Shown here: one piece after another, positions 1 to 64,000 of the stretch
Layout of the letters: the number at the start of each line of letters is the position of its first letter
Position numbering within the stretch: the stretch's first letter is position 1
Sequence record: OM858838
Source: Shigella phage B2
DNA length: 64,000 nt
Strand: one strand, 5' to 3'
Program-made: the position numbers and the translations under genes
Notes under the pieces: model-generated
Told to the model about the DNA's origin: nothing
What the model saw: the letters and a program-made list of their open reading frames with translations, nothing else
Databases searched by the model: none

Positions 1-2
1 TA

Positions 3-962
3 ACAGTAAGGGATGATTACCGAACAGGTAAAACATTCACTGCTAAGGGCAAAAACTTTATACCTCTATCCGACACTCTCATCCTTATGGATGAATCCTC
101 AATGGCGGATACTCAACTACTGAAGTTAATCGATGAAGGTACTGCTAAAAACTGTAAGATAGTTTTTATTGGTGACCATTGTCAGTTGGCTCCAGTCTCA
201 GAAACAATGAGTCCAGTTTTCAACTCGGGCTACATTACTTCATATCTAAATACCCAAATGCGAACTAACAATAGTCCAGCATTAACTCTACTTAATGACC
301 AGTTACGTCAGACAGTAGAAACGGGTGTCTTCAGACCAATCATTCCTGTTCCCGGTGTTATCGATTTCGTTAATGACGATGAGATGCGCCGACTGATGAA
401 TGCAAATTTCATTTTGCAGGAAACTCCCGGTCATAAAATCCTAGCTTATACAAATAATGGGGTTCAAGAGTACAACTCGTACATACGAACCAAGAAGCAT
501 TTACCTCCAACTTTGATGGTAGGTGATGCTGTCGTATCAAATAACAGCATTGAAACTGCTGGTTCTCGTACCATTATCGAAAAGGTATACCGAGTACATT
601 CAATATCTGGTGTACATCATAATGATGGTATTCCTTACTACATGGTAGATATTGGAGTAGGTGGTTTAGTTAAACAACCTGTTAACTATAGCCAGTTACA
701 ACAAGCAATCAGAGAAGCAGCCAATAATAAAGATTGGGTTGAGTACTTTCGTTTAAAGAATGAATTTGCTGACTTACGGTTTGCATATGCATCTACTGTA
801 CATAAGTCTCAAGGCTCAACATTTGATACTGTCTATATCGATTTAGGTGACTTGTGCATCTGCAAGGATATGGAACAATTAGCTCGTATGCTTTATGTAG
901 CTGCCAGTCGTGCTACTACTCGTGTTGTGTTCTATGGTAATCCTCCTCACTTCATGAGGTGA
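3..962 (+). CDS. SF1 DNA helicase (Dda/RecD-like), 5'-truncated at window edge
   Basis: Frame open from nt 3 with no stop before the annotated Met at 87; motifs LILMDESSM (Walker B), IGDHCQLAPV (motif III), TVHKSQGSTFDTVYI (motif V/VI). Confidence 0.7.
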   Translation, partial: TVRDDYRTGKTFTAKGKNFIPLSDTLILMDESSMADTQLLKLIDEGTAKNCKIVFIGDHCQLAPVSETMSPVFNSGYITSYLNTQMRTNNSPALTLLNDQLRQTVETGVFRPIIPVPGVIDFVNDDEMRRLMNANFILQETPGHKILAYTNNGVQEYNSYIRTKKHLPPTLMVGDAVVSNNSIETAGSRTIIEKVYRVHSISGVHHNDGIPYYMVDIGVGGLVKQPVNYSQLQQAIREAANNKDWVEYFRLKNEFADLRFAYASTVHKSQGSTFDTVYIDLGDLCICKDMEQLARMLYVAASRATTRVVFYGNPPHFMR

Positions 963-1438
963 TTATGTCCACACTCACTACTCCAACAAGTAGGCATAAA
1001 GAAGATATTCTGGATTGGTTACTTAACTTAATTACAGATAACTTCTGTACTTTTGTACATAATAAAGAATTGCAATTATGCATTGATAACAATGCTCCTG
1101 ATGGATTCATGTTTAATAATATGACATTCAGAGGAACTGACAGAATGGTTTTCACATGTAAACCAGAACTGGAAGAAACTGCAAAAGAAGTATGGGAATT
1201 GAAGCAAAAAGTTAAGAGAGACTGGATGTATCTCGAAAACTACTTCAAAAGAGTATTGGCTCGTATGACTAACTATGGTCAGTTGTACTGCTATGTACCT
1301 CCCTTTATGCATAACAAGCTTAATGAAATCTTTGTTCATGCTTTCATAGGCGAGAAAGAACCAATCAGAGGTATGCCTCCTGATGAGTCTATTCATAAAC
1401 TTATCTCGTTCTATGTGATGACTAAATTGGTTATCTAA
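959..1438 (+). CDS. hypothetical protein
   Basis: 159-aa ORF, start overlaps upstream stop (translational coupling); no recognisable motif. Confidence 0.45.
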   Translation: MIMSTLTTPTSRHKEDILDWLLNLITDNFCTFVHNKELQLCIDNNAPDGFMFNNMTFRGTDRMVFTCKPELEETAKEVWELKQKVKRDWMYLENYFKRVLARMTNYGQLYCYVPPFMHNKLNEIFVHAFIGEKEPIRGMPPDESIHKLISFYVMTKLVI

Positions 1439-1683
1439 TGGATATCGCATTTGTAGTATCAAAAGTAATTGTTACAGAGTACACACTGCTTAGGCAGTGG
1501 TGGCCTGAACAGTTACGCGAGTCTAGATATGTCGATACAGATATGACTAGAACCTACTTCTTAGATAGACTTCCCTCTCCTGAATTGTATGAGCTTATGG
1601 ATAGGCTTAATGCAGAAGGAAGAACCTATCGATTTATGGACTTAAGAGGAGTGGACTCAGAAGATGCGTCACATAATCTTTGA
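1438..1683 (+). CDS. hypothetical protein
   Basis: 81-aa ORF in tightly packed + strand operon. Confidence 0.4.
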   Translation: MDIAFVVSKVIVTEYTLLRQWWPEQLRESRYVDTDMTRTYFLDRLPSPELYELMDRLNAEGRTYRFMDLRGVDSEDASHNL

Positions 1684-3319
1684 ACAGAACCAAAGATATC
1701 CAATAGCAATTCTCATCAAACCACAGCAACTAAAGAAGCGTGAGTTACAGGAAGCGTATATCGACCCTACTGGAATCAAGCCAAAGCAATTCATTGCATT
1801 TGACCTTGAGTACAATGGTAAGAAAGCTCCTGTATCTATGCAGAAAGACTATCTTAAAGACCTGTTACCAGAGCTATGCAACTTAAGAACAGAGTATGTT
1901 CTATGTTGCGATAGTGCTTACTTCAAGACTCTAACCAAGCAAACCAAAGCAGAACCTCATTATGGTTATGTATTGCCTTGTGCTATTGCTGGTTTCGAGC
2001 ACTTGAATATTATCTTTTGTCCTAACTATGCTCAGATTTTCTATGACCCATCAGTTCAGGATAAAGTCGATTTAGCACTTAAAGCATTGGTAGATAAAGT
2101 GAATGGGCAATACCAAGAGATTGGTAAGGATATTATTCATTCTGCTTATTACCCTTCAACAGTTGAAGACATTGAAGCTTGGCTTGAATCTCTTCATCAA
2201 TATCCAGTATTGGCGTCAGATATTGAGGCATTTAGCCTCAAATTCTATACAGCAGGTGTAGGTACTATTGGTTTTGCATGGGACCAACACAATGGAGGAG
2301 CATTCGCTGTTGATTACACGAATGAACCAGACAAGGCTAATAGGATAAGGCAGGCTCTTAAGAAGTTCTTTGAAACTTATAAAGGCAAACTGATTTGGCA
2401 TAACGCTAGTTATGACTTAACAGTGCTTATCCATCAGCTTTGGATGAAAGGTCTAATAGACCAGAAAGGACTGCTTAAGGGGTTGCATATTATGTGTCGT
2501 GATTTTCACGATACTAAGATTGTAACTTATCTGGCTACAAACTCTTGTGCAGGTAATGAATTGGGACTGAAAGCTCAGGCTCATGAATTTGCTGGCAACT
2601 ATGCACAAGAAGATATTAATGACATTACTAAGATTCCTCTTCCAGAGTTACTGGAATACAACTTAGTTGACTGTTTAAGCACTTGGTATGTTGCAGACAA
2701 ACATGCAGATACTATGGTGCTGGATGAACAGTGGGAAATCTATAATGACCTAATGTTACCTTCGCTGAAGAATATTATTCAGATGCAATTAACTGGTATG
2801 CCTATTGATATGGCAGAAGTTAAGAAGGTTAAAATAGAGATGACTAAAGAGCGTGATGGATATCTCAATGCTATCCGTTCATTTGCTGTAGTAGATTTAC
2901 TAGTTCATAACTTGCGTGAACAACATGTAGCTACTCGTAATGCTGCCCTTAAAACCAAGCAAATTACAATGTCTGATGATGAGACATTAAAAATAGAGTT
3001 TAATCCAAACTCTAACCCTCAGATGCAAGAACTCTTGTATGAGATTATGGGATTACCTGTAATCGATTATACCGAATCTAAACAACCTGCTACTGGAGCA
3101 GATACTTTAGATAAGTTAATTAACCATACAACAGATGACCGTCAGAAAAAGATACTCGAATGCCTTATTAAGTATTCTAAGGTAGAGAAGATTTTATCTG
3201 CATTCATCCCTGCATTTGAAGAAGCACCTTTAGCCGAAGATGGTAACTACTATCTGTTCGGTAGCTATAACTTAGGTGGTACTGTATCCGGTCGTTTGAG
3301 TTCATCAAAGCCTAAATAA
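1664..3319 (+). CDS. family-A DNA polymerase, 5' part (3'-5' exonuclease + N-terminal polymerase region); putative exon 1 ends at 3313
   Basis: 551-aa ORF with exo motif FDLEY and C-terminal GRLSSSKP, the first half of the conserved Pol A motif RLSSS-PNLQNIP; stop codon 3317-3319 lies inside the proposed intron. Confidence 0.8.
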   Translation: MRHIIFEQNQRYPIAILIKPQQLKKRELQEAYIDPTGIKPKQFIAFDLEYNGKKAPVSMQKDYLKDLLPELCNLRTEYVLCCDSAYFKTLTKQTKAEPHYGYVLPCAIAGFEHLNIIFCPNYAQIFYDPSVQDKVDLALKALVDKVNGQYQEIGKDIIHSAYYPSTVEDIEAWLESLHQYPVLASDIEAFSLKFYTAGVGTIGFAWDQHNGGAFAVDYTNEPDKANRIRQALKKFFETYKGKLIWHNASYDLTVLIHQLWMKGLIDQKGLLKGLHIMCRDFHDTKIVTYLATNSCAGNELGLKAQAHEFAGNYAQEDINDITKIPLPELLEYNLVDCLSTWYVADKHADTMVLDEQWEIYNDLMLPSLKNIIQMQLTGMPIDMAEVKKVKIEMTKERDGYLNAIRSFAVVDLLVHNLREQHVATRNAALKTKQITMSDDETLKIEFNPNSNPQMQELLYEIMGLPVIDYTESKQPATGADTLDKLINHTTDDRQKKILECLIKYSKVEKILSAFIPAFEEAPLAEDGNYYLFGSYNLGGTVSGRLSSSKPK

Positions 3320-4025
3320 ATTGGGCTGTTTAAACTTCGTGAATTCGGGGAAAATCCAGAACGGACAATCCCGAGCCAAGTCAACCAATCATGTCTTAAG
3401 AGGCAGAATGGACACTAAAAAATTAGAATATTTATATGAAAACACTTCTTTATCTCAGAAAGAGATTGCTAAGTGTTTAGGATTAAAATCTGCTAGGGCT
3501 GTTCAAAAATATTGTTACAGACACTATACAAGTGCCTATCGTAAAGAAAGGCATTCCAAGCTATTAGCTAAAGCTAAACTAGGAAGTTTAAACCCTATGT
3601 TTGGTAAATCTGGTTTATACCACCCCAGATATCTAGGAGTTGTCTCTGACAACAAAGGGTATTGGATGGTATTAAAACCAGAGTGGTATACAGGGCGTAA
3701 AAGCAGTAAGCATGTATTTTTACATTCTGTAGTTGTATGTGAACATCTAGGATGGACAGAAATACCGAAAGGGTATGTAGTTCATCATTGTGATTTTGAC
3801 CCATCAAATAATGATTTTGATAATTTAGTGGTGCTTACTGTAGCAGAACATATGAGCTTACATGCAGCATTGAAAGGTGTAACGACTATCTCGAAAGAGA
3901 GTACACTCAAGTGGGTGGAAGCGCGAAGGGCTGGTAACAGCCATGATATAGTCTGACCTGTATAGGAATATACAGCAGCACTGAATAGTGCGAGTACAGC
4001 TTAACGAACTGTACTGAACGTAGTG
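3314..4025 (+). other. putative group I intron in DNA polymerase gene (carries HNH endonuclease ORF)
   Basis: 5' splice site after U3313; exon agccu can pair with intron gggcu (3323-3327) as P1 with U.G at the splice site; intron ends on G4025; hairpins ctgtata-ggaa-tatacag and gtacag-n9-ctgtac in 3' region; splicing 3313/4026 gives in-frame GRLSSSKP-NMQQIP. Confidence 0.55.
3418..3956 (+). CDS. HNH homing endonuclease (intron-encoded)
   Basis: HNH motif HHCDFDPSNNDFDNLVVLTVAEHMSLH; start moved to ATG 3418 with GAGG RBS (track start 3321 lies in intron 5' structure). Confidence 0.75.
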
Positions 4026-4967
4026 AATATGCAACAAATCCCATCCTCTAAGAGTCCTTATGCCAAGCCTATTAAGCGATGCTTTAAAGCTGGTAAAGGT
4101 TGGCTTCTTATTGGGTTAGACTTTGCATCTCTAGAGGACCGTATTTCAGCTCTGACAACCAAAGACCCCAATAAACTTAAAGTTTATACTGATGGGTATG
4201 ATGGTCATTCTCTCAGAGCATTCGCTTACTTTGGCGACCAAATGCCTGATATTCAGAATACAGTGGATAGTATTAATAGTATTCAGGACTTATATAAGGA
4301 CTTTAGACAAGAATCTAAAGCTCCTACTTTTGCACTTACCTATCAAGGTACTTATCACACATTGATGGCTAACTGTGGCTTCCCAGAAGACAAAGCGAAA
4401 ATGGTTGAAAAGAGGTATCACGAACTCTATTTCGTCTCTGACCAATGGGTAGACGCCAAGTTAGCACAAGCCAGCAAAGATGGTTATATCACTGCTGCAT
4501 TCGGATTAAGAATCCGTACTCCATTACTCAAAAATGTTGTCTGGGGAATTAAACAAACACCATATGAAGCCAAAGCAGAAGGCAGAACTGCTGGTAATGC
4601 TTTAGGTCAGTCTTGGTGCTTGTTAAATAACCGAGCAGCAAATGAGTTTATGGAACGTGTATGGAATTCTCCTTATGCAGATGTAATCAAACCATGCGCT
4701 CAAATTCATGATGCTCAGTATTATCTGGTTCCAGATGATATTGATATTGTTCATTGGGTTAATGAGAACTTAGTTGAGTGTGTTCAATGGCAAGACCATC
4801 CCGATATCTATCACGAGGAAGTGAAGTTAGGAGGAGATTTAAGTGTCTTTTACCCATCATGGGCTAATGATATCTCCTTAAAGAATGGAGCTTCTAGAGA
4901 AGAAATCTTAGATACATGTGAAGTTGGATTGGATAAGTATCTTCACCCGGAGAAATATAAAAAATGA
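4026..4967 (+). CDS. family-A DNA polymerase, 3' part (palm/fingers); putative exon 2
   Basis: NMQQIP completes the split motif; motif A LDFASLEDRI, motif B KAPTFALTYQGTY, motif C QIHDAQY. Track ORF starts at GTG 4023. Confidence 0.8.
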   Translation, partial: NMQQIPSSKSPYAKPIKRCFKAGKGWLLIGLDFASLEDRISALTTKDPNKLKVYTDGYDGHSLRAFAYFGDQMPDIQNTVDSINSIQDLYKDFRQESKAPTFALTYQGTYHTLMANCGFPEDKAKMVEKRYHELYFVSDQWVDAKLAQASKDGYITAAFGLRIRTPLLKNVVWGIKQTPYEAKAEGRTAGNALGQSWCLLNNRAANEFMERVWNSPYADVIKPCAQIHDAQYYLVPDDIDIVHWVNENLVECVQWQDHPDIYHEEVKLGGDLSVFYPSWANDISLKNGASREEILDTCEVGLDKYLHPEKYKK

Positions 4968-5341
4968 GTATCTTACAGTCCCCTATTGATAATGCTCCTG
5001 CAATCTTACAGGAAGCACATCGTTGTATTGCTGACAGAGCACATGAACGTGACCAAGAATCTGAACGTTCAATGGAACGCACTGTAGCAGCCTTCAATGC
5101 AATGTATAAGCTCAACCTGACAGAAGAACAGGGTTGGATGTTTATGGTCTTCCTGAAAGCTGCAAGAGCTTCAGGAGGCTCATTCAAGCTTGATGACTAT
5201 GTTGATGGCTCTGCTTACTTTGCGTTAGCTGGTGAAGCTGCTATGCCACATCCTCAATTAGAACTGTCACTTTCTGAACCAGAAATGACTAGAAAACATG
5301 CAGAACATTTCGGAATTCCATTAGGAAAGGAACAAATCTAA
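4964..5341 (+). CDS. hypothetical protein
   Basis: 125-aa ORF, start overlaps polymerase stop. Confidence 0.45.
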   Translation: MSILQSPIDNAPAILQEAHRCIADRAHERDQESERSMERTVAAFNAMYKLNLTEEQGWMFMVFLKAARASGGSFKLDDYVDGSAYFALAGEAAMPHPQLELSLSEPEMTRKHAEHFGIPLGKEQI

Positions 5342-6105
5342 TGCAAGTTAAGTATGTAGACCATATGGGTAATGACCAACGTATTGTTGATGTTGCTCGT
5401 CAGTCATTTGCTAAGACAGATGCCACTGTACGTACTGAAGCTCAGAACCAAGGATTGATTCGTTATTTAGCTGAAGGTATTTCTTCTAAAGAAAGAGATT
5501 CAATTATCTTATCTATCCTGAAAGGTGTAAGTAATGAATTCTATTTTGATACTGAAGAAGATGCCGAGAAAGCTGCTGAAGAATTGTATAGAGATATTCG
5601 TCACCAAGCAGTGCATTGGACTCCATTTGCTCATACTGCAATAACCCTTCAGATGCAGGCTCCTATTCCTATTCGTACCCAAGCTTTTAAACATAAGCAG
5701 GGTTTAGTAGAGAATGAGGAATCTCGTCGATATATCAGTACAACGCCTGAAATATTTGTACCTGAATTTCGTTTAAGACCTGAAGGTTCAATCAAGCAAG
5801 GTAGTGCTGGTATTCATCCTGCTAATGATGATTGGAAACATACATACATTCAGATGACACAGGATGCTGTGTTTACTTATGAACGTATGATTGCAGAAGG
5901 TATTGCTCCTGAACAAGCCAGATTCATCTTACCTCAAGGTGTAGAAGTTAACTGGACTTGGACTGGCAACTTATTAGCTTTTGCTAACTTCTATAACAAA
6001 AGAAGTGATGCCCATGCTCAACAAGAAATCCAAGATTTAGCTGAGATGGTTCGTGCAATCATTGAACCACTATTTCCAATATCTTGGAAAGCTCTTACTC
6101 AATAA
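5341..6105 (+). CDS. ThyX-like flavin-dependent thymidylate synthase (variant signature)
   Basis: Recalled ThyX blocks: VDHMGNDQRIVDVARQSF, TPFAHTAITLQMQAPIPIRTQAF, ESRRY, ARFILPQGVEVNWTWTGNLLAFANFYNKRSDAHAQQEIQDLA; canonical RHR appears as KHK. Confidence 0.65.
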   Translation: MQVKYVDHMGNDQRIVDVARQSFAKTDATVRTEAQNQGLIRYLAEGISSKERDSIILSILKGVSNEFYFDTEEDAEKAAEELYRDIRHQAVHWTPFAHTAITLQMQAPIPIRTQAFKHKQGLVENEESRRYISTTPEIFVPEFRLRPEGSIKQGSAGIHPANDDWKHTYIQMTQDAVFTYERMIAEGIAPEQARFILPQGVEVNWTWTGNLLAFANFYNKRSDAHAQQEIQDLAEMVRAIIEPLFPISWKALTQ

Positions 6106-6115
6106 GGATTAACTT

Positions 6116-6745
6116 ATGTCTGTACGTTTAACTAATGCTGCTCGTGATGAAATCGTAAAAGCTGCTGTAAATAAATCTGGTTTTCCTAAACGTATCGAAG
6201 AAGCACGTACTGCTTTAGAAGATATTAAAATGGAATGCTGGATTGCAGCATTTGGTGGATTAAAAGCTTATCGTCGTTTATGTGACCGCTTTGAAACCAT
6301 TGAAGAAAAGATTAGTGAACTTCGCAAATCAGGTGTGAATGTACCAAGTCTTGGTTCAGGGCATACTTGGAGCAATTCCAAACTGAACCTCGCAGGTATG
6401 CAAGTTCCATCTCCCGATATGAATTGGGTATCGGATAAGTTTAAAGAGTTACGTGTCATTTATATGTATGACAGTAAACCTACTTTAACTGCGGATAACC
6501 CATTGGTTCAGAAATTCCTTGATGCTGAAAAAGCATTAGAAGATTTGAAATCATCTCGTCAACAAATCAAAGACAACGTTCAAGCAGTAGTTTACTCAGT
6601 ATCTACTACCAAACGTTTGATTGAAGTATGGCCTGAATCTGCTGAACTGATTCCAAGAGAAGTTGAAGTAGTTCGTGCAGGTTTACCTGCTATTAACTTT
6701 GAAAGTCTGAACGCATCAATTGGTATTCCATCCGAGAAGAAATAA
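6116..6745 (+). CDS. hypothetical protein
   Basis: 209-aa ORF in replication module. Confidence 0.45.
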   Translation: MSVRLTNAARDEIVKAAVNKSGFPKRIEEARTALEDIKMECWIAAFGGLKAYRRLCDRFETIEEKISELRKSGVNVPSLGSGHTWSNSKLNLAGMQVPSPDMNWVSDKFKELRVIYMYDSKPTLTADNPLVQKFLDAEKALEDLKSSRQQIKDNVQAVVYSVSTTKRLIEVWPESAELIPREVEVVRAGLPAINFESLNASIGIPSEKK

Positions 6746-6747
6746 TT

Positions 6748-7734
6748 ATGAAGCTAACCAATAATACTAACATCGCTTTATCGATGGCTGTCTGGTTAGC
6801 GGCTGATGATTATGACTACGTTGAGAAACCAAACTATATCTCTGCCACCAGCTTACTTAAGAGCGTTCGTCAATTAGTCTTGATGAAGCGTCTCACAGGC
6901 TCTCTGGAGGCTTCTGCTGATGTATCTGGACGAATCTCTAACCGTATGGGTTCAGCCTTCCACGATGCGATTGAGAGAGCTTGGAAGGAGAAATACAAAC
7001 AGTCCTTAACTGACCTTGGTTATCCAAAAAGAGTCATTGAAGCTGTGCGTATTAATCCAACAGAGGAAGAACTCAATGATGATGTGATTCCTGTCTGGTT
7101 AGAACAGAGAGTTGAGAAGGATTTCCGAGGATGGACTATCGGAGGTAAGTTCGACATGGTTATGGAGTACAGACTGAGAGATGTTAAATCTACCAGTGTG
7201 TTCACATACCAGAACAAATCCAATGATGAAAAGTTTCGTATGCAGGGAAGTATTTACCGTTGGCTTAACCCAGAGAAAATCAAGCATGACCACATGTACA
7301 TTGATTATCTCTTCGTAGATTGGTCTGCCAATCAAGCCAAAGGTAATAAAGATTACCCTCAACAGAAGATTTTAGAATATCCATTGCAGTTGAAATCTGT
7401 GCATGAAACGGAGCAGTATGTTGCCTCCAAGCTAACTGCTTTGGAAAGGTACATGGATACCCCTGAACCAGAACTTCCTGAGTGTACAGAAGAAGACTTA
7501 TGGCGCTCTGACCCTGTCTATAAGTATTACAAAAACCCTGCCTCTACAGGCCGTAGTACAAAGAACTTTGATAACTTACACGATGCTAATCTGAGGTTTG
7601 CTGAAGATGGTGCAGTAGGTATTGTTGTCACTGTTCCGGGTGAAGTTAAAGCGTGTAAATACTGTCCAGTATTTGCTATCTGTACTCAGAAAGATAAGTA
7701 TTTGGCTTCAGGGGAACTTAACGTTTCAGATTGA
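6748..7734 (+). CDS. PD-(D/E)XK-family nuclease with C-terminal Cys cluster (Cas4/RecB-like)
   Basis: FDMVMEYRLRDVKST (D...D-x-K) plus C-terminal Cys pattern CTEED...ACKYC...AIC. Confidence 0.45.
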   Translation: MKLTNNTNIALSMAVWLAADDYDYVEKPNYISATSLLKSVRQLVLMKRLTGSLEASADVSGRISNRMGSAFHDAIERAWKEKYKQSLTDLGYPKRVIEAVRINPTEEELNDDVIPVWLEQRVEKDFRGWTIGGKFDMVMEYRLRDVKSTSVFTYQNKSNDEKFRMQGSIYRWLNPEKIKHDHMYIDYLFVDWSANQAKGNKDYPQQKILEYPLQLKSVHETEQYVASKLTALERYMDTPEPELPECTEEDLWRSDPVYKYYKNPASTGRSTKNFDNLHDANLRFAEDGAVGIVVTVPGEVKACKYCPVFAICTQKDKYLASGELNVSD

Positions 7735-9905
7735 GGAACCCAATGTTTGACTTATCATCTGCCCAATATCATCCAATCTCTGAACAGATTGTAGATGTGT
7801 TAACAAAGAAAACTCTAAACAGTAACCGATTGTTCTTCAGAGTTCAGGTTAGTTACTTTTTAGCTAAGATGGCATCCAGTATGAGATGTACTCTGGATAC
7901 CTTAGATAGAGGAAAGATTCCTGTTAATGTATATGCCTTGAACTTAGCTCCGTCAGGCTCAGGCAAAGGGCATTCCACTAACATCATTGAAGGCCAGTTC
8001 TTGAACCAGTTTAAGAACACATTCCTTCAAGATACTTTCCCCTATATAGCTCAACAGAATCTTGTTGATATAGCTGCTAAAAGAGCCAATAAAAATGGAA
8101 CAGACCCTGCTGATGAGTTAGTGAAACTGGAGAAGGAATTTGCTTCTACAGGTGCATTAGCATTCTCATTTGATAGTGGTACTGTGCCTGCTCTCAAGCA
8201 GTTACGTCACAAGCTGTTACTGGCTAATGCAGGTGCTGCATCCTTCGAGTGTGATGAGTTAGGTAAGAACCTTATCGCTAACATGGACTTGTTAACAGCT
8301 TTTTTAGAGTTGTATGACCAAGGACTTATCAAACAGAAGTTAACCAAGAATACAGCAGACTCCCAACGTGCTGAGGAATTGGAGGGTAAAACTCCAACCA
8401 ATATGCTCCTGTTTGGTACTCCAAGTAGTTTGCTGAATGGCGGTAAGGAAGAAGACGAATTCTATGCATTACTGGAAACAGGATATGCTAGACGTTGTTT
8501 GTTTGGTTATTCTCGTAAAGAGGATTTCCAACAAGAAATGTCTCCAGAACAAGTCTTCGATATGCTGACTGACTCTACATCCAACTCAACCATTGCTCAG
8601 TTATCCCAGCACTTTGGTATGTTGGCTGATGCCATAAAGTACAATCAGCAAATCATGGTTAACAGGGATGTGAGTATCAAACTCATTGCCTACAAACTCC
8701 ATTGTGAACAGATAGCTGACAAGCTGCCTGACCATGAGGAGATTCGTAAAGCTGAATTACGTCATAGATATTTCAAAGCACTGAAGCTTGCAGGTGTGTA
8801 TGCATTTGTGGATGAAACTCCTGAAGTAACTGAAGCCCAGCTTTTATCTGCAATCAAACTCGTAGAAGAGTCTGGTGAAGCATTCAATAGAATTCTCAGC
8901 CGTGAGAAGAACTATGTGAAGTTAGCCAATTATATTGCAGAAGTAGGTAAGGAAGTTACCCACGTAGATTTGGTAGAGGATTTACCATTCTATAAAGGTA
9001 GCAATGCGCAGAAGCAAGAGCTAATGAACTTAGCTATCGCATATGGCTACAAGCACCACATCATCATCAAGAAAACATTTGTTGATGGCATTGAGTTCTT
9101 TAAGGGTGAGGCTCTTAAGCCAACAGACTTAAGTAAACTCATTGCTTCTTATAGTGGGCATGTAGCTTATAACTATCTCTCTGAACCAATCTCCTTTAGT
9201 AATCTTCAGGCTTTATGCCAGATGGATGATATGCATTGGATTAATCATGCATTGATTAAAGGTGCTGATGGAGATGGGCATAGAGATGGTTCAAACATTC
9301 TGCCGGGCTTTAACGTTATCGTCATCGATGTAGATGAAGGAACATCATTAGATGAAGTTAGAGTATTGATGAAAGATTATACATATTTCATTCATACAAC
9401 TAAACGTCATCAAACAGAAGGATATGGCGATAGATTCAGGCTTATCATGCCTATCAATTATCATCTTAAACTTGATGAAAATGAATTCAGAGAGTTTATG
9501 AATAACGTCTATGAATGGCTTCCATTTAAAGTCGATGAACAAACTAGTCAACGTTGTCGTAAGTGGGCAACACATCAAGGAATCACATTCTCCAATGAAG
9601 GAGAGATTCTAGATGCTTTAGCTTTCATTCCGAAAACAAGTAAGAATGATGAGTTGAAGAAGACTATGGTTGATTTAGGTAATTTAGATAATCTTGAACG
9701 TTGGTTTGCTCAGCGAATGGGTAACGGAAATCGCAACAATCAACTGCTGAAATTTGCTATGATGTTGGCAGATACTGGATTGGATTATCAAGGAATCTTG
9801 GATAAGGTTCTTGGCTTCAATGCCAAACTGGATAGCGGACTTCCAGAGATTGAAATTCACAGTACTATCATGCGCAGCGTTAGCAAGAAACTTTCCGAGA
9901 AGTAA
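7731..9905 (+). CDS. putative replication protein, primase-like
   Basis: 724-aa ORF; VIVIDVDEG resembles primase-polymerase motif I; position in replication module. Confidence 0.35.
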   Translation: MRNPMFDLSSAQYHPISEQIVDVLTKKTLNSNRLFFRVQVSYFLAKMASSMRCTLDTLDRGKIPVNVYALNLAPSGSGKGHSTNIIEGQFLNQFKNTFLQDTFPYIAQQNLVDIAAKRANKNGTDPADELVKLEKEFASTGALAFSFDSGTVPALKQLRHKLLLANAGAASFECDELGKNLIANMDLLTAFLELYDQGLIKQKLTKNTADSQRAEELEGKTPTNMLLFGTPSSLLNGGKEEDEFYALLETGYARRCLFGYSRKEDFQQEMSPEQVFDMLTDSTSNSTIAQLSQHFGMLADAIKYNQQIMVNRDVSIKLIAYKLHCEQIADKLPDHEEIRKAELRHRYFKALKLAGVYAFVDETPEVTEAQLLSAIKLVEESGEAFNRILSREKNYVKLANYIAEVGKEVTHVDLVEDLPFYKGSNAQKQELMNLAIAYGYKHHIIIKKTFVDGIEFFKGEALKPTDLSKLIASYSGHVAYNYLSEPISFSNLQALCQMDDMHWINHALIKGADGDGHRDGSNILPGFNVIVIDVDEGTSLDEVRVLMKDYTYFIHTTKRHQTEGYGDRFRLIMPINYHLKLDENEFREFMNNVYEWLPFKVDEQTSQRCRKWATHQGITFSNEGEILDALAFIPKTSKNDELKKTMVDLGNLDNLERWFAQRMGNGNRNNQLLKFAMMLADTGLDYQGILDKVLGFNAKLDSGLPEIEIHSTIMRSVSKKLSEK

Positions 9906-9925
9906 TCCCCAAGCAGGAGATAAAA

Positions 9926-10653
9926 TGTCAGAACCAATTAAAGACCTAGTCTTAATTGCAGGTGCATCATCATCTGGTAAATCAGCTTCATTGATGAATC
10001 TGGAAGACCATCCGGGAGTGATGTATCTAAACTGTGAATCTGGTAAACGTCTGCCATTTCCAAACAAGTTTGATAAGTATGTAATCACTGACCCACTACA
10101 AGTGTATGAAGCATTTGATGCTGCTGAGACTATGCCTCACATTCATACCATTGTAGTTGATTCAATTACATTCCTGATGGATATGTTTGAATCCCTTTAT
10201 GTTATTGGTTCAGCCAATACCATGAAAGGTTGGGCTGATTACAATCAGTTCTTTAAGAATCTGATGCAGGTTAAGGTAGCCAAATCTACCAAACGAGTAA
10301 TCTTTACTGCTCATACTCTGTCTCAGTTAAATGAGAATGAGATGATTGTAGAAACCAAAGTTCCAGTGAAAGGTGCACTGAAGAACCAAGGTATTGAAGC
10401 TTACTTTACCTGTATTGTTTATGCCAAGAAGATGCAGCTTAAGCATCTGAAGCCTTATGAGAATGACCTATTGGTTATTACTCCAGAGGAAGAAATCCTT
10501 GGCTATAAGCATGTCTTCCAAACTTGTATCACCAAAGATACTGTCCATGAACGTATTCGTTCTCCACGCTTTATGTGGAAGATGAATGAAAGTTTCATCG
10601 ATAACGATGTAACTAAAGTACTTGGTCGTATCAAAGAATTTTACGAAGAATAA
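9926..10653 (+). CDS. P-loop ATPase (RecA-like; replication/recombination)
   Basis: Walker A GASSSGKS, Walker B IHTIVVDS; start set at ATG 9926 after AGGAG RBS (track start 9811 overlaps upstream gene). Confidence 0.45.
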
Positions 10654-10662
10654 GGAACAAAT

Positions 10663-11406
10663 ATGTCTCTGTTAAAAAATCTGGAAACTAAAGCTGGCAT
10701 CGAAGGTGAAAAGGATATTCTGGGCGGTGATGGTGCTCTTGAATCAGGTCTGTATGACCTGACTATCAAAGTAGCATACGTCACTACCTCTAGTGGTGGT
10801 GCATTAGCTTTGAATACCGTATTTGACTATAACGGTAAAGAAGTACGTCAGCAGTTCTGGATGACTTCTGGTACTGCCAAAGGTGGCAAGAACACCTATA
10901 TCGATAAGAGAACTGGTAAAGAACAGTATCTCCCAGGATTCCTGACAGCTAATAGCTTGGCTCTCCTGACTGTTGGTAAGGAAATTAGCCAACTGGAGTT
11001 GGAAGAGAAAACCATCAAACTGTATGACTTTGATGCCAAAGGTGAAGTACCTACTAAAGTACAGGTATTCACTGAACTGACTGGTCAAACAATCACTGCT
11101 GGTGTACAGAAACAGACTGTTGATAAGAACATTGATTCTGGTCAGGTAGATGGGCAAGGTCAGAAAATCTATGTCCCATCTGGGGAGACTCGTGATATTA
11201 ACGAAGTTGTTAAGTTCTTCCGTGCAGATGATGGTCTGACTGTTCCTGAAATTGAAGCTCAGGTAACTGAAGCTAAATTTAAAAATGATTGGGATGCCAA
11301 GTATACTGGTAAAACCATCAATAAAGCCAAAGGCTCTAAAGATGGTGTAACAGCAGGTGCTCCATCAGCAGGAGCTAAACCTACTAAATCCCTGTTTGCT
11401 AAATAA
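10663..11406 (+). CDS. putative single-stranded DNA-binding protein
   Basis: 247-aa ORF at end of replication module, where N4-like phages place SSB; no motif proof. Confidence 0.3.
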   Translation: MSLLKNLETKAGIEGEKDILGGDGALESGLYDLTIKVAYVTTSSGGALALNTVFDYNGKEVRQQFWMTSGTAKGGKNTYIDKRTGKEQYLPGFLTANSLALLTVGKEISQLELEEKTIKLYDFDAKGEVPTKVQVFTELTGQTITAGVQKQTVDKNIDSGQVDGQGQKIYVPSGETRDINEVVKFFRADDGLTVPEIEAQVTEAKFKNDWDAKYTGKTINKAKGSKDGVTAGAPSAGAKPTKSLFAK

Positions 11407-11414
11407 GGATTTGT

Positions 11415-11660
11415 ATGGATTCTACAATTAGTTCAAATGACCATTTGCCTGTAATAATCATTAAGATTAAAGAGATTAAAACTTTCAAAGGTACATTTAC
11501 AATTATTCCTGAGAATGAAGAACAAACTGAGTTCGAAGTTCGTCCAGAATATATTGCTAAATTTGCACCGAAGGTTGGAGGCTACTATATAGTCTATGCA
11601 GGAGGGTACGAATCTTACTCAGAAGAAGACCCTACTCCACCTAAAGTTGAAATCCAATAA
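11415..11660 (+). CDS. hypothetical protein
   Basis: 81-aa ORF followed by terminator. Confidence 0.4.
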   Translation: MDSTISSNDHLPVIIIKIKEIKTFKGTFTIIPENEEQTEFEVRPEYIAKFAPKVGGYYIVYAGGYESYSEEDPTPPKVEIQ

Positions 11661-11665
11661 AAAAT

Positions 11666-11690
11666 AAGCCCTCATTAGAGGGCTTTTTTA
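11666..11690 (+). terminator. rho-independent terminator
   Basis: aagccctc-atta-gagggctt followed by T-run. Confidence 0.7.
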
Positions 11691-11703
11691 ATAGGTAAAT
11701 GGT

Positions 11704-11937
11704 ATGACAATCAAAGTAAGGATGTTCCAAAATGTTTCTGGTACAGCTTACCAGAAAGTGTCATATAAAATCATCCAAGGGATTGTAGAAAATCCACATG
11801 ACAAAGAGATTGATGTTCTTTTAACTGGATGGGAACATGCTTGTTCTAAATCATTAATGAGAACACAAATCTTACAGCAACTAGAATGGTTTAAGTCTCA
11901 GGGATACACTGTCATTTTTAATGACAAGAGACTATAA
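11704..11937 (+). CDS. hypothetical protein
   Basis: 77-aa ORF. Confidence 0.35.
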   Translation: MTIKVRMFQNVSGTAYQKVSYKIIQGIVENPHDKEIDVLLTGWEHACSKSLMRTQILQQLEWFKSQGYTVIFNDKRL

Positions 11938-11939
11938 CC

Positions 11940-12323
11940 ATGTACAAACTTATCGCTCCCCTCCGAGTACATAAATCCAAAGCCAAACTATTAAGTCTCA
12001 ATCTTAATGCTTATAGAAATGAGCATCATATGAGTCTTAATAATGCTAAGGCTAACTTTAAAAAGATTATGGAAGAACAGATTAGAGCACTACCTAAGTT
12101 CTCTAAGGTGCATCTTACCTATGTCTTTTATCCCGGAACCAAACATCTAAGTGATGTTGGTAATGCTTGTACCATAGTTGATAAGTTTTTTGCTGATGCT
12201 TTAGTCGAACTAGGGAAACTCCCAGATGACAATTATCTTTACATTCCTGAGTTGGTTTTTCGGATGGGGTCTATAGACCGCGAAAACCCTCGTGTAGAAA
12301 TCTTTATTAAGGAAATTGATTAG
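11940..12323 (+). CDS. hypothetical protein
   Basis: 127-aa ORF. Confidence 0.4.
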   Translation: MYKLIAPLRVHKSKAKLLSLNLNAYRNEHHMSLNNAKANFKKIMEEQIRALPKFSKVHLTYVFYPGTKHLSDVGNACTIVDKFFADALVELGKLPDDNYLYIPELVFRMGSIDRENPRVEIFIKEID

Positions 12324-12771
12324 TATGCAAATCACTCTGAACCAAGACGAAATCATGGAAGCCCTGAAAGATTATGCTTTCCGTGTAATCAATGTAGCTC
12401 CGGGCAATGATATCACTATCGACCTGAAAGCTGGTCGTGGTGAGAATGGCTATTCAGCCACTCTGGAAATCACTCCACAGCGTTTAACGGAATCACATGA
12501 CCCAAAGGGTCCTAATGTACGTGCAAGCTCCTCAGAAGGCTCTGTAGGCTTACGTACAGAAGTAATTGAACGTACAGTTGTTGAGCCAAGTAAGGGAATC
12601 CTGCGTGAGGTAGCTCCTGAACTTCCAGTTGAAGGTGAAACTGTAGTTGATACTGCTCCTACGGAGCCAGTGGACCCAGCAGCCCATCTGTCTGAAGAAC
12701 AGGTTGATGCTGAAGTTGATGAATTCTTAGCTATCCAGAATCCTACCAAATCACTCTTCGCACGTAACTGA
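12316..12771 (+). CDS. hypothetical protein (acidic C-terminus)
   Basis: 151-aa ORF. Confidence 0.4.
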   Translation: MISMQITLNQDEIMEALKDYAFRVINVAPGNDITIDLKAGRGENGYSATLEITPQRLTESHDPKGPNVRASSSEGSVGLRTEVIERTVVEPSKGILREVAPELPVEGETVVDTAPTEPVDPAAHLSEEQVDAEVDEFLAIQNPTKSLFARN

Positions 12772-12784
12772 TTAAGGAGCCAAG

Positions 12785-12931
12785 ATGAAAGCACTTAAAG
12801 CTGCTTTCATTACTGCTCTCATAGTAGGGGTCTTCTTTGCATGGCCCCTAGTATTAACAGTAGCTGTGATAGCAGGTATATTCTGGTTCATCTATATGGC
12901 TCTTAACCAAACAGAAGAGGAAGACGAGTAA
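12785..12931 (+). CDS. small membrane protein (48 aa)
   Basis: Strong RBS AAGGAG then ATG; hydrophobic MKALKAAFITALIVGVFFAWPLVL...; below the track's 60-aa cutoff. Confidence 0.4.
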   Translation: MKALKAAFITALIVGVFFAWPLVLTVAVIAGIFWFIYMALNQTEEEDE

Positions 12932-13158
12932 TGTATATCTGGCTTTTAATTGGCTTAGCTGTATCCATTTATGTAGTACATGGACCTAAGCTAGATAATG
13001 AAGAAGCAAAGAGAATCAGAAAGAATGTTAAATTAGCGTTCGAACGTGTGGCTCTATTCAGAGCTATTATGATTCCTGCATATATATTTTGGATGTGTGT
13101 GTTCTCTTTGATATGGCCTCTGATGATTTACATCAGATTCTTCTATAAAGATAAATAA
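12931..13158 (+). CDS. small membrane protein
   Basis: 75-aa hydrophobic ORF. Confidence 0.4.
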   Translation: MYIWLLIGLAVSIYVVHGPKLDNEEAKRIRKNVKLAFERVALFRAIMIPAYIFWMCVFSLIWPLMIYIRFFYKDK

Positions 13159-13162
13159 AATT

Positions 13163-13186
13163 AAGCCCCATCCTTGGGGCTTTTCT
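13163..13186. terminator. bidirectional terminator between convergent genes
   Basis: aagcccca-tcct-tggggctt with T-rich flanks on both strands, between + strand operon end and vRNAP stop. Confidence 0.6.
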
Positions 13187-13187
13187 T

Positions 13188-16100
13188 TTAGTACAAACTC
13201 ACCAGAGGGTGTACTGTAAGTCCATTCAATGCTGTACCCATCCCAACGTTATAACTCAGACTACCAGTTACTAAGTTGGCTTCAGTAATGTTAGGTAATC
13301 CAGATTCAACACTGTTACCAAACATCAGGAACAATGCTCTCAATGGATTCTCTCTAATCGTTCTCAGAATGATTTTCTGGATACGAATCTTATAGTTCAG
13401 GAACCAAGTTAAACCAATAGCATCCAGATAGAATCTGGTACGACTTGGTAACACATCATAGTTCACGAACTCATCCATCACTCTGTTAAGCGCACTGTCT
13501 TTATCCATTGGATTACTCTTACGAGTAGTCAAATGTTTATACAATGAATACTTAGCAACAAAGTCACCATACTGGATTGAACGGTTCAGTAAGAAGTACA
13601 CGTTACTATCTCTTGAAAGGGTAACTTCCTTAGCAACACGTTTAACACTATCTGGAATACCAGATGTGTATTCATCCATCTTATTAAGTAATTTATCTTT
13701 CAATGAATAGTTATCTTGCTGTCCTAAATCCTCTGCAATGGTAGGCAGTAAACCTGCTTTGATTAAATCAGCAACAGGGTTACGAGCCTGAGAATCTTTC
13801 AGTTCTGAAATCTTTCTCTGATATTCGTCAGCCATTTTAGGATTATGGTTTACAGCCAGATAGTGAGAATACTCGTTAATCAGTTTCTCATTCTTTCTGT
13901 ACTCCTCAGCAGCCAGTACAGCAGTAGACATATCCTTAGCCATAGTCACAGGGCTTACACCAACAGTAGCTAAGTGAACCATGTTAGAAACAATGTTCGC
14001 TGCTGATACAACTATTGAACGAACTACAATCCAATCCTTCATTTCCTTCACGAATTCCATCAGACCACGTTCACCAAGTCTCAGATAGCGAGCAGCATTC
14101 TTACCTAAGAAGGTTTCAGCAATGCTGGTGAAAGCTTTCTGGAACTCTTTAGAGTAACCAGTCTGACCAGTCCACATATTCAGTACAGAAGGTTCACGAT
14201 AACCAAATGCGTTATTCAGTAAATCCTTACGTACTTTAATCTTACCATCAGGCCAAATCTTCTTAGCTTGTTCCTTCATCTCAATAGGCATCAGTTCATA
14301 AATCTCTTTTAACTGATGGTCTGTAGAGTTCTCATCCATAGTAATGTATTGGTATGCCCTGCCTTCTCTGGCATCCTTCACATACATTTCATGGAGTCTC
14401 TGGAGCAACATTTCATTGTATCTGGCTGCCTGAATCTCCTCAGCAATACGACCTTCCCAAGCACCGATTACCTTAGTGAAATCATTATCTACATCCAAAT
14501 GTGCTTCTTTGTTAGCTCTAGGCATCTGATATGAGTAACCCATAATTGAACCAGCACGATTCAATACAGGTTGCATATATGAGTTATTGCCAGTAGGCAT
14601 AGGAGCATTTGCATCAAATAAATTATCAATACTGCTTCTCTTACGAGTAGATAAATTATTCTTCTCAGTAGCTCTCCATATACCCGGAGTCATAGCACCA
14701 TTCACAGTTCTACCTGTAATTGGGTTTACTCCACCTACGGTGTTTTGCAGGGTACTCATTACACCAGCAATCCAACGAGGTTCACCACCATTGTTTGAAT
14801 GGTAGTAATACATTGGTTCCTTGTTGGTATCCTGTGGGTCACGAGCAACCTGAGCACCTCTGGTATACCCTCTACGAGATAAGCTTGGTTCATCTTTAAT
14901 AGATGCAATAATCACTTTCTTGTTAGGGTCTGACAGAGTAGGAGTAAATCCTTTAATCCCAGCTAGTGCTTGGTTTTGACCAGACTTAGCTAACTCTGCA
15001 CCCTGCAAGCTTGAATAATATTTGAGAGTGAAAGTCATCCCATTATTATTTGGTTCACCTTTAGTCATCTCTCTATTAATCAAATTACTTACAGTAGCAA
15101 TATCAGTCTGAGATAACTCTTTCAGTGCTGCCAGAGAAGCCATAGTATCAACCAATTGAGTAACAGTATTAACTGTTGCATCATTAGGTCTAACTCTGCC
15201 AGTACCAATTAAACGAGCAATAGCTGCTGCGTTAGGTAACTGATAAGCCAGTGGACTAACTCCATGAACCATTTGTTTAGCTAATCCATATGCAGACTTA
15301 ATATAGAAAGGAGCATTCTGTGCACCTGCTGTCTGCAATTGAGATTCAATAGAAGCAATCTCTTTAGCCAGTTCAGTTGGATTGGTTAAGAGTTCATTCA
15401 GTCGTGCCAAGTCATATCCATTGGCAAACAGATAAGCCATATCAGTATTAGCAACTACTCTCTGAATAGCTTCTTTCTCTGTTTGGTTCAGGGATACAAA
15501 TGTACTCTCAATCATACCCGGAACCATCTCACGAATAATCTGACGTGCTCTATCAGCAGCCATATTCTTCTGAGTCAGTAAGGTATGAATGGTGCTATTG
15601 GTTTCGTTAGAACCAATGAACTCATTAATCAGTTCAGCAACAGTACCTAACTTGCCATTCTGGTGAATGGTCATATAAATGTTAGTGATAGCATCACGTA
15701 CATCCTGAGCATCTTGGTCATTGAATACTGCTGAACCAGCAGTGATACCAAATGCTACAGACTTAGGTACTTTCTTCTCTACCTTGAGTAACTGTCTACG
15801 GATAGTGTGACCAAAGGATTTGAGTTTATCCTGAGTAGTATCAGTGATTTTCTCTGCACCTCTAACCAATCTACCAAACAGATTGTCTCTGGCTTCACTA
15901 TCAACATGACTAATATTCTTAGCCAGTTTAGTTAAGCGAGAAGCAACGTCAGTATTACCCAAAGACTTAGTAGCCAAACCCGATAACCAAGTAAGAATGG
16001 CATTGGTTAAATCACCAATACGTTCTCTCAGAGTTGTAGCTGGAGTCTGTCTGGTACGCTTAACACTAATCTGAGAAAGTTTATTTCTCAGTTGTTCATT

Positions 16101-19100
16101 GGTTTCTGCCAGTGCAATGAAGTTAGCCAGTCTATTAGTACGACCAGTAGCATCAGTAGTCACAGCAGTGTTACCAAATACAGCATCATATCTTTGTTTA
16201 GCTAATGCCATTTCACTAGCTGAACGATTATTAGGGTCAGTTAAGAAGTCTTCTACTTTCAAGGTATCTCTGGCTTGTGCATACAAACTACGTGCAACCA
16301 GAACACTTGGAGAAAAGTTCTCTAAACCATACTTCATAGAAACTTGCAGCATCTTGAATACAAATGCTTCTTTCTCACTCATGTTAAAACCATGAGCAAT
16401 CAATGCATTTGGAGAGTTATCAATCTCTGGGTCGATACTATCTACCAGAAGTTTTTCCTGATAATGGTCTAAACCAGAGATTTGCTGACCAGTATTCTTA
16501 ATCACTTTAATGATATTTGACTGGAGATAATCCAGTGTATCAGTCAAATGATTCACATGGTCTTGCGTAGCTTTACCAGCATCCAGTTTATTAAACAGAG
16601 TTTCTGCATCTAATCTATTGATGTTATTAGCATTGGTTTGAGCATAGCTAGTTTCATCATTAGATTTAACCGGATTAGTAGAGTCAGTTAAAGCAACTGT
16701 ATGCCCTAACAGACGTGACCAGTAAGAGGTAACATCTGGATTAGAGCCAATAGCAAACAGGCGCTTAATAGAATCAGCTAACTGTTTGAGTACATTGGTA
16801 ACAGTCCCAGCAATAGTCTTCTGAGTCATTGCATCAATCATTCTTGGGTTAACTAATCCCCATGCAATAAACTCAGCAGTAGCTTGAGACATATTACCAG
16901 AAGCGATATGAGTATTAATCAGGTCTACTACAGCATCAGTTTCTGGATTGGTGCTTGAATATTCATTCACAAACTTATTCATCAATCCTTCAATTGAAGC
17001 TACTTCTACTCTCTGAGCAGGAGTAATTGCTTCTGGATTGCTGTAATAGTTATGAACAGTATCAGCAGTAGCAGCATGAATTAACTCATGCATTACTGTC
17101 TCAATAGACTGAGAACCAATATAGATGTTCTGGCCTTGTGTAAGACCCAAGAACGTGTCATTAAACTCAACCTTAGTATCAGGTGTCATTTCCTGTTGAA
17201 CGCCTGAGAGAGCTTCTGGTGAGCCTACATACACATTAATATCATTAGGGATAGAATTGATAATCTTATCCAGAATGAAACCAGTGATTCTATTCTGGCG
17301 AGAAGGCAGAGATTTAGCTGCCTCTCTTACAGCAGCAACCACATCACCTTTAGCCAGAACTTTAACACCTTCATGACCTTTTACAGTTCTACCATTTCTA
17401 TCCAGAGCCTCAGTCATCTGACGAGTAGGAGGAATGGTTACTCTACCTTTAGGTAGAGATACAGAATCCATAGTAGGTAATTCAGTATTGGCTACTAACT
17501 GTTCCAGAGGAGTTCTGGTATCAGTTGCTTCTCCATCAGTCTGTTTACCATTCTTAACATTGAATGGAATATTGGCACCAGTCATCTGGTTAATGGAGGT
17601 AATAGCCTCACCACCTAACAGACCTTGTTTAATAGCAGTCTGAGTAGCAGCTTCTCTCTTAAGCAGAGTAGTGAATGCTTCAACCACTTCTGGACTAGTA
17701 GGTGCATTAGTTTCATCAGCACCAATCATTTCCATAATTCCACGGAAAGACTGTTCCAGACGAACATCTGCTTCTGGACCTAATTCCTCTGCCAGATTCA
17801 CTCCATCCATTGCTTGCTCAAAACGGTTAGTGAAATCTTGCAGTAAATCGAATTCATTCCAGCTTTGCAGAACACCTTGGTTAATAGCCTGAGAACCAGT
17901 ATCCAAATGAGATACAGCATTGATGTAGCCATCGAATACGTTCAGAGCATTGTTAGGATTGATATCACGAGCAATAGCCTGCATAGCTGCTTCTACAGAC
18001 TGAACCAGTAAAGGCATTACACGAGTACCCGGTTCAGTATAAGTAGGCATATCTACACCGAAGGTAGAACGACGCATCTTACCATCCAGTTCTCTACGTC
18101 CTCTGGATTCCATTCTGTGTACGTCAGATGGAACACGCCCTTCCTCACTCAGAAGAATACCTTCATTCAGCTTTTCAACATCTAAGTTGTTAGCAGTAAA
18201 CCAAGAATTGAAGATTGGCATTGAACCAATCAAGTAATTCTTAATGTCGTTGTACTGCTGCTGAGATAGAGATTCATATTTAGATAACTTACCTTCTTTA
18301 CGAAGTTCAGTTTCTAATCTCTCTACTTCTTTATTCCAACGAGACATGAATACTTCATGCATTACAGCAGCAGCATAGACCATCATCTTGCCACGATTAA
18401 CTACAGTACCAAATTCATTAGCAATGGATTCGTTTACTGCTGCACCAATACCAATCTTGATGTTCTGAGTAATAGCTTCGATTTGTTCACCGTCAAATTC
18501 AAACATAGTCACATCCTGACCTAAGTTGATAGGTGAACCAATCTGAACCCAAGAACCATTTCTGAATACCCGAGCAGTAGTCAGTTCATTAGTTGTATTA
18601 GTTAAGTCATTGATGTGTTCAATAGCAGCATCACGTTCTTCCTGATTAGTAGCTGCATCAACTGCTCTCAATGCTTCTGTGATTGCTTCGTAATATCCAT
18701 TAGCAATACCCATAGCAATCTTTCTATTGATTGCAGTAGCACCGCCTGAATAAACAGTTACTGTTACTGGATTCTTAAGTAAACCTCGACCAATCTGAAT
18801 TGGATGGTCTACATTTTCACCTTCAACAATATTCACATCACCAATCAGTTTGGATGCAGCAAGAGTAACCCTCATCTGATTCTTCAGACGTTCAATTTCA
18901 CGCATTTCTTTTTGCTGGAATTGACGTGGTTTATTCTTCATTGCAGCAATTCGGTTAGGAATATTTCTAACTGAATCCATCATTCTATTGATGTATTGCT
19001 GACTATCAGCAGCAGCAGTCTTATACAGGTCTAAGAATCCCGGTTCTTCAGCAGCATCATTATACAGACGGTCAGACTGCCCATAGAAGAAACCGCCCTT

Positions 19101-22100
19101 CTCCAATTTATTCAGTAAGTCCTGGTTCACATCTTTCAAACCAAGCTGAACAATGGAGTTAAATGGTCCATTAGTAACACCATCAAGCTCCAGCATTACA
19201 TGAGTCTGGAATGAGGTCTTACCTTGTTCTACAGCCAGTTCATATTGAGCCTGTGCATACAGAGCATGGAGAGTCTTAGTCTTCTCCTTACCTGCTTTAA
19301 CAGCCTGCAACAAAGTCTCAGCATCACTATCACTGATGGCATCCTGATTCTCAGCAGCTTTAAGGATATCGATAGCATCTCTGAACAGACCAGTACTGAT
19401 AGCTTTATTCAGTCTATCTCTGGCTGTTTCAGAAGACAGCTTATCAACAGCAATATCTAAGCCCTGAGCAATTGCATAATCAAGGAATGCACCATGCTGA
19501 GGGTTATTCAGTTCAATGGTAGATGGTTCAACAGTAACCAGTTCACGATGTAATTTAGCTGACTGAGGATTCAGGTCACCAGAGTTAAGCATCATACGGA
19601 AGTTACTGATTACGTTATAACCAAAGTAAACAGGAGTGGTAGCCAAAGGTAATCCAGCTTCAACCATTCTAGTTAAACCATTAACCAGAGTATTTATATC
19701 TCTTTCAATGGTACGGTTAGAACCCTGAATAGATTTCAGGTGAGCACCGTTAGTATTCTCTTCTGACTGAATGCCTAACATTCTACCAATCCACTGAGTA
19801 CCTAACTTATCAAGCATCAGGTCATGCAGACCCATGTTAATGAAGTGAGGTTGTTTGCTAGCTTTGTTACGAGCAGCAAGCATCTTCTCAGGGATATCCT
19901 GACCACCACCATTCTTAACTTTAGTGCTTTGACCTTTTGGTGGAGTACCAAAGTATGCACCTGCTCTTTCTCTCTGAGGATTAGTCAGTTGACCTAACAG
20001 GTCATTAGAATTCTGCATCAATTCTACTAAACGAGTAGCAGCAGGAGACTCTTCATTCATACGAATGAATACACGAGAGTTCTTCATGTTTGAGTCATTT
20101 ACTTTAGTAGAACCAACAGCAGCTAATTCAGAGTTTTTAACAACTGATTCCTGAACCAGATTAGCATTAATCATTACGTTCAATACTTCAGATGCCATTG
20201 CTTTAGACACAGCATCACGTACAGAGATAGGTGCATTAGGGTCTGCATTGATACCTAATACTCCAAAGATTTCTCTGCTTAAATCATCAATAACATTCTG
20301 ACGGTCAGTACCAACGTTACGCAGTAAGTCAGTCTGTTCTACAGTTGGCCTAGTCTTGTTATCTAAACCAAGAATATCCATTACTGTACGGTCATCATTG
20401 AATGTAGTTTCAGATGCATTACGTACAAACCACTGCATCATTCCAGCAGTCATTGCTTCAATTACTGGCTGCGGTAAGAAGTAAACATTCTCACCATTGA
20501 TGTTTCTAACTTCATCAAAGTACTCAACAGGATAAGTTTCCCAGAAGATACGCTGACCTTCAGGAGTTAATTTACCCCAAGACTGAATCAGAGATTGTTC
20601 AATAGCAGGGACTAAACCAGCAAACTGACGAAGTACATTTACTTCTTTCTCAGTTACTTGTTCTGGTTTGATATAACCTTTAAACAGATTCTGAATCTGA
20701 GTAATAGGATTAGAACCATTAGTAAAGATGCTATTAAGTCTCCCAGAGAAATTAGAAGTTCTCAGGAAAGCTGAACGTTTACCGGTAGGTTTAAACCATT
20801 TCTTAACTTGGTTTGTAGCTTGATATTCTTTATCTACATCAGAAGTAGACTTAGCATCAGAGCGTATTGTCTCTGCTTGCAGTCCATTCAGAATGTCATA
20901 GTTAACACCTTTCTCTGAACCAAGGTCTAATTGAGACTCATCCATCAGGTCAGTTTCTACATCAGTAGGTTTTTCCTGTAACTGGATATCAGATTCTACA
21001 GTATCTGGTTTCTCAAACAGTTCACCCTGTACAGGTTCAGTACGTACAGCTTCCTCAGACGCTACTGGCTGAGTTATTTCAGGCTGTACTGGTGTTTGTA
21101 CCTCTTCCTGAGAAGTCTGCTCAGAAGTCTCTACAGGAGCTTCTACAGTAGTCTGCTGAGATACAGGTTGAGGGAAAGTATTCCTGACGTGGTTCAGGAA
21201 ATCAGTACGTGCCTGAGAAGGTGTAGCCCATACTTCACGAGTACTACGTAAACTGAAGATATGCCCATCTGGTGTCATAACGTAAGGTACATTAGTGTCA
21301 CCATAATTAAAGGAAGACAGAACATCCTGTTTACCAGTAACTGTGTCCTCTCCAGGAATAATAGTAGTTTTACCACCATTAACCGGAACGGCACGAATAC
21401 CCCCCATGTCTTTACCAATAGCAATATAGTCTTTGCCATTATAGGTAAAGTACTGACCTAACTGCATATACAGTGCCTGCTGCTGTCCAGTAAATTCAGC
21501 AGATTTCATCTCAGGACCGGCAGGGATACCACTAGAAGTAGTCTGCTGAGGAGCTGGTTTAGTTTCTTTTTTAACAGGTGCAGATTCCTGAGTCTGGTTG
21601 TTCACTTCTTCAGAAGCAACAGGAGCAGACTGTGCAGGGATATCTACAGGTTTACCATCTACCAGTTGACTGGTAAGGGTATGAGCCAGTCTTACTGCAT
21701 CAGCATCATTACGAATCTCTTGGATTAATCCTTTAGAACGTACCGGATGGTACGTCATTGGATTTCCATCGAGAGACAGGTATGGCTGACCAGTAGTAGG
21801 ATTAATTACTTCTACAGGTTGATTTCCAGTAAAGTTCTGAGCAGCTTGGTCAAAGGCAGCAGCCTTAGTTTCCATATGTTCAGCAAAGCGATTCAGGTGG
21901 TCTAACAGACCCTGAGCACGAGCAGTATCACCTAATGATAATGCACGGAAGATACCTTGCTGATATTGCTGGATACCAATAAAGCCATCCGAACCTTCAC
22001 GTACATCTTTACCTACTTGGCTCATAGCCTTACCAGTAGCAGAGATGACCTTAAGTTTATCCACATCCTGCTGACTTAAACCAAGAGTATCAGCAGAGTT

Positions 22101-24413
22101 AACTAAACGGTCAGCTACATCTGGAGTAATAGAAGATGCATCTAAGTTCATCTGAGCCAGAACAGATTTAACATTCTTCTGAACTTCAGGAGATTTGTAA
22201 GTCTCTGGAGTAATCTCAGAAGGTAATGATTCCATGACTTTAGTCATTTCATCAGGAGTCAGTTTAAATCCTTCAGCAGTAGTCTTAACTGCCTGTACAT
22301 CAGGATGATTCAGTACAGCATTAATATTATCAATAGCAGTCTGATACTGAGCTTTCTGGTCTTCTGGAGCAGCATCCATCTGTGCCTGAATCTGAGGTAA
22401 TGCTTCTTCATATGCAGAGATAACACTGTTACCAACAGTAGCTAAATCTCTACGAGAAGCTTCATCTAGATTACGTTCTTTAATGGCACGAGAGATTCTC
22501 AGAATAGAATCAGGAGAACTGATTTCTTCTTCTGGAATAGCTTTGAATACTTCTTTGGCAGCAGGTTCAGTAACAGCATCTACAGCTTTAGTAGTTACAG
22601 TTGGTTCTACTGGCGCTTCAGTATTAGTTTGTGGGGCAGCTTGTTTAACTGATTCATTGGCAGCAGATACAGTATTTCTAAAGTCTTGTGCTCTGCTTTC
22701 AGTTCTACGAGTCTGTCTTGCATCAAATGCTGTACGACCTTGTTGAACTCCTTCTTGGATTGCTCTAGGTGTCTCACTGATAGCTGAACCAACAGCACCC
22801 ATACCCGCACCAGCAATAGCAGATTCAGCAACGTTTGAACCAATACCCTCAATGAGGGATTGAGATTCGTCAGCAGAGCTACGTACCCCGAGATTAGAAG
22901 CGAACTGACCAGAAGCGCCCTGTAATGCTTCCTCAACAGTCTCTTTAGCAGCATTCTGTGAAACCCTTGAAGATGCAGCCAGTAATCCTTTACCTTCCAG
23001 TAAAGATGGAGTTAACAGACGTGATTCAAAGGGAGCAGCAACCTTACCAGTTAATGCACCTAAAGTACCTGCCACAGCAGAAGTAACATTACCTGCTTGA
23101 GTACGTACCTGACTTCTAGCCTGAGATGGTGTAGCACCTTCAGCAATAAGGTCACGATACATTGGTGATTTTTCAGCTAACTGAGCATCAGTTAATTTAT
23201 CAATCTCATCCAGTGACTGTTGAGCATTTGAACCAGCTTCTTGGAAACCAACGTAACCAATAAATGCTCTTTCAGCAGCATCCTGTAGACGCTTTCTACC
23301 AAACTCAGTAGCAGCTAATTTAGTAGCAAAGTCCTCACCATACTCTTGAGCCAATTGCTTCAAAGCACCACGAGTAGCTAACTTACCTACGATACCACCA
23401 GTCAGTAAGTCTGGAGCAGATTCAGCAATCAGAGTAGTTAATGCACCTGGTGAAGTACCATACTGTTCAGCAGTATTAACGAACTGACGTAACTGTTCCT
23501 TAGCACCAGCTACTAATGGATTATCACCTTTAGCAATATCAGCAGCTTCTCTTGCTGCACCGCCTTGTTCAAAGCGTTGCTTATTGGCTTCGATAACAGA
23601 TTGTTCATATTGAACAGCAGGAGAATACTGAGAACGCTGTTCATCAACGAATTCTTTTAATGGCTTATCAATACCTGCTTGGTCTAACAGAGTAGGTTGC
23701 CCTACTTGGTCTTCTTGACCAGTAACATTAGCAATTAAATCCTGAGCATTCTGTAATGCTAAGTTACCTAAACTAGTAGCAAATCTTGCAGTATTACCTG
23801 CCCATACTTGGGCAGCATTACCAATGTCTGAAAGTTCCATAGGAGCATTTTCAAACTGGTCTGTATTAGCTTGAGCAATATTTAATGCAAGTTTGTCTCT
23901 AGCCGCTTGAGGACCATACTTCTGCTGTAAAGCAGAGATAGGCATATCTTTTAAATCAGCAAGATATTGGTCATTTGGATTAGTCTGTGCAGCTTGATTA
24001 GGAGCTACATAGTTAGGATGACTTGGGTCAAAAGGACCAGTACCACCAAATTCAGGAGATACTTGAGGATTAATCATCCTACGATAGAAAGGCTTAGTTG
24101 CTGCAATAGCATCATAGTTAGCCTGCATATCAGGAGTGGTTGGTTGAGTCTCAGGAATATTAAAATTATTAATATTCTGACCAGTCAACATTGCCTGCAT
24201 CTGTTCACGAGTATATTTAGGACCAGATTCAGCCAGACGAATAGCTTCCTGTCCTCTCTGATATTCAGGAGAACCTACAGGGAAATCTGTTTCTACTCCG
24301 GGTACTGGAGCACCCATCTCTACTTGTTTCTGCTGAGTGGCTTGATTTAGTTGTTGTGTTTTTTGTAAATCAACTCCAGCTAATTGTTGTTCTTTTTCAA
24401 ATCCGGTAGCCAT
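13188..24413 (-). CDS. virion RNA polymerase (N4 gp50-like vRNAP)
   Basis: 3741-aa ORF, the N4-like hallmark; T7-like motif B candidate IGRGLLKNPVTVTVYSGG; RBS GAGGA before start. Confidence 0.8.
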   Translation of the reverse strand: MATGFEKEQQLAGVDLQKTQQLNQATQQKQVEMGAPVPGVETDFPVGSPEYQRGQEAIRLAESGPKYTREQMQAMLTGQNINNFNIPETQPTTPDMQANYDAIAATKPFYRRMINPQVSPEFGGTGPFDPSHPNYVAPNQAAQTNPNDQYLADLKDMPISALQQKYGPQAARDKLALNIAQANTDQFENAPMELSDIGNAAQVWAGNTARFATSLGNLALQNAQDLIANVTGQEDQVGQPTLLDQAGIDKPLKEFVDEQRSQYSPAVQYEQSVIEANKQRFEQGGAAREAADIAKGDNPLVAGAKEQLRQFVNTAEQYGTSPGALTTLIAESAPDLLTGGIVGKLATRGALKQLAQEYGEDFATKLAATEFGRKRLQDAAERAFIGYVGFQEAGSNAQQSLDEIDKLTDAQLAEKSPMYRDLIAEGATPSQARSQVRTQAGNVTSAVAGTLGALTGKVAAPFESRLLTPSLLEGKGLLAASSRVSQNAAKETVEEALQGASGQFASNLGVRSSADESQSLIEGIGSNVAESAIAGAGMGAVGSAISETPRAIQEGVQQGRTAFDARQTRRTESRAQDFRNTVSAANESVKQAAPQTNTEAPVEPTVTTKAVDAVTEPAAKEVFKAIPEEEISSPDSILRISRAIKERNLDEASRRDLATVGNSVISAYEEALPQIQAQMDAAPEDQKAQYQTAIDNINAVLNHPDVQAVKTTAEGFKLTPDEMTKVMESLPSEITPETYKSPEVQKNVKSVLAQMNLDASSITPDVADRLVNSADTLGLSQQDVDKLKVISATGKAMSQVGKDVREGSDGFIGIQQYQQGIFRALSLGDTARAQGLLDHLNRFAEHMETKAAAFDQAAQNFTGNQPVEVINPTTGQPYLSLDGNPMTYHPVRSKGLIQEIRNDADAVRLAHTLTSQLVDGKPVDIPAQSAPVASEEVNNQTQESAPVKKETKPAPQQTTSSGIPAGPEMKSAEFTGQQQALYMQLGQYFTYNGKDYIAIGKDMGGIRAVPVNGGKTTIIPGEDTVTGKQDVLSSFNYGDTNVPYVMTPDGHIFSLRSTREVWATPSQARTDFLNHVRNTFPQPVSQQTTVEAPVETSEQTSQEEVQTPVQPEITQPVASEEAVRTEPVQGELFEKPDTVESDIQLQEKPTDVETDLMDESQLDLGSEKGVNYDILNGLQAETIRSDAKSTSDVDKEYQATNQVKKWFKPTGKRSAFLRTSNFSGRLNSIFTNGSNPITQIQNLFKGYIKPEQVTEKEVNVLRQFAGLVPAIEQSLIQSWGKLTPEGQRIFWETYPVEYFDEVRNINGENVYFLPQPVIEAMTAGMMQWFVRNASETTFNDDRTVMDILGLDNKTRPTVEQTDLLRNVGTDRQNVIDDLSREIFGVLGINADPNAPISVRDAVSKAMASEVLNVMINANLVQESVVKNSELAAVGSTKVNDSNMKNSRVFIRMNEESPAATRLVELMQNSNDLLGQLTNPQRERAGAYFGTPPKGQSTKVKNGGGQDIPEKMLAARNKASKQPHFINMGLHDLMLDKLGTQWIGRMLGIQSEENTNGAHLKSIQGSNRTIERDINTLVNGLTRMVEAGLPLATTPVYFGYNVISNFRMMLNSGDLNPQSAKLHRELVTVEPSTIELNNPQHGAFLDYAIAQGLDIAVDKLSSETARDRLNKAISTGLFRDAIDILKAAENQDAISDSDAETLLQAVKAGKEKTKTLHALYAQAQYELAVEQGKTSFQTHVMLELDGVTNGPFNSIVQLGLKDVNQDLLNKLEKGGFFYGQSDRLYNDAAEEPGFLDLYKTAAADSQQYINRMMDSVRNIPNRIAAMKNKPRQFQQKEMREIERLKNQMRVTLAASKLIGDVNIVEGENVDHPIQIGRGLLKNPVTVTVYSGGATAINRKIAMGIANGYYEAITEALRAVDAATNQEERDAAIEHINDLTNTTNELTTARVFRNGSWVQIGSPINLGQDVTMFEFDGEQIEAITQNIKIGIGAAVNESIANEFGTVVNRGKMMVYAAAVMHEVFMSRWNKEVERLETELRKEGKLSKYESLSQQQYNDIKNYLIGSMPIFNSWFTANNLDVEKLNEGILLSEEGRVPSDVHRMESRGRRELDGKMRRSTFGVDMPTYTEPGTRVMPLLVQSVEAAMQAIARDINPNNALNVFDGYINAVSHLDTGSQAINQGVLQSWNEFDLLQDFTNRFEQAMDGVNLAEELGPEADVRLEQSFRGIMEMIGADETNAPTSPEVVEAFTTLLKREAATQTAIKQGLLGGEAITSINQMTGANIPFNVKNGKQTDGEATDTRTPLEQLVANTELPTMDSVSLPKGRVTIPPTRQMTEALDRNGRTVKGHEGVKVLAKGDVVAAVREAAKSLPSRQNRITGFILDKIINSIPNDINVYVGSPEALSGVQQEMTPDTKVEFNDTFLGLTQGQNIYIGSQSIETVMHELIHAATADTVHNYYSNPEAITPAQRVEVASIEGLMNKFVNEYSSTNPETDAVVDLINTHIASGNMSQATAEFIAWGLVNPRMIDAMTQKTIAGTVTNVLKQLADSIKRLFAIGSNPDVTSYWSRLLGHTVALTDSTNPVKSNDETSYAQTNANNINRLDAETLFNKLDAGKATQDHVNHLTDTLDYLQSNIIKVIKNTGQQISGLDHYQEKLLVDSIDPEIDNSPNALIAHGFNMSEKEAFVFKMLQVSMKYGLENFSPSVLVARSLYAQARDTLKVEDFLTDPNNRSASEMALAKQRYDAVFGNTAVTTDATGRTNRLANFIALAETNEQLRNKLSQISVKRTRQTPATTLRERIGDLTNAILTWLSGLATKSLGNTDVASRLTKLAKNISHVDSEARDNLFGRLVRGAEKITDTTQDKLKSFGHTIRRQLLKVEKKVPKSVAFGITAGSAVFNDQDAQDVRDAITNIYMTIHQNGKLGTVAELINEFIGSNETNSTIHTLLTQKNMAADRARQIIREMVPGMIESTFVSLNQTEKEAIQRVVANTDMAYLFANGYDLARLNELLTNPTELAKEIASIESQLQTAGAQNAPFYIKSAYGLAKQMVHGVSPLAYQLPNAAAIARLIGTGRVRPNDATVNTVTQLVDTMASLAALKELSQTDIATVSNLINREMTKGEPNNNGMTFTLKYYSSLQGAELAKSGQNQALAGIKGFTPTLSDPNKKVIIASIKDEPSLSRRGYTRGAQVARDPQDTNKEPMYYYHSNNGGEPRWIAGVMSTLQNTVGGVNPITGRTVNGAMTPGIWRATEKNNLSTRKRSSIDNLFDANAPMPTGNNSYMQPVLNRAGSIMGYSYQMPRANKEAHLDVDNDFTKVIGAWEGRIAEEIQAARYNEMLLQRLHEMYVKDAREGRAYQYITMDENSTDHQLKEIYELMPIEMKEQAKKIWPDGKIKVRKDLLNNAFGYREPSVLNMWTGQTGYSKEFQKAFTSIAETFLGKNAARYLRLGERGLMEFVKEMKDWIVVRSIVVSAANIVSNMVHLATVGVSPVTMAKDMSTAVLAAEEYRKNEKLINEYSHYLAVNHNPKMADEYQRKISELKDSQARNPVADLIKAGLLPTIAEDLGQQDNYSLKDKLLNKMDEYTSGIPDSVKRVAKEVTLSRDSNVYFLLNRSIQYGDFVAKYSLYKHLTTRKSNPMDKDSALNRVMDEFVNYDVLPSRTRFYLDAIGLTWFLNYKIRIQKIILRTIRENPLRALFLMFGNSVESGLPNITEANLVTGSLSYNVGMGTALNGLTVHPLVSLY

Positions 24414-24488
24414 TAGGAATCCTCAGAAGGGAAATAACTGATATGAAGTGTACTAAAAGAAATCCCTCACTAGGAGGGATTTTGTCAT

Positions 24489-25913
24489 TTATCTGGTAGA
24501 AGTATTCACTTTTGGATTACCTAACGTATCCTCAAGGAACTTTCTAAGCTCTTGCCGTTGTCCTGTGTAATCAGGAACAACTGGCTGGAATGCAGGTACA
24601 TCAGTACCAGTGATATTAGCTTTAGGAATATTCCTTTGAAACTGAACCAATGGAGCACTGGCTTGTTTCATTAAAGTATCACCTGACTTATCTACCAATC
24701 TTAATGCATCTGTTAATGCTTGCTTGGCAGCAGCATTGTTAGCAGTCTTCATAATGTCTTTAGCATTGGATTCAACATCCCCAAAAGAGATTGTTACACC
24801 ATCTGCTAAACCACCCCATCTAGATGGGCTAAGAGACTTCTCAACAATGTATCCAATGGTTGCTGGAGTAGCATTAGGATACGCTTTCTTAGCTCTAGTA
24901 TAGGCTTCTGTGGCTTCATTAGGGTCTGCTAATCTACCTTGCAAACTCTTAATTACATCATCAGCAGAAGTCTTTTTATCGTCCTGTAAATTAAATACAG
25001 TTGGGTCAATACCAGAACTTAAGAATGCAGCATTAACTTCCTGTGTAGCATCAGCTTTATACTGGTCAGCAGCTTCTTTAATCAATGCACTCTGGTTCTG
25101 AATAACTGCTGTTTGAGAAGGAGTAGGAGCACCAAGAGTAGCAATGTTTTGAGCTACAGCACCAGCAACCTGATTACCTGTAACAGGGTTAATATCATAT
25201 TTCTTCTGCAACTCAGCAGCTTTAGCAGCAGGAGATTTATCTGGATTATCCAGAACCCATTGGTTTAATTCCTGACCATAAGAACGTAAATTACTACGCT
25301 CTTTATTAGCAGCATTCCTTTCAGCATTAGCAGAAGCTCTAGCAGCACGAGATTCAGCAAGCTGTGCTCTCTGTAATCCCATCTGTTCAATCTGCTGTCT
25401 ACGGTTAGTCAAATCACCATACAATTGACGAGAGTCAGCAAAATTAGCTTCATTGGCTCTCAAGAACTGTTCAGCCTGATTAGGATTAGAAGCCAATAAA
25501 GAATAGAACTGATTCTCAAATGGTTGAGAAGCCTGTTCCTTCTGTGCTTGTTCTAATTGAATCTGACCTTGTAAGTCCTGTCTCAATTGTCCGGGACGAG
25601 TAGCCAATGTCTGGTTAATAGCAGACTGGTCTACAGCAGCACCAAACCTTTCTCTTAAAGCATCTGGATTAAAGTCTGCTCTTGCAGCATCTAATTGAGA
25701 TGGGTCAGTAAAACCAAGTAATTGATTCTGAATATCAGCAGTATTTTGAGTACGTGCCGTATTAAAATTGATATTACTTAGCTGTTGATTCTGCTGAATA
25801 GGGGCTAATAAACCAGAGATTGCATCTCTGATACTTTGATTGCCAGCAAGTTGAAGTCTGGCTACTCCACCTAAGTCTGGAGCATCAATATTTCTCCAAG
25901 TAATCTGAGCCAT
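24489..25913 (-). CDS. virion-associated protein (Q/N-rich)
   Basis: 474-aa ORF directly upstream of vRNAP in the late operon. Confidence 0.45.
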   Translation of the reverse strand: MAQITWRNIDAPDLGGVARLQLAGNQSIRDAISGLLAPIQQNQQLSNINFNTARTQNTADIQNQLLGFTDPSQLDAARADFNPDALRERFGAAVDQSAINQTLATRPGQLRQDLQGQIQLEQAQKEQASQPFENQFYSLLASNPNQAEQFLRANEANFADSRQLYGDLTNRRQQIEQMGLQRAQLAESRAARASANAERNAANKERSNLRSYGQELNQWVLDNPDKSPAAKAAELQKKYDINPVTGNQVAGAVAQNIATLGAPTPSQTAVIQNQSALIKEAADQYKADATQEVNAAFLSSGIDPTVFNLQDDKKTSADDVIKSLQGRLADPNEATEAYTRAKKAYPNATPATIGYIVEKSLSPSRWGGLADGVTISFGDVESNAKDIMKTANNAAAKQALTDALRLVDKSGDTLMKQASAPLVQFQRNIPKANITGTDVPAFQPVVPDYTGQRQELRKFLEDTLGNPKVNTSTR

Positions 25914-25922
25914 GATTTCCCC

Positions 25923-26387
25923 TTACAGACGGTTCTTATCTAAATAGCTTTGAACGTCCTGTTCTTTACCAGCATAGTCAGAAGTACGACCTCTAATACG
26001 GTCTTCTAAAGCAGTATTATAAGTCTGTCTCTGGTTAGCCAAGTTTGTATTAAAAGCATTCTTCTGGAAGTTCAATTGGTCTTTAGCTAAGCCAAGAGTC
26101 TGCATACCATTCCATGCTTGGAACAATGAACCAAGACCTTGTAAGGTAGGAGATACTATACCCATAGATTGAAAGCCTGTAGATGGGTCAGTACCACCAA
26201 ACAAAGAACGACTAGTATCGCCATTTAACCAATTAGAGAATGCTGAAAACATTCCATTATCTGCAACTGGAGCATTACCTGTACTCAAAGGAGCATTTAA
26301 TACAGAACTTTGAGTAGGATTATATCCACCCGTTAATAGTTGAGCTTGGTCTGGGGCTTGATACCCAAAATTTAAATCAAATGCCAT
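25923..26387 (-). CDS. virion-associated protein
   Basis: 154-aa ORF in late operon. Confidence 0.4.
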   Translation of the reverse strand: MAFDLNFGYQAPDQAQLLTGGYNPTQSSVLNAPLSTGNAPVADNGMFSAFSNWLNGDTSRSLFGGTDPSTGFQSMGIVSPTLQGLGSLFQAWNGMQTLGLAKDQLNFQKNAFNTNLANQRQTYNTALEDRIRGRTSDYAGKEQDVQSYLDKNRL

Positions 26388-26389
26388 CG

Positions 26390-28717
26390 TTAACTCCTTA
26401 ATGAATTTAAGTCAGTAGGTAATGTTAAAGCATAATCCACATAACTACCGATACTATCTAGTGTAACAGTACCTGGATTCATATTTAATGTTCTGGCGAA
26501 AAATTCATCTGGTTGTTCAAACAGATTAAAGAATGCAGCATTCATTAAACCATCAATATCAATATTGGGATTTGGATTACCAAGAGCATCCATAGCATCT
26601 TCGATATCTTGCATCTGCTTCTGGTAGTTTTCTTGGTTCTTCTGCATGTCTTTAATTACATCTTGTAATTCTCTCTGTAGCTCTCCCTGAGCACCTTTTG
26701 ATACAGCAGGTACTAATCCCATTACCTCATTAGCATAAGGCAACCCAGCATTGCCTGTAGAGCCATATGATTGGTATGCAGATACTGCCCCATATGCCAG
26801 CATAGCTACAGCAGCAATAAACATGATATTTGGTCCAAGGTATCTAGCCAACAAAGACATACCTACACCAATAGCAATACCAATTGCTACTTGAGTAGCT
26901 AAGTAAATTGCTACAGCTAATGCCACTGATGTACCAGCAGCAGTTGCACCTGCGGCAGCAGCAGCTACCCCAGCAGATAATGTACCAGCAGAGTACACAG
27001 CAATTACAACAGCAATGATAATGGTTACTACTTTGAATATACCTGTCTGATACCACTTAGCTTTAGTAACTTCATATGAGTTAACCACTATATGTAAGCA
27101 GTCAAACGTCATCTGAGTACGTTGAACAATCTGCTGTGCTTCTACTACGTTTACACATAAAGGAATTAAGAAGCCTTCATTGTCTGGGTCATTCAAACTA
27201 GCTTCACCAGTGATATTTACTGAGTGTCCTTTATATACATAATTAACATGTTCTAAACCACATACCTCTACTTCTTCATATTGAGTAGCTGAAATCTGTT
27301 TACGGAAAGTAATGACAGTTACATCAGCAGTCATCTCTGTTGATTGGTTAAATTGATTAATTATCTGGATAGCAGCAGCAGGTCCAGATGTTCTAGTCAC
27401 AGTTCCTTTAGGACCAATAGAACCAGTCTTCACAATCAATGATGAGTATTGGTAAGCAATAGAAATATTGTATGGGTCTTCCTTAAGACTCAATCTGTTT
27501 ACAGGAGGCTTAGGGGATATGTTTGATATGCTACCTGTATCTGGGTCAACATTCTCATTATACCAAGTTACGTACTTGGTTTTATCTGAGGGGGATACCT
27601 GAGCCAAGTACTTAAAAAACTCATGTAAGTAATCCATAGAGGATTCATATTGTGAGTTCAGTGAGATGCCTAATACAAAAAATGCATGGTCAATATCATC
27701 AACATCAGGGTTCTCATTAATCTTATCTCCAAGCATAGTGTACTTGAGATTAAGTTTATTCATGAGAGTCTTAGATGTTTTAAACATCTCAGGGCTTACA
27801 TTAGCAGGGTCAGTGTAATCAGTGTTATTTACTCGTAATGGAACTACAGGATAGTAAGCAGAATCCTTAATGAAACTATCTTGAATAACATCAAGAGTAG
27901 GATACGTACCTAAGCCAGCCTGATAAATGAAGTACTGCTTACGAGACAAATCATCAACAATGACAGTTGTTGTAATCTTGGTTTCAGTCTCAGCATCATT
28001 TACTTCAGTCACTACTGTAGTTGTAGTGATAGTGAAATGACCAAAGTTATTATCTGTAGTCTCACTAGTAGTAGTGCCATCTACATCGCCCGGTTCAAAT
28101 GGTCTGGTTTCAGTAGTGACAGTAGGAGTACCGGGAGTACGTACACGGTAAATAACTTGGTAGTATTCTTTGGTGTAATCGATATCAGGGAATGATTTAT
28201 TCTCTGTAAAATCTATATCAGGTGGAGTATTACTCATCTGAATAGTAGCTACACCGTTGTTATCAATTGTCCAATCAATAACAGCATTAGCATTTACACC
28301 GGATGGTGGATTACCCATGCCTCCATAGTCTGCATCCCATTGGTATTGGTCAGTAAGATACTGCTCAATCCAATAAGATAAATCAGCTACGTTATAATCA
28401 GACATGACTATAGATACTTGTTTGCCTGCATTCAGAGATGATAATACAGCCAGCAAATCATCATTATTAGGTGTTCCATAGAAGATGGAACCATCAGGTA
28501 AACCAAGTTCATAGTAATCTCTACCGTATCTATAGACCTGTCTAATCTTGGTTCCCATTCCTTTGAGATATGCTTGTGGGATAGCTGTACCAAAGTCACT
28601 ACCCTGCATTACAGAAGACGTGATTAGTTTCTGTAAAAAGTTAGTAGGGTTATCCCCTGCTAAGTTAACAGTGACTGAAGATACAGAGATGATTTTCTTT
28701 CTACTGAATAATCCCAT
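26390..28717 (-). CDS. internal virion / ejection-type protein with hydrophobic segment
   Basis: 775-aa ORF with long Ala/Gly-rich transmembrane-like stretch. Confidence 0.45.
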   Translation of the reverse strand: MGLFSRKKIISVSSVTVNLAGDNPTNFLQKLITSSVMQGSDFGTAIPQAYLKGMGTKIRQVYRYGRDYYELGLPDGSIFYGTPNNDDLLAVLSSLNAGKQVSIVMSDYNVADLSYWIEQYLTDQYQWDADYGGMGNPPSGVNANAVIDWTIDNNGVATIQMSNTPPDIDFTENKSFPDIDYTKEYYQVIYRVRTPGTPTVTTETRPFEPGDVDGTTTSETTDNNFGHFTITTTTVVTEVNDAETETKITTTVIVDDLSRKQYFIYQAGLGTYPTLDVIQDSFIKDSAYYPVVPLRVNNTDYTDPANVSPEMFKTSKTLMNKLNLKYTMLGDKINENPDVDDIDHAFFVLGISLNSQYESSMDYLHEFFKYLAQVSPSDKTKYVTWYNENVDPDTGSISNISPKPPVNRLSLKEDPYNISIAYQYSSLIVKTGSIGPKGTVTRTSGPAAAIQIINQFNQSTEMTADVTVITFRKQISATQYEEVEVCGLEHVNYVYKGHSVNITGEASLNDPDNEGFLIPLCVNVVEAQQIVQRTQMTFDCLHIVVNSYEVTKAKWYQTGIFKVVTIIIAVVIAVYSAGTLSAGVAAAAAGATAAGTSVALAVAIYLATQVAIGIAIGVGMSLLARYLGPNIMFIAAVAMLAYGAVSAYQSYGSTGNAGLPYANEVMGLVPAVSKGAQGELQRELQDVIKDMQKNQENYQKQMQDIEDAMDALGNPNPNIDIDGLMNAAFFNLFEQPDEFFARTLNMNPGTVTLDSIGSYVDYALTLPTDLNSLRS

Positions 28718-28748
28718 AAGTATTAAAGGAGGCTTTCGCCTCCTCTCC

Positions 28749-29369
28749 TTAGTAGTTTACGCTAACCCCATCTGCTACTTTCCTCGTAAACGCATCCACC
28801 GCAGCAGTGTCGAATCCTGTTGGTAATGGCGTACCATCATCAACTGTCTTACGAGTAATCCAAGTATCAGAAATAATCTTCAATGCCTTCTGTTCAGCAT
28901 CTCTGATGAAGCCATCTTTCTGTTGTTTATACAGTGCAATCTGAGCACCAATAATACCGGTTACAGGTACACTATCAACAGTATCTGAAATCTGTGCTTT
29001 CTCAGTCTTAACCTTCTGAGCAATAAGTTCCTTGTTAAGCTCTAACAGTTCAATCTCTTTATCAGCTTTCTCAAGTTCCTTATCAGCCAGTTCAATTTGC
29101 TTATTGGCTAATTCAATCTGAGCATTAATCAGAAGGTTATTGAGATAGGTTTTATCCTTTTCAATAAGGAAAGTAACAGCTTGTTGTAGAACTGCTGTTA
29201 ACTGGCCTAAGTATACCTCTGCATACTGAGTACCAGTGATTCTTTCCATATCCCACTGAGCACTAAGATGAGCATTGGCTGCTGTCATCAACTCATCAAA
29301 GATACCAGTACCATCAACTACTTTAGTAGTCAGGTCTTCATTTGTAATTGGTTCGATAACAACAGCCAT
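28749..29369 (-). CDS. coiled-coil structural protein
   Basis: 206-aa ORF with heptad-rich K/E/L segment. Confidence 0.4.
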   Translation of the reverse strand: MAVVIEPITNEDLTTKVVDGTGIFDELMTAANAHLSAQWDMERITGTQYAEVYLGQLTAVLQQAVTFLIEKDKTYLNNLLINAQIELANKQIELADKELEKADKEIELLELNKELIAQKVKTEKAQISDTVDSVPVTGIIGAQIALYKQQKDGFIRDAEQKALKIISDTWITRKTVDDGTPLPTGFDTAAVDAFTRKVADGVSVNY

Positions 29370-29379
29370 TATCTACTCC

Positions 29380-29928
29380 TTAATCGATAGATTTAGCAGC
29401 AGCCTGTTGGTTCTTCAGGTCTTCTAACTCAGCAGGAGTCAGATTAGGAAGAACTTCAATTGCATAAGCATTGGCTTGAACAGACTGTTGTGTATCACCC
29501 TTAGGACCTTTGATGGTCTTAATGGATGCATACTTACGGTCACGTAAGAACTTATAAATGATGTTAGGTACGTGGTAACCATTCTCGTAGAACTCTTCAC
29601 GATAAGGTACGAACACTTTAATGTTACCTACCACGTCATTGGAGACAGTAATAATCTCACCTTGATAATCTGCTTTGTTTGGGTCCATACAAGTCAGACG
29701 AATACGTACAAGCTTCATAGCTTCATCTGCTGCTTCAGCACGTAACTGTGCAGGGGATTTGGTTTTAGTTTCAGTCACAGTTTCTACCTCAGCAGTTGTA
29801 TTGGATTCACCATTTAATTTAGCTTGGACTTTCTCACGTAACTTTTCCAAACCAATGTTTGGATGATAAGCAATACCTAGCTGGTCAGCTTGTGTTTTTA
29901 GTAAATCAAGTTCGTTTAAATCAGACAT
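29380..29928 (-). CDS. structural protein, unknown role
   Basis: 182-aa ORF downstream of capsid gene. Confidence 0.4.
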   Translation of the reverse strand: MSDLNELDLLKTQADQLGIAYHPNIGLEKLREKVQAKLNGESNTTAEVETVTETKTKSPAQLRAEAADEAMKLVRIRLTCMDPNKADYQGEIITVSNDVVGNIKVFVPYREEFYENGYHVPNIIYKFLRDRKYASIKTIKGPKGDTQQSVQANAYAIEVLPNLTPAELEDLKNQQAAAKSID

Positions 29929-30000
29929 ACAGTTTCCTTTTAAATTTCTGGGTGGAACCAGTTTTAACTAGTCTCGGTAAGTTTACCGTATTTTATAGAT

Positions 30001-30027
30001 AAAAAAAGAGTGGGTTTCCCCACTCTT
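30001..30027 (-). terminator. rho-independent terminator after capsid gene
   Basis: On - strand: agagtgggg-aaa-cccactct followed by T7. Confidence 0.7.
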
Positions 30028-30043
30028 AGTTAGTTTTAGCTCA

Positions 30044-31213
30044 TTACATAGCAGCTACAGTTTTGAACAGAGCAATCCATTCAGGACGCAGAATCAGTGA
30101 ACCGTAGTACCACTTGATTGAGGTCAGGCCCATTTCACCATACGGGTCAGCATAAGACACAGTCTCAATGCCTGGTTTCTTAGTATAAGTGGTGAACTTA
30201 ACAGTCTTACCATCAGTCTGGAAACCGATAGTGGTGAAGGAACCAGAACCAACACACAGCATTGGGAATACATCATACTTACCAGAGGTAGCATAGTAAC
30301 CCGGATTGGTAGTAACGGTAGCACCAGCACCTGCCCATTTCAGCATCTTAGGAACGACGATGACACGGAAAGAAGCGATGGAACCAATCTCACCTTTTAA
30401 CAGGTTACCAGCATCAGCATACTGCTGTACTGGAATGAATGCTGCATTATCAAACGGGTCTTTCATCTTACGAAGCTGAAGTTCCAATTCAGAACCAATG
30501 TACAGAGCACGAGCACCTTGAATGGTACGAGTGTCAGTCATCAGAGAACCAGCAATCAGCTTAGTCTGCATAGGACACAGGTTATCGTTCAGGGTAATAC
30601 CCATCTTAACCAGACCTTCGTAGGTAACTACAGTAGCAGTACCTTCACCAGTCATATCAGCATTAGATGTAGCAGCACCTGGATAACGAACAACACCTGC
30701 ACCATTCAGCAAATCAATTTGCAATTGGTCTTCAGTGATTTCGTTAGCACCTTTAACTGCTTCCTGAATCAGATGGCTATCCAGTTCTTCATCAGTATCG
30801 AAATCCATTGCTTCCTGAGTCCACTCATAGAAGAAACCGAATTTCTTGATTGAACCAATCAGTTGGATACGGGTGAAACCAACACGGTTAACTCGACCAC
30901 CATTCTCAGTCAGAGCAGGCAGTTTAGATGGGATAGTACCAATGTCTTTGCTAGAACCATACAGGTTACCGTTAGCAATGGTAGCACCAGCAGCATCAAT
31001 ACCTTGGTCGTTAACGTTACGGTCATCTAACAGCGGTACATAGTGATACAGCTTAATTTGTTTACCCATGTTCTTAGGCATGTTGGTAACTTCAGCCAAC
31101 TGACCAAAGTACATTTCTTTAGCTGCATCAACCAGTGCTTTCTTGTAGTAGTAGTCCAGACGAATCTGAGGACCAATACTAGAAGGGGTTGTATTCGGAG
31201 CATTATACTTCAT
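30044..31213 (-). CDS. major capsid protein
   Basis: 389-aa ORF between scaffold-like gene and a strong terminator; call is positional. Confidence 0.6.
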
Positions 31214-31229
31214 AAGTTATCATCCTCGT

Positions 31230-32321
31230 TTAACGGAATTTTGATTTAAACGCTTTCTCAAACTCTTCATCAGACATAGCCAGAGGATTTAACTCTGGTT
31301 CTTTTGCCTGACCTGAAGGCTTGCTTGGACTTGCAGCTTTACGCTTTGCAGCCCTATCAGAATCTTCTTGCGTAGGAACACGAGGCTTAACTTCTACCGG
31401 CTGTTGTGGAGGTGCTTTACCAAAGGCTCCTTTAGCCGCTAACTGTTTACCTACTGCTTCATACGCCTGTAAATCTGAAAGACCACTCAAATTCCCCAAT
31501 GCTCTTTGCTTCATCATCTCAGATGCGATTGTGTCAAAGATTCCATTTGCCACATGCTCATTGATGAGTGGAATAAGATTTGGTTCATTCGCAAGTGCAC
31601 GTTTACTGTTATCATCCCATTCATCGAGAATGACGGTCATTGTCCGACCATATGTTGGAGTATGCTCAATGCTATCCAACACTGTATCTAGATTAACCTG
31701 TGCATCCGGGACAGAATAATTACCAGGTGTGTACTTAGGTTCTTCCTGTGTATTTACATCAAGTGGGTCAATCCCACTGTCTTTAATAAGTTTGCTGATT
31801 GCTTCAGGGTTCTTCTTATCTAAGTCGATTAGATAAGTAAGTTTCTGTTCATCAAGCAATCCATTATTTTCTAACATCTTAAGAACTTTTAAAGATGGTT
31901 TCAAGGCTGCCATCTTTTTATTATAGTTCGCTCCTTGTTGCATAAGCTTAATAGCATCATCAACATTATCAATTTGAATGTCTCTACCATTAGCTTTGAA
32001 CGGACTAAATAATTTCTTAAGTTGTTCTTCAGCAGAACCAGTCTCTACTTCCTGAGTAGTTTCAGTTTCCTGATTCTCAGTATTAGTTTCTTGGTTCTTA
32101 TCTGTATTTTCTTCTGTAGTAGTTTCTTGTTCAGTAGTAGTGGTTTGTTCAACCTCTTCATTCTGCTGAGTAGTTTCTACTTCAGTTTCTTCTGTAGTCT
32201 GTTCCTGAGTAGTTTCCTGTTGCTCTTGTGAAGATGCCGACTCAAAGGTCGGCATCGGAGCTTTCAGGAAATCAGCATCAGACATTGCAAGAATTGATTG
32301 TTCAACGCTGTTTCCAGACAT
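31230..32321 (-). CDS. scaffolding-like protein (acidic T/E/Q-rich)
   Basis: 363 aa, strongly acidic low-complexity region; sits between portal and capsid genes. Confidence 0.45.
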   Translation of the reverse strand: MSGNSVEQSILAMSDADFLKAPMPTFESASSQEQQETTQEQTTEETEVETTQQNEEVEQTTTTEQETTTEENTDKNQETNTENQETETTQEVETGSAEEQLKKLFSPFKANGRDIQIDNVDDAIKLMQQGANYNKKMAALKPSLKVLKMLENNGLLDEQKLTYLIDLDKKNPEAISKLIKDSGIDPLDVNTQEEPKYTPGNYSVPDAQVNLDTVLDSIEHTPTYGRTMTVILDEWDDNSKRALANEPNLIPLINEHVANGIFDTIASEMMKQRALGNLSGLSDLQAYEAVGKQLAAKGAFGKAPPQQPVEVKPRVPTQEDSDRAAKRKAASPSKPSGQAKEPELNPLAMSDEEFEKAFKSKFR

Positions 32322-32327
32322 AAGCTA

Positions 32328-32666
32328 TTACTCCTGTGCTTCTTCTTGTAACAGTTCTACCTGAGTTTCTTCATCCTCTGGCAGAGCCTTACGAGCCAAT
32401 TCAGCCATATACTGAGTACGACCTAAGAAGCTACGGAAATAGGCAATAGCCAACATCTGATTACGAATCTCTTTCTGGGAAGCCTCATCTTGCATATCAG
32501 GATGAGCCATAAGATGAACCAATCGAGCAGGTTCTTTATCAAAGAATTCACTATCGATAATACGTTTCCAGTCACGAGACTTAGAAATACGAGTGATAGC
32601 ATCACCTAACGCAATTGTTTCTTTCTTCTGTTCAATGCTGATACGAATTTGTTCTGACTGACTCAT
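32328..32666 (-). CDS. hypothetical head protein
   Basis: 112-aa ORF. Confidence 0.4.
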   Translation of the reverse strand: MSQSEQIRISIEQKKETIALGDAITRISKSRDWKRIIDSEFFDKEPARLVHLMAHPDMQDEASQKEIRNQMLAIAYFRSFLGRTQYMAELARKALPEDEETQVELLQEEAQE

Positions 32667-32687
32667 ACGTGTGTCCTCATAATGAGA

Positions 32688-34808
32688 TTATATTTCACTT
32701 AGTGGCTTACCAGATTTAAGGATGTAATCCACAATCTTGGTTTGAGTTTGGCTTTCAGCTTGTGCAGAAATCTTCTGAACATCTCTAGCCTGTTTAACAC
32801 CGGACTCTTGTTCAACGTAATCCAAGTTTTTAAGGTCTGTATCACTTTGAACATTCTGAGCTTGTGTAGCTTTATACCCTGCTGAAGCTCTATTTTCAAT
32901 TGCTTTAGATTGGGTTTCAGCAATTTGAGCCTCTAAAAGTGCAATTTCAAGCTCTGCTTTACGTTGTGCCAATGGGTCAGGTTGTGGCTGATAGGATTCA
33001 ATTCTCTTAGCTAAGTCAGGCATATTTCTAAGACGAGCAATATCACTTAATACCATCTGAGACATTTCAAATGGTAAGCTATTACCCATAGTCTGAAGCA
33101 TGAAAGCTAATTCCTGTGCTTTCTGGTTATCTGCCTCAGCAGTAGAAATACTTAACTTAAGGTCAAATTCCCCAGCTAATTCATCTCTTCTAACAGTAAC
33201 GAATTGTTCATTGGTTACTCGTACCACTTCCTCTTCTGATAAGAACTCTGAGTTCATAGAAATAATCTTACGACCAATCTCTACAACACCTTGAGCCAAT
33301 CTACGAAGAATACCTAACTCACGTTTAGAAGCTGCATCCAATGCTCCTCTAATACCAGCAGCAACATCACCTAATGCTTGTGATGCAATACCTTGTGAGA
33401 AGGATTTAACACCTGTAAGAGACTCTGCTTCATTATTCTGATATTGAATCATCATAGGAGCAGATTGAGGAATCTCAGGGGATACATGCATGTAGATACC
33501 TTGTCTTGGGTCTACGTTAGCATTGAACTCATAATCCTCACCTTTATCAAATTTACGTCTATTGGTTACATCCAACATATCCTTACGAATACCTGTCTGA
33601 CCATTAGCACTACGAGCCAAGATATCAATCATTGCTCTAGTAGTAGCACCAATAATCTTTTGGTTATCCTCAAGTAATGCACCATCAGGTTCACCATAAA
33701 TAGAACGTGGTACAGGTAAATATGGAACCACAACAAATGGAATCTTTTTATCTGGGAATGGATTCTCTTCAAGACGAATCATAGTATTACCAACAAAGGT
33801 AGCTACGATTGGTACAGTCTTACCATTACCATTAATATCCCACCAACCCCAATACTCATAAGCTACAAACTTCTTACGAGGTTCATCTTTAAAGTTGAAA
33901 CCAGATTGGTCTTCTACTTGATGGTCAGGGGTATTCAGGGGATTAGACATACTGGCAGAAATCTTATCCAGATTCTTATATCTACCATCTTTCTCTAAGT
34001 CAGATTTAGAGGTTTCAAAACTATAAATAACAAACTGAGCTTGAGAAATATCACCATTACATGTTGGGTCAATAACTACGTTCTGTGAGTTAACTACTTC
34101 AACAGTAGGTTGATTCTTAATTACCTTCTCATACTCAACTTCTTCCGTACCAGTTTGTACAGCAACAAAAGCACCACGATTCTCAAATGAGTAATCAACT
34201 GATGCGATGATATCATCTGGCAAACTATTGTAGGCATTAGGATTCTCTAACTTAAGTTGTAGAGCTTCTTGTAATGCAGCTACTTGGTCTTCATTAGCAG
34301 CAGGGTAATAAGCATATACAGGAACGGTTTCTTTAACCATTTGAGTATAGTTACACCAACCAACACGAACAATTACAGTACCCTCATTTACAGCATTACG
34401 AACATAATCATCAATGAAACGTACCTTATCAATCTTAATATTGAATTGATAATTAAGTACTAACTGGTTCTGTATAGCTGCTTCACGGTCTTCCCATGTA
34501 ACAGGGGATACAGCAAATAATTCATCTGTACTTAGAAATGGTTCAGTAAGAGCAGAGTATCTCCATTCAGCTTGCTTACGAATAAGCATAGGCTGTACAG
34601 AAGACCTCCCCGGAACTTTCTTAGGTTTAGCTGAACCTTCAACATTCAGGTTATTGAGCCAAGTAGTAATCTGACTCATCTGTGCAGAATGAGAACTATA
34701 GGCAGAATCATAGTCTGACTTCAAATCAGATACTGTTGGTTCATTATCCCAATCTGTCAGGTTTCCAGTCTCTTCTGGATTAACAATTGGTAACTCGTCT
34801 TTAGCCAT
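32688..34808 (-). CDS. portal protein
   Basis: 706-aa ORF heading the head operon; call by size and position. Confidence 0.5.
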   Translation of the reverse strand: MAKDELPIVNPEETGNLTDWDNEPTVSDLKSDYDSAYSSHSAQMSQITTWLNNLNVEGSAKPKKVPGRSSVQPMLIRKQAEWRYSALTEPFLSTDELFAVSPVTWEDREAAIQNQLVLNYQFNIKIDKVRFIDDYVRNAVNEGTVIVRVGWCNYTQMVKETVPVYAYYPAANEDQVAALQEALQLKLENPNAYNSLPDDIIASVDYSFENRGAFVAVQTGTEEVEYEKVIKNQPTVEVVNSQNVVIDPTCNGDISQAQFVIYSFETSKSDLEKDGRYKNLDKISASMSNPLNTPDHQVEDQSGFNFKDEPRKKFVAYEYWGWWDINGNGKTVPIVATFVGNTMIRLEENPFPDKKIPFVVVPYLPVPRSIYGEPDGALLEDNQKIIGATTRAMIDILARSANGQTGIRKDMLDVTNRRKFDKGEDYEFNANVDPRQGIYMHVSPEIPQSAPMMIQYQNNEAESLTGVKSFSQGIASQALGDVAAGIRGALDAASKRELGILRRLAQGVVEIGRKIISMNSEFLSEEEVVRVTNEQFVTVRRDELAGEFDLKLSISTAEADNQKAQELAFMLQTMGNSLPFEMSQMVLSDIARLRNMPDLAKRIESYQPQPDPLAQRKAELEIALLEAQIAETQSKAIENRASAGYKATQAQNVQSDTDLKNLDYVEQESGVKQARDVQKISAQAESQTQTKIVDYILKSGKPLSEI

Positions 34809-34968
34809 TGCGGTTATCCCTCATTTACTTTGCAAGCAGTATATATGTTTTGGTCTAATTCTGTACTTAGTTTGCTTCCTCCCTTAAGAATTATCTAATC
34901 TTTTTAGATGTATCAGGGTATTCTGAGCACACTTCTTAGGAAGTAATTCTAATATTGGAGGCTTTCAA

Positions 34969-35343
34969 ATGCATGAACCAGTTTCTGGAACTGCTATTAC
35001 GTCAGGATTGGGTGCAACTACCTTACTATCTTATTGGGCTGGGATTCCATCAGGAGTCATTATTGGTTCCTTTGCTGGTGCAGTTGTCTATGTTCTGACT
35101 AATTCAGATGTTCCCTTATTCAAAAGATTATCTTTTTTCTTTATATCTTTTGTAGTGGGAATCATTGGGGCTGGGTATACAGCTAAAGTTATAGAAGGAT
35201 TCACTCGTCTATGGACCCAATCTGAAATCAACGTGGACCATTCTGTAGGAGCTTTGATAGCAGCAGCACTAGCTATTAAAGTTTTAATCAGTTTGATTGC
35301 TAAGGCTAAAGTTCCCGACTTACCAACGGGAGGAAAATCATAA
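34969..35343 (+). CDS. membrane protein (holin-like)
   Basis: 124 aa with several hydrophobic helices, directly upstream of lysozyme. Confidence 0.4.
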   Translation: MHEPVSGTAITSGLGATTLLSYWAGIPSGVIIGSFAGAVVYVLTNSDVPLFKRLSFFFISFVVGIIGAGYTAKVIEGFTRLWTQSEINVDHSVGALIAAALAIKVLISLIAKAKVPDLPTGGKS

Positions 35344-35633
35344 TGACTATCGTTGAGTATCTGAAATCATTCTCTCCAATGGAGCTAGGTAATGCATTCA
35401 TTTGCATGGGTATAGCCCTACGTTTGATGATATTTAGACAAGGTACTGCAAGACATAAGTTTTGGTATTCAGTCTTTGCCTATGTACTCATCGTATCTTC
35501 AGCAGCAATAGCAATACGTATCCTAATGAAGCACTATATCCAAGTAGACTTATGGGAACTTGTTCTCAATAGTTCAGTACTCTTGGGTGTAGTATTAGCT
35601 AAAGGTAACGTAGGAAGACTATTGAGGAACTAA
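35343..35633 (+). CDS. membrane protein (holin/antiholin-like)
   Basis: 96 aa, hydrophobic. Confidence 0.4.
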   Translation: MTIVEYLKSFSPMELGNAFICMGIALRLMIFRQGTARHKFWYSVFAYVLIVSSAAIAIRILMKHYIQVDLWELVLNSSVLLGVVLAKGNVGRLLRN

Positions 35634-35637
35634 CTTC

Positions 35638-36138
35638 ATGAAACGTACTATCTCTAATAATGGTTTAAAATTTACTGCTGCTTGGGAACAACTGAAAACC
35701 AAAGCATATAGAGCTACTAGTCAGGAAGAGTATCTCACTATTGGATATGGGCATTATGGTCCTGATGTAAAACCAGGAGATACAATTACTCCAGATGGTG
35801 CTTTAAATCTTTTAAACAGTGATATGGCTAAAGCTACACGTAAAGCTAATGAACTGGTCCATCCTAACTTTAACCAAGCTCAATTCGATGCAATCGTTGA
35901 CCTATGTTTTAACGTGGGTACAGGTGTTATTGAAAAAGATAATGTCTTAGGTGACTTTGATGATGCTGTCAGATTAGGTAACGTCAAAGAAGCTAGACGT
36001 ATTATGTCTCAATTTATCTATCAGAATAAGAAACCATTACTTGGATTAAAAAGACGTACTGAAGGACGTCTTGCACTCTTTGATGGTAAGACTTGGTCTG
36101 AAGCAGAAAGAATTGGGAGAGAGGTGAAGTCGTTATGA
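35638..36138 (+). CDS. endolysin, T4-type lysozyme fold
   Basis: WEQLKTKAY...YLTIGYGH and C-terminal RRTEGRLALF resemble phage lysozymes. Confidence 0.6.
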   Translation: MKRTISNNGLKFTAAWEQLKTKAYRATSQEEYLTIGYGHYGPDVKPGDTITPDGALNLLNSDMAKATRKANELVHPNFNQAQFDAIVDLCFNVGTGVIEKDNVLGDFDDAVRLGNVKEARRIMSQFIYQNKKPLLGLKRRTEGRLALFDGKTWSEAERIGREVKSL

Positions 36139-36680
36139 CAGATAGAACCAAGTTAATATTACTTGGTTTAGTTGCTGTAGCTCTCATTTCGGTGGGAGCT
36201 TTTTTTGCTTGGTACATTACCAGCAATAAATATGAAAAGGACTTAGCAACTTTAACCAGTGAATATAATACTCAACTCAAAAAGATATCTGACAAAGCTT
36301 CAGCAGATATGGCTGATGAAATCAAAAGACATAATGCTACTCAAGCTCAGTTAGATGCTCTTGATGCTAAACATACTAAAGAGAATCTTGAACATGAAAA
36401 AGCTAATGCTCAGCTTAAACTTGATATTGCTACTGGCAATCGTAAGCTGCAATTCGCCAACGCAGGTCTTGCAACCTGTAAGCTCTCCAAAGATACAGGA
36501 GACAAAGCCAGCAGCTTGGGCAATGGAACCGAAGTCGAACTCTCTCCAACTGTTCAACAAGACCTTCTCGATATCAGAAATGGAATCCAATCAGACCAAG
36601 ATAAATTAGACTATCTTCAGAATTACATAAGAGTAAGAGGATGGGATGATGGCAGTACTATCCAGCAAACAGAGAAATAA
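36135..36680 (+). CDS. i-spanin (Rz-like)
   Basis: N-terminal TM helix then coiled-coil; follows endolysin. Confidence 0.5.
   Translation: MTDRTKLILLGLVAVALISVGAFFAWYITSNKYEKDLATLTSEYNTQLKKISDKASADMADEIKRHNATQAQLDALDAKHTKENLEHEKANAQLKLDIATGNRKLQFANAGLATCKLSKDTGDKASSLGNGTEVELSPTVQQDLLDIRNGIQSDQDKLDYLQNYIRVRGWDDGSTIQQTEK
36394..36609 (+). CDS. o-spanin (Rz1-like lipoprotein), nested in i-spanin gene
   Basis: +1 frame inside 36135-36680; lipoprotein signal MKKLMLSLNLILLLAIVSC then Pro/Ser-rich tail. Confidence 0.5.
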   Translation: MKKLMLSLNLILLLAIVSCNSPTQVLQPVSSPKIQETKPAAWAMEPKSNSLQLFNKTFSISEMESNQTKIN

Positions 36681-36849
36681 ACTTCCTGATTCTGCATTTG
36701 CAGGACCAGATAGAAGTTATCCAGTACATGATAAAGCTCATGCTGCTAACGCTAAAGCCAGAGCAACTCAACAATATGAAGCAGGTAATCTAAGTAAATC
36801 AGCCAGAGATAAGATTCGTGCCAAAGCCAATAAAGTGTTGTATGGCTAA
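36646..36849 (+). CDS. hypothetical protein
   Basis: 67-aa basic ORF. Confidence 0.3.
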   Translation: MMAVLSSKQRNKLPDSAFAGPDRSYPVHDKAHAANAKARATQQYEAGNLSKSARDKIRAKANKVLYG

Positions 36850-36890
36850 TTAGTTATGTATACTCATACTGCCAACTTATAGGAGGTCTT

Positions 36891-37190
36891 ATGGCATACT
36901 CAGATGTTGATGCAATTCTTGCTGATGGTAAACAAGCTGTAGCTGTTAAACATGGTGGTGGTTTAGTTGTTGTAGGTGAACTTGGTGCTCAAGTACTTGC
37001 AGCTAAAGACGTAAGTGAATTACCAGATGGTGTAGGTGGTACTGCTCCAGGTGCTGCTACTACTACTACTGCTGGTGTAGTTAAACAATCAACTACTCAA
37101 GCAGCTTCAGTAGCTACTGATGTAGCAGGTGTAGTTACTGATTTGAATGCTTTAATTACTAAGCTAAAAGCTGCTGGTATTATGGCTTAA
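36891..37190 (+). CDS. MAYSD-family protein, paralog A
   Basis: Shares N-terminal ~45 aa (MAYSD.D...DGK...GGG..V...L.AKD..ELP) and upstream leader with 37268-37903. Confidence 0.5.
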   Translation: MAYSDVDAILADGKQAVAVKHGGGLVVVGELGAQVLAAKDVSELPDGVGGTAPGAATTTTAGVVKQSTTQAASVATDVAGVVTDLNALITKLKAAGIMA

Positions 37191-37210
37191 TTCTTACGAA
37201 AGAATATACA

Positions 37211-37236
37211 AAGCTCCTTCGGGAGCTTTTTTTGTA
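37211..37236 (+). terminator. rho-independent terminator
   Basis: aagctcc-ttcg-ggagctt followed by T7. Confidence 0.7.
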
Positions 37237-37267
37237 TACTGTCATTGCCTACTTATAAGGAGGGCAT

Positions 37268-37903
37268 ATGGCTTATTCAGATTTGGATGATGTATTTGAA
37301 GATGGTAAAGATATCATTCCAAAACAAGGTGGAGGAATTGCTGTAATTAGTCCTTTTGGAGAAGAAATACTTTCTGCTAAAGATGCTACAGAACTTCCAT
37401 TTGTTGTTACTCCTCCAGAGACACCTGAAGATATCTTCTTATTAGATATCTTTAACTGGACTGGTAATTTATCTATTCCTACAAGTGCTACTACATTCAC
37501 TAACTTCTTTGCATTATCAGGTATAACCAAGAATCCTATTGGTACTGCTGGGTTGACTATTACTTCTGGTAATCTCCTATTCCCATTGAGAACCAAACAT
37601 AGTCAAGTAATCTTCTCCATTCGTGTTTCTGGAAGTGTTGCTGGTGCAGCAGGTACTGATAGAGAATGGAAGATTCAAACCAGAAGACCTAATGGAGATA
37701 TTGTTGGTTCTGATTTTGCTGTTAAAACTGTAGCTGATACAGATATCAGTAACCGTGATACTACTTTATCAAGTTATGCACTAGCCAATACTGACCCATT
37801 CTTTACTCAGGGTATTCAGTTAGGTCTATTTAATAACTCGGGTCAAACTATCACTCTTACTTCAGTATCTGTTCGAATACTACAAACAATTAATCCAAGC
37901 TAA
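37268..37903 (+). CDS. MAYSD-family protein, paralog B
   Basis: Same N-terminal module as 36891-37190 with a longer, unrelated C-terminal domain. Confidence 0.5.
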   Translation: MAYSDLDDVFEDGKDIIPKQGGGIAVISPFGEEILSAKDATELPFVVTPPETPEDIFLLDIFNWTGNLSIPTSATTFTNFFALSGITKNPIGTAGLTITSGNLLFPLRTKHSQVIFSIRVSGSVAGAAGTDREWKIQTRRPNGDIVGSDFAVKTVADTDISNRDTTLSSYALANTDPFFTQGIQLGLFNNSGQTITLTSVSVRILQTINPS

Positions 37904-37908
37904 ATATA

Positions 37909-37930
37909 AGGCCCTACGGGGCCTTTTCTT
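37909..37930 (+). terminator. rho-independent terminator
   Basis: aggccc-tacg-gggcct followed by T-run. Confidence 0.65.
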
Positions 37931-37943
37931 ATTGAGGTAATAC

Positions 37944-38264
37944 ATGAGAGTCAAAACATATCTAAGACGCCAGAGAGAAGGCTCTATACCTGTTAAATCA
38001 AGTAATGATGATATAGGTATACAAGAGTATCCTGACGTACTCTTAACCATGTACATCAACACACTTGAAAATGGAGATTCTCCGAGAGCCTTACGTGAAG
38101 GTATTAAGGAAATTATGAAACGAGTTCAATCTCCTAGAGTTAAGTCCATCCTCCAAGATATCAAACGAGCTACATCACCAGTAGGCAGATTACATTTTTA
38201 CTATGGTGCTTTGGAACGTGACTTAGAAGAGATTAGAGACATATCAAAAGAAAGCCCCCAATAA
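37944..38264 (+). CDS. hypothetical protein
   Basis: 106-aa ORF. Confidence 0.4.
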   Translation: MRVKTYLRRQREGSIPVKSSNDDIGIQEYPDVLLTMYINTLENGDSPRALREGIKEIMKRVQSPRVKSILQDIKRATSPVGRLHFYYGALERDLEEIRDISKESPQ

Positions 38265-38275
38265 GGGGGCTATTT
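38253..38275. terminator. bidirectional terminator
   Basis: gccccc-aataa-gggggc between convergent genes; T-rich run on - strand side. Confidence 0.55.
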
Positions 38276-38277
38276 AC

Positions 38278-40611
38278 TTAGATGGATGCTTCAGAGTTAC
38301 CAAACATATCCCAAGCTTCTAACTCAATATTCCAGTATGAAGTTGGAGGAGTAGAAGGCCACGTTATATTAATATCTAAAACAAGTCCGCCATTCCCTGC
38401 ACCTACACCAATAGTGACATAAGAAGCCATATCAATATCTCGTATGGTTTCTAATGGCATATTAGGGCCATTAGCTCCAGCAACTTTAAGGTCTTTCATA
38501 CTATAGTGGGCCGCAGTTGCTGTAATAGCTGTTGGTTGGTTACCTGTTGCATATGTAGTCTTAAGGATTTTACCAGTGAATACATACCCACCACCAGTAG
38601 TCTTGATTAATAAGACCTCTAAATAATCCCCACTACTGTTACTAATTTTAAGTACGGAATGCCCACAGTTATAGAAATTAGTACCTAAATCTCCAGAAAT
38701 AGATGGAGTAGTAGGAAGCATACTTTGTGGCATTGGTACTTGAAAATTAACTAATGCAGTAGCCGTAGGCAAAGTTGCTTGGTTATATGCCTGCGGAATT
38801 TTTTTAGAATAAACAGCACGATGACCTTTATCAAATCTAGCCCAATTACGTGCTTGAACAGACATACCTACAGGCACAGGTTGTACAGTCAAAGAGTTAA
38901 GATAAAAATCTCCTCCAGTACCCTGTAAATTGGTAAAAAATGTAAGAGTTTTCCAACCACGACCCAGAATTCTACCAACAAATTTCCTATCTGCTGAGTA
39001 TGTAGTACTCAGGTCAACAATGGCATTATTCGCTGCTTGAGGTGAGTTAGAAAAATTAATGGACTGGTTATTAGCGAAATCATAATAATCTTGTGCGCCA
39101 TTATTCCACCAACTAGGAGCATCAACAAGAACGTTTATTGGACCAGCACCACTACCATGTACAAAAATATGTGCTGCTTCTGCATCTAAATAAAAACTGA
39201 ATGTTGCAATAGATGCTACATTAGCAAGCATACCCCCCACAACTTTAGTACGGGTATACGCACCATCAGAACGACCTAAGTTAATATTACCCGTAGCATC
39301 GCAATAGCCAATGCTATCATCTAAACGACCACACCAAGTATTAATCTCATTAGTGAGTGGACGGTAGGTTGGTAACAAACCACCAGCCATAAACATAGAT
39401 GCTAGCATCTGACCATGAATCGCATAACCCATGGAGTTAAAGTGACCACCATCAGATTGCACTGCACCATTATGACGATAGTACTGAACTTCATCAGCAT
39501 TGAAATGAGCACAACCATATGTGTCAGCCATCATACGCATACGTTTTGCCCACAGGTTAGCAACAACACCGCCAGAACCCTGACCACCAGTAGAGCAAGT
39601 CTGGACAACTACACCCATACCCCAATCAATGAAGCGACGGATGAGTTTTTCCATATACTCCATGTAAATATCTTCAGTAGTTCCAGCAACACCACCAGCA
39701 TCGTTCAAACCTAACATTAAAATAACAACATCACAGTTAGGATTGGATTGCCATGATGGTTCATTGTATGACTGAATTGCTGTATGTCCTGAAATAGCAC
39801 GATATACACCAGTAACACTACAACCTGACTGTTCTGGTAAGTAAGCCATAAAACGTTGAGGATAAGTCATACTAGCATGAGTAGCCCAATCCCCGTTGTT
39901 AGCAGGAACACGGTCAGTAGAAGTAGTATCGTAACCAGCAGTCATTGAGTCACCCTGGAACAATACTTTGATTGAACCACGACTATGAACTTGCTTATCT
40001 ACCCAAGCTAATTTCTGGATATTACGTGCACGGTAATTTGCTGAATCATTAGCAATAATCCACTGTTGTACAGTTTTACCATCAGACGTACCAATCTGGG
40101 ATGCACCACCAGTAGTAGCTAATTCATCTCGTAACTCTTCACCAGTAACTTCAATCCATGCTGATGCACTAATACCTCCACTTGAAGCAGGAGTTGAACC
40201 AGCAGGAACTACTTTAGGTACTGCCCCCGCCCAACGATATTGAGCGCCATTAGAATGGGTAAGAATTTCATTCTTAACCTGAATGGTTGCACCAGAAGTA
40301 AAGTCACCAGGAATAGTCACATACTCTTTACGCAAAACAGCTACTGCTCCAAGGTCTACAGAACCTTGTGAATGTACAAGTACAGCAGCAGTACTAAGAC
40401 TGATGGCAGTAGTACCAGCAGGAATACCAATAGGTAAGGAGTAAGCTCTTTGCGTGGTCTTGTCATAAATTACTTTATATCCAGAGATATCAACACCAAC
40501 AGAGAAATAAACAACCTCAGACTGTTTAACTCCGAAGTGTCTAGCTACTGCTTGTTTATTGGTTAGGATTCCAGCAGAACCTTTACCACCTTGACTAAAT
40601 AACTGATTCAT
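38278..40611 (-). CDS. tailspike / tail protein with SGNH (GDSL) esterase domain
   Basis: SGNH blocks VLFQGDSMTAGY, GLNDAG, DGGHFN. Confidence 0.6.
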   Translation of the reverse strand: MNQLFSQGGKGSAGILTNKQAVARHFGVKQSEVVYFSVGVDISGYKVIYDKTTQRAYSLPIGIPAGTTAISLSTAAVLVHSQGSVDLGAVAVLRKEYVTIPGDFTSGATIQVKNEILTHSNGAQYRWAGAVPKVVPAGSTPASSGGISASAWIEVTGEELRDELATTGGASQIGTSDGKTVQQWIIANDSANYRARNIQKLAWVDKQVHSRGSIKVLFQGDSMTAGYDTTSTDRVPANNGDWATHASMTYPQRFMAYLPEQSGCSVTGVYRAISGHTAIQSYNEPSWQSNPNCDVVILMLGLNDAGGVAGTTEDIYMEYMEKLIRRFIDWGMGVVVQTCSTGGQGSGGVVANLWAKRMRMMADTYGCAHFNADEVQYYRHNGAVQSDGGHFNSMGYAIHGQMLASMFMAGGLLPTYRPLTNEINTWCGRLDDSIGYCDATGNINLGRSDGAYTRTKVVGGMLANVASIATFSFYLDAEAAHIFVHGSGAGPINVLVDAPSWWNNGAQDYYDFANNQSINFSNSPQAANNAIVDLSTTYSADRKFVGRILGRGWKTLTFFTNLQGTGGDFYLNSLTVQPVPVGMSVQARNWARFDKGHRAVYSKKIPQAYNQATLPTATALVNFQVPMPQSMLPTTPSISGDLGTNFYNCGHSVLKISNSSGDYLEVLLIKTTGGGYVFTGKILKTTYATGNQPTAITATAAHYSMKDLKVAGANGPNMPLETIRDIDMASYVTIGVGAGNGGLVLDINITWPSTPPTSYWNIELEAWDMFGNSEASI

Positions 40612-40629
40612 AAATACCTCTATTTTTTC

Positions 40630-41862
40630 TTATACAACAGCACCAGTTGAGTCTACCCATGCAGTTCCATTAAACCAAATAGGTTTACCTAACGTAGTAT
40701 CAAAATGTTGTGTACCAGTTAATACTCCAATAGGTCTTTGTGCAGTAGTACCACTCAGTCCTAACGTAACAATAGGAGTCAAGGTTACTACAATATTACC
40801 CGGCAGATAAGTTAACTGACCATTCACTACACTTTGAATATATACGTTGTTAGGTACACTAGAAGGAATCCAATAGTAAACCTGAGACACAATATCATAC
40901 AGGATACGCTTACCATTTAGAGTCTCTACAGTGTTATCACTTTTGATAACCTCTGAGTCCTTCATGTTAGTTGCTCTAGCAATCTCATACAGGCTTCTAT
41001 CTGGAGATTCTAATGTAACTAACTCACCTCCAAGCTGAACTACTAATCTATCATTAGTAGATAATGGTTCAGTCAGTAAGATACGTTTGTTATCTTGGTC
41101 TACAGTATAAGATTGAGTTGATAATCCACCTTGATATCTCAATCCATTCTTAAAGATTGCTGGTACAGTTTGGAAGGTATATGGAATAACAATTACCTGT
41201 TCTCCGCCAACTGCTGCACCATTGTTATAAATCCAGTTAATAACAGTCCAACTATCAATGTTTGGATTATCAGGTACAGCAGGATTACCTGAAAGCATCA
41301 GAACAACTTCATCACCTTGCTCTAATGGCTGAGCTAAAGTAACAGTCAGATTAACAGAGTTAAAAGTAAATCCTCTGCCTACCTGTTGACGGAAACCTTC
41401 CACATAAATTTCTGGAACACCAATAGTGTAATCAGGAACTACAATAGTAGTTTCTCCACCAGCAGCAGAACCATTATTAAATACAAATGGGATATATGCA
41501 CCAGTGCCTGTAGCAGCACCGCTATTAGATGAGCCAACAACTACCCAGCTACCAGTAGCAGTAGGGTCACTTGGTAATACTCCAGTACGGTCACCTTCTA
41601 CATAGAGGTAATCAGTATAGATTCTGACACCTGTAGGGGTAGAAGAATACACACGAGTATACTTAGCAGTTGTAGGTAATTCCTGTAACTCTGTAACTGA
41701 GTCAACTGTAATCAATACACCATAATCATTTAAAAAATTATAGATGAACTGAATCTCACCCAGATTATCATATACAGTTTTAACTACATCGTAAGCAGTA
41801 CCAATGAATTTCTCCACCATACCTGCTTGATTACCACAGCACGTATTTGTAGTTCGAATCAT
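40630..41862 (-). CDS. tail/structural protein with internal tandem domain duplication
   Basis: Two ~70-aa repeats (PFVFNNGSAAGGETTIVVPDYTIGVPEIYVEGFRQ / NWIYNNGAAVGGEQVIVIPYTFQTVPAIFKNGLRYQ). Confidence 0.45.
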   Translation of the reverse strand: MIRTTNTCCGNQAGMVEKFIGTAYDVVKTVYDNLGEIQFIYNFLNDYGVLITVDSVTELQELPTTAKYTRVYSSTPTGVRIYTDYLYVEGDRTGVLPSDPTATGSWVVVGSSNSGAATGTGAYIPFVFNNGSAAGGETTIVVPDYTIGVPEIYVEGFRQQVGRGFTFNSVNLTVTLAQPLEQGDEVVLMLSGNPAVPDNPNIDSWTVINWIYNNGAAVGGEQVIVIPYTFQTVPAIFKNGLRYQGGLSTQSYTVDQDNKRILLTEPLSTNDRLVVQLGGELVTLESPDRSLYEIARATNMKDSEVIKSDNTVETLNGKRILYDIVSQVYYWIPSSVPNNVYIQSVVNGQLTYLPGNIVVTLTPIVTLGLSGTTAQRPIGVLTGTQHFDTTLGKPIWFNGTAWVDSTGAVV

Positions 41863-41863
41863 C

Positions 41864-42568
41864 TTATACCCATCCTCTCATTTCTGGTTTAACGTTAGTT
41901 TGTGCAATGTGAGCATTGTCCAAATCTAGATTCTCAATCTTCGTACACTCTGCTTCAAATCTCTGACTCCATTCAACCCCTTTAGCTGCTGTCTCTGGAT
42001 TAGGTGAATTGGAATAAAGCTGTGAAGCAATGTAATACGTCAGAGCCTTTTCATGACTAGCTGGGATACGTACTTCTGTATTCAAGTCTGTAGTCGTCAG
42101 AGCAATCTTAGGATGATTTGCCCTATAAGTCACAAACAATGCATTAGTTTCAATTGGATAAACAATCTGAATGCAGTCAAATGAAGGGGTCACAATAGAA
42201 CCACAGCAAGGTTCATTGTTTAAATACAACGGACAACCACATTCATCAAAGACTCTCTCTACTCTAATAACATCATCTAAGAATCTTTCAGTTGGTGAAT
42301 CCATTAAGTACTTATACTTTTCTGTAGAAGTAGTATTCATCTGAGCAAACTCACTGCGCAGATAATACTTAGAAATTTGCTCATATTGCTGAATGATTAC
42401 TTCTTTTTCTAACAGAGGAAATCTGGCATGAAGGTTAGTTAAGCCAGCATTCAATTGAGCAATAACTTTAGGATAATCTTGAGTACGAATACCCTGTCCA
42501 TCATTACCAGTTCGAATGAGGCTTAACTCACCTACAGATAACATCTGAAATAATTCTGACAATTTCAT
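41864..42568 (-). CDS. structural protein, unknown role
   Basis: 234-aa ORF between terminase and tail genes. Confidence 0.4.
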   Translation of the reverse strand: MKLSELFQMLSVGELSLIRTGNDGQGIRTQDYPKVIAQLNAGLTNLHARFPLLEKEVIIQQYEQISKYYLRSEFAQMNTTSTEKYKYLMDSPTERFLDDVIRVERVFDECGCPLYLNNEPCCGSIVTPSFDCIQIVYPIETNALFVTYRANHPKIALTTTDLNTEVRIPASHEKALTYYIASQLYSNSPNPETAAKGVEWSQRFEAECTKIENLDLDNAHIAQTNVKPEMRGWV

Positions 42569-42611
42569 AATGTAGCTCCGAGAGTTAACGTCACCACATT
42601 ATAAGCCAGAG

Positions 42612-44237
42612 TTAAACCAGATAACTATCTATTCCATTGGATTGGGTTGGTTCAGGCATGTCCCATATACCATCATCCTGTACACCTCCTGTAGAGCCTT
42701 GTGAGGGCTTCCATACTTTAAGACACCCTAACATACTGATGGTATCAATAAAGTCGTCATGCTTGCTCTTAAAGCCCTCTACAGTAGCTAACTGAAGCTC
42801 ATCCATAGCTTCTAACATAATCTTCTCTTCTTTGAGTTCTTCAGGGAAATACATCTTACCTGCTTTGAACCAAGGAAGAACTGAGTTGAATCTCACCATC
42901 TTATTACTATTAGGTCGAATACCCGGTCTACTGTTATTGCCATCAGAGGCAAAATTGAACCAAATATTACGAGTCATCATCTCATTCTGAAGTAGCGGGA
43001 TGAATCCACCTTGCTGACCTGTAACTTCAATGCCTACAGATTGAGGTTGGTACTCTACAACTAGTCTAAATAGGTCATCAAAGTTCTTATCCATAAGCTG
43101 GCGTCTACAAATACCATCAACCCAGAACCAATCACCATTAGAGTTGATGGCCCATACAGAAATAACTGAATAGTCAGCAGACTGTTTCTCAGAAGTAGCA
43201 AAGTCAGTAGTGATATAGAAATTAAAATGACCTCTATTCAGCAGAAGAGACTTACGCTTATACCATTGGATATCAGAATCCATGACAAGCCTCTCTTCAT
43301 CAGAGGTAATTCGTAGCATCAATTCCTGATTGAATGCAGCAACCTGTCCAGTTGATACAGCAAGGTCGTATTGCCCTTTAACGAAGTCATATGAGAAGCG
43401 GTCTTCCCAAGCTCCTACAAATTCTTCACGAGAACATGGGAATTTCTCACAAATAGGGAATACGTTTACATACCAACCACCTGATTCTACTGCTTCATAA
43501 AGAATATCGTTCTTATTAAAGGGTGTTCCACTGAAAACAATCTTTCTACGTACAGGGTCGAGAGCATAATCGACACCTTTGTACACAGTATCCTTGATTG
43601 CCTGCATAGTTGACTTAGATTTAGCATCATCATCACTAACTAAGTCATCCAATACAGCTAAAACAGGACGTTTACCAAAGATTTTAGTACCACGAAGACC
43701 TGTCTTAGCACCAAACATACGAACACCTAGCTTATGCCCATCAGCATTAGTGAATTCTAGGTATGCATCAGTGAATTTGGCTTCAGGAATGTACTTCTGA
43801 AGGAATTCAGAGTTGTTATAACGGTATTCGATATTCTTTCTAAGTGATTTTACCCCGTTCTCCATTGAGTCAGAGACATAAATCATACCTTCGATTTCAC
43901 CAAATCCATCAATCTCCCCATATAAGGCAATATACAGAACCAGATACTCACCAAATAAGGTAGTTTTAGCCATACCACGAGAACAAAGATTGGCTAATCG
44001 AGTACGTTTACCTGCTAACTCATCAAGCATTTTAAGATGAACAACAGGAGTAAGGTTAGATTCACCTGCTTCACCATTAACCATCTTGATAAAGTTCACA
44101 TAGTTAATTGCGAATACAGAAGGAACATAGTTACCGTCATTGAGAGTGCTGTAATCAACAGTATTCAGCCACTCTACAACTGACTTTTTAACCATTGGGT
44201 CTTCTTTAATCATCGACACGTTCAGATTCTCCATCAA
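42612..44237 (-). CDS. terminase large subunit
   Basis: 541 aa; Walker A-like LCSRGMAKTTL, Walker B VLAVLDDLVSDDD. Confidence 0.7.
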   Translation of the reverse strand: MMENLNVSMIKEDPMVKKSVVEWLNTVDYSTLNDGNYVPSVFAINYVNFIKMVNGEAGESNLTPVVHLKMLDELAGKRTRLANLCSRGMAKTTLFGEYLVLYIALYGEIDGFGEIEGMIYVSDSMENGVKSLRKNIEYRYNNSEFLQKYIPEAKFTDAYLEFTNADGHKLGVRMFGAKTGLRGTKIFGKRPVLAVLDDLVSDDDAKSKSTMQAIKDTVYKGVDYALDPVRRKIVFSGTPFNKNDILYEAVESGGWYVNVFPICEKFPCSREEFVGAWEDRFSYDFVKGQYDLAVSTGQVAAFNQELMLRITSDEERLVMDSDIQWYKRKSLLLNRGHFNFYITTDFATSEKQSADYSVISVWAINSNGDWFWVDGICRRQLMDKNFDDLFRLVVEYQPQSVGIEVTGQQGGFIPLLQNEMMTRNIWFNFASDGNNSRPGIRPNSNKMVRFNSVLPWFKAGKMYFPEELKEEKIMLEAMDELQLATVEGFKSKHDDFIDTISMLGCLKVWKPSQGSTGGVQDDGIWDMPEPTQSNGIDSYLV

Positions 44238-44901
44238 TTACTAACTTGGTATGAGCTACTTCTTTAGCTGAATAGACTCCGCCTTCAATCAGTTGTCGCT
44301 GCTTCGCAGCTAGCTGTGAGGTTAATTCCCTCAGTTCACTAATTACACCACCTTCCTGCAATCCAACATTAAGTTCAATCTTATTGGCTTCAGGACGTTT
44401 GAGATGATTAAGTAATGAGTTAGCTGCTTCACACTTAACCTTCTCACTTTTAGCATTAAGCATTAAATCTGCTTGAACGTTAATAGCTTTCTGAAAGATA
44501 TCAGCATTAAGAACATGAGTTGGAACCAAAGTCTGTTCATAGATAAGGTTAACTAACTTACCTTTGTTGTATGCAGATACATAACAATGAATATCTTTAG
44601 TGGAAGTACCGGAGTTCAAGAAGTTTTGATATCGGTCTGGGAAAGTTTTTATATAAGCTTCAAAGTTGGTATGTCCCATTAGTTTAAAACTGACATACTT
44701 AACTGCGGATAAGTAGTCTTCAATCTTAAACTTACCATCCTTCATTACATGGGTATAAGACATTAAGTTATCTCTCAATACTTCACCCATAATGGGGTCA
44801 GAGAGAATCTTATTAATCTTATCCATTAAATCCTGATTAACACTGCCTTTATGATTTTGAGGCATTACAGCTTTAAACTGTTCTACTGATAACTGAGTCA
44901 T
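44206..44901 (-). CDS. hypothetical protein (terminase small subunit candidate by position)
   Basis: 231-aa ORF immediately upstream of and overlapping TerL. Confidence 0.35.
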   Translation of the reverse strand: MTQLSVEQFKAVMPQNHKGSVNQDLMDKINKILSDPIMGEVLRDNLMSYTHVMKDGKFKIEDYLSAVKYVSFKLMGHTNFEAYIKTFPDRYQNFLNSGTSTKDIHCYVSAYNKGKLVNLIYEQTLVPTHVLNADIFQKAINVQADLMLNAKSEKVKCEAANSLLNHLKRPEANKIELNVGLQEGGVISELRELTSQLAAKQRQLIEGGVYSAKEVAHTKLVIDGESERVDD

Positions 44902-44934
44902 AGTTACTCCGAAGGGGTTTACAAATAGATTATC

Positions 44935-44950
44935 AGTACTATATAGTACT
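44935..44950. promoter_or_regulatory. perfect 16-bp palindrome upstream of late operon
   Basis: agtactatatagtact, ~35 nt upstream of the - strand start at 44901. Confidence 0.3.
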
Positions 44951-45075
44951 TTTCACAGAAAGTAGAAGATTCTTAAGTGAGAGGTGTATTAGAACGTAAC
45001 GGACTCATTATCCAATCTACGTTCAGTTGTTAAGATTGCAGTCTTAATAACATTTGATGATACATCTCTCTCTTA

Positions 45076-45090
45076 AGCACCTTCGGTGCT
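45076..45090 (+). promoter_or_regulatory. TTC-loop hairpin (vRNAP-type promoter candidate) before tRNA cluster
   Basis: agcacc-ttc-ggtgct, no T-run after it. Confidence 0.35.
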
Positions 45091-45106
45091 CTCTTTGGAA
45101 AGTTTT

Positions 45107-45178
45107 GGTTCTATGGTCCAGTGGAAAGGATATTCCCCTGTCACGGGAAAGGCCCGAGTTCAATTCTCGGTAGAACCG
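45107..45178 (+). tRNA. tRNA-Asp (anticodon GTC)
   Basis: Hand-folded cloverleaf: acceptor ggttcta/tagaacc, D gtcc/ggat, anticodon stem ttccc/gggaa loop ctGTCac, T ccgag-ttcaatt-ctcgg, CCA encoded. Confidence 0.8.
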
Positions 45179-45185
45179 CCAATTA

Positions 45186-45260
45186 CAGGATATAGCTCAA
45201 GTTGGTTAGAGCACTCGGCTCATAACCGAGAGTGTCCAGGTTCGAAACCGGGTGGAACCA
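45186..45260 (+). tRNA. tRNA-Met-like element (anticodon CAT), acceptor stem unresolved
   Basis: Good D arm (gctc/gagc) and anticodon arm (ctcgg-ctCATaa-ccgag); the 5' end does not pair with the 3' tggaacc-a-cca in my fold. Confidence 0.35.
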
Positions 45261-45270
45261 CCAAATAATG

Positions 45271-45355
45271 AAGAGAGTCGTATAGCGGCCCAATACGCCA
45301 CCCGAACGTTACGACTAGTACGGAGAACACGCAGGTTCGAATCCTGCCTCTCTTC
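45271..45355 (+). tRNA. tRNA-like element without canonical anticodon arm (possible pseudo-tRNA)
   Basis: Perfect 7-bp acceptor aagagag/ctctctt, D arm gtat/atac, T arm gcagg-ttcgaat-cctgc; the 33-nt middle has no 5-bp/7-nt-loop hairpin. Confidence 0.3.
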
Positions 45356-45361
45356 ACAAAT

Positions 45362-45435
45362 TGTCTCATAGCTCAGTAGGTCAGAGCGTTCCCCTGATAA
45401 GGGAAAGGTCACTAGTTCGATTCCAATTGAGACAA
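45362..45435 (+). tRNA. tRNA-Ile (anticodon GAT)
   Basis: Acceptor tgtctca/tgagaca + a + CCA, D gctc/gagc, anticodon ttccc-ctGATaa-gggaa; T stem has two mismatches. Confidence 0.6.
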
Positions 45436-45579
45436 CCATCCAATAGATTACAGTTCGTATCTCTTAGGGGAATACACTTGTAATTGCGGCCCGATAGGAA
45501 AGGGTAATTTCTCGACGATGGGAGTAGACCATTGACTGTTTGGAATAGACAACTGACGCTGTGAACGAGAACAGGAACA

Positions 45580-45666
45580 AGATGAGTCGTATAATAGGCA
45601 AATACAATATTCATGTTTCGCTATAGGCATGGAGAAGGAACGTGAGTTCGAGTCTCACCTCATCAA
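45580..45666 (+). tRNA. tRNA-like element, paralog of 45271-45355
   Basis: Shares agaNgag-tc-gtat...atac 5' half and a ttcgagt T arm (gtgag/ctcac); 1:72 mismatch and no canonical anticodon arm. Confidence 0.25.
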
Positions 45667-45766
45667 TAGTTCTTATCAGGGATTACTTACTACTATATAT
45701 CATACATTACCTCGCCTGGTGTGTTGGTGTTACCTCGGTAGATAAGTAATCCACTAATAAGAATTT

Positions 45767-45849
45767 GGAAGATTCCGCTCAGTGGTGGGCAATCCGGTTT
45801 GAACCCGGAGGTGCTGGTAACGGTAGGGGTTCGACTCCTCAATCTTCCG
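45767..45849 (+). tRNA. tRNA-Ser (anticodon TGA), type II
   Basis: Acceptor ggaagat/atcttcc + g + CCA, anticodon tccgg-ttTGAac-ccgga, long variable arm. Confidence 0.7.
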
Positions 45850-45858
45850 CCAATATTT

Positions 45859-45931
45859 GATAGGATAGCTAACTCGGTAAAGCGGCAGACTGTTAATCTG
45901 CGACATTAGGGTTCAAATCCCTATCCCATCG
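45859..45931 (+). tRNA. tRNA-Asn (anticodon GTT)
   Basis: Anticodon gcaga-ctGTTaa-tctgc, T taggg-ttcaaat-cccta, acceptor with one A.C mismatch, CCA encoded. Confidence 0.75.
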
Positions 45932-46099
45932 CCAAACTTGCAGGTAACTCTGCAATCCGTGACCAGTCGGTATGTTTATTAGTATGTAAAAGGCTGGGCT
46001 TCCTGCCTCTCATAGCCATACTCTTAAATGAATAACTGGTAGTCCAGCCAAGCGCACGAAGATGGGGACCCTCACCATCGGACAAAACGAGGGTACTAA

Positions 46100-46173
46100 G
46101 CATCCTTAGCTCAGTTGGATAGAGCAGTAGCCTTCTAAGCTATTGGTCACTGGTTCGAATCCAGTAGGGTGTA
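46100..46173 (+). tRNA. tRNA-Arg (anticodon TCT)
   Basis: D gctc/gagc, anticodon gtagc-ctTCTaa-gctat, T actgg-ttcgaat-ccagt, acceptor with two G.U pairs, CCA encoded. Confidence 0.8.
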
Positions 46174-46177
46174 CCAA

Positions 46178-46250
46178 GCTCACTAAGTTCATATGGGTGA
46201 ACGCCTGCCTTGTAAGCAGGATGAACGCGGTTCGATTCCGTGGGTGAGCA
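46178..46250 (+). tRNA. tRNA-Thr (anticodon TGT)
   Basis: Acceptor gctcact/ggtgagc, D gttc/gaac, anticodon cctgc-ctTGTaa-gcagg, T cgcgg-ttcgatt-ccgtg, CCA encoded; unusual A at position 8. Confidence 0.75.
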
Positions 46251-46255
46251 CCAAT

Positions 46256-46338
46256 GGGAGTATGGTGAAATCGGTAGACACAAGGGATTTAAAATCCCTC
46301 GGCTTATAGCTGTACGAGTTCGAGTCTCGTTACTCCCA
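46256..46338 (+). tRNA. tRNA-Leu (anticodon TAA), type II
   Basis: Acceptor gggagta/tactccc + a + CCA, anticodon aggga-ttTAAaa-tccct, long variable arm, T acgag-ttcgagt-ctcgt. Confidence 0.85.
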
Positions 46339-46363
46339 CCAAATTAATACAAGGAAAATCCCA

Positions 46364-46540
46364 ATGCGTTTTATCCAAATGAATTCTGGACCTAATCGTG
46401 CAGAACGCCGTAAAGCGTCTCATAATATTCGCAGAACAGAAGTAAAATCTCGTGTAGCCAAACGTATGGACCGTCCTCACAAGATGGATATCATCGATGC
46501 TGGCTATAACAAAACGATGAATTTCTTCTTCCCAGCGTAA
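46364..46540 (+). CDS. small basic protein (58 aa)
   Basis: RBS AAGGA then ATG; MRFIQMNSGPNRAERRKASHNIRR...; host-like codon usage; below track cutoff. Confidence 0.35.
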   Translation: MRFIQMNSGPNRAERRKASHNIRRTEVKSRVAKRMDRPHKMDIIDAGYNKTMNFFFPA

Positions 46541-46670
46541 AGAACTCGCTGCCAGCGGGTGCCTGAGTACAACTGAGTGTGGGAGCTATCAACTCCACGG
46601 TATACTTTCCTTAAAGTCGGCTCACGAGTACAAGCCTCTCAGCTATGAGTAAATAGCACTAAGCCTCCTT

Positions 46671-46701
46671 GGTCACGCAGGGAGGCTTTTTTATTTCTCT
46701 T
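46671..46701 (+). terminator. rho-independent terminator
   Basis: agcctcc-n12-ggaggct followed by T6. Confidence 0.7.
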
Positions 46702-46727
46702 TTTCATAACATCTGAAGGATTACAAA

Positions 46728-47336
46728 ATGTCTGAAGTTAAAAAAGTTATTACCGTTTCTGACCGTTCTACCAAAGCTCTGGTAGTTGCTATTGCTGGCT
46801 TAGGCAAGATTGCCACTGACCTTCAAGGTCTAGGTGATATTACCGTTAAGTTGGCTGATGATATTGAATTCAAACAGTCCCAATTGGACAATCTGGATTC
46901 TGAATTCGAAAACAAATTCCGTGAATCTGCCGCACAACTGCGTCTGCGCGTACTGGAAGATGAAGAAGGTGTACTTCTGAACATGCTCCAGCAGCGTGGT
47001 CTGGCACATGTCACAACCTTAGCACTGAACGAACTGCAAGATAAGCTGGTTGAAGCCACCTCTGATAACTCAGAAGCTCTGGCTCAAGCTGAATCCGCTG
47101 GCTTCCGTAAAGGTGCTGCACAGTTCGAACAGAAACTGAAAGATGCCGATGCAAACCATCGTATTGCAATGGCTGAACTTACCGCTAAATCCAACGCGAA
47201 AGACGATAAAATCGCTCTGCTGGAAAGCCAACTGGAAGATGCACGTAAGCAGATTACTGCTGAACGTGAAACCCGTCTGGCAGTAGCACAGGCTGAATCT
47301 GCTCGTCAGGGTGTTGTAGTAAACACCGGTAAGTAA
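46728..47336 (+). CDS. coiled-coil protein
   Basis: 202 aa, Ala/Glu/Leu/Gln-rich; GC-richer, host-like codon usage. Confidence 0.5.
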   Translation: MSEVKKVITVSDRSTKALVVAIAGLGKIATDLQGLGDITVKLADDIEFKQSQLDNLDSEFENKFRESAAQLRLRVLEDEEGVLLNMLQQRGLAHVTTLALNELQDKLVEATSDNSEALAQAESAGFRKGAAQFEQKLKDADANHRIAMAELTAKSNAKDDKIALLESQLEDARKQITAERETRLAVAQAESARQGVVVNTGK

Positions 47337-47964
47337 TAAACTCAGATTGTCGTTTTACTACGACGATTGGGATAGCAAGCTGGCTCTGCTTAAACCAGCG
47401 CATAGTAATGAGAGCATTTGCAGGGGCGATGGATTGATGTTATTTAACCATGCGTGTAAGTGTTCTCTTTACTATGCTGCCATAGTAACCCGAAGATTGC
47501 TTTCCTTAGAGGAAGCAGAGTTTAAACAGGTATATCCTGTCCTGTATTGAAGGTGTAACAACTGAATATACCAGAGTACTAGAACTCTGTTACCGAACTC
47601 AGGGAGTTGCTGGCCTAACCAGCTTAACATCCTATCAATGAGTACACTTGATTGAGGTCAGAAGATGAAATGAAGCTTCTGTAAAATGAATCCACAGAGT
47701 GTACTCTTTGATAGTTTTCGTATGCGATTATGCGGTTTTTTAAAAACGAACCATAAAACATAAATGCAAACGATGATGTTGTTCTGATGGCGGCTTAACA
47801 GCCTATAAATCAGTGAGGTATTCCAGTTCCTCATAACAGAATCTGGCGCACTGGCCCGGTGTGATTAATAATGGGCAACCAATATCTCTTTAAGTGTATT
47901 GAATCAGTATATTTACAGAGATACGCGCCAAGTATATCTCACTTCCGAATACGTTGATTATTTT

Positions 47965-47991
47965 GCCCATCTCCCTTGATGGGCTTTTTTT
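47965..47991 (+). terminator. rho-independent terminator-like hairpin
   Basis: gcccatc-tccctt-gatgggc followed by T7. Confidence 0.6.
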
Positions 47992-48085
47992 ATCCCAATC
48001 CCCGCCTTACGCTTATGCGCTTCCATCGCTCACTACGTTCGCTCGGAGCGCTTCGCTTCAGGCTAGTCGTAGGAGACTCTTAAGA

Positions 48086-49348
48086 ATGTCTACCCCTTGT
48101 GAAAGATTAGGTTATAAAGAAGGAATGCAGTTCACTCTCGTCAACGATGATGTTGATGGATTGAGTGCTGGTGATACCCTCTGGCTTCATAGTGATGATG
48201 GTTCACATAATCCTGAATTCCGTGATACTGAAAAAGTAAACGATGATACTGAAACCTACTACATCGATTTAAACTGTGTAGCTCGTTGTACCGAAGATGA
48301 AACACTCGCCTATAACCGTGGCTTAAGAGAAGGAGATATCCTTCAGATGGTTATGGATGATGATGGTGAGGAAGCCTATGAAGGCGATATCATCACATTC
48401 ATCAAAGATGATGGAGATACCTGTCCTCAATTTGAAGTACAGAAGGATGGTAATAAGGCTTACCTGTACCTCTCTCATGTAGGTGGATTAGAACCTAAAG
48501 TAGGTCGTAAGGTTCGTGTAATCCATAACTGTACTGGTGGGTTCTCTTCAGGTACTGAAGGAACTATTGTTGATATCTGTTCTGATGGGGACTATTTGAT
48601 TGCAGCACGTGGAGATACCATGTATCACCATGCTGACTCCTGTATTGTCTTCGGCTATGCAGATGACGAATCCTCTGACAGTAAAGACCCTGAACCAGTA
48701 AAAGAAGATTACCCAACTAAACCTGCTTCTGAATGGAAACAAGGTGATAGAGGTATTGTTCGTGGTCAGCAAGATAATGACCCACATAACTTCCAGATTG
48801 GTGAAGAGATTACCTTTGAACGGGGAAGAGACTCAGAAAGAGGTATCTTCCGAGGTACTAAGTACACTTCTACTCAAAACATTCAATATGATTTGATTGA
48901 AGTAGTCTCTATTGAACCGTACCCAATCACTGTTACTAAAGTATCCAAAGAGAATCCTGTAGCCTGTATCAAAGCTATACGTGCTGCTACTGGGTTAGGT
49001 TTGTATGAAGCTAAACAAGCTTATGACTTTGTTAGAGATAACGAAGAACCATACAGCTTACAGATAATCATCTCTAAAGGTGAGTTAACTCATCTCTTTA
49101 CTGAAGCAGGTATCGAATACTTCTTTGATAGACAAACTGAAGTATCTGGAACCAAACCAACAGTAATCATCTGTGATGAGTTAGCTGATACTTCTAAGAA
49201 GTATAAATACTTCATTGATGGTGATTCCATTGAAGTAACATTAGTTGGATACTTCGAAGGTGAACCCATCTGTGCTTACAAAGACAGATGGGGTGATATT
49301 CAAACCTTCGTAGCTAAACAATCACTTCTGGTATCTGATGATGACTAA
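48086..49348 (+). CDS. acidic protein with ribosomal L7/L12 C-terminal-domain-like segment
   Basis: Start set at ATG 48086 after TAGGAG RBS (track 47954 start runs through the terminator); segment PVACIKAIRAATGLGLYEAKQ and following ISKGELTHLFTEAGIEY resemble E. coli L7/L12 CTD (recalled as [26 protein letters not shown]). Confidence 0.5.
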   Translation: MSTPCERLGYKEGMQFTLVNDDVDGLSAGDTLWLHSDDGSHNPEFRDTEKVNDDTETYYIDLNCVARCTEDETLAYNRGLREGDILQMVMDDDGEEAYEGDIITFIKDDGDTCPQFEVQKDGNKAYLYLSHVGGLEPKVGRKVRVIHNCTGGFSSGTEGTIVDICSDGDYLIAARGDTMYHHADSCIVFGYADDESSDSKDPEPVKEDYPTKPASEWKQGDRGIVRGQQDNDPHNFQIGEEITFERGRDSERGIFRGTKYTSTQNIQYDLIEVVSIEPYPITVTKVSKENPVACIKAIRAATGLGLYEAKQAYDFVRDNEEPYSLQIIISKGELTHLFTEAGIEYFFDRQTEVSGTKPTVIICDELADTSKKYKYFIDGDSIEVTLVGYFEGEPICAYKDRWGDIQTFVAKQSLLVSDDD

Positions 49349-49517
49349 ACTACCTGGCATTGGTACTAAACCTTTGTTTGTAATTGATGGCCTCAATCCT
49401 GTTGAGGTCTCTATTGTCGCCCACTACAAAGACAAAGCTGTATTCATCTACTTAACCAAAGATAAGTTTGAACGAGTAGATATGGCTACAGCTCCCTGCT
49501 TCAGGAACCAAAAGTAA
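49341..49517 (+). CDS. small ORF (58 aa), possibly translationally coupled
   Basis: ATG 49341 precedes the upstream stop at 49346-49348 by 5 nt. Confidence 0.25.
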   Translation: MTKLPGIGTKPLFVIDGLNPVEVSIVAHYKDKAVFIYLTKDKFERVDMATAPCFRNQK

Positions 49518-49519
49518 TC

Positions 49520-49762
49520 ATGGTAAAAGACCCACTTGCTCTCTCATTAGAAAAACGTAAGCTATGGAGAAGGGCTGCTACTCGATGGTTAGAACTATTA
49601 ACATCCAGAGACTTAACAGCTACTGAGATGGATTGGGTCTTAGCCAGAAGAGACTATTGCACTAGAAAGACTAAGAGAGCAGAACCTCTTATAGATTCTG
49701 GAGTAATACACGGAGCACCTAACTCATTTATCTATGATTACTTTGGCTTTCTCCGTAAATGA
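49520..49762 (+). CDS. hypothetical protein
   Basis: 80-aa ORF followed by a 9-bp hairpin at 49766-49788. Confidence 0.35.
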   Translation: MVKDPLALSLEKRKLWRRAATRWLELLTSRDLTATEMDWVLARRDYCTRKTKRAEPLIDSGVIHGAPNSFIYDYFGFLRK

Positions 49763-49878
49763 ATAATGGGGTACAGATAGTACCCCATTTCATAAACCAG
49801 TATCAAACCAATAGTAACTAACTCTATCACTAACCATTTCATCTCCCTACCCTCATAACATTCATAGGAACCAATCCA

Positions 49879-50121
49879 ATGAACGAAATCATTATACTCT
49901 CTTCTCTTGGTTTTATCTTTGGTTGGATTACATCAAGAGTTAACTACAAACGTAAGATTATTAGATGCATTAGTAACATTACCTTTGAATCTAACTCTTC
50001 TAACAAGGATTTCAAGAATGGTATAGACAGGGGAATAGAATCTACTAAAGACTACATAATCAGAGTACTTATCAACAACAAGTTAGATAAGGATTATAGT
50101 AAAAGATATAATAAAGACTAA
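49879..50121 (+). CDS. hypothetical small membrane protein
   Basis: 80 aa, N-terminal hydrophobic helix, very AT-rich. Confidence 0.3.
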   Translation: MNEIIILSSLGFIFGWITSRVNYKRKIIRCISNITFESNSSNKDFKNGIDRGIESTKDYIIRVLINNKLDKDYSKRYNKD

Positions 50122-50332
50122 CTAACTACTGTCAATATGTAATTTAATACAGTACTAACTAAGGAATACCAATGAAGTTACATGATATCTTATTCATAGT
50201 ACTAGCTATTGTACTGTTTGGATTAGCAGTATATCTAAGTAAATAATTATTATTTTTTAAAGGGTTAGAGAATTTTTAATAATTACTTACCAATGTAGTA
50301 TTACTGCACACAATCTTTTATTAATCCGAATA

Positions 50333-50343
50333 CCCCCCCCCCC
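50333..50343. repeat. C11 homopolymer tract
   Basis: atac-c(11)-atac in an AT-rich intergenic region. Confidence 0.9.
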
Positions 50344-50360
50344 ATACTTCACACATCCAT

Positions 50361-50373
50361 GAGTCTTCGACTC
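50361..50373 (+). promoter_or_regulatory. TTC-loop hairpin + GTGGAG (vRNAP-type promoter candidate)
   Basis: gagtc-ttc-gactc then ta-gtggag, ~45 nt upstream of 50419 ORF. Confidence 0.4.
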
Positions 50374-50418
50374 TAGTGGAGCAATGGTGCTCTACTTAAT
50401 CATGATTAGGAGTATGTT

Positions 50419-50760
50419 ATGAAACCTGTTAACTCTATCGGTATCTTCGGTGCTGTATCTTCCTCAACTGTATCTGCATTGAATGCAATTGAACGTGGTG
50501 CAGTAGCTGTAGCCAATACTGCCAACATGGCTGTAGCTGTTACTGAATGGGGCAATGATGAAATCGAGAACCTTCGTCATCACCGTGCTATCAAACGTGA
50601 GGTAGAGGGTGAAATCTTCCGTACTAAATATGTTATGGAAGCTGCTAAAGAAGTAGCAGAAGTACATGCAGAAGCAGAGAAATCCATGAAGGATGCATCA
50701 CCAGAGGTTAAAGCAGTGTTCGATGCACTGGTAGCCAAACATTTGGGTAACAAGAAATAA
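50419..50760 (+). CDS. hypothetical early protein
   Basis: 113-aa ORF with AGGAG RBS. Confidence 0.45.
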   Translation: MKPVNSIGIFGAVSSSTVSALNAIERGAVAVANTANMAVAVTEWGNDEIENLRHHRAIKREVEGEIFRTKYVMEAAKEVAEVHAEAEKSMKDASPEVKAVFDALVAKHLGNKK

Positions 50761-51173
50761 TCACTAAGGCTCAAGGATGAGCCAAGGAACAATTATGTTA
50801 ATCAACATTGAAATTATTATCCGTAAACTAAAGTGCAAAGCAATCTATCATCTGAATGTTATTGCTCTACATGCATACGCTAAAGGTCTACGTACCTCCG
50901 GTAATATTACATCAGTAGCTGTACGGTATGTACGTATCAAAACCATATCTTCATCACTGTAATCAATCTCTTACCTCTGGCTAATGCTGGAGGTCAAGAG
51001 CAAATCACACATTACACATATGATAGATAGTATGTATATATTACCAGTGTATAAACATACACCATGCTGTAACGCTCTAGGAAGCTCTACAAGAGGTTTT
51101 GAGAAGAGGTAATAGGGTAGGAGAGTTGATACTATTCTATCTCAATCTAGGTAGCATTGAGGACTTATATTGC

Positions 51174-51203
51174 ACTTACTTCGTAAGTATCTCACTTCGT
51201 GAG
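51174..51203 (+). promoter_or_regulatory. tandem pair of TTC-loop hairpins (promoter candidates)
   Basis: acttac-ttc-gtaagt and ctcac-ttc-gtgag, 3 nt apart. Confidence 0.4.
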
Positions 51204-51205
51204 TA

Positions 51206-51544
51206 ATGGGTAGAGCAAAAGAGAGAATTCACATGGCTATCATCCATTCAATCATTGGTTCTAATTCAGAACCATCAACAGTAGTAGTCAACAAGTATAA
51301 GGAACCATACGATGTATATATCGGTAGAGGTAGTCTATGGGGAAATCCTTATACAGTTCAAGAACATGGCAGAGAACTATGCATTGCAATGTATGAGCAA
51401 TACATACGTGCAAGACTACATCAAGAACCTGATTTATATCTTCAATTACTTGAGCTTAAAGGTAAGAAGCTAGGCTGCTTCTGTAAACCTAAACCATGTC
51501 ATGGTGATGTATTAGTTAGACTCATCCAAGAGTACTCAAACTAA
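51206..51544 (+). CDS. conserved-domain protein (YIGR...WGNP...CxC...CHGD motif), start uncertain
   Basis: DVYIGRGSLWGNPY...GKKLGCFCKPKPCHGDVL; true start may be the internal Met at 51233 because the hairpins abut 51206. Confidence 0.45.
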   Translation: MGRAKERIHMAIIHSIIGSNSEPSTVVVNKYKEPYDVYIGRGSLWGNPYTVQEHGRELCIAMYEQYIRARLHQEPDLYLQLLELKGKKLGCFCKPKPCHGDVLVRLIQEYSN

Positions 51545-51602
51545 TAATCTAATACCCTTCAATTCCAATAAACATACTATAGAGCACTTAGTTACTATCT
51601 AG

Positions 51603-51827
51603 GTGTTCAGGAGTGTATTTATGTCTATTAAATTAACTGTTGTTGCTAAACGTTATAACTCAGAGAAACTCATCAGAATACTTATGCCATGGGGTTCTAA
51701 CATCTCATATGGTAGACGTTGGCAAGTGTCATTTAGGGATGGTAGAGGTAGACACTATGACCATTCATTCGTAGCTAAACCAACTCGTAAACAGATTCGT
51801 AAACTCATCAAGGATATCAACAAATGA
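51603..51827 (+). CDS. hypothetical protein
   Basis: 74-aa ORF. Confidence 0.35.
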   Translation: MFRSVFMSIKLTVVAKRYNSEKLIRILMPWGSNISYGRRWQVSFRDGRGRHYDHSFVAKPTRKQIRKLIKDINK

Positions 51828-52114
51828 AACAGTACAAATTACTTGAAGGCTTTCACTCTATGCTTCCTCAAGAAGCTATCGTTCCATCTCAACCATCAGA
51901 CGTTCAGGAAGGTGATTACGTCAAGATTGGTGTAGAAACCAATGATGGTAAAGCAACAGAGAAGTTCTGGGCTGTTGTGTACTGCATTGACAGAGATAAC
52001 TGGAAGTATGGAGTACGTATCAATCAAGACCTCTGTCAAACTCAATTACATGGTCTTAGTGATGGTGATGAACTCATTGTTGAATTCAAACATATCGTAG
52101 CTGTTATTAAATAG
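51824..52114 (+). CDS. hypothetical protein
   Basis: 96-aa ORF. Confidence 0.4.
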   Translation: MKQYKLLEGFHSMLPQEAIVPSQPSDVQEGDYVKIGVETNDGKATEKFWAVVYCIDRDNWKYGVRINQDLCQTQLHGLSDGDELIVEFKHIVAVIK

Positions 52115-52200
52115 GAGCTATCAAATGGAATGGTGGTTAGCAGAGATTGTACCTAGCTTATTCGGAGCTATCGTAGGTGGTCTGGTTGTATATCTAGCTG

Positions 52201-52446
52201 TTGCTAAAGGAGAGGATGATGATGATGCGTAAGTCATTACATGTAGGTACTAAAACTGATGTTATTAAACGTCGCTCTAAACCAGTATTAGATGTGGAAT
52301 TTTTACATGTACGTATTAGTGAAACTTATAATGAATGTGGTCAGATGATTGCTGCTGGTGTTAATCCTTATGCTGCTGTTGTAGCTATGGATACCAAGCT
52401 CAGTCGTATTGTTACATTCAATCATCCTAATCTTCTGAACATGTAA
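52201..52446 (+). CDS. hypothetical protein
   Basis: 81-aa ORF. Confidence 0.3.
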   Translation: MLKERMMMMRKSLHVGTKTDVIKRRSKPVLDVEFLHVRISETYNECGQMIAAGVNPYAAVVAMDTKLSRIVTFNHPNLLNM

Positions 52447-52453
52447 TATCTTC

Positions 52454-52470
52454 ATCACCGTCTTCGACGG
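52454..52470 (+). promoter_or_regulatory. TTC-loop hairpin + GTGGAG (vRNAP-type promoter candidate)
   Basis: caccgtc-ttc-gacggtg followed immediately by gtggag. Confidence 0.45.
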
Positions 52471-52506
52471 TGGTGGAGTTCTCCCTTAAGTTCTCCTTCT
52501 CCTGTA

Positions 52507-52521
52507 AGAGCGACTTCGTCG
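52507..52521 (+). promoter_or_regulatory. TTC-loop hairpin + GGTGGA (vRNAP-type promoter candidate)
   Basis: agcgac-ttc-gtcgct followed by ggtggaa; ~45 nt upstream of 52565 ORF. Confidence 0.45.
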
Positions 52522-52564
52522 CTGGTGGAATAATCCAATTCAATTAACTATCGAGGTAATTATC

Positions 52565-52981
52565 ATGGCAGTATTAAACGGTTCTAACAACGCTTCTTCT
52601 ATCATCGGTGCTGCTCTGGGTGGTAAACCTGCTGCTGGTGCACAGCGTCCACAAGCTGAAGTATTTATCAACGTTGGTATCAACGTACAGATGCCTAACG
52701 AAGAAGGTGAGATGGTTGATACCTTCCTGTCTCTGCCTTTCGGCCTGCCGTTGGATACCATGAATGAACTGGTGATTCGTGGTAATAACCAGCAGTGGAA
52801 TGAGCAGGCTGCTGCTCGTAATGAGCTTCTGAAAGCTCTGGTCAAAATGGGTGAAGCTCTGGATGCTGGTACTGGTACAGAGATGCCTAAGCTCAGTGTT
52901 CAACTGTATCGCCGTAAGGCTCAGGAAGAACATCAGGCCAGCAACAACGCAATGGCTCAGATTCTGGCTGCATTGAGCTAA
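52565..52981 (+). CDS. early protein, host-like codon usage
   Basis: 138-aa ORF with ctg/cgt/ggt-rich codons, flanked by two hairpin promoter candidates and a strong terminator. Confidence 0.55.
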   Translation: MAVLNGSNNASSIIGAALGGKPAAGAQRPQAEVFINVGINVQMPNEEGEMVDTFLSLPFGLPLDTMNELVIRGNNQQWNEQAAARNELLKALVKMGEALDAGTGTEMPKLSVQLYRRKAQEEHQASNNAMAQILAALS

Positions 52982-52990
52982 TCGAATAAT

Positions 52991-53019
52991 GGGATACCTT
53001 CGGGTATCCCTTATTTTTT
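52991..53019 (+). terminator. rho-independent terminator
   Basis: gggatacc-cttc-gggtatccc then ttatttttt. Confidence 0.8.
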
Positions 53020-53028
53020 GGAGGGGAC

Positions 53029-53211
53029 ATGCGTGTATTAGCAGTGTTAATTCTGTTTCTAGTTATCTTCGGGAAACTAGTACTCAATGTTATCGAAGAA
53101 GATACAGTGCAATACCAGCATCAAATGAAATGCGTCAAAGAGAAGATTGCCAACGGGATTCCTCGTAGTGCAATCAAGTTAACTACTGATTCATGTGAGG
53201 TTATCAAATGA
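53029..53211 (+). CDS. small membrane protein
   Basis: 60 aa, N-terminal hydrophobic helix. Confidence 0.35.
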   Translation: MRVLAVLILFLVIFGKLVLNVIEEDTVQYQHQMKCVKEKIANGIPRSAIKLTTDSCEVIK

Positions 53212-53375
53212 ATTTATTCTTGTTGTTAGTGTTCATCGTGCTGCGCACGCTCATTGGGTTGTTCTGGTTTGTAGTGGAAATGGTATGGTTCCTGTTCTGC
53301 GTAATGATTGGAATCCTATCTTTACCCTATTACTTAGGTGTCATCATCAGAGCAGTAGCTAAGCCCTCGAAATGA
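53208..53375 (+). CDS. small membrane protein (55 aa)
   Basis: ATGA overlap with upstream stop; MNLFLLLVFIVLRTLIGLFWFVV...; below track cutoff. Confidence 0.35.
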   Translation: MNLFLLLVFIVLRTLIGLFWFVVEMVWFLFCVMIGILSLPYYLGVIIRAVAKPSK

Positions 53376-53405
53376 GGGCTATATTACGCTTAAGGTAGAT
53401 AGTCA

Positions 53406-53609
53406 ATGAATGGAGATTTGATAGATATATTAGAACTAATAGTTGTTCTCAAATTAGGTAATAGAAATAAAGTATGTAACCACATAATGATACATAGAAT
53501 GTGTAATGATATTCCATGTAGTGAATGCCTACTTAATACAAGTAAAGTATATATTTCTGACTATCCAATTCAAATCATTGAAATGAAAGGTAAGCTAAAT
53601 GAACAATGA
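53406..53609 (+). CDS. small four-Cys protein, paralog family member 1
   Basis: MNGDLIDIL... with C-x8-C-x4-C-x2-C. Confidence 0.5.
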   Translation: MNGDLIDILELIVVLKLGNRNKVCNHIMIHRMCNDIPCSECLLNTSKVYISDYPIQIIEMKGKLNEQ

Positions 53610-53811
53610 TTTATTCTTAATTCTTAGTTCTATTAAAGCTGCATTAGGTGAAGGTAGAGGTAAAAATACTTCTGCTGATTTTCTATGTAATGGTATTCAT
53701 GATACTGACCCTGAACAATGTCATTATGTTAATTGTATTGATTGTATAGTTGGATATAAAGATTCAACTAAATATGCACATCAGATAATCCAGACATGGA
53801 AAATATTATGA
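53599..53811 (+). CDS. small four-Cys protein, paralog 2
   Basis: MNNDLFLILSSIK..., C-x10-C-x4-C-x2-C, C-terminal YAHQIIQTW. Confidence 0.5.
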   Translation: MNNDLFLILSSIKAALGEGRGKNTSADFLCNGIHDTDPEQCHYVNCIDCIVGYKDSTKYAHQIIQTWKIL

Positions 53812-54017
53812 ATAAAGAACTTAAGTTAATTTTATTTACTTTAAAAATGAAAATTAAATTTGGTAATGGAACTGCCGAAAACTTATGTAGAAGTATGGTA
53901 ATAGATATTGATGGAGAATTAATTCCTCAATGTACTCAAATTTCTTGTTTTAATTGTCTATTTTATCAAGATTCTACTTATGCAGAAAAGGTAATACATG
54001 TCTGGCATCAACTCTGA
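53808..54017 (+). CDS. small four-Cys protein, paralog 3
   Basis: Start at ATGA overlap; MNKELKLILFTLK..., four Cys, YAEKVIHVW. Confidence 0.5.
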   Translation: MNKELKLILFTLKMKIKFGNGTAENLCRSMVIDIDGELIPQCTQISCFNCLFYQDSTYAEKVIHVWHQL

Positions 54018-54243
54018 ATTATTATTCATACTTCAAAGTATTAAAAACTCTATGGCAAAAGAAGAAGTACAAAATAAGAGAGGTATTCAATGGGGAGAAT
54101 CAGATAAATTGTGTACAGAACATTTATATAATGTATGTGGGGATAAAACATCTAAAAATATATGTGATGATTGCTTAATTGGATACAAAGATAATGTTGG
54201 ATATGCATCCAATATGATTATTGTAATTCAAAAGTTAATCTAA
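53998..54243 (+). CDS. small four-Cys protein, paralog 4
   Basis: ...NSELLFILQSIK..., C-x8-C-x8-C-x2-C, YASNMIIVIQ. Confidence 0.5.
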   Translation: MSGINSELLFILQSIKNSMAKEEVQNKRGIQWGESDKLCTEHLYNVCGDKTSKNICDDCLIGYKDNVGYASNMIIVIQKLI

Positions 54244-54316
54244 GGGCTATCAATATTGGTAGTCCAATATTAATGTCTCGTTAGATAGTTGTACTTCAAT
54301 CCAAGAGGATATCAAT

Positions 54317-54556
54317 ATGTCAAAGAAAACTAAGTCAGCTAAACCAGTAGAAGTTAAGTTAGGTAATGTTCCTGATTATACAGTGACTTATAGTCGTCAA
54401 GAACAGTTATGGGGAGTCCATATTAATGGTATCTCTGCATACATTCTCAAACGACCTATTGGTAAAAAGAATATGTATTACGTAGGTACTCGTTATTTCA
54501 AAACACTACGTGATGCAATCTTCAGTGTTGTATTGGGGAATTCACTTCCCTTCTAG
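54317..54556 (+). CDS. hypothetical basic protein (not of the Cys family)
   Basis: 79-aa ORF preceded by an AT-rich 8-bp hairpin at 54252-54271. Confidence 0.4.
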   Translation: MSKKTKSAKPVEVKLGNVPDYTVTYSRQEQLWGVHINGISAYILKRPIGKKNMYYVGTRYFKTLRDAIFSVVLGNSLPF

Positions 54557-54564
54557 GAGAAGTA

Positions 54565-54738
54565 ATGAACCAAGAGTTAATACTTATTCTCTCAGCCATT
54601 AGAGAAAATAAAGGAATATGTACTAAATATTCTGTTAAATGTCATGGAATAGATTGTGGAAACTGTATTCTAGCAGAAGTATATATACAAAACTTCTACA
54701 AAGATTATATAGTTAAAATGGGTGAGAGAATATTATGA
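54565..54738 (+). CDS. small four-Cys protein, paralog 5 (57 aa)
   Basis: MNQELILILSAIR..., C-x6-C-x4-C-x2-C; below track cutoff; stop overlaps next start. Confidence 0.45.
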   Translation: MNQELILILSAIRENKGICTKYSVKCHGIDCGNCILAEVYIQNFYKDYIVKMGERIL

Positions 54739-54965
54739 ATAGAGAATTACTAACAATAATAGAATCTCTATGTAAAAAGGTAGTATTTAAAAGCCATTCA
54801 GGGCTAGAGTTCATAGAAACTAAGCCTGAAATGTGTCGTATTATTTCATTAAGAGTTCCTCGTAGATGCGAAGGAACTAGTTGCTGTAATTGTTATTTCT
54901 CAAGGAGTAAACAATTACATGAAGTTTATACTTTATATTTAAAAAGACTTATTCAACGTATTTAG
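54735..54965 (+). CDS. small Cys-rich protein, paralog 6
   Basis: MNRELLTIIESL..., Cys cluster ending CCNC. Confidence 0.5.
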   Translation: MNRELLTIIESLCKKVVFKSHSGLEFIETKPEMCRIISLRVPRRCEGTSCCNCYFSRSKQLHEVYTLYLKRLIQRI

Positions 54966-54987
54966 TTTTCCTTGTCGCTTCGCTCCT

Positions 54988-55000
54988 CAGCCTTCGGCTG
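54988..55000 (+). promoter_or_regulatory. TTC-loop hairpin + GGTGAA (promoter candidate)
   Basis: cagcc-ttc-ggctg then ttctggtgaa, ~30 nt upstream of 55031 ORF. Confidence 0.35.
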
Positions 55001-55030
55001 TTCTGGTGAATTATAAACTTAGAGGTAAAT

Positions 55031-55534
55031 ATGTTAGAAGCTCGCGGTAATATGCTTGAAATGGAATGTGATGCGTTGTGCATTACTACCAATGGATTTG
55101 TTAAAAGCAATGGTGCATCAGTTATGGGTGCTGGTATTGCAAAGCAGATGCGAGTAACTATTCCTGGACTGGATAAAATTCTAGGTCAGAAGATTGCTCG
55201 TGAAGGTAACAATGTTCATTTCTTATTAAATTATAACAATATTGGAATTGTATCCTTCCCTGTTAAACCAATAACAGAAATTAGTAATGGTGAGAACTTT
55301 GTTAAACATAAGTTCTTCCCTGTAGGTACAACAGTTCCGGGATGGGCATGTAAAGCAAACATCGATTTGATTGTACGTTCATGCCAGCAACTGGTAGCAC
55401 TGGCTGACCAATATGGTTGGCAGAAAGTCTTATTACCAAGACCGGGATGTGGTGCTGGTGAGCTTAACTGGAGCCATGTGAAGAAGGTTATTGAACCTTT
55501 GTTAGATGACAGGTTTATCGTCTGCACCTATTGA
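55031..55534 (+). CDS. macro-domain-like protein (possible ADP-ribose binding/hydrolase)
   Basis: N-terminal DALCITTNGFVKSNGASVMGAGIA resembles the macro-domain Gly-rich block; 167 aa. Confidence 0.4.
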   Translation: MLEARGNMLEMECDALCITTNGFVKSNGASVMGAGIAKQMRVTIPGLDKILGQKIAREGNNVHFLLNYNNIGIVSFPVKPITEISNGENFVKHKFFPVGTTVPGWACKANIDLIVRSCQQLVALADQYGWQKVLLPRPGCGAGELNWSHVKKVIEPLLDDRFIVCTY

Positions 55535-55541
55535 GGTGAGT

Positions 55542-55745
55542 ATGGGTAACCAATTAATAGTAATATTTAAAGAATTACTTCACTCAGGAGTGAATCCTAC
55601 TTTATGTCATAACTATATTGGCACTGAATGTGTAGACATACCATCATGCGCAAATTGCCCTTTATCTAGTACTTCATTCGCAAAACATCCTGAAAGAAAT
55701 TTCCCTAATCAGTTATTTACTGTATTGGAGAAGTTGAATGGATAA
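55542..55745 (+). CDS. small four-Cys protein, paralog 7
   Basis: Start at ATG 55542 after GAGGTGAG; MGNQLIVIFKELL..., C-x8-C-x6-C-x2-C. Confidence 0.45.
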   Translation: MGNQLIVIFKELLHSGVNPTLCHNYIGTECVDIPSCANCPLSSTSFAKHPERNFPNQLFTVLEKLNG

Positions 55746-55968
55746 ATTAATTACCATTTTAAATGGAATATATAATTTACCTGAACGCAAAGACTACGCT
55801 CCAAAAGAGTACATATGTGATTTAATCATATGTCCTGATGTACTTTGCAGTAATTGTCCAATGGGCAACCCACATTATTTAAATCCTGACAAAGAATTAT
55901 TTGTCACTCAAATCCATAAAACATTGGAAGTCATGAACCATGAAACAAGAAACTCAACTCCTGATTGA
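55738..55968 (+). CDS. small four-Cys protein, paralog 8
   Basis: MDKLITILNGIY..., C-x4-C-x4-C-x2-C. Confidence 0.45.
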   Translation: MDKLITILNGIYNLPERKDYAPKEYICDLIICPDVLCSNCPMGNPHYLNPDKELFVTQIHKTLEVMNHETRNSTPD

Positions 55969-56863
55969 ATCTATGTTCAACCGTCACCAATCTCGTGACC
56001 TAATTAGAAATGAAATTAGAACTTCACCTGAAGTTATGGAGTTAGTTAGTGCTGCTGTAGATAAAGCACTGGAATGGGTAGAAGGTGATTACTTTGAAAG
56101 TAAGAACAAACGTCTGGCATTATTGGATACCAATATCCTAGAAGACTTCTACATTGATGTTGCTGGTTCATTGGCTCAATTTGGTAAGGCTAAGTATACC
56201 CAGATAGTAGGTATGGTATCTGGAATGATTTCTACTATGCCTCAGAAAGAGGCTATAAGGACTGCTGGAGAGCTTATCTCATTAGCAGCTATGGTAGACC
56301 TCATTGACCTGATTCCAGCCTCTATGAGCGTTACAGGCTCTATGGAACTGGTATCCCGTATACAGCTTGAACCAAAGACATTGGAACTGATTAACCAGTA
56401 TCAATATCTGCCTCCTATGCTTGTTCCCCCTGAACCAGTTAAATCAAATACTGGTAGTGGGTATCTGTCCATCAAATGGGATTCCCTGATTCTGAAGAAG
56501 AATCATCATGAGTTTGATATCTGTTTGGATAATATCAACAGATTTAACTCAGTAGCTTTCTCTCTGGATGACCGTGTAATCCGTAATATTAGGGATAACC
56601 GTAAACATCTGGATAGTGCTAAAGCTGATGAATCTGCTGATGAGTACAAAGCACGAGTTGATTCATTTCTGAAAATGGAAAAGGAATCTATGCGTGTATT
56701 TGCAATGCTCATCAATGAAGGGAACAGATTCTATCTGACTCACAAGTATGACAAACGAGGTCGTACTTACTGTCAGGGCTATCATGTCTCCTACCAAGGG
56801 AATACCTATCGTAAAGCTATTCTTGAATTAGCTGATAAAGAAATCGTACCCATTGAGGAATAA
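55940..56863 (+). CDS. RNA polymerase II small subunit candidate
   Basis: 307-aa ORF lying 770 bp upstream of the catalytic subunit gene, matching the two-gene RNAP II layout of N4-like phages; assignment is positional. Confidence 0.45.
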   Translation: MKQETQLLIESMFNRHQSRDLIRNEIRTSPEVMELVSAAVDKALEWVEGDYFESKNKRLALLDTNILEDFYIDVAGSLAQFGKAKYTQIVGMVSGMISTMPQKEAIRTAGELISLAAMVDLIDLIPASMSVTGSMELVSRIQLEPKTLELINQYQYLPPMLVPPEPVKSNTGSGYLSIKWDSLILKKNHHEFDICLDNINRFNSVAFSLDDRVIRNIRDNRKHLDSAKADESADEYKARVDSFLKMEKESMRVFAMLINEGNRFYLTHKYDKRGRTYCQGYHVSYQGNTYRKAILELADKEIVPIEE

Positions 56864-56865
56864 TC

Positions 56866-57006
56866 ATGTTTTGCATTATTACAGCAGCATATCTACGTCT
56901 TAAGAATAAGGTAGATGAAGATATAGTAATTGGTTCATGGCTTGCTGGTTTATTAGAGCTATGTCTTGAAGTACCAATGATTTTAACTTTAGCAGGTAAA
57001 CTTTAA
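56866..57006 (+). CDS. small hydrophobic ORF (46 aa)
   Basis: Tight coupling to flanking genes. Confidence 0.25.
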   Translation: MFCIITAAYLRLKNKVDEDIVIGSWLAGLLELCLEVPMILTLAGKL

Positions 57007-57242
57007 TGGCTGAATTATCCAAACCAGAACAACTCATTAAGATTACGCTATTACTGCGTGATATTCCTGATGAGTTAGAAAAACATTTCTGTAGTACTCA
57101 TCCTGCATGTGAAAAGTTTTGTGGTGCTGAGCATGACAAAACTAAATGTGCATTGTTCTATCTCTCTGAAGAAGAGATTAAGAAAACCATCTTTGGTCTA
57201 GATGCAGCAGGGAGGATGCTGGGAATCATTCCTGATGAATAA
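57006..57242 (+). CDS. small Cys-containing protein
   Basis: 78 aa with C-x5-C-x3-C-x7-C; possibly a divergent relative of the paralog family. Confidence 0.4.
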   Translation: MAELSKPEQLIKITLLLRDIPDELEKHFCSTHPACEKFCGAEHDKTKCALFYLSEEEIKKTIFGLDAAGRMLGIIPDE

Positions 57243-57417
57243 GGAATTAGTATTAATTCTTAGAGAATTGAAAAAAGCATCTGAAATACAAAACTCATGT
57301 TTTGGAACTAATTTCAGAGATTTTTCATGTACAAATGTTGATTGCCCTCAATGTATATTAAGTAACGTTAATAAATCTTTCAGATATTCAAGCCAAATTG
57401 TATTGGTGAATCTATGA
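57235..57417 (+). CDS. small four-Cys protein, paralog 9
   Basis: Start at internal ATG 57235; MNKELVLILRELKK..., C-x9-C-x4-C-x2-C. Confidence 0.45.
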   Translation: MNKELVLILRELKKASEIQNSCFGTNFRDFSCTNVDCPQCILSNVNKSFRYSSQIVLVNL

Positions 57418-57626
57418 ATGATGAATTGATTCTTATATTGGATTCATTCAGAAATTATTCAGTTAAAGATGGCTCATGTAGAGGAGATATATTCAATTTA
57501 ACAGGAACTTTTACACGTACACAGCAATGTGATGGCAAGTGTATTTCATGCCCATTAGTACAAATACGTGATAAAAAAATATATCCAGACCAAATCATTA
57601 TAACTTTCTCTCAACTAAATAAGTGA
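57414..57626 (+). CDS. small four-Cys protein, paralog 10
   Basis: MNDELILILDSFR..., C-x16-C-x3-C-x2-C, YPDQIIITFSQL. Confidence 0.5.
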   Translation: MNDELILILDSFRNYSVKDGSCRGDIFNLTGTFTRTQQCDGKCISCPLVQIRDKKIYPDQIIITFSQLNK

Positions 57627-57634
57627 GACTCAAG

Positions 57635-64000: not shown

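Follow-up and report, generated by a model that had tools for sequence, protein, structure and literature searches.

Whether this Salmonella phage, an N4-like member of Ithacavirus (Schitoviridae), encodes its DNA polymerase in one interrupted gene or in two separate ones is a question raised by the arrangement of three neighbouring open reading frames, in which a family-A polymerase frame breaks off inside a conserved motif, is followed by an HNH endonuclease gene and then resumes. An earlier note on the same DNA had proposed a group I intron bearing the HNH ORF, with a split two-gene polymerase and a free-standing homing endonuclease as the alternative. The locus was followed up computationally within the window, i.e., the whole stretch of 64,000 nucleotides, in which all features described below lie on the + strand. 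From the sequence, positions 3314-4025 are considered, with a probability of about 0.9, to be a mobile group I intron, capable of self-splicing, that belongs to the td-like introns of subgroup IA2, lacks P2, and is inserted in the gene for the essential family-A DNA polymerase.

An exact insertion in the polymerase gene

The upstream ORF (1664..3319) ends in ...GRLSSSKPK* and the downstream ORF (4023..4967) begins with (V)NMQQIP, in agreement with the earlier note and the list of open reading frames. Exon 1 was assigned to 1664..3313 from that list, from Pfam matches to DNA_pol_A_exo1 and DNA_pol_A, and from collinearity with the DNAP of phage FSL SP-058; it comprises the 3'-5' exonuclease domain and the N-terminal portion of the family-A polymerase domain. 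The remainder of the latter is carried by exon 2 (4026..4967), likewise collinear with SP-058, the DNA_pol_A profile running through positions 14-126 in exon 1 and continuing with 127-303 in exon 2. Without splicing, translation of exon 1 ends at the UAA stop at 3317-3319, two codons past the junction.

The comparison with intron-less polymerases suggested earlier gave a precise answer. In nine intron-less Ithacavirus relatives, 96-97% identical (e.g., FSL SP-058), the polymerase is a single uninterrupted gene of 2592 nt, relative to which the window carries 712 extra nucleotides exactly at 3314-4025. The joining of U3313 to A4026 yields an ORF of 2592 nt, equal in length to the SP-058 polymerase gene, and its translation matches the SP-058 protein without gaps at 860 of 864 positions (99.5%). 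As predicted, the family-A motif is thereby recreated in frame: the peptide expected across the exon junction is SSSKPNMQQIPSSK, the junction peptide SSSKPNMQQIP (GRLSSSKP/NMQQIP, the slash marking the junction) is the same as in SP-058, and the insertion separates the Pro codon from the Asn codon in the conserved RLSSS-x-P/N-x-Q-x-IP motif. The exon-exon junction expected from this joining reads ...AAAGCCU followed by AAUAUGCAA..., and the intron-less target in the FSL SP-058 polymerase reads ...TCATCAAAACCAAACATGCAACAG.... Independently, a wastewater-metagenome contig shows this intron, also in the polymerase gene, at 98.9% identity.

The choice of splice sites is equally constrained. P1 (3309..3327) is formed by the exon sequence AGCCU (3309-3313) and the internal guide GGGCU (3323-3327), a pairing that the earlier note had put forward and that holds, the U preceding the 5' splice site lying in the U.G wobble (U3313.G3323) that closes the helix; three of its five pairs are changed on both sides among relatives with other insertion sites. 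The 5' strand of P10, AUU (3320..3322), pairs with the first three bases of exon 2, AAU (4026-4028), the third of these pairs being due to a synonymous difference at 4028, where SP-058 has C and the window U. As had been claimed, the intron ends in a G (G4025, the terminal guanosine or omega-G), where the covariance model (CM) alignment from relatives also ends, and excision at this point restores the reading frame. Of the three frame-equivalent options, 3313/4026 alone puts a U at -1 together with a G at the intron end. Of the synonymous differences from SP-058, the three located nearest to the splice sites (A>G at -4, A>U at -1, C>U at +3) are exactly those that the P1 and P10 pairings require. 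Exon substitutions relative to SP-058 are moreover clustered: the 180 nt surrounding the junction hold 11, versus 5 in the preceding 960 nt, and the clustering of synonymous substitutions there appears consistent with co-conversion.

Ribozyme core and covariation

Each helix of the group I core, P3-P4-P5-P6-P7-P8-P9 with the P3/P7 pseudoknot, was located. The 5' strand of P3, CUUCGUG (3335..3341), pairs with CGCGAAG (3922-3928) in seven pairs, which are 100% paired in 10 sequences with three compensatory; P4 (3345-3350/3369-3374) surrounds P5 (3355-3357/3363-3365) within 3345..3374, is 100% paired together with it and shows three compensatory pairs, and both align to P4 and P5 of Rfam RF00028 in an ORF-less relative. 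The 5' strands of P6 (3375-3377) and P6a (3381-3384), in 3375..3384, find their partners across the ORF in 3870..3878, where covariation places the 3' strands of P6a (3870-3873) and P6 (3876-3878); all four P6a pairs are 100% paired, three of them compensatory. P7 (3884..3953) consists of GACUA (3884-3888) and UAGUC (3949-3953) and encloses, in order, P7.1 (3889-3892/3897-3900), a GUA linker (3901-3903) joining it to P7.2 (3904-3908/3913-3917, four of five pairs compensatory), the 3' strand of P3, P8 with a GUAA loop (3929-3933/3938-3942, again four of five compensatory), and J8/7 (AUGAUA), which lies between P8 and the P7 3' strand. Extra P7.1 and P7.2 helices joined by G-U-A are the criterion given for subgroup IA2 (PMC3428280), and it is this arrangement that stands between P7 and P3' here. 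Comparison with the ORF-less intron of Klebsiella phage RCIP0099 ruled out a P7 5' strand placed just upstream of P3' and identified GACUA and UAGUC as the two P7 strands, the intervening sequence holding P7.1 and P7.2. The 3' portion is completed by P9 (3958-3964/3969-3975, 100% paired), P9.1 (3978-3982/3987-3991), which is the weakest helix at 78% paired, and P9.2 (3993-3999/4009-4015), which is 91% paired with five compensatory pairs and has the conserved UAACGA in its loop. A minimum free energy (MFE) fold of the ORF-deleted intron RNA recovers the core helices, all of which are intact in this copy. The P7 region sequence GAUAUAGUC and GATATAGTC each occur once in the window.

The covariation test covered twelve helices in 10 related introns, amounting to 606 cells and 62 pairs. 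Pairing was found in 96.0% of the cells, compared with 84% after shuffling and 32-43% when the partners were slid, and 30 of the 62 pairs had changes on both sides, a number reached by none of 500 shuffles; for P6a together with the hairpin over the Shine-Dalgarno sequence (SD) of the HNH gene, the figures were 98.9% paired and 5 of 12 pairs compensatory. Covariation supports each helix except P7, which is invariant in the intron family, so that covariation is uninformative for it and conservation is what supports it. The P3-P7 catalytic core called for by the proposed group I intron with an HNH ORF is present, with covariation outside P7.

The covariance-model search suggested in the earlier note had a mixed outcome. 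At gathering thresholds, Rfam returned seven tRNAs and no intron match in the whole window; at a permissive threshold, RF00028 reached 24 bits (E=9e-4), below its gathering score of 50, with only the P8-J8/7-P9 end convincingly aligned, since the core is split by an ORF insert of 460 nt. With the same model, the homologue in RCIP0099, which lacks an ORF, scored 70.6 bits, above the gathering score. A family CM built from nine relatives, with the window sequence left out, succeeded where the Rfam model fell short: searched against both strands of the 64 kb, it gave one match at 3870-4025 (the 3' core), with 154 bits and E about 3e-37, ending at G4025. This was its single match at E up to 10, so that no further copy of the intron family was found in the window. 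An insertion of 432 nt within the gene for the virion RNA polymerase (21161-21585) was weighed as a possible further intron and dismissed, the gene's 3741-aa ORF being open throughout.

The HNH gene and related introns

The HNH endonuclease expected within the insertion is encoded at 3408..3956 (ATG 3408) as an I-PfoP3I-like homing-endonuclease gene of 182 aa, with the HNH catalytic motif recognised by Pfam HNH_3 (E=1.1e-10, residues 104-149) and a match to phrog_7545 (E=1.5e-46). The protein shares 43% identity with the intron ORF of cyanophage Pf-WMP3 (I-PfoP3I) over 88% of its length, and 51-64% with the intron ORFs of the other relatives compared; a PDB sequence search gave no match at E up to 1, hence no direct sequence link to I-HmuI. 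The gene sits between the covarying P6a strands, in the loop of P6a, and its final 87 nt (3870-3956) double as the ribozyme core from P6a' to P7'. Upstream of it, a hairpin UGUCU-UAAG-AGGCA (3392..3405) sequesters the SD AAGAGG (3398-3403); its five pairs are 100% paired, with two compensatory, in 8 relatives, and this conserved hairpin probably limits translation of the HNH gene.

The closest experimental precedent is the Pf-WMP3 intron, for which guanosine-dependent self-splicing and the nicking activity of I-PfoP3I have been demonstrated (PMC3428280). It is inserted between Pro363 and Asn364 of ...RLSSSKP/NIQQIP, which is the same site as in the window, and uses the same P1 (AAGCCU/GGGCUU). 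In both introns, P2 is missing, P7.1 and P7.2 are joined by GUA, the ORF begins in P6a and extends through P7-P7.2, and the HNH motif is in the C-terminal half of the protein. They differ in that the Pf-WMP3 intron is 672 nt long and much shorter after P9, with no obvious P9.1 or P9.2, whereas the window intron has both, and in their hosts, a T7-like cyanophage (Saffermanviridae) versus an N4-like enterobacterial phage. By analogy with Pf-WMP3, where splicing and nicking are experimental, both activities would be expected of the window intron.

Nearer in phylogeny, this intron family occurs in coliphages PhAPEC5 and PhAPEC7 and Shigella phage Moonfish, all N4-like members of Gamaleyavirus, where it occupies the same site of the same gene (the N4 gp39 homologue) and has the identical guide GGGCU. 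Their introns share 68-69% nucleotide identity with that of the window over 93% of the intron, and their HNH proteins 61-62% identity. These phages belong to the same family but to Enquatrovirinae rather than Humphriesvirinae; their intron measures 706 nt instead of 712 nt, with P8 and P9.1 differing by compensated changes, and they possess it whereas all nine sequenced Ithacavirus relatives of the window phage lack it. The GenBank record of PhAPEC5 is annotated 'DNAP split by an intron', and a literature search found no paper on the PhAPEC5 intron or on a Schitoviridae group I intron.

The introns of phiL7, Providencia PS3, Dickeya BF25/12, Pectobacterium PPWS1, and Klebsiella RCIP0039, from T7-like or siphoviral hosts, belong to the same ribozyme family, with a nearly identical P3-P9 core and HNH proteins that, at up to 63-64% identity, come closest to that of the window. 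The site is after P in PPWS1 and RCIP0039, but after P-N-L, 6 nt further downstream, in phiL7, PS3, and BF25/12, in which the guide is changed accordingly (GGAGGUU with AACCUU). The td intron of phage T4, also of subgroup IA2, presumably shares with the window intron the core motifs GUAACGACUAU and GAUAUAGUCUG, the UAACGA loop of P9.2, and a 3' end of the ...GAACAUAAUG type; it lies in thymidylate synthase, encodes the GIY-YIG endonuclease I-TevI, and has P2. DNAP group I introns with nicking HNH endonucleases are also known from SPO1 and SP82 (I-HmuI, I-HmuII) and Bastille (I-BasI); they share the polymerase insertion position, which is 674 when numbered as in E. coli Pol I (PMC3428280). Likened here on the published description, these phages have Gram-positive hosts, and their HNH motif is in the N-terminal part of the protein (PMC3428280).

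Rival readings, proposed mechanism, and significance

The most serious rival is a polymerase that is truly split by an unremoved homing-endonuclease cassette and works as two cooperating polypeptides of 551 aa and about 313 aa, an arrangement that has been reported for the G7C-like coliphage 10Gb. The stop two codons past the junction and the in-frame GTG 4023 and ATG 4029 after the insertion would suit it, and 10Gb offers an N4-like precedent, as its HNH-bearing DNAP insertion was reported to be unspliced and its polymerase to be made as two polypeptides (bioRxiv 10.1101/542787). Such an organisation is further exemplified by the N4-like phages Pollock, SP5M, and phi G17, in which the HNH ORFs overlap both polymerase parts, strong ribosome-binding sites are present, and there is no group I signature, Rfam giving no match on the three insertions. 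The 10Gb insertion, known from its description, fits this non-intron type better in its size of roughly 800 bp and in the SD reported before its C-terminal part. The window, however, has no SD before 4023 or 4029 (duplex energies of +0.1 and +0.4 kcal/mol; the genes of the window have a median of -6.1), and the complete ribozyme core with covariation and the exon substitutions tuned to P1 and P10 would be unaccounted for. Its break lies inside the conserved motif with no added residues, unlike the fragments of Pollock, SP5M, and phi G17, both of which have extra residues at the break, and splicing is established for the homologous Pf-WMP3 intron, which has the same site. The two-gene alternative of the earlier note is therefore regarded as improbable.

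It is just as doubtful that splicing in infected cells is partial or absent, with the polymerase made wholly or partly as fragments, namely a 551-aa exonuclease-domain protein ending in ...SSKPK and a C-terminal fragment; were this true, the ribozyme would be a dosage or timing control and not a neutral passenger. Even less credence is given to a decaying intron or disrupted gene, with inefficient splicing and a polymerase pseudogene, e.g., in a defective or misassembled genome. This reading has no direct support, the sub-threshold Rfam score on the window being the one point in its favour, and it is opposed by the intact core helices recovered in the MFE fold, by two open exons with 99.5% protein identity to functional relatives, by the intact HNH ORF, by the same arrangement in the independent metagenome contig (98.9% identity), and by the essential role of DNA polymerase for such phages. 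Replication proteins are frequent intein hosts, but an intein or other in-frame protein-level insertion is already refuted by the sequence, since the insertion is out of frame with the exons, meets a stop two codons in and, at 712 nt, is not a multiple of 3, and its ORF has an HNH domain only, with no intein splicing blocks.

For the preferred reading, a self-splicing IA2 intron, the steps are taken over from the established group I intron mechanism. The polymerase gene would be transcribed into one RNA in which the intron folds and the 5' splice site is displayed on P1 (AGCCU/GGGCU); an external guanosine would attack after U3313, P10 together with G4025 would position the 3' splice site, and ligation of the exons would give the mRNA for a single 863-aa polymerase. 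The HNH protein, judging by its homology with I-PfoP3I, most likely acts on co-infecting relatives by nicking their intron-less polymerase genes close to the insertion site, and repair from the intron-bearing copy would then transfer the intron together with some flanking exon (homing).

No new mechanism is involved, and the intron type at this polymerase site, a classic insertion hot-spot in phage polymerase genes, is long known and has been annotated in other N4-like phages. The chief value lies in annotation: the pair of 'DNA polymerase' ORFs and the intervening 'HNH endonuclease' should be entered as a single gene interrupted by a group I intron, with splicing at 3313/4026. The intron family is found in the polymerase genes of T7-like phages, siphoviral phages, cyanophages, and N4-like phages, which have little in common beyond the RLSSS-x-PN-x-Q-x-IP motif. 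Its presence in one Ithacavirus lineage, with nine other sequenced members lacking it, adds a data point on the movement of this family, and the flanking synonymous changes that install P1 and P10 illustrate clearly how intron and exons become matched by co-adaptation or co-conversion.

The polymerase gene and its genome

Judged from sequence, namely its megablast matches and the genes adjoining the DNA polymerase (DNAP) region (helicase, ThyX, PD-(D/E)XK nuclease, and a 3741-aa virion RNA polymerase), the window is that of an N4-like phage of the genus Ithacavirus (Schitoviridae), with 96-97% identity to the Salmonella phages FSL SP-058, SP-076, UTK0001/2, SP154, S5, and As2. In all nine of these related records, DNAP is a single uninterrupted 2592-nt gene, which the window matches in two pieces; exactly 712 nt, 3314-4025 on the + strand, have no counterpart in any of the nine, as the comparison with intron-less polymerases suggested in the earlier note bears out. 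That note had described two polymerase ORFs flanking an HNH ORF and was correct as written, since the ORF 1664..3319 (+), ending in GRLSSSKPK before its stop, and the ORF 4023..4967, beginning (V)NMQQIP, were found with Pfam to cover, one after the other, profile positions 14-126 and 127-303 of the family-A polymerase, while the middle ORF (first RBS-preceded ATG at 3408, stop at 3954-3956) is HNH_3 (E=1.1e-10). A 3'-5' exonuclease domain precedes the polymerase domain in the upstream part.

The proposed join of U3313 to A4026 does recreate the conserved motif in frame. Removal of 3314-4025 yields a 2592-nt ORF whose product is identical to that of SP-058 at 860 of 864 translated positions, ungapped, with the same junction peptide, GRLSSSKPNMQQIP. 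Because AA is repeated at both intron ends, three deletion registers yield an identical protein; 3313/4026 is the only one in which a U precedes the 5' splice site and the intron's last base is G, and we infer that splicing occurs at U3313/A4026. The same intron was found in the same gene on a 1098-bp wastewater-metagenome contig (98.9% identity spanning both junctions), so it is not an artefact of a single assembly.

Elsewhere in the window, thyX (5354-6100; ORF 5341..6105, +) has been replaced whole, with no nucleotide similarity to the SP-058 gene, flanks 98% identical, and a protein of 254 aa, as against 210 aa, that is 30% identical to its SP-058 counterpart; the exchange is cassette-like, its breakpoints falling at the ends of the gene. 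Relative to SP-058, an in-frame insertion of 432 nt (144 aa) is present in the virion RNA polymerase gene (ORF 13188..24413), at 21161-21585 on the - strand; since the 3741-aa ORF is open throughout, it was rejected as an intron and is an insertion at the protein level. An extra 81-aa ORF of unassigned function (11415..11660, +; region 11407-11655), missing in SP-058, comes after a 247-aa ORF (10663..11406) corresponding to the SP-058 'single-strand DNA binding protein' gene. The SP-058 tailspike gene region, 38303-41014, is mostly without similarity save for one 424-nt stretch (~70% identical), probably reflecting a host-range module swap, and seven clustered tRNA genes detected with Rfam at 45107-46338 are rearranged relative to the ten annotated in SP-058.

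The ribozyme and its endonuclease

The Rfam search envisaged in the earlier note returned nothing but tRNAs at gathering thresholds; at a permissive threshold, the group I intron model RF00028 matched 3724-3975 (24 bits, E=9e-4), convincingly only in the segment ...AUGAUAUAGUCUGACCUGUAUAGGAAUAUACAG, which comprises J8/7, the P7 3' strand, and P9. A BLAST query with the 712 nt retrieved about 100 phage records, including PhAPEC5/7, annotated as 'DNAP split by an intron', and two records with joined CDSs, Providencia PS3 and Salmonella Vi06. Klebsiella phage RCIP0099 has a copy lacking the ORF, whose RF00028 score of 70.6 bits exceeds the gathering score (50). When a covariance model was trained on nine relatives, leaving the window out, it gave a single match over both strands of the 64-kb window, at 3870-4025 (154 bits, E ~3e-37), full length and ending on G4025, the terminal G foreseen in the earlier note.

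With the RCIP0099 intron as guide, helices were assigned as P1 (3309-3313/3323-3327, joining exon agccu to the intron guide as anticipated), P3 (3335-3341/3922-3928), P4 (3345-3350/3369-3374), P5 (3355-3357/3363-3365), P6 (3375-3377/3876-3878), P6a (3381-3384/3870-3873), P7 (3884-3888/3949-3953), P7.1 (3889-3892/3897-3900), P7.2 (3904-3908/3913-3917), P8 (3929-3933/3938-3942), P9 (3958-3964/3969-3975), P9.1 (3978-3982/3987-3991), P9.2 (3993-3999/4009-4015), and P10 (3320-3322/4026-4028); P2 is absent. A P3-P7 catalytic core is thus identifiable, and across an alignment of ten ORF-deleted introns standard pairs occupy 96.0% of 606 pair cells, as against 84% in shuffled controls and 32-43% with partners slid by 1-3 columns. 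Both-sided changes occur in 30 of the 62 pairs, and none of 500 shuffles matched the observed pairing values. P3, P4, P5, P7.1, P7.2, and P9 are 100% paired, as is P6a, which spans the entire ORF and has three compensatory pairs out of four; P9.1 is the weakest helix (78%), and P7, being invariant, is uninformative for covariation. The minimum free energy fold of the ORF-deleted RNA recovered the assigned helices except for the P7 pseudoknot, with P6/P6a only approximate. As P7.1 and P7.2 are linked by GUA, the intron is assigned to subgroup IA2 by the criterion of PMC3428280.

The exons fit this structure. Three synonymous differences from SP-058 lie closest to the splice sites (A>G at -4, A>U at -1, C>U at +3); the SP-058 bases would leave two mismatches in P1 and one in P10, whereas with the window bases all eight pairs form, changes hard to explain were RNA structure irrelevant. 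The 180 nt surrounding the junction hold 11 substitutions, versus 5 in the preceding 960 nt, a clustering that would be the expected trace of co-conversion during homing or of selection for splicing.

The 182-aa HNH ORF starts within the P6a loop, and its product, an endonuclease as the earlier note held, matches phrog_7545 (E=1.5e-46), with no solved structure detectable in a PDB sequence search. Its Shine-Dalgarno sequence AAGAGG (3398-3403) sits in a 5-bp hairpin (3392-3396/3401-3405) that eight relatives retain, two of its pairs being compensatory, and that, by analogy with other phage introns, likely limits translation. Within the ORF, the final 87 nt (3870-3956) also specify P6a', P6', P7, P7.1, P7.2, P3', P8, and P7', a layout shared by the intron of cyanophage Pf-WMP3, whose ORF encodes I-PfoP3I, an enzyme that cuts one strand, the coding one, 4 nt upstream of the insertion site (PMC3428280).

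Split polymerases and intron relatives

Could DNAP instead be made as two polypeptides, the insertion remaining unspliced? In the G7C-like phage 10Gb, an HNH-bearing DNAP insertion of ~800 bp was reported to be unspliced, yielding two polypeptides, with a Shine-Dalgarno sequence before the second (preprint, bioRxiv 10.1101/542787). Different DNAP insertions were found among Gamaleyavirus and Humphriesvirinae genomes, of ~840 bp in phi G17, ST4, PGN829.1, and U1G and ~700 bp in SP5M and Pollock, and Pylas has an HNH ORF (3390-3929) further downstream in DNAP than the window's intron. The insertions of Pollock, SP5M, and phi G17 (HNH ORFs 3404-3964, 2140-2682, and 2015-2671) lie 40-100 codons downstream of the window's site; in each, the HNH ORF overlaps both DNAP parts, both fragments have extra residues, and ribosome-binding sites are strong, including that before the second fragment. 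Rfam searches gave no group I match with phi G17 and SP5M (E up to 1) and no match with Pollock and Pylas (E up to 0.01). The interrupted genes have the look of truly split ones, and the insertions may belong to the type reported for 10Gb; the Pylas record, however, annotates a joined CDS. The window has none of the traits seen in Pollock, SP5M, and phi G17: duplex energies with the 16S rRNA 3' end are +0.1 kcal/mol upstream of 4023 and +0.4 upstream of 4029, against medians of -6.1 over 34 long window ORFs and -1.5 at random positions. A split polymerase is accordingly most improbable here, and the group I intron reading is supported.

In Pf-WMP3, Pro363 and Asn364 flank the intron (...RLSSSKP/NIQQIP), for which self-splicing has been demonstrated, and P1 is AAGCCU/GGGCUU (PMC3428280); the window's intron shares this site and has an almost identical P1. 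The SPO1, SP82, and Bastille introns also occupy this position (674 by E. coli Pol I numbering), with phiL7 at 676 and PhiI/W31 at 881 (PMC3428280). Alignments placed the introns of the window, PhAPEC5/7, Moonfish, PPWS1, and RCIP0039 at the P/N site, those of PS3, BF25/12, and phiL7 6 nt downstream, after Pro-Asn-Leu, with the guide sequence altered to match, and those of Vi06 and RCIP0099 in motif B. Endonucleases of the first two groups are 51-64% identical to that of the window (43% for Pf-WMP3), and the cores are nearly identical between the groups, which, with the matched guide change, indicates that the family moved site by two codons at least once. The RCIP0099 intron (~1485-1714) is unannotated, the DNAP halves being recorded as 'hypothetical proteins', and a further family member, which includes an HNH ORF, lies at 601-1304 in Xanthomonas phage DES1, between two 'hypothetical protein' ORFs.

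By sequence, then, 3314-4025 is a group I intron of subgroup IA2 that encodes an HNH homing endonuclease resembling I-PfoP3I, and the site comparison makes it a new copy of an intron family that is already known and has travelled widely; it occupies the family's best-known site, where other N4-like phages already have the family annotated. Among the records searched, it appears to be the first such intron in Ithacavirus (none of nine relatives has it), and the annotation should change from three ORFs to one intron-containing DNAP gene plus an intron-encoded endonuclease.

Follow-up and report, generated by a model that had tools for sequence, protein, structure and literature searches.

Flavin-dependent thymidylate synthases (ThyX) are recognised by an R-H-R signature, and a gene in the replication region of Shigella phage B2 encodes a protein that matches ThyX in several blocks but reads K-H-K at that site, with a long insertion ahead of it. 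When this DNA was read from sequence alone, two explanations were offered: an altered substrate specificity, possibly in a modified-pyrimidine pathway, or simply a divergent but functional ThyX. Here we ask which of the two better describes the gene, drawing on the 64,000-nucleotide stretch of record OM858838 (the window) and on related phages. Our analysis favours the second, on the strength of the conserved dUMP-binding and catalytic residues and of the exchange of this gene for an RHR-type thyX in the same genomic slot. We put the probability at roughly 0.85 that the protein is a functional flavin-dependent thymidylate synthase converting dUMP to dTMP, an uncharacterised phage variant of ThyX that we call K-type.

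Family assignment and fold

The gene encodes 254 residues (Table 1), and its ATG start shares bases with the upstream stop codon (TAATG). Pfam Thy1 (PF02511) covers residues 6-246 with E 5.7e-36 (124.5 bits, cutoff 24.8); TIGR02170, the equivalog model for thyX in NCBIfam, scores 115.7 bits, above its cutoff of 87.9, and PHROG thymidylate synthase families match as well. The best structural matches in the PDB are solved ThyX enzymes, Thermotoga maritima (Tm) ThyX (E 4e-18) and others, at 25-28% identity. The sequence blocks behind the original call could also be located, VDHMGNDQRIVDVARQSF pairing with VDVMGNDLSAVRAARVSF of Tm ThyX and NWTWTGN...AHAQQEIQ with FFWTVN...SHAQWEIQ. An AlphaFold2 (AF2) model of the monomer, built from a 146-sequence alignment and without ligand docking, was confident (pLDDT 93.4, pTM 0.90), and Foldseek aligned it to Tm ThyX structures with E 4e-17 and target-normalised TM scores of 0.77-0.82, placing it in the Thy1/ThyX fold. 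Significant matches among the predicted viral structures of BFVD were all ThyX proteins, and that search yielded no better template for the hairpin described below. These features lie far beyond chance matches, and the protein shares its Pfam and NCBIfam family and its fold with the canonical enzymes of T. maritima (TM0449, PDB 1O26/1KQ4), M. tuberculosis (Mtb), H. pylori (Hp) and PBCV-1. The identity of the gene is not new in itself, since near-identical proteins already carry the GenBank names 'thymidylate synthase ThyX' or 'FAD-dependent thymidylate synthase'.

Table 1. Coordinates in the window of the thyX gene, its diagnostic residues, the exchange junctions and associated genes.
Feature	Coordinates	Strand	Basis
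DUF6378 protein, 125 aa	4964..5341		PF19905, E 7e-11
thyX, flavin-dependent thymidylate synthase, K-type phage subfamily	5341..6105	+	profile, PDB and fold matches
5' junction of the exchange, last 13 nt (ATGCAAGTTAAGT) shared with SP-058	5341..5353	+	alignment
Codons 45-91, net insertion of 44 residues, helical hairpin immediately N-terminal to H92	5473..5613	+	alignment, AF2 model
K117-H118-K119, counterpart of Tm R78-H79-R80 (canonical R-H-R)	5689..5697	+	alignment
S128-R129-R130-Y131, counterpart of Tm S88-G89-R90-Y91 (dUMP phosphate binding, Tyr lid)	5722..5733	+	alignment; roles from PMC6514825
R194, counterpart of Tm R147, invariant in the subfamily	5920..5922	+	alignment
L212, at the FAD-contacting Arg position (Tm R165 / Mtb R190 / Hp R165)	5974..5976	+	alignment; role and spacing from PMC6514825
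K220-R221, an extra basic residue followed by the invariant Arg that binds uracil (Tm R174)	5998..6003	+	alignment
3' junction of the exchange, near-identity resuming at the stop codon and ribosome-binding site of the next gene	6102..6115	+	alignment
Nmad5 ('nucleotide modification associated domain 5') protein, full-length, directly downstream of thyX	6116..6745		PF18757, E 5e-56; PHROG 1965, function unknown
dUTPase	61535..61984	+	PF00692, E 1.7e-38

The nucleotide site is kept and the flavin site is changed

In the HMMER alignment with Tm ThyX (native numbering, that is, PDB chain numbering minus 12), the RHR motif falls on K-H-K as had been proposed, and no RHR occurs anywhere else in the 254-residue protein. 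The spacer to the conserved serine is also one residue longer, eight in the query against seven in Tm (KHKQGLVENEESRRY vs RHRIASYNELSGRY), giving K117-H118-K119-X8-S128-R-R-Y in place of RHR-X7-S. Canonical ThyX was reportedly defined by its signature motif, by Myllykallio in 2002, a definition also applied in PMC2826268. The query departs from the literal R-H-R-X7-S by two conservative R-to-K changes and the longer spacer, with the central His retained.

Beyond the motif, the query retains the equivalents of Tm H53, Q75, E86, S88, R90, Y91, E144, R147, R174 and Q180, among them the dUMP-binding and catalytic set (Q114, E126, S128, R130, Y131, R194 and R221) and the folate-stacking His (H92). 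It is unlike canonical ThyX in the KHK-X8-S motif, in L212 for R165, in Arg for G89 and in a 44-residue hairpin. Outside the motif, FAD contacts are conserved at T94 (Tm T55) and changed at L212, which lies exactly nine residues before R221, where SP-058 ThyX, the canonical enzyme of a related phage described below, and Tm ThyX both have Arg. We take E58, N163 and N169 to be further FAD contacts in the 1O26 structure.

ThyX works as an FAD-binding homotetramer in which three subunits contribute to each active site. Published structures indicate what these positions do. The RHR motif mainly hydrogen-bonds the AMP phosphate of FAD, the FMN phosphate and the ribityl chain, its first Arg additionally contacts the isoalloxazine ring and dUMP, and the neighbouring subunit adds FAD contacts through Mtb Ser71 and Arg190 (Hp S50 and R165), of which Mtb R190 / Hp R165 stands nine residues ahead of the invariant dUMP-binding Arg, R199 / R174 (PMC6514825, review). 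In the Tm enzyme, R78 faces N1/C2=O of the reduced flavin and stabilises anionic FADH-, and H53 interacts with the folate pteridine; a basic residue is common at flavin N1/C2=O in flavoproteins (PMC11940539), which makes Lys at the R78 position a conservative replacement. The description of RHR as the dUMP-binding signature is thus only partly right: its first Arg does touch dUMP, but the motif serves chiefly the FAD phosphates and ribityl chain and the stabilisation of reduced flavin, and the residues changed here (R78, R80 and R165 in Tm numbering) have been published as contacts to FAD. Of five such positions in the literature, the RHR triplet and the equivalents of Mtb S71 and R190, three are changed in the query, one of them non-conservatively. 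Across five pocket columns, the query has as many basic residues as Tm and SP-058 ThyX, three (K117, K119 and K220), and K220 may compensate for the lost R165 equivalent. A search of the accessible literature for R-to-K or other RHR mutagenesis returned no direct data on Lys substitutions.

A helical hairpin ahead of the folate-stacking His

An insertion of about 50 residues ahead of the motif had been noted. The insertion exists and measures 44 residues net, query residues 45-91 standing opposite just three in Tm (K50-H51-G52). In the AF2 model it forms a hairpin of two helical arms (49-61/63-66 and 72-87), and it ends one residue ahead of H92 and 25 residues ahead of KHK. Alignments of the query core with all solved ThyX enzymes start at query residues 82-92 and chain positions 45-67, which places the start of the aligned core 35-45 residues closer to the N-terminus in the solved enzymes, consistent with their lacking an insertion at this site. 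Among 115 representatives of the K-type subfamily, 74 carry a segment of at least 15 residues (mostly 30-58) here, with a recurring RG.xxxEW... pattern, and the K-type motif is found both with and without it, a third of the subfamily having none. Between the query and Klebsiella phage MY01, hairpin and core have similar nonsynonymous divergence (dN 0.16 vs 0.125). The hairpin probably helps to shape either the active site, on its folate/NADPH side, or the surface of the tetramer. We also considered the insertion as an intein or other mobile remnant and rejected the idea: it is a short helical hairpin, conserved in the subfamily and under purifying selection, whereas genuine inteins in this family span 130-400 residues and occupy other sites.

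A K-type subfamily in phages and prophages

Neither the KHK motif nor the insertion proved peculiar to this gene. KHK occurs in 120 of the 120 closest homologs (64-98% identity), and the closest relatives, those of Salmonella phage As2 (98.8%) and Klebsiella phage MY01 (81.5%), together with KpCHEMY26, FBKp27-like phages, Pectobacterium CB1/Nepra, Pseudomonas LUZ100 and Vibrio VBP47, share the KHK...ENEESRRY signature, are annotated as thymidylate synthase and lie in phage replication or dNTP modules. VBP47 ThyX has KHK without the hairpin, and LUZ100 ThyX has its extra residues elsewhere in the N-terminal region.

To describe the wider group, we searched 50%-identity clusters exhaustively with HMMER, which returned 252 representatives at E < 1e-30, and from the top 150 took the 123 that were full-length and aligned them to the ThyX proteins of T. 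maritima and SP-058. At the R78 position these 123 have Lys in 108 cases and Arg in 13, at H79 His in 101 and Ser in 20, and at R80 Gln (52), Lys (31), Thr (14) or others; G89 is replaced by Arg in 117. At the R165 position the six commonest residues are Y, A, L, M, F and V, and most members have gained an Arg at the N169 position. The equivalents of S88, R90, Y91, E144, R147, R174 and Q180 are invariant (123/123), and those of H53 (120), Q75 (121) and E86 (119) nearly so. Judged from this alignment, the K-type proteins form a large subfamily in phages and prophages with the signature [K]-[H/S]-x-X8-S-R-R-Y, in which the R165-equivalent Arg appears lost throughout, the nucleotide pocket intact and the contacts to the flavin phosphates rebuilt. 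The K-type signature, the loss of the R165 equivalent and the hairpin are not described in the literature searched, and neither there nor among the PDB matches did we find an assayed or solved member. One evolutionary survey excluded any sequence with over two dissimilar residues relative to RHRX7S (PMC2826268).

A scan of ~186,000 species genomes with patterns for the KHK subset recovered only 23 loci, many on contigs of about phage size (27-76 kb) and others on larger contigs or complete chromosomes; one chromosomal locus inspected closely, in Amphritea, is a phage replication module. There, the K-type gene lies immediately upstream of the large and small subunits of ribonucleotide reductase (RNR) in a module with PolA, ligase and a 5'-3' exonuclease. 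In VBP47 it stands between DNA polymerase and RNR alpha/beta, and in LUZ100 between DNA polymerase and an exonuclease, with MazG and RNR further downstream.

Some K-type proteins contain inteins, which enter the active site at three different places: ahead of the T55 equivalent (HW|C...GN|TPFAH), within the motif (KHKVGF|C...HN|CENEVSRRY) and before the S88 equivalent (...|C...GN|SRRY). Such placement is typical of sites under strong functional constraint. The intein-bearing representatives (P0129, P0136, P0138, P0150, P0176, P0185, P0192, P0251, P0261 and P0263) are 367-601 residues long, some with HNH-like modules. A separate K-type representative (P0155) has a Cys-rich insertion in the variable loop.

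A canonical thyX in the same slot

The window is that of an N4-like podophage, with Salmonella phages As2 and FSL SP-058 (SP-058; Schitoviridae, Humphriesvirinae, Ithacavirus) as its closest relatives. We aligned positions 4800-6900 with both. From the 3' end of the DNA polymerase gene, across the DUF6378 gene and up to nucleotide 13 of thyX, the window and SP-058 are all but identical; between the two junctions (Table 1) the body of thyX is unalignable. The SP-058 protein (YP_008239453) sits in the same slot between the DUF6378 and Nmad5 genes, with flanks 98.8% identical, and is a canonical ThyX of 210 residues with the motif RHRSFTFQEFSQRY, the R165-equivalent Arg and no hairpin, sharing 30% identity with the query over 168 residues. 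Such a clean replacement argues strongly that both types of ThyX have the same function, and suggests that the RHR and K-type forms are interchangeable. As2 shares the K-type thyX (98.8% at the amino-acid level); its Nmad5 gene, nearly identical between window and SP-058, is clearly more diverged and followed by an extra gene, pointing to local mosaicism.

Codon comparisons indicate that the K-type gene is under purifying selection, with dN/dS of 0.028 between query and As2 (26 synonymous and 3 nonsynonymous changes) and of 0.089 between query and MY01.

Genome context and search for base modification

The replication module around thyX comprises a helicase, DNA polymerase A, the DUF6378 protein, ThyX, the Nmad5 protein, a PD-(D/E)XK exonuclease, primase, an AAA_24 ATPase, SSB and RusA. 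The family-A polymerase is apparently split into ORFs of 551 and 314 residues by an HNH gene (PF13392, E 1.4e-10), the three occupying 1664..3319, 3321..3956 and 4023..4967. SP-058 and As2 have a single polymerase gene of 2592 nt encoding 863 residues, near the sum of 551 and 314, and phage Pollock is annotated with the same split; the HNH gene has the appearance of a free-standing homing endonuclease that has invaded the polymerase gene. On the minus strand, 13188..24413 encodes 3741 residues, presumably the giant virion RNA polymerase that is a hallmark of N4-like phages, and two smaller ORFs resembling RNA polymerase are found at 55940..56863 and 57623..58861, the latter with a PF00940 match.

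Several early-region ORFs stood out in their own right. Those with DUF4326 (51206..51544, E 4e-26), a weak, below-cutoff Macro-domain match (55031..55534, E 0.002) and a TerB domain (63020..63469, E 1e-7) may be host-takeover or anti-defence genes. An ORF of 329 residues in the early/middle region (60460..61449) has both collagen triple-helix repeats (E 8e-23) and a YadA-like membrane-anchor domain (E 1.4e-19), as trimeric autotransporter adhesins do; its As2 equivalent is named 'tail fiber protein'. In the segment of As2 missing from the window (As2 14054..19160) lie genes for three AAA+ ATPases and for a DUF2201 metallopeptidase/VWA protein (E 2e-42), each listed in As2 as hypothetical only.

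Hypermodification of thymidine through 5-hydroxymethyl-deoxyuridine (5-hmdU) involves a dUMP hydroxymethylase and a 5-hmdU DNA kinase, aGPT-Pplase or other tailoring enzymes (PMC8989533). We scanned the window ORFs, mainly those of at least 100 residues, together with ~8 kb missing from the window and read from As2, and among these found no such domains and no ThyA-like hydroxymethylase, nucleobase kinase, glycosyl- or amino-acid-transferase, dTMP-excluding or other tailoring enzyme. The phage dUTPase would supply dUMP to ThyX.

The two immediate neighbours of thyX proved to be poor guides to its role. We set the Nmad5 protein aside as a sign of base modification: PHROGs lists no function for it, and in SP-058 the canonical ThyX lies between the same two neighbours, Nmad5 and DUF6378, so that the pairing is not peculiar to K-type enzymes. 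The only experimental paper on Nmad5 ties it to sensing by the Tmn defence system, and Dhillonvirus phages escape that system through a point mutation in nmad5 (PMC11846954). The DUF6378 protein was likewise rejected as a conserved partner of K-type ThyX, the ORFs upstream of thyX in LUZ100, VBP47 and the Amphritea prophage being unrelated to it; no PDB relative of DUF6378 was found. RefSeq phage records, like PHROGs 474 and 1167, name it 'phosphofructokinase', which looks like a propagated mis-annotation because the protein has only 125 residues and no match to a PFK domain.

Weighing the explanations

What counts against a functional, dTMP-forming ThyX is the departure from RHRX7S, the Nmad5 neighbour, a hypothesis from another phage taken up below and, as the one non-conservative change, the apparent loss of the R165-equivalent Arg. 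The flavin-site changes can be read as the same reaction with different cofactor handling, through weaker or exchangeable FAD, FMN, or another reductant or docking partner. These changes recur consistently across the subfamily, and the hairpin, itself under constraint, abuts the folate-stacking His. However, the positive charge of the pocket is largely retained, Lys could serve in place of Arg at flavin N1, the members without a hairpin still have the K-type motif, and the exchange with an RHR enzyme on a shared genomic background suggests that a special partner is unnecessary; we consider this explanation unlikely. Similarly doubtful is its broader form, in which K-type enzymes would be a biochemically distinct, phage-specific class of ThyX whose FAD pocket and hairpin alter flavin binding or reduction (exchangeable flavin, FMN or another electron donor), with a modified dUMP as product a more distant prospect within it. 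Decay into a non-catalytic pseudo-enzyme or moonlighting protein has still less to recommend it and strikes us as barely credible. The RHR motif is reported necessary for Mtb ThyX activity and is missing here, and not every ThyX homolog is clearly active, given that C. glutamicum ThyX is reported to lack detectable activity in vitro. Yet dN/dS stays within 0.03-0.09, more than 100 clusters at 50% identity share seven catalytic or substrate-binding residues without exception and three more with few exceptions, the model fold is confident and well packed, and inteins sit in the active-site motifs.

A change of chemistry or substrate is the remaining alternative: the enzyme's product would be a modified pyrimidine nucleotide such as 5-hydroxymethyl-dUMP, or its substrate some other nucleotide, and it would feed DNA modification, perhaps with the Nmad5 protein. 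Beyond the deviating signature and the strong Nmad5 match next door, it can draw on gp130 of Bacillus phage SP-15, a Thy1-family protein hypothesised to be a hydroxymethyl-dUMP synthase, and on the presence of the ThyX-family structure 4p5a among the query's PDB matches, albeit as a weak one (E 1.4e-11). We take 4p5a to be PolB, a UMP C5-methylase of polyoxin biosynthesis with the ThyX fold plus extra loops, which would show that the substrate can change within the fold; those loops presumably lie near the nucleotide 2' position and not ahead of the H53 equivalent, and nothing points to ribonucleotide use by the query. The positions contacting uracil, phosphate and deoxyribose are all invariant in the K-type subfamily, K-type genes elsewhere adjoin RNR, and the scanned ORFs contain a dUTPase and no recognisable base-modification genes. 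Moreover, with a canonical ThyX in the same slot and the same neighbours, a phage with near-identical flanks would have to tolerate thymine and a modified base alike. Altered specificity, the first of the two original explanations, is therefore disfavoured, and we regard it as very improbable.

Proposed role and significance

As a functional ThyX, the enzyme would boost dTTP supply while the N4-like phage (Schitoviridae, Ithacavirus-like) replicates, fed with dUMP by the phage dUTPase. The K-type subfamily combines an unchanged nucleotide pocket with remodelled contacts to the phosphates, ribityl chain and reduced ring system of FAD: Lys may assume the role of Arg at the position facing N1/C2=O, the third motif residue varies (K/Q/T), and the R165 equivalent is lost while other basic residues arise nearby (K220 in the query, Arg at the N169 position in most members), with the predicted helical hairpin ahead of the folate-stacking His as an addition in many members.

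The K-type evidence does not indicate a new pathway or modified DNA; the variation is mild. It does indicate that the textbook RHRX7S signature is not universal in ThyX, a large phage-borne subfamily having [K]-[H/S]-x-X8-SRRY instead, and that surveys filtered by motif, such as that of PMC2826268, may under-sample K-type ThyX. The exchange of RHR and K-type genes amounts to a natural experiment and offers a ready-made isogenic pair for testing. Across the subfamily, the residues on the dUMP side appear immutable and the contacts on the FAD side plastic, a distinction that matters for the design of ThyX inhibitors and for how these enzymes hold their flavin.

Follow-up and report, generated by a model that had tools for sequence, protein, structure and literature searches.

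The question raised by this locus is what a virion RNA polymerase (vRNAP) that exceeds the N4 enzyme by 241 residues carries in its additional length. The gene lies in a window of 64,000 nucleotides, the whole stretch of Shigella phage B2 DNA analysed here (OM858838), where the ORF listing gives an ATG-initiated frame of 3741 codons plus stop on the minus strand at 13188–24413, the translation of which contains no internal stops. The preliminary description had reported one giant ORF at this place, leaving its strand unstated, and we find exactly that, a single 3741-codon frame on the minus strand. A chance origin of a frame this long can be excluded from the stop-codon frequency in DNA of 40% G+C, and the length of 3741 aa falls inside the published range of 2842–3820 aa for the family (PMC10654107). 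A Shine-Dalgarno-like GAGGA, as read from the sequence, is located 7–11 nt 5′ of the ATG (24420–24424, minus strand), and on the 3′ side a GC-rich hairpin with a T-run follows directly after the stop codon (13163–13182), forming a bidirectional intrinsic terminator between convergent gene blocks. The start of the minus-strand gene block coincides with a sign switch of the compositional skews. Four short ORFs are nested in the gene, three on the plus strand (16099–16395, 22483–22746 and 23967–24350) and one on the minus strand in a different frame (22607–22954). Each is broken by stops in no fewer than two of the more diverged relatives, and the related records inspected (UTK0001, SP-076 and Pylas) annotate none of the four; judged by these sequence comparisons the nested ORFs are spurious, as had been claimed for them.

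The protein is homologous to N4 gp50 from end to end. A phmmer search against the PDB matched the full-length N4 vRNAP at E=9e-185 (aligned over aa 214–714 and 1306–3739), phrog_2206 matched at E=0 over aa 123–3740 (PHROGs), and the Pfam models N4_RNAP_helical, vRNAP_dom_2 and vRNAP_dom all exceeded their cut-offs, with PF21894, PF21867 and PF21769 above gathering scores. The plug module PF21624, present in the vRNAP of phage G7C, was not detected by Pfam in the window protein. In the alignment with N4 the catalytic residues are kept: R1606, D1744, R1876, K1880, Y1888 and D2161 correspond to N4 R1421, D1556, R1663, K1667, Y1675 and D1948. This N4 numbering we take to be that of Kazmierczak et al. 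2002.

The same alignment delimits five parts, all on the minus strand, a layout in common with N4 gp50 (3500 aa; PDB 9PNQ/9PNR/11GP; mini-vRNAP 2PO4/3C2P). The N-terminal domain (NTD; aa 1–~926, equivalent to N4 residues 1–906) is encoded at 21636–24413, and in N4 it is the membrane-associating ejection domain (PMC13434306). It is followed by the tether that joins the NTD to the polymerase (aa ~927–1194; 20832–21635), a low-complexity segment rich in P, E, T, Q and V, which is equivalent to the flexible 100-residue tether at N4 residues 907–1006 (PMC13434306) and is broken by an insertion that we call domain A. The single-subunit RNA polymerase domain (aa ~1198–2320; 17454–20822) carries R1606 in the T/DxxGR motif, D1744 in motif A, R1876, K1880 and Y1888 in motif B and D2161 in motif C. 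In subdomain C1 of the C-terminal domain (CTD; aa ~2340–2578; 16680–17396) a zincin-like HExxH sequence, HELIH, at aa 2442–2446 (17076–17090) aligns with N4 HELVH at 2228. The motif has been described for N4 (PMC13434306, PMC5512222), and the second of these papers proposes a peptidase-driven release of domains; for N4 such release is a proposal only. The last part is the helical subdomain C2 (aa ~2579–3741; 13191–16679), to which the literature, including PMC13434306, ascribes autoinhibition of the polymerase in N4. Identity to N4 gp50 is just 27–33% per domain, with the catalytic R/D/R/K/Y/D set and the HExxH motif in common.

The neighbourhood of the gene, which lies in the late or structural block beside the genes for ejection proteins, is likewise that of N4 gp50. 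The adjoining ORFs of 154 and 775 aa match N4 gp52 (E=1.5e-15) and gp53 (E=6e-50), a nearby 474-aa ORF matches gp51 weakly (E=1.4e-4), and the gene order is identical to that in UTK0001, SP-076 and Pylas. The N4-type hairpin promoter pattern GAAGCNNNGCTTC gave matches at chance level, which count neither for nor against such promoters. The closest genomes belong to Ithacavirus (Schitoviridae). Both the assignment of the ORF as an N4-type vRNAP and the N4-like taxonomic call of the preliminary description are thus borne out, the former by gp50 homology across NTD, polymerase and CTD, three Pfam vRNAP domains, PHROG 2206 and the catalytic residues. Read from the sequence, this is the gene for an Ithacavirus RNA polymerase that is complete, apparently functional and predicted to be packaged in the virion. 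Taken alone, such a gene is a hallmark to be expected in a known phage genus, with nothing new about it.

The excess over N4 is distributed over the five parts as +20, +171, +28, −16 and +38 residues, so that about 171 of the 241 fall in the low-complexity tether, 145 of them as one discrete insertion. The suggestion that the protein might contain an extra domain, to be located by alignment with N4 gp50, is borne out, the domain lying in the tether; comparison with the 3595-aa sister proteins proved more informative than comparison with N4. The phage is an Ithacavirus, the vRNAP gene of which is 98.7% identical at the nucleotide level to that of Salmonella phage UTK0001 and 97% to those of FSL SP-076 and FSL SP-058; over the Ithacavirus vRNAPs of 3595 aa (UTK0001, UTK0002, FSL SP-058, FSL SP-076, S5, SP154 and As2) the range is 96–99%. 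In the two that were translated, UTK0001 and SP-076, amino-acid identity per 100-residue block is mostly 99–100% and never below 97% outside aa ~915–1165, and the genome organisation of UTK0001 is that of the window phage. In contrast, none of the nine sequenced sister phages has the 145-residue insertion. Aligned at the DNA level against UTK0001 and SP-076, it occupies 21151–21585 (minus strand; 435 nt, 145 codons, aa ~946–1090), with the blastn gap at 21161–21585. Around it lies a patch of ~790 nt (20914–21702, minus strand) in which nucleotide identity to the sisters is 78–82%, compared to 99–100% in most other parts of the gene. This comparison of sequences shows that the patch holding the insertion was imported by recombination. 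From its diverged flanks we infer the direction of the event, probably a gain here rather than a loss in the sisters, and the same flanks imply a Humphriesvirinae donor lineage.

Searches for relatives of domain A recovered a single one. Among 50,697 phage records, tblastn found only aa 966–1088 of gp50 from the distantly related Escherichia phage vB_EcoP_G7C (3748 aa; Gamaleyavirus, Enquatrovirinae), at 74% identity and in the same place in the tether. In N4 the tether consists of 100 low-complexity residues and nothing else, domain A being absent. The conserved core (aa 966–1083; 21165–21518, minus strand) and aa 971–1088 of G7C gp50 share 76% identity. While the two copies are 74–76% identical, the remainder of the two proteins is only 25–30% identical. 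With dN=0.14 and dS=1.2 (dN/dS=0.12), this pairwise comparison of coding sequences shows the core to be under strong purifying selection. A further tether insert of G7C gp50, domain B (aa ~1136–1265), has no counterpart in the window protein. No copies of domain A beyond that of G7C were found in IMG/VR by a single-protein scan, and a search with the alignment of the window and G7C copies recovered only G7C itself; further copies were found neither in GTDB genomes nor, using peptide patterns or a degenerate DNA pattern for YVMTP[DE]GxIFSLR, in JGI metagenomes. Against 1.84 billion representative proteins there were no matches at E≤0.001, a result that mainly excludes stand-alone homologues, as giant vRNAPs are perhaps represented by members without the insert. 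The domain prediction that had been called for thus yielded the three vRNAP domains above their cut-offs and, for domain A, no significant match to a Pfam, PHROGs or NCBIfam family and no sequence match in the PDB. A Pfam match to Ape1_N (E=0.065) was dismissed as noise. With two sequences only, structure prediction for domain A is unreliable, and a five-stranded, SH3-like small beta-barrel (KOW/Tudor/SH3) is a candidate fold at most; the isolated domain would have a mass of 13 kDa.

These data also bear on whether the extra length is a real domain at all. Linkers in the vRNAP family differ in length by tens of residues and the exact window protein is on record in no other contig, as might be expected of an assembly chimera or of a mere expansion of low-complexity linker. 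The insert, however, is in frame and differs from the linker in its wealth of aromatic and hydrophobic residues, and its flanks are linker sequence of the Humphriesvirinae type; since it is just 76% identical to G7C at the nucleotide level, co-assembled G7C reads are excluded. We consider an artefact or linker expansion extremely improbable.

Domain A is bracketed by a 14-nt direct repeat, CTCAGCAGACTACT, the upstream copy of which lies at 21537–21550 and the downstream copy at 21147–21160 (both minus strand), 390 nt (130 codons) apart and in frame; a repeat of this length was reached in 5 of 500 codon shuffles. The G7C copy is bracketed by a 13-nt in-frame direct repeat (3 of 500 shuffles as long). 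Among the tether inserts tested, such an in-frame bracketing repeat stands out only at the two domain A copies: that of the insert at locus L035 is equally rare (4 of 500) but out of frame, and that of Pylas is borderline (13 of 500). The domain A repeats sit in quasi-repetitive linker DNA and are modestly unusual (~1% of shuffles). They would permit in-frame loss as well as gain, which fits the patchy distribution of the domain.

The same repeats, together with the patchy spread over two phages of different subfamilies, could be taken as traces of a mobile element, selfish or degenerate, such as a mini-intein or the remnant of a homing cassette, from which the phage gains nothing. A free-standing HNH endonuclease ORF splits the DNA polymerase gene of the same genome, a sign that the lineage has active homing elements. 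Nevertheless, neither Pfam nor PHROGs matches domain A at E≤1 to a Hint, intein, LAGLIDADG, HNH or GIY-YIG family, the intein junction residues (C/S/T...HN-C/S/T) are absent at its boundaries, each copy lies within linker sequence and keeps the reading frame, and a dN/dS of 0.12 at a dS of 1.2 indicates long-term selection on the protein. An intein or homing cassette was therefore rejected, and we regard a mobile element of any such kind as very unlikely.

To place domain A in the context of the family, we surveyed the tether in 44 distinct vRNAPs, which were classified by reading the sequences because automatic detection of inserts from aromatic-free runs was too noisy; these are mainly proteins that keep the exact DGVTNGPxN, so frequencies in this set are not family-wide. 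About 2000 vRNAPs are public in IMG/VR plus NCBI (PMC10654107). At the tether site of related vRNAPs Pfam identifies an ART-PolyVal domain (PF18760, E=2.5e-7) and a cpYpsA domain (PF12694, E=8e-12), and a GNAT match is sub-threshold. Domain B occurs in the tethers of G7C relatives and at a distant locus (L063, E=5e-14). Klebsiella phage Pylas (Pylasvirus; vRNAP of 3819 aa), which belongs to the same subfamily as the window phage at 82.6% nucleotide identity, has an insertion at the same tether position, but its insert is an unrelated DprA-like/SLOG domain of ~215 residues (phrog_768, E=8e-14; Pfam SLOG matches are weak). Cumulatively, our findings show an intact N4-type vRNAP with domain A in its tether, and suggest that the tether acts as an exchangeable accessory slot in Schitoviridae, a reading that we consider likely as a whole. 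It is a known enzyme in a new architectural variant.

This arrangement recalls the polyvalent proteins (Iyer, Burroughs, Anand, de Souza and Aravind 2017, PMC5512222), described there as giant, DNA-co-delivered proteins with a zincin-like HExxH module and variable accessory domains, with N4-like vRNAPs named as members, some of them with ART, lysozyme or PBECR RNase domains. The window vRNAP has both the HExxH module and a variable extra domain, domain A, which is a candidate effector; whereas the ART-PolyVal model sits in Pfam-A, domain A matches no Pfam-A family. The word "linker" is absent from the parts of that paper that were searched, and the tether as an insertion site is apparently not described in them.

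As to what domain A does, it may be a structural bead that sets the length or geometry of the tether, or binds a virion or ejection protein (gp51-like or portal) during packaging or ejection. In the N4 model the tether joins the polymerase to an NTD that is bound to the membrane and may, as has been proposed, touch gp51 (PMC13434306); domain A has no enzymatic motifs or family match, and its purifying selection is equally compatible with such a role. Yet nine sisters with near-identical vRNAP and ejection proteins manage without domain A, it has moved between vRNAPs that are 25–30% identical and have differing partner proteins, and elsewhere the site holds enzyme domains of the type of host-directed effectors (ART, SLOG and GNAT-like). 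We therefore think a structural bead rather unlikely. Somewhat more plausible, though still tentative, is the proposal that the tether is a dedicated recombinational cargo slot delivering pre-made effectors (ART, SLOG, GNAT-like and orphan) to the site of DNA entry before phage expression. Domain A would then found a new family of such effectors, its members being small, beta-rich binders that disarm a defence of Salmonella and E. coli or capture one of their host factors.

By analogy with N4, a few vRNAP copies would reside in the capsid and leave through the tail before the DNA, after which the NTD would associate with the inner membrane and the tethered polymerase would refold in the cytoplasm and transcribe the early genes. 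Accessory modules in an exchangeable tether would then be carried into the cell ready-made, as part of the polymerase. During the first minutes of infection domain A may serve as a small, beta-rich binder close to where the DNA enters, and its task could be to counter a defence or to recruit a host factor; since sister phages lack it, it is dispensable for polymerase function.

In the 2026 cryo-EM papers on N4 vRNAP the NTD–RNAP tether is treated as a featureless string of 100 residues. In the window phage, in G7C and Pylas, and in several relatives from metagenomes, folded modules that can replace one another sit on this string, and some of these can be recognised as enzymes that modify the host. 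The tether is thus a place to seek proteins that act within seconds of infection, ahead of phage transcription. Should domain A prove to be a counter-defence or host-capture module, it would represent a new family with no detectable relatives, and near-isogenic Salmonella phages with and without it, most of whose polymerase is 99–100% identical, offer a tractable test pair.

The open reading frame at 13188..24413 on the minus strand, for which the ORF listing returned exactly the coordinates and the 3741-aa length of the preliminary description, begins with ATG and translates without an internal stop codon; an open frame as long as this cannot have arisen by chance. As read from the sequence, a Shine-Dalgarno-like GAGGA lies 7-11 nt 5' of the ATG, and the signs of the GC and AT skews both flip at the start of the minus-strand block. 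On the 3' side of the stop codon, a bidirectional terminator-like hairpin at 13163-13182 (eight GC-rich pairs, with T-runs on both strands) separates the gene from the converging replication-gene block, and the adjoining 199 nt (12959-13157) have no match in Salmonella phage vB_SenP_UTK0001. When the protein was compared with all PDB chains by phmmer, it matched the full-length 3500-residue N4 virion RNA polymerase (vRNAP) at E=9e-185, in two stretches, residues 214-714 aligning with N4 114-601 and residues 1306-3739 aligning with N4 1138-3497, and the crystallised mini-vRNAP at E=4e-47. Three vRNAP-specific Pfam domains scored above cut-off, and PHROG 2206, "virion RNA polymerase", covered residues 123-3740 at E=0. 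When the protein is aligned with its N4, G7C and Pylas counterparts, the catalytic residues of N4 are all kept, namely the T/DxxGR arginine (R1606), the aspartates of motifs A and C (D1744 and D2161) and the R/K/Y of motif B (R1876, K1880 and Y1888), and the first C-terminal subdomain likewise keeps its HExxH (HELIH at 2442). A lack of similarity to N4-like vRNAPs would have spoken against the original assignment; the similarity found is strong, and the assignment holds on the PDB match, the Pfam domains, PHROG 2206 and the catalytic residues alike. The genes upstream match N4 gp52 (E=1.5e-15), gp53 (E=6e-50) and, weakly, gp51, which is the same arrangement of ejection-protein genes as in N4. 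The vRNAP is intact, with all catalytic residues present; the polymerase itself is already known, and the extra domain makes it a variant architecture.

At the nucleotide level, the vRNAP gene is 98.7% identical to that of UTK0001, 96-98% to those of FSL SP-076, SP-058, S5, SP154 and As2, and 81-84% to those of Klebsiella phages Pylas, MY01 and KpCHEMY26 and coliphage Pollock. The two records inspected, UTK0001 and FSL SP-076, classify as Ithacavirus (Humphriesvirinae, Schitoviridae), and the taxonomic call made earlier is therefore sound. The three antisense ORFs and one alternative-frame ORF nested in the gene, previously dismissed as spurious, are intact in close relatives only. Among Pylas, KpCHEMY26, Pollock and a metagenomic relative (L011), two or more genomes break each of these ORFs with one to three stops, and the annotations of UTK0001, SP-076 and Pylas include none of them; the nested ORFs are by-products of the long vRNAP frame.

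A length of 3741 aa is unexceptional, since reference vRNAPs span 2842-3820 aa (Zheng et al. 2023, PMC10654107). The suggestion of an extra domain was nevertheless well placed. [quoted passage not shown] More telling is the comparison with sister phages, in which the surplus is one discrete insertion. The sister vRNAPs have 3595 aa, and the two that were translated (UTK0001 and SP-076) match the window protein at 97-100% identity in each block of 100 residues except over residues ~915-1165, where the latter is 146 residues longer. DNA alignment places the insertion at 21151-21585 (435 nt), with a one-codon indel besides, inside a patch of ~790 nt whose flanks are 78-82% identical to the sister phages; outside the patch, the gene is mostly 99-100% identical and never below 95%. 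This points to a diverged donor in which the insert was already present and from which the patch was imported by homologous recombination. The flanks are of Humphriesvirinae-type linker, nearer Pollock and Pylas than Ithacavirus, which makes an unsampled phage of Humphriesvirinae the probable donor.

A second replaced patch lies in the ThyX region (5341-6105; Thy1, E=6e-36), which blastn does not align to the ThyX segment of UTK0001 although the sequence on both sides is 98-99% identical to that phage. Further, the family A DNA polymerase gene (1664-4967) is split into ORFs of 551 and 314 aa at Pfam DNA_pol_A profile position 126/127, and between the halves lies a 211-aa ORF that starts with TTG (3321-3956) and encodes an HNH_3 endonuclease domain (E=1.4e-10). 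The polymerase is uninterrupted in UTK0001, where the 710-nt segment 3316-4025 is missing, and the segment resembles an inserted, free-standing homing endonuclease. The tRNA region is rearranged and only ~92% identical to UTK0001, with seven genes at 45107-46341 (Asp, Ile, Ser-UGA, Asn, Arg, Thr, Leu) against ten annotated there (Asp, Pro, Tyr, Ser, Gln, Met, Ile, Asn, Arg, Leu). Within the early-gene region, the stretch 51848-54235 is far more divergent from UTK0001 than the remainder of the genome, being 84% identical and interrupted by segments without a match, against 97-99% elsewhere. The window runs colinear with the UTK0001 record but shows a circular permutation (window 1-50161 = UTK 21044-71346; window 50334-64000 = UTK 1-14015), so that the ends of the deposited linear genome fall inside the window (50162-50333).

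Aromatic and hydrophobic residues and glycine abound in the insert, hereafter domain A, whereas the surrounding linker is rich in P, E, T, Q and V. Among 50,697 phage records searched by tblastn (E<=1), it occurs in one other phage, coliphage G7C (Gamaleyavirus, Enquatrovirinae), at the equivalent tether position of the 3748-aa gp50 (residues 966-1088, 74% identity). Because the two proteins share only 25-30% identity elsewhere, domain A has moved horizontally between the lineages rather than diverged along with them. Beyond G7C, no copy was found in IMG/VR, in GTDB genomes (one per species), in JGI metagenomes or, by an exhaustive HMMER pass, among 1.84 billion representative proteins, and there was no match in Pfam, PHROGs, NCBIfam or PDB sequences. 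Over the 118-codon core, the window and G7C copies show 76% nucleotide identity, with dN=0.14, dS=1.2 and dN/dS=0.12. The core is a protein domain that has long been under purifying selection, and its transfer was either old or indirect. We give little credence to readings of the insertion as selfish or artefactual.

In the window, the core lies between two exact copies of a 14-nt direct repeat, CTCAGCAGACTACT, which encodes (P/S)QQTT (21147-21160 and 21537-21550; in frame at a spacing of 390 nt). No other repeat of at least 12 nt occurs in that 800-nt stretch, and codon shuffling of the flanks matched this length in 5 of 500 trials. In G7C the bracketing repeat is a different one, the exact 13-nt CCTAAGTCTGAAA (positions 11986-11998 and 12400-12412 of the G7C locus, L004; in frame at a spacing of 414 nt; 3 of 500 shuffles), and another repeat, of 10 nt, precedes it. 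In the DNA alignment, the empty site of UTK0001 carries a single similar copy, alike at 11 of 13 positions. The repeats are suggestive, and only that, of insertion at short homology or of in-frame deletion between copies, either of which offers a simple route of gain and loss matching the patchy distribution of domain A. Of the other tether inserts, that of IMG/VR locus L035 has a repeat just as rare (4 of 500 shuffles) but out of frame, that of Pylas falls on the borderline (13 of 500), and the remainder are unremarkable.

The interval from the NTD end to the polymerase start was then read in 44 distinct vRNAPs gathered in two scans of IMG/VR, a survey skewed to proteins with the exact motif DGVTNGPxN, so that its proportions are not family-wide estimates. 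Most have a bare low-complexity tether of 90-230 residues; N4 belongs here, as do many metagenomic relatives and, Pylas excepted, the other Humphriesvirinae (Ithacavirus relatives, Pollock, KpCHEMY26). About 12 carry at this site an insert of folded type, of at least seven unrelated kinds as read from sequence: domain A; domain B, described below; a DprA-like/SLOG domain in Pylas (phrog_768, E=8e-14); a cpYpsA SLOG domain in L064 (PF12694, E=8e-12); an ART-PolyVal ADP-ribosyltransferase in L045 (PF18760, E=2.5e-7, above cut-off); a GNAT-like stretch, below cut-off, in L035 and possibly L038; and ~190 residues in L056 to which no family was assigned. The inserts of these last five IMG/VR loci, counting the possible one in L038, all lie just upstream of the polymerase N-terminus. 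Within Humphriesvirinae, tblastn spans indicated tether inserts in the window and Pylas only. Domain B is the second tether insert of G7C gp50 (aa ~1136-1265; L004 12481-12930) and has no Pfam or PHROG match. It recurs in several Gamaleyavirus-like genomes (L016-L020, L027) and is absent from IME11-like ones and N4; the distant metagenomic L063 has it (phmmer E=5e-14), while its close relatives L047 and L066 do not.

N4-like vRNAPs have been classed among the "polyvalent proteins", giant proteins that enter with the invading DNA and in which variable effector domains accompany a zincin-like peptidase module; some vRNAPs were reported to be fused to ART, lysozyme or PBECR RNase domains (Iyer et al. 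2017, PMC5512222), and the idea of add-on domains in general is thus already published. The word "linker" is absent from the searched part of that text. Two 2026 structural papers (including PMC13434306) give the N4 tether no description beyond that of a flexible low-complexity segment of 100 residues, which by their account explains the invisibility of the NTD by cryo-EM and anchors the refolded polymerase to the membrane. What appears to be new is the localisation of add-on modules to one tether, domain A as an orphan module common to two subfamilies (the G7C insertion may be remarked on in the G7C genome paper) and its presence in an Ithacavirus.

Cumulatively, the comparisons indicate that the tether of the window vRNAP bears a selected, horizontally exchanged and apparently folded module, at a site that hosts predicted effector-type enzymes in relatives. 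Work on N4 describes a few vRNAP copies being packaged and expelled through a ~35 Å channel as loosely connected beads, with the NTD going to the inner membrane and the polymerase refolding in the cytoplasm. The 13-kDa module would travel as one additional bead and would end in the cytoplasm beside the DNA entry point, ahead of any phage gene expression. A purely structural or ejection-related role we regard as rather unlikely. Counter-defence or host capture fits both this place and this timing, and we put it forward as a tentative role for domain A, which offers a modest yet testable lead on virion-delivered accessory modules.

Follow-up and report, generated by a model that had tools for sequence, protein, structure and literature searches.

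A paralog of the capsid decoration protein gp45 in Shigella phage B2 joins a shared N-terminal module to a TNF/C1q-like knob

The gene that follows the capsid decoration gene of the N4-like Shigella phage B2 encodes an unnoticed paralog of the decoration protein gp45, here gp46, in which the same N-terminal module of about 45 residues is joined to a knob of the receptor-binding type, and across N4-like phages this module carries at least four distal domains. gp45 is already known and its structure is solved; the gp45/gp46 paralogy, the gp46 knob, the use of one anchor with four kinds of distal part and the exchange of the cassettes are not in the B2 paper (PMC11654681), nor did we find them described in the literature searched. 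We judge the chances to be about even that gp45 and gp46 are both capsid appendages, built on one shared anchor with swapped distal modules. All positions are those of the window, i.e. the whole 64,000-nt stretch of B2 DNA that was analysed (sequence record OM858838).

Results

The + strand from 36850 to 37935 comprises two complete cassettes, each with a leader, an ORF and a terminator hairpin (Table 1). B2 belongs to the genus Ithacavirus, and this region is 90-98% identical to that of Salmonella Ithacaviruses (Schitoviridae, Humphriesvirinae). The numbers gp46 and gp47 follow from an ORF count that starts at gp39 (portal) and runs to gp48-gp50, which fit published sizes, the 706-aa portal and the 410-aa and 234-aa proteins having the sizes given for B2 gp39, gp49 and gp50 (PMC11654681), and gp48 (777 aa) matches 9D84_A 'Gp48' along its full length. 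A preliminary description of this DNA had assigned each of the two genes its own terminator, and this holds: terminator-like hairpins with T tails are present at 37210-37229 (gene A) and 37908-37925 (gene B), with folding energies of -13.9 and -13.5 kcal/mol, respectively, and that of gene A is conserved in relatives. An Rfam scan of 36500-38400 gave two sub-threshold chance matches only. Gene B sits at the end of the lysis cassette, and membership of gp47 in the gp45/gp46 system is uncertain.

Table 1. Features of the two cassettes and their downstream neighbours (positions in the window).
Feature	Positions	Strand	Details
Leader of gene A	36857-36890	+	-10-like TATACT 36859-36864; TGCC(A)ACTTATA 36870-36881; Shine-Dalgarno GGAGG 36882-36886
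Gene A (B2 gp45), capsid decoration / head-fibre protein, 99 aa	36891-37190	+	99/99 identity with PDB 9D82
Shared N-terminal module of gene A, aa 1-46; putative capsid anchor	36891-37028	+	
phi29-type head-fibre tip of gene A, aa 47-99	37029-37187	+	Pfam PF11133 and gp8.5 matches
Intrinsic terminator of gene A	37210-37233	+	8-bp stem, TTCG loop, T run; abuts gene B leader
Leader of gene B	37233-37267	+	-10-like TATACT 37235-37240; TGCC(T)ACTTATA 37246-37257; Shine-Dalgarno GGAGG 37259-37263
Gene B (B2 gp46 by gene order), uncharacterised paralog, 211 aa	37268-37903	+	
Shared N-terminal module of gene B, aa 1-45	37268-37402	+	
TNF/C1q-like jelly-roll knob of gene B, aa ~55-211	37430-37900	+	behind Pro-rich linker, aa ~46-54
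Intrinsic terminator of gene B	37908-37933	+	
gp47, 106 aa, DUF7740	37944-38264	+	third gene of the + strand block; ends at bidirectional terminator 38253-38271
Tailspike gene gp48	38278-40611	-	one small gene between gp48 and gene B

Judged from their sequences, gene A and gene B are ancient paralogs. BLASTP of the two products aligns residues 1-45 of gene A with residues 1-44 of gene B (22/45 identical, E 1e-14) and finds nothing significant after the module, and a PDB search with gene B is confined to its residues 1-47, matched to residues 1-48 of gp45 (E 1.3e-7). The first ~45 residues are thus what gene B has in common with gp45 of PDB 9D82, which bears out the initial observation of a common module followed by complete divergence. 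The leaders are likewise duplicated, as had also been noticed: counted from TGTATACT up to the last base ahead of the ATG, 36857-36890 and 37233-37267 are identical at 27/34 positions (79%) with one gap. Their alignment score of 18 is significant when set against a next best of 4 among the upstream 35 nt of the window's 148 other ORFs with a length of 60 aa or more, and 5000 shuffles reached no more than 8. A 25-nt degenerate motif of the leader, allowing up to 3 mismatches, has two sites only in the 64 kb, where none is expected. The module coding DNA is less alike (85/135 identical, 63%; third codon positions 21/45, 47%), and this difference between 79% and 63% argues that the leader is under a constraint of its own and is not merely a remnant of the duplication.

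Leader A is the same in seven of eight Ithacavirus sequences (the B2 window and seven relatives, also the set of the allele comparison below), that of UTK0002 differing by one base, and the motif TATACT-N5-TGCC...GGAGG is kept with differing surrounding sequence in phage TR2 of another genus, Triduovirus. Across genera, A-type modules are 57-92% identical among themselves while A-type and B-type modules share 30-49%, and these separate groups imply that the duplication predates the split of Ithacavirus and Triduovirus.

The only promoter-like element in the leaders is the conserved -10-like TATACT; no -35 element is present, and a two-hexamer sigma-70 scan (-35 and -10, 16-18 nt spacing) was negative for both leaders. 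In SP-076 the -10-like element is disrupted. We considered the leader motif as a general late promoter of the phage and rejected this, as within the 64-kb window it is private to these two genes and so represents no phage-wide consensus. In N4, late genes are transcribed by the host sigma-70 RNA polymerase, directed by the N4 SSB (PMC4496689), and by analogy the leader may act as a promoter. Each gene would then be a self-contained expression cassette, consisting of the -10-like TATACT, a short leader, the strong GGAGG, the gene and an intrinsic terminator, and each would probably be read late, as in N4, from its own start by the host sigma-70 polymerase.

The identity and capsid location of gp45 are firmly established. 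The product of gene A is identical at all 99 residues to chain J of PDB 9D82, 'B2 Dec Gp45' (E 3e-54), and gp45 has been detected by mass spectrometry in CsCl-purified B2 virions and modelled in the cryo-EM capsid map as a homotrimeric decoration protein without structural homolog, its function being left open by the authors as stabilisation or something else (Subramanian et al., Sci Adv 2024, PMC11654681). We find that its C-terminal half matches the Pfam family PF11133 (Phage_head_fibr; 40.4 bits, cut-off 24.6) at profile positions 233-277 of 277, that its C-terminal ~50 residues match phi29 gp8.5 in a PDB search (chains 6QVK and 3QC7, E 3e-7), and that it also matches head-fibre PHROGs. AF2 predicts a confident helix at residues 78-95. 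Like gp45, phi29 gp8.5 (PF11133; PDB 3QC7, 6QVK) is a trimeric capsid appendage with a matching tip, but the gp8.5 base and helix-turn-helix shaft are absent from gp45, profile positions 1-232 of PF11133, which hold the gp8.5-like base and the supercoiled helix-turn-helix shaft, being unmatched by gp45 or gp46. Prophages of Salmonella, E. coli, Cronobacter and Bacillus contain the ~45-residue tip of gp45 (…ATDVAGVVTDLNALITKLKAAGIM) after numerous unrelated N-terminal sequences, which marks it as a promiscuous distal module. Among these relatives the small 'head fiber proteins' of 69-74 aa in enterobacterial and Bacillus prophages have N-termini unrelated to the gp45 module, a likeness hinted at by MAFFT having been rejected by hhalign (probability 0.2%). 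When the AF2 monomer of gp45 was used for structure searches, 9D82 was not among the matches.

In gp46 the head-fibre tip of gp45 is replaced by a linker and a TNF-like knob of ~155 aa. Gene B has no Pfam match and thus belongs to neither PF11133 nor PF16532; it falls in phrog_17779 (function unknown), and a profile of its family compared by sequence with the PDB found no match for the knob. The fold class is nevertheless clear from the predicted structure, which has the TNF-like jelly-roll and matches the trimeric distal knobs of Sf6 gp9, PRD1 P5, BclA and C1q/TNF. Homologs of the knob lie behind collagen triple-helix repeats (P0028, P0029, P0038), implying a trimeric stalk with a C-terminal head, and the knob accordingly falls in the class of TNF/C1q-like heads, in which a collagen-like or other trimeric stalk stands in front of the jelly-roll. 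By analogy with these proteins we propose that gp46, the structure of which was predicted as a monomer only, forms a homotrimer.

The closest structure is the tail-needle knob of Sf6 (gene 9 protein, PDB 3RWN; PF16532), which has no detectable sequence similarity to the gp46 knob (13% identity); hhalign of gene B with P0048, a PF16532 member, gave a probability of 20%. The trimeric coiled-coil needle of the gp26 type is absent from gp46, the N-terminus of which is the gp45 module followed by a linker of ~10 aa. BclA/C1q-type proteins carry collagen before the head, whereas gp46 has only the ~10-residue Pro-rich linker, and the PRD1 spike P5 stands on the capsid vertices of a tail-less virus; the anchors of both kinds are unrelated to that of gp46. 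Other homologs of the knob occur downstream of the tail-fibre genes in Chaseviridae, as gp18.8 in a T7-like phage, and between the portal and scaffold genes in epsilon15-like phages, and this variety of settings indicates a second mobile distal module beside the gp45 tip. Gene B is intact in TR2, in Bp4 and in 7/8 Ithacavirus sequences, the exception being the UTK0002 deletion, and its dN/dS of 0.09-0.35 (pairs with dS from 0.06 to >2) reveals purifying selection and hence a functional gene.

The module itself is rare. When 1.84 billion representative proteins were searched exhaustively with an HMM profile built from 5 sequences, only 9 representatives were found, and all carriers of which the genomic origin was examined are N4-like phages or contigs. 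Four kinds of C-terminus stand behind the module in these nine: the phi29-type tip (proteins of 98-101 aa), a longer head-fibre coiled coil (phrog_4366; 122-128 aa), the gene-B knob (201-212 aa) and, in P0048, a true Sf6-type knob (Pfam PF16532, E 1.9e-32). The earlier proposal, one adaptor in common to which different C-terminal modules are joined, is supported in its general idea. In readable contexts the module gene lies between the lysis and tailspike genes of N4-like genomes. The pair of A and B is present in Ithacavirus and Triduovirus; Gamaleyavirus and related contigs have one knob-type gene only, in inverted orientation, and in Moo19 no module gene was found.

Within Ithacavirus the two cassettes are exchanged as alleles. 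The flanks are at least 95% identical among the eight sequences, and the cassette bodies are discrete alleles, of 99 aa or 128 aa for gene A and of two main types ~55% identical for gene B (SP-076 has a variant of type 1, ~94% identical at the amino acid level). All four combinations of A-short or A-long with B-type 1 or 2 exist. Identity breaks within or just past the module, where the A terminator meets the B leader, and at the terminator of gene B, so that the repeated regulatory sequences coincide with recombination boundaries; the repeated leaders and terminators may provide points of homology for allele exchange between related phages. The first 29 residues of gp45 are invariant in all Ithacavirus alleles, although the C-terminal half swaps between the 99-aa and 128-aa types, and this invariance fits constraint by a conserved partner.

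Both genes are lost together in UTK0002, through an in-frame deletion of ~1047 bp corresponding to window positions 36939-37985, with CT/GCT microhomology at the junction, which joins gp45 residues 1-16 to gp47 from residue 15 onward. UTK0002 is a plaque-forming podovirus of normal morphology (PMC10282790). Since it is viable without them, gp45 and gp46 are dispensable in the laboratory, as expected of accessory decoration and not of an essential tail part. Mosaic allele exchange and the dispensability of both genes are thus clear from these genomes.

Discussion

The organisation of gp45 and gp46 suggests a common mode of attachment, in which the shared module would dock on the capsid and the C-terminal parts would be exchangeable distal modules. 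Three considerations lead us to propose the module as the docking end: the only member of known location, gp45, is on the capsid; the N-terminus is usually virion-proximal in phage fibres; and where C-termini have been exchanged the module does not vary. The polarity is familiar, as TNF-like knobs, collagen-plus-head proteins and the phi29 tip are likewise C-terminal and distal. The module is predicted as a short helix and a β-hairpin ending E-L-P, with low AF2 confidence (block means of 48-72 in the gene B model and 47-54 in gp45), and by analogy with these fibres we infer that it is the capsid-binding end. The distal part of gp45 would then be a short trimeric head-fibre tip of the phi29 type, and in gp46 a trimeric TNF/C1q-like knob would stand behind a Pro-rich linker. 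Knobs of this class end phage needles, spikes and fibres and usually contact a surface ligand, and by the same analogy the gp46 knob may bind one. As a trimeric fibre gp46 would take docking sites of gp45 and expose there a knob of the ligand-binding type. It is in this sense probably a second head fibre and not a tail adaptor.

The preliminary description had likened the pair to a modular tail-attachment system beside the tailspike genes, to be sought in virions. Its modular logic survives; its site of attachment is not supported, the capsid being more probable than the tail: gene A is the capsid protein gp45, its C-terminus belongs to head-fibre families, and the tailspike N-terminal adaptor domain PF18668 has no match in gene A or gene B. 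That domain is found in gp48 (E 1.9e-19), which is thus a tailspike adaptor of the G7C/CBA120 type. Such adaptors follow the same principle, the N-terminal part for attachment being conserved and the C-terminal modules exchangeable; unlike these adaptors, gp45 attaches to the capsid. The tailspike gene gp48 is indeed nearby, with one small gene between, but this closeness is positional only. Presence in the virion was correct for gene A, by mass spectrometry and cryo-EM, and gene B is not listed in the B2 table.

It is this last point that most complicates the placing of gp46. The mass spectrometry table of CsCl-purified B2 virions is without gp46, though gp45 is listed, and in the B2 paper no extra capsid or tail density is assigned to gp46, nor is gp46 mentioned (PMC11654681). 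A 'G-9 protein' has been found by LC-MS/MS in purified particles of four Gamaleyavirus (UE) phages (PMC11927229), and annotation and gene order suggest that this is the gene-B homolog, the 'tail needle knob' of GenBank. The same proteome holds 44-56 of the ~86 gene products (PMC11927229), and the inclusion of replication enzymes indicates low specificity of particle detection. No virion proteomics is given in the TR2 paper or in the FSL SP-058/076 paper. The Gamaleyaviruses have the gene-B type alone together with a Hoc-like decoration protein, and the Hoc-like protein of Moo19 occupies the same capsid site as gp45 in B2 (PMC11654681). Because gp46 is missing from the B2 table, the AF2 confidence of the module is low and the identity of the 'G-9' protein is itself deduced, we hold the capsid reading at no better than even. 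With this proviso we would place gp46 on the capsid, probably at low occupancy or loosely bound.

Foremost among the alternatives, gp46 could be made late without being a stable part of the virion, either binding the capsid so weakly or transiently that it is lost in CsCl, or acting off the particle, for example as a protein set free when the cell lyses, the knob of which would bind a ligand on cell surfaces. This would explain why the virion table lacks gp46 despite a leader and ribosome-binding site the same as those of the abundant gp45, and it would suit a dispensable gene at the end of a lysis cassette. We think it unlikely, if a serious contender, as the module is common to a bona fide capsid protein, the relatives of the collagen-plus-knob and needle-plus-knob kinds are virion fibres, and the homolog appears, at the low specificity described, in particle preparations of four Gamaleyaviruses.

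gp46 might instead belong to the tail, as a low-copy tail-tip knob or an accessory of the tailspike complex, the module then being an oligomerisation or general docking element. The structural proximity of its knob to the Sf6 needle knob is in keeping with this, as are the true PF16532 needle knob that P0048 carries on the same module, the position beside the tailspike genes in every N4-like phage examined, and the annotation 'tail needle knob' in UE phages, where the gene adjoins one for a 'tail needle gp26'; three copies of gp46 per virion could moreover escape shotgun mass spectrometry. We nonetheless regard a tail location as improbable. The sole module protein of known location is on the capsid, gp46 has neither a needle-like coiled coil nor the PF18668 adaptor domain, and the reconstruction of the B2 tail is accounted for by portal, adaptor, tube and gp48/gp49 (PMC11654681). 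A needle or plug protein would also be unlikely to tolerate the loss that viable UTK0002 sustains. Finally, a recent tandem duplication with a decaying copy, or chance resemblance, to which the adjacency of the genes and their duplicated upstream sequence might point, has a negligible likelihood, as the cross-genus grouping of A and B modules makes the duplication old, the intactness of gene B in relatives and its dN/dS rule out a pseudogene, and the protein and leader statistics exclude chance.

Several other decoration proteins bear comparison with such an arrangement. T4 Hoc, T5 pb10 and SPP1 gp12 are dispensable appendages at the hexamer centres of the capsid, in which a small part binds the capsid and a distal one is exposed, and the binding of SPP1 gp12, a small trimer, is reversible. 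Their folds differ from those of gp45 and gp46, being Ig-like or collagen-like, and we know of no decoration protein of the Hoc/pb10/gp12 type that occurs as two paralogs with one anchor. The joining of swapped distal domains to a conserved N-terminal anchor is as such well known, in tailspikes, in PRD1 P5 and in Hoc- and pb10-type decoration proteins.

We tentatively extend this to a fuller picture, which we would not yet favour as a whole, in which two alternative head fibres compete through the 45-residue anchor for the same sites of the T=9 capsid, one with the abundant gp45 tip and the other a rarer TNF-like, Sf6-knob-like adhesin, gp46. Such fibres would give the phage an exchangeable means of ligand binding independent of its tailspikes, and the terminator-promoter-leader units would serve as recombination linkers for the swapping of head-fibre cassettes. 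Should gp46 dock on the capsid, B2 would be a structurally tractable case of competing head fibres, its anchor a natural scaffold for capsid display, as 45 residues tolerate unrelated cargo, and the role of head appendages could be tested with the natural double deletion of UTK0002 as control.

The analysis of gp46 also corrects the database labels of the gene-B family, which vary between 'protease', 'tail needle knob' and 'hypothetical'.

Results and discussion

The two head-fibre paralogs, the capsid decoration protein gp45 and its neighbour gp46, are both lost in Salmonella phage UTK0002, an Ithacavirus relative in which a natural in-frame deletion of about 1047 bp (UTK0002 locus sequence 4883-5209) corresponds to window 36939-37985, and the phage is nonetheless plaque-forming. 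The deletion junction carries a short CT/GCT microhomology, and the resulting fusion product joins residues 1-16 of gp45 to the gp47 homolog from its residue 15 onward. The small downstream gene gp47 is itself missing from two otherwise similar metagenomic contigs (L017 and L018).

Features flanking the paralogous genes, and the knob-only homolog
Feature	Location	Strand	Remarks
Rz spanin gene	window 36135-36680		3' end overlapped by gp44
Terminator-like hairpin	window 36179-36200	+	9-bp stem, then TTTTTTT; within the Rz ORF
gp44 (numbered by ORF count)	window 36646-36849	+	67-aa ORF; overlaps 3' end of Rz
gp47	window 37944-38264	+	106 aa, DUF7740; next gene after gp46
Bidirectional terminator	window 38253-38271		ends gp47; common to the convergent tailspike gene gp48
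Knob-only homolog	Salmonella virus PAT1 (epsilon15-like) 3929-4474		181 aa; about 59% identical to the gp46 knob

Both halves of gp46, the N-terminal module of about 45 residues that it has in common with gp45 and the TNF-like C-terminal knob, are found in other settings. An N4-like metagenomic contig (Logan SRR14520624, 241-849) has, at the same locus, a gene that joins the N module to a genuine tail-needle knob of the Sf6 type (Pfam PF16532); its neighbours are the tailspike genes and an adaptor-like gene of 234 aa. The knob stands alone in PAT1, where its gene lies within the head-morphogenesis module, flanked by the portal gene and by the scaffold/protease and capsid genes; in Salmonella genomes this protein is labelled 'protease'. 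Further unannotated tblastn matches (59-62% identity) come from Escherichia/Salmonella myoviruses of about 150 kb (PC3, PH4, A221, RPN242, SKML-39, LHE287 and YX22) and cover only the final 70-85 or so residues of the knob. These may represent pieces of genes or small ORFs that annotation has missed.

In phage FSL SP-076, another Ithacavirus relative, the -10-like TATACT of the gp46 leader is broken (it reads TAGCT, some 30 nt ahead of the gene at 5343), and the gene is intact and conserved despite this. Read-through from the gp45 gene may provide an additional route of gp46 expression. The gp45 terminator hairpin can be extended (window 37205-37240) by pairing of TATACA (37205-37210) with TGTATA of the gp46 -10-like element, and GTATAC is in itself a palindrome; this extension is probably incidental, as it is not conserved in the Triduovirus relative TR2.

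On the lysis side, gp44 is kept in every Ithacavirus compared; it matches phrog_16160 strongly and DUF6582 weakly, under the Pfam cut-off. The hairpin inside Rz, some 40 nt past the endolysin stop codon, may attenuate transcription within the lysis cassette.

Follow-up and report, generated by a model that had tools for sequence, protein, structure and literature searches.

Phage G7C carries a tailspike, gp63.1, that removes acetyl groups from the O-antigen but does not depolymerize it, and G7C cannot infect without this activity (reviewed in PMC10743462). A tailspike with esterase activity has also been described in the Shigella flexneri phage B2. Mass spectrometry of B2 virions detected two proteins of interest, gp48 (83 kDa) and gp49 (44 kDa) (Subramanian et al., Sci Adv 2024, PMC11654681). 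gp48 co-purifies with His-tagged gp49, and the complex of the two, composed of homotrimers, was solved by cryo-EM at 2.3 Å; in the tail map, N-terminal tailspike residues 10-74 were modelled (PMC11654681). The authors likened the shape to that of G7C gp63.1 and called gp48 a 'tail fiber' in their table (PMC11654681). The purified gp48/gp49 complex also hydrolyzed 4-nitrophenyl acetate in a dose-dependent manner, and a control spike from phage HRP29 was inactive (PMC11654681).

The host requirements of B2 have been defined in the same study. [quoted passage not shown] Mutants in waaC, waaL and waaG are resistant to B2, as is an unmodified serotype Y strain (PMC11654681). Infection is partly reduced when oacB is deleted, mildly affected when gtr is deleted and abolished in a gtr- oacD double mutant; oacD could not be knocked out singly (PMC11654681). 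These genetic data confound O-acetylation with glucosylation. Purified LPS leaves B2 virions active; they therefore bind it reversibly, and the existence of a secondary receptor is presumed. In this respect B2 differs from G7C, which LPS inactivates (PMC11654681).

gp48 has thus been known since 2024, along with its structure and esterase activity and the dependence of B2 on a decorated O-antigen. Nowhere does the B2 structure paper use the words "SGNH" or "catalytic" (PMC11654681), and it gives neither the SGNH family name nor the catalytic residues, modular origin or wider family of gp48. These are supplied here, from an analysis of a window of 64,000 nucleotides, i.e., the whole stretch of DNA under study. 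An earlier note, made from the letters of this window and a list of its open reading frames, had proposed that an ORF at 38278-40611 encodes a tailspike of 777 residues with an SGNH esterase domain, marked by the sequences GDSMTAGY, GLNDAG and DGGHFN. The coordinates, the length and all three motifs proved exact.

The 777-residue product is identical over its full length (777/777 residues, 100%) to chain A of PDB entry 9d84, entitled "Shigella flexneri bacteriophage B2 Gp48 and Gp49"; the GenBank record of B2 is OM858838. The phage-specific parts of the primers published for cloning gp48 match exactly at 40586-40608 and 38278-38301, the ends of the ORF, and those of the gp49 primers match exactly at 41825-41859 and 40630-40658, again at ORF ends. 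Given the identity with 9d84, the primer matches and the gene order, the ORF at 38278-40611 is gp48 of phage B2. The numbering and sizes of other genes also fit those in the B2 paper, including gp45 (a decoration protein of 99 residues), gp50 (an adaptor of 234 residues), gp39 (a portal of 706 residues) and gp30 (an RNA polymerase of ~411 kDa). Judged by its sequence, the window is phage B2, or DNA indistinguishable from B2 at the gp48 locus.

gp48 lies on the minus strand, begins with ATG and ends with a stop codon at 38278-38280. It is the last member of a leftward gene block whose order is a 231-residue ORF, the large terminase (541 residues), the 234-residue adaptor gp50 (41864-42568, minus strand), the 410-residue gp49 (40630-41862, minus strand) and gp48 itself. 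gp50 would carry the spike complex and gp49 is the partner through which gp48 would be attached to the virion. In searches of protein families, gp50 matches phrog_2125, 'virion structural protein', with an E value of 2.4e-83, and the Pfam family SU10_adaptor weakly; in the B2 paper, the adaptor is named gp50, with a mass of 27 kDa (Table 1), and residues 2-233 of 234 were modelled (PMC11654681). Downstream of gp48, between it and the convergent gp47 on the plus strand, a pattern scan located a GC-rich hairpin at 38253-38271 (AGCCCCC-loop-GGGGGCT), with a T-rich tail on either strand. This consensus match is a putative bidirectional terminator.

Terminase, adaptor and spike genes follow one another in the same order in the B2 window, G7C and Moo19. 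In addition, the window contains, at 13188-24413, an ORF of 3741 residues for a virion RNA polymerase. A giant virion RNA polymerase is the hallmark of N4-like phages. This gene, together with the synteny of the packaging and tail block, places the window in the Schitoviridae, and B2 is an N4-like podovirus of this family, in the Humphriesvirinae and Ithacavirus-like. Two minor features of the region may be recorded. A plus-strand ORF of 99 residues at 39415-39714 lies inside gp48 and was taken as a chance antisense ORF. A scan for sigma-70-like promoters over 37700-45200 returned 8 sites, compared with 22.5 in shuffled sequence, and is uninformative, as the phage encodes its own RNA polymerases.

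gp48 can be divided into three parts. Residues 1-190 (40042-40611, minus strand) constitute an anchor and neck module of the G7C gp63.1/CBA120 TSP1 type. Within it, Pfam detects Tail_spike_N (PF18668) at residues 94-156 (E 1.9e-19), and CBA120 TSP1 (4oj5) matches residues 1-184 (E 2e-73). By analogy with G7C, and consistent with the co-purification of gp48 with His-tagged gp49, this module is likely to dock the spike onto gp49. The SGNH/GDSL hydrolase domain follows at residues 205-410 (39382-39999, minus strand). The remainder, residues 411-777 (38281-39381, minus strand), is an all-beta half that resembles beta-sandwich carbohydrate-binding modules. It is probably the part that binds the O-antigen and determines specificity, a role suggested by this resemblance to sugar-binding folds.

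Assignment of gp48 to the SGNH/GDSL hydrolase superfamily is secure, and the motif match is no chance event. Pfam Lipase_GDSL_2 covers residues 220-398 with an E value of 1.2e-10 (42.6 bits, cut-off 32.9), and Lipase_GDSL also scores above its cut-off. The sequence GDSMTAGY starts at residue 220, AISGH (Block II) at 272, GLNDAG at 301 and DGGHFN at 387. When gp48 is aligned with SGNH enzymes of known structure, its Block I GDS falls on the GDS of 1yzf and 4tx1, its Block III GLND on the GAND of 1yzf and its Block V D387-G-G-H390 on the DGLH of 1yzf, while the AISG of Block II carries G275. The domain has the three-layer alpha/beta/alpha flavodoxin-like fold of the superfamily, and its neighbors in fold searches include carbohydrate acetyl-esterases, the thioesterase/lysophospholipase TesA, acyloxyacyl hydrolase, PatB and OatA. 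The published virion mass spectrometry and homotrimeric structure, combined with the domain layout described here, identify gp48 as a virion-borne trimeric spike with an anchor and an SGNH domain. The tailspike assignment of the earlier note is therefore borne out by Pfam, by the fold searches and by the identity with 9d84.

The residues predicted to carry out catalysis can now be named. They are S222 in Block I (G220-D221-S222; S222 codon 39946-39948), G275 in Block II (39787-39789), N303 in Block III (39703-39705) and, in Block V, D387 (39451-39453) and H390 (39442-39444), all encoded on the minus strand. S222 would be the nucleophile, G275 and N303 would form the oxyanion hole, and H390 paired with D387 would serve as the general base. 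In an alignment of 43 sequences, with identities down to 24%, G220, D221, S222, G275, N303, D304, D387 and H390 are all invariant; the catalytic Ser and His, whose loss on proper alignment would have counted against the SGNH reading, are thus kept throughout. These five residues (S222, G275, N303, D387 and H390) may be used directly for mutagenesis. A Pfam search found no hydrolase domain in gp49, and since gp49 lacks such a domain, the activity of the complex on 4-nitrophenyl acetate is attributable to gp48. The esterase function predicted from the motifs accordingly agrees with the published assay of the gp48/gp49 complex (PMC11654681).

The relationship with G7C is closer in architecture than in enzyme. 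The match to G7C gp63.1 is strong at the N-terminus, where gp48 residues 1-164 show 73% identity to residues 1-163, and much weaker beyond it: identity is 23% in the SGNH part (E 5e-4) and 15-23% over the catalytic and C-terminal regions as a whole. Three Pfam domains, Gp63_3rd_G7C, G7C_GBD and G7C_C, score strongly in G7C gp63.1 (E 8e-41 to 3e-126), whereas none of them was found in gp48 at E values up to 0.1. Because these three G7C-specific domains are missing, gp48 does not belong to the gp63.1 family beyond the N-terminal anchor, and we rejected the possibility that it is a full-length orthologue of gp63.1 (PDB 4qnl), the close kinship being confined to residues 1-164. A similar partial relationship is seen for gp49, whose residues 5-361 are 56% identical to residues 14-374 of G7C gp66, but which has no counterpart of the receptor-binding body at the distal end of gp66. 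gp49 is an anchor of the gp66 type that carries no enzymatic body distally. The gp48/gp49 and gp63.1/gp66 pairs therefore have the same architecture and anchor and esterases of different lineages. The comparison with G7C-like N4 relatives in the earlier note holds for the family, Schitoviridae, and for the anchor; it fails for the esterase cassette, which is not that of G7C.

A different arrangement of the same parts is present in Moo19. Its gp82 (1086 residues; PDB 9d80/9d81) fuses a gp49-like anchor and a gp48-like body in one chain, whereas B2 splits them into two genes. Residues 22-377 of gp82 are 49% identical to gp49, which is thus equivalent to the anchor and branching region at the N-terminus of both G7C gp66 and Moo19 gp82, and residues 4-777 of gp48 align with residues 291-1083 of gp82. 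The gp49 and gp48 alignments overlap at gp82 residues 291-377, and residues 294-337 of gp49 align weakly with residues 22-64 of gp48 (E 0.001). Based on this overlap and the weak alignment, gp48 and gp49 have a small junction domain in common.

The SGNH domain and the C-terminal half also occur together in other proteins, attached to other anchors. SFP21A gp09 (PDB 9lna) and Moo19 gp82 have the same SGNH/C-terminal cassette as gp48 on different anchors, and a literature search found no paper describing the 9lna structure. The comparison with known SGNH tailspikes that the earlier note had recommended thus yielded both an identical protein, in 9d84, and relatives with a common cassette, in Moo19 and SFP21A. 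In the tail fibres of the T7-like phages Dev2, SH3-SH5, SFPH2 and GW1, the cassette is placed on the T7 tail-fibre N-terminus (PF03906). Nineteen records in an annotated phage collection cover at least 80% of gp48, among them T7-like phages of Cronobacter, Citrobacter, Shigella and Morganella with ~51% identity, a group to which SFP21A belongs. Across phages and prophages of Enterobacterales, the N-terminal anchor that carries the cassette is of at least four kinds, namely TSP1/gp66-N (PF18668), P22 head-binding (PF09008), T7 tail-fibre (PF03906) and tail-collar (PF12571). This distribution indicates that the SGNH domain and C-terminal half form a common mobile receptor-binding module, which many phages and prophages of Enterobacterales carry on anchors of the N4, T7, P22 and CBA120 types.

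Together with the published data, these observations suggest that gp48 forms the enzymatic, distal part of a side tailspike built from two proteins and is an SGNH esterase that acts on the O-acetylated 2a2 O-antigen. We assign this explanation, taken as a whole, a probability of about 0.9. In the proposed mechanism, a gp49 trimer fixed to the tail would carry a gp48 trimer, docked by its N-terminal domain of ~190 residues, and the distal gp48 would bind the decorated serotype 2a2 O-antigen on the cell. S222, H390 and D387 would then most likely strip O-acetyl groups and leave the backbone uncut, as G7C gp63.1 does. In this way the phage would move reversibly, and perhaps processively, across the O-antigen layer, as has been suggested for G7C (PMC10743462), until it meets the secondary receptor. 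The natural substrate would be an O-acetyl group of the O-antigen, the measured activity being that on the artificial substrate 4-nitrophenyl acetate, and we infer that catalysis by gp48 is required for infection. The prediction of a host with an O-acetylated O-antigen, which had been drawn from the sequence of the window, is matched by CFS100, whose 2a2 O-antigen is acetylated on GlcNAc and Rha III, and by the failure of B2 to infect strains that lack the O-antigen or are of serotype Y.

What the esterase contributes to infection may be viewed differently. gp48 might bind the O-antigen mainly by its C-terminal modules, with an esterase that is chiefly receptor-destroying rather than entry-driving and that detaches virions bound to LPS debris or outer-membrane vesicles, or to cells that are already infected. 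Such a role would agree with an LPS interaction that is reversible and triggers no genome release, and with the G7C precedent, in which the esterase leaves the backbone uncut; moreover, the C-terminal modules, which resemble carbohydrate-binding modules, could bind alone. However, the enzymatic activity of G7C is reported to be essential for infection (PMC10743462), and the invariance of the catalytic residues on every phage scaffold fits a core entry function at least equally well. We regard a chiefly receptor-destroying esterase as unlikely.

Other alternatives concern the chemistry of the domain. The Pfam families that detect it are named for lipases and acylhydrolases, and the presence of TesA and acyloxyacyl hydrolase among its structural neighbors would fit a GDSL lipase or an acyloxyacyl hydrolase whose substrate is a lipid or some other acyl ester in the envelope, such as the acyl chains of lipid A or phospholipids. 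Yet infection needs the O-antigen and its decorations, not just the core or lipid A, and the ester known to be hydrolyzed is an acetate. Carbohydrate acetyl-esterases are equally close or closer neighbors in fold, the domain adjoins modules that resemble carbohydrate-binding ones and lies distally on a long spike, and the closest characterized phage analogue is an O-antigen deacetylase, all of which make a lipid substrate very improbable. It is harder still to credit an acyltransferase, or a structural module irrelevant to catalysis, with the hydrolysis of 4-nitrophenyl acetate as a side reaction. Some proteins with the SGNH fold are indeed O-acetyltransferases, and PatB and OatA are among the fold neighbors of gp48, but a virion protein outside the cell would have no acetyl donor, the full catalytic set is invariant in the family, and the hydrolysis was rapid and dose-dependent and was accompanied by a negative-control spike. 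None of these alternatives is favored over an O-antigen esterase that assists entry.

For gp48 itself, the present analysis adds little beyond confirmation, and the protein may best serve as a positive control for the inference of function, phage family and host property from raw sequence. A close relative of B2, on the other hand, raises a question of specificity. In the annotated phage collection, the genome nearest to the window is that of the Ithacavirus Salmonella phage UTK0001, with which a 20-kb query around gp48 shares 97% DNA identity over 97% of its length; the authors who described UTK0001 likewise name Shigella phage B2 as its closest relative. The UTK0001 tail fibre is 97.6% identical to gp48, both proteins have 777 residues, and the gene order is the same. 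Of the 19 residues among 777 that differ, 16 are located at positions 443-690 in the C-terminal half, and the SGNH domain contains only V269I and V349I, both conservative. UTK0001 nevertheless forms plaques solely on its isolation strain of S. Anatum, and this difference in host despite near-identical spikes makes the pair a natural experiment on specificity.

The O-unit of Salmonella group E1 carries O-acetylated Gal (PMC3715488). Two readings of the pair may be considered, and we offer them tentatively: the spike lineage might recognize a minimal epitope common to otherwise unlike O-antigens, or a few C-terminal substitutions might retarget the spike between genera. A candidate for a shared epitope is an O-acetylated hexose carrying alpha-L-Rha-(1->3), the hexose being GlcNAc-OAc in S. 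flexneri and Gal-OAc in Salmonella group E1. Either reading, if true, would make the pair a tractable system in which to study how deacetylating spikes bring about host jumps between genera.

Additional relatives were considered among phage tailspikes. The epsilon15 spike came to attention through the title of a 2026 preprint, which reportedly mentions a protruding esterase domain; it was rejected as a relative of gp48, with a best BLASTP E value of 6.5 against epsilon15 gp20. Phage g341c, whose host is S. Anatum, was likewise set aside as a link to epsilon15, as it is a P22-like phage with a spike different from that of epsilon15. The g341c tailspike does share the cassette with gp48 (31% identity over residues 158-695), but it has a P22 head-binding anchor, unlike gp48, and its gene is adjoined by an O-antigen acetylase gene.

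The tailspike of B2, gp48 (38278..40611, minus strand), has a close counterpart in the tail fibre of Salmonella phage UTK0001 (L001:6001-8334, where L001 denotes the UTK0001 locus), from which it differs at only 19 of its 777 residues. These differences are not evenly spread, 16 of the 19 falling within gp48 residues 443-690, and the DNA differences between the two phages likewise peak over this segment. UTK0001 is a phage of S. Anatum, and B2 and UTK0001, whose hosts belong to different genera, each form plaques on their own host only.

A more distant relative is encoded by Salmonella phage g341c, a P22-like phage with S. Anatum as host, whose SGNH-family tailspike (L005:1162-3540 in the g341c locus) shares 31% identity with gp48 residues 158-695. 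The gene for this tailspike is directly adjoined by an O-antigen acetylase gene (3626-4605); this single temperate phage thus has an acetyl-modifying conversion gene as the neighbour of its esterase spike.

In Moo19, the anchor and body regions that B2 divides between gp49, the virion-attached partner, and gp48 are fused in a single protein, gp82. Residues 291-377 of gp82 are aligned both by gp49 (approximately residues 273-361) and by gp48 (approximately residues 4-90); therefore, a small domain is retained in duplicate in the split spike, with one copy to either side of the break point. A weak direct alignment was also detected between gp49 residues 294-337 and gp48 residues 22-64. Judged from these alignments, the duplicated domain is likely a recombination joint for module exchange.

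Beyond this domain, gp49 (encoded at 40630..41862, minus strand) carries a C-terminal segment of about 42 residues (369-410), ending in …RPIGVLTGTQHFDTTLGKPIWFNGTAWVDSTGAVV, that has no counterpart at that position in Moo19 gp82 or in gp66, the corresponding protein of the N4-like phage G7C. The segment matches phrog_20787 (E 8e-13), a family of stand-alone virion structural proteins of 67 aa, and looks like a short capping module, one that would have been acquired at the site of the lost gp66-type body.

The decoration protein gp45 (99 aa; 36891..37190, plus strand) is followed by an ORF of 211 aa, gp46 by position (37268..37903, plus strand), and protein alignment revealed 49% identity (E 1e-14) over the first ~45 residues common to both. 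The only PHROG match of gp46, a paralogue of gp45, is a family of unknown function, and the protein is absent from the virion mass-spectrometry table of the B2 paper (Subramanian et al., Sci Adv 2024, PMC11654681). gp46 may be a second capsid-anchored protein, with the same N-terminal attachment segment as gp45.

Downstream of the packaging genes, the window contains a cluster of seven tRNA genes (Asp, Ile, Ser, Asn, Arg-TCT, Thr and Leu-TAA; 45107..46341, plus strand). The UTK0001 genome has 11 tRNAs according to the paper describing that phage, and the set annotated in the compared UTK0001 stretch is partly unlike the B2 cluster, including Pro, Tyr, Gln and Met tRNAs that the latter lacks.
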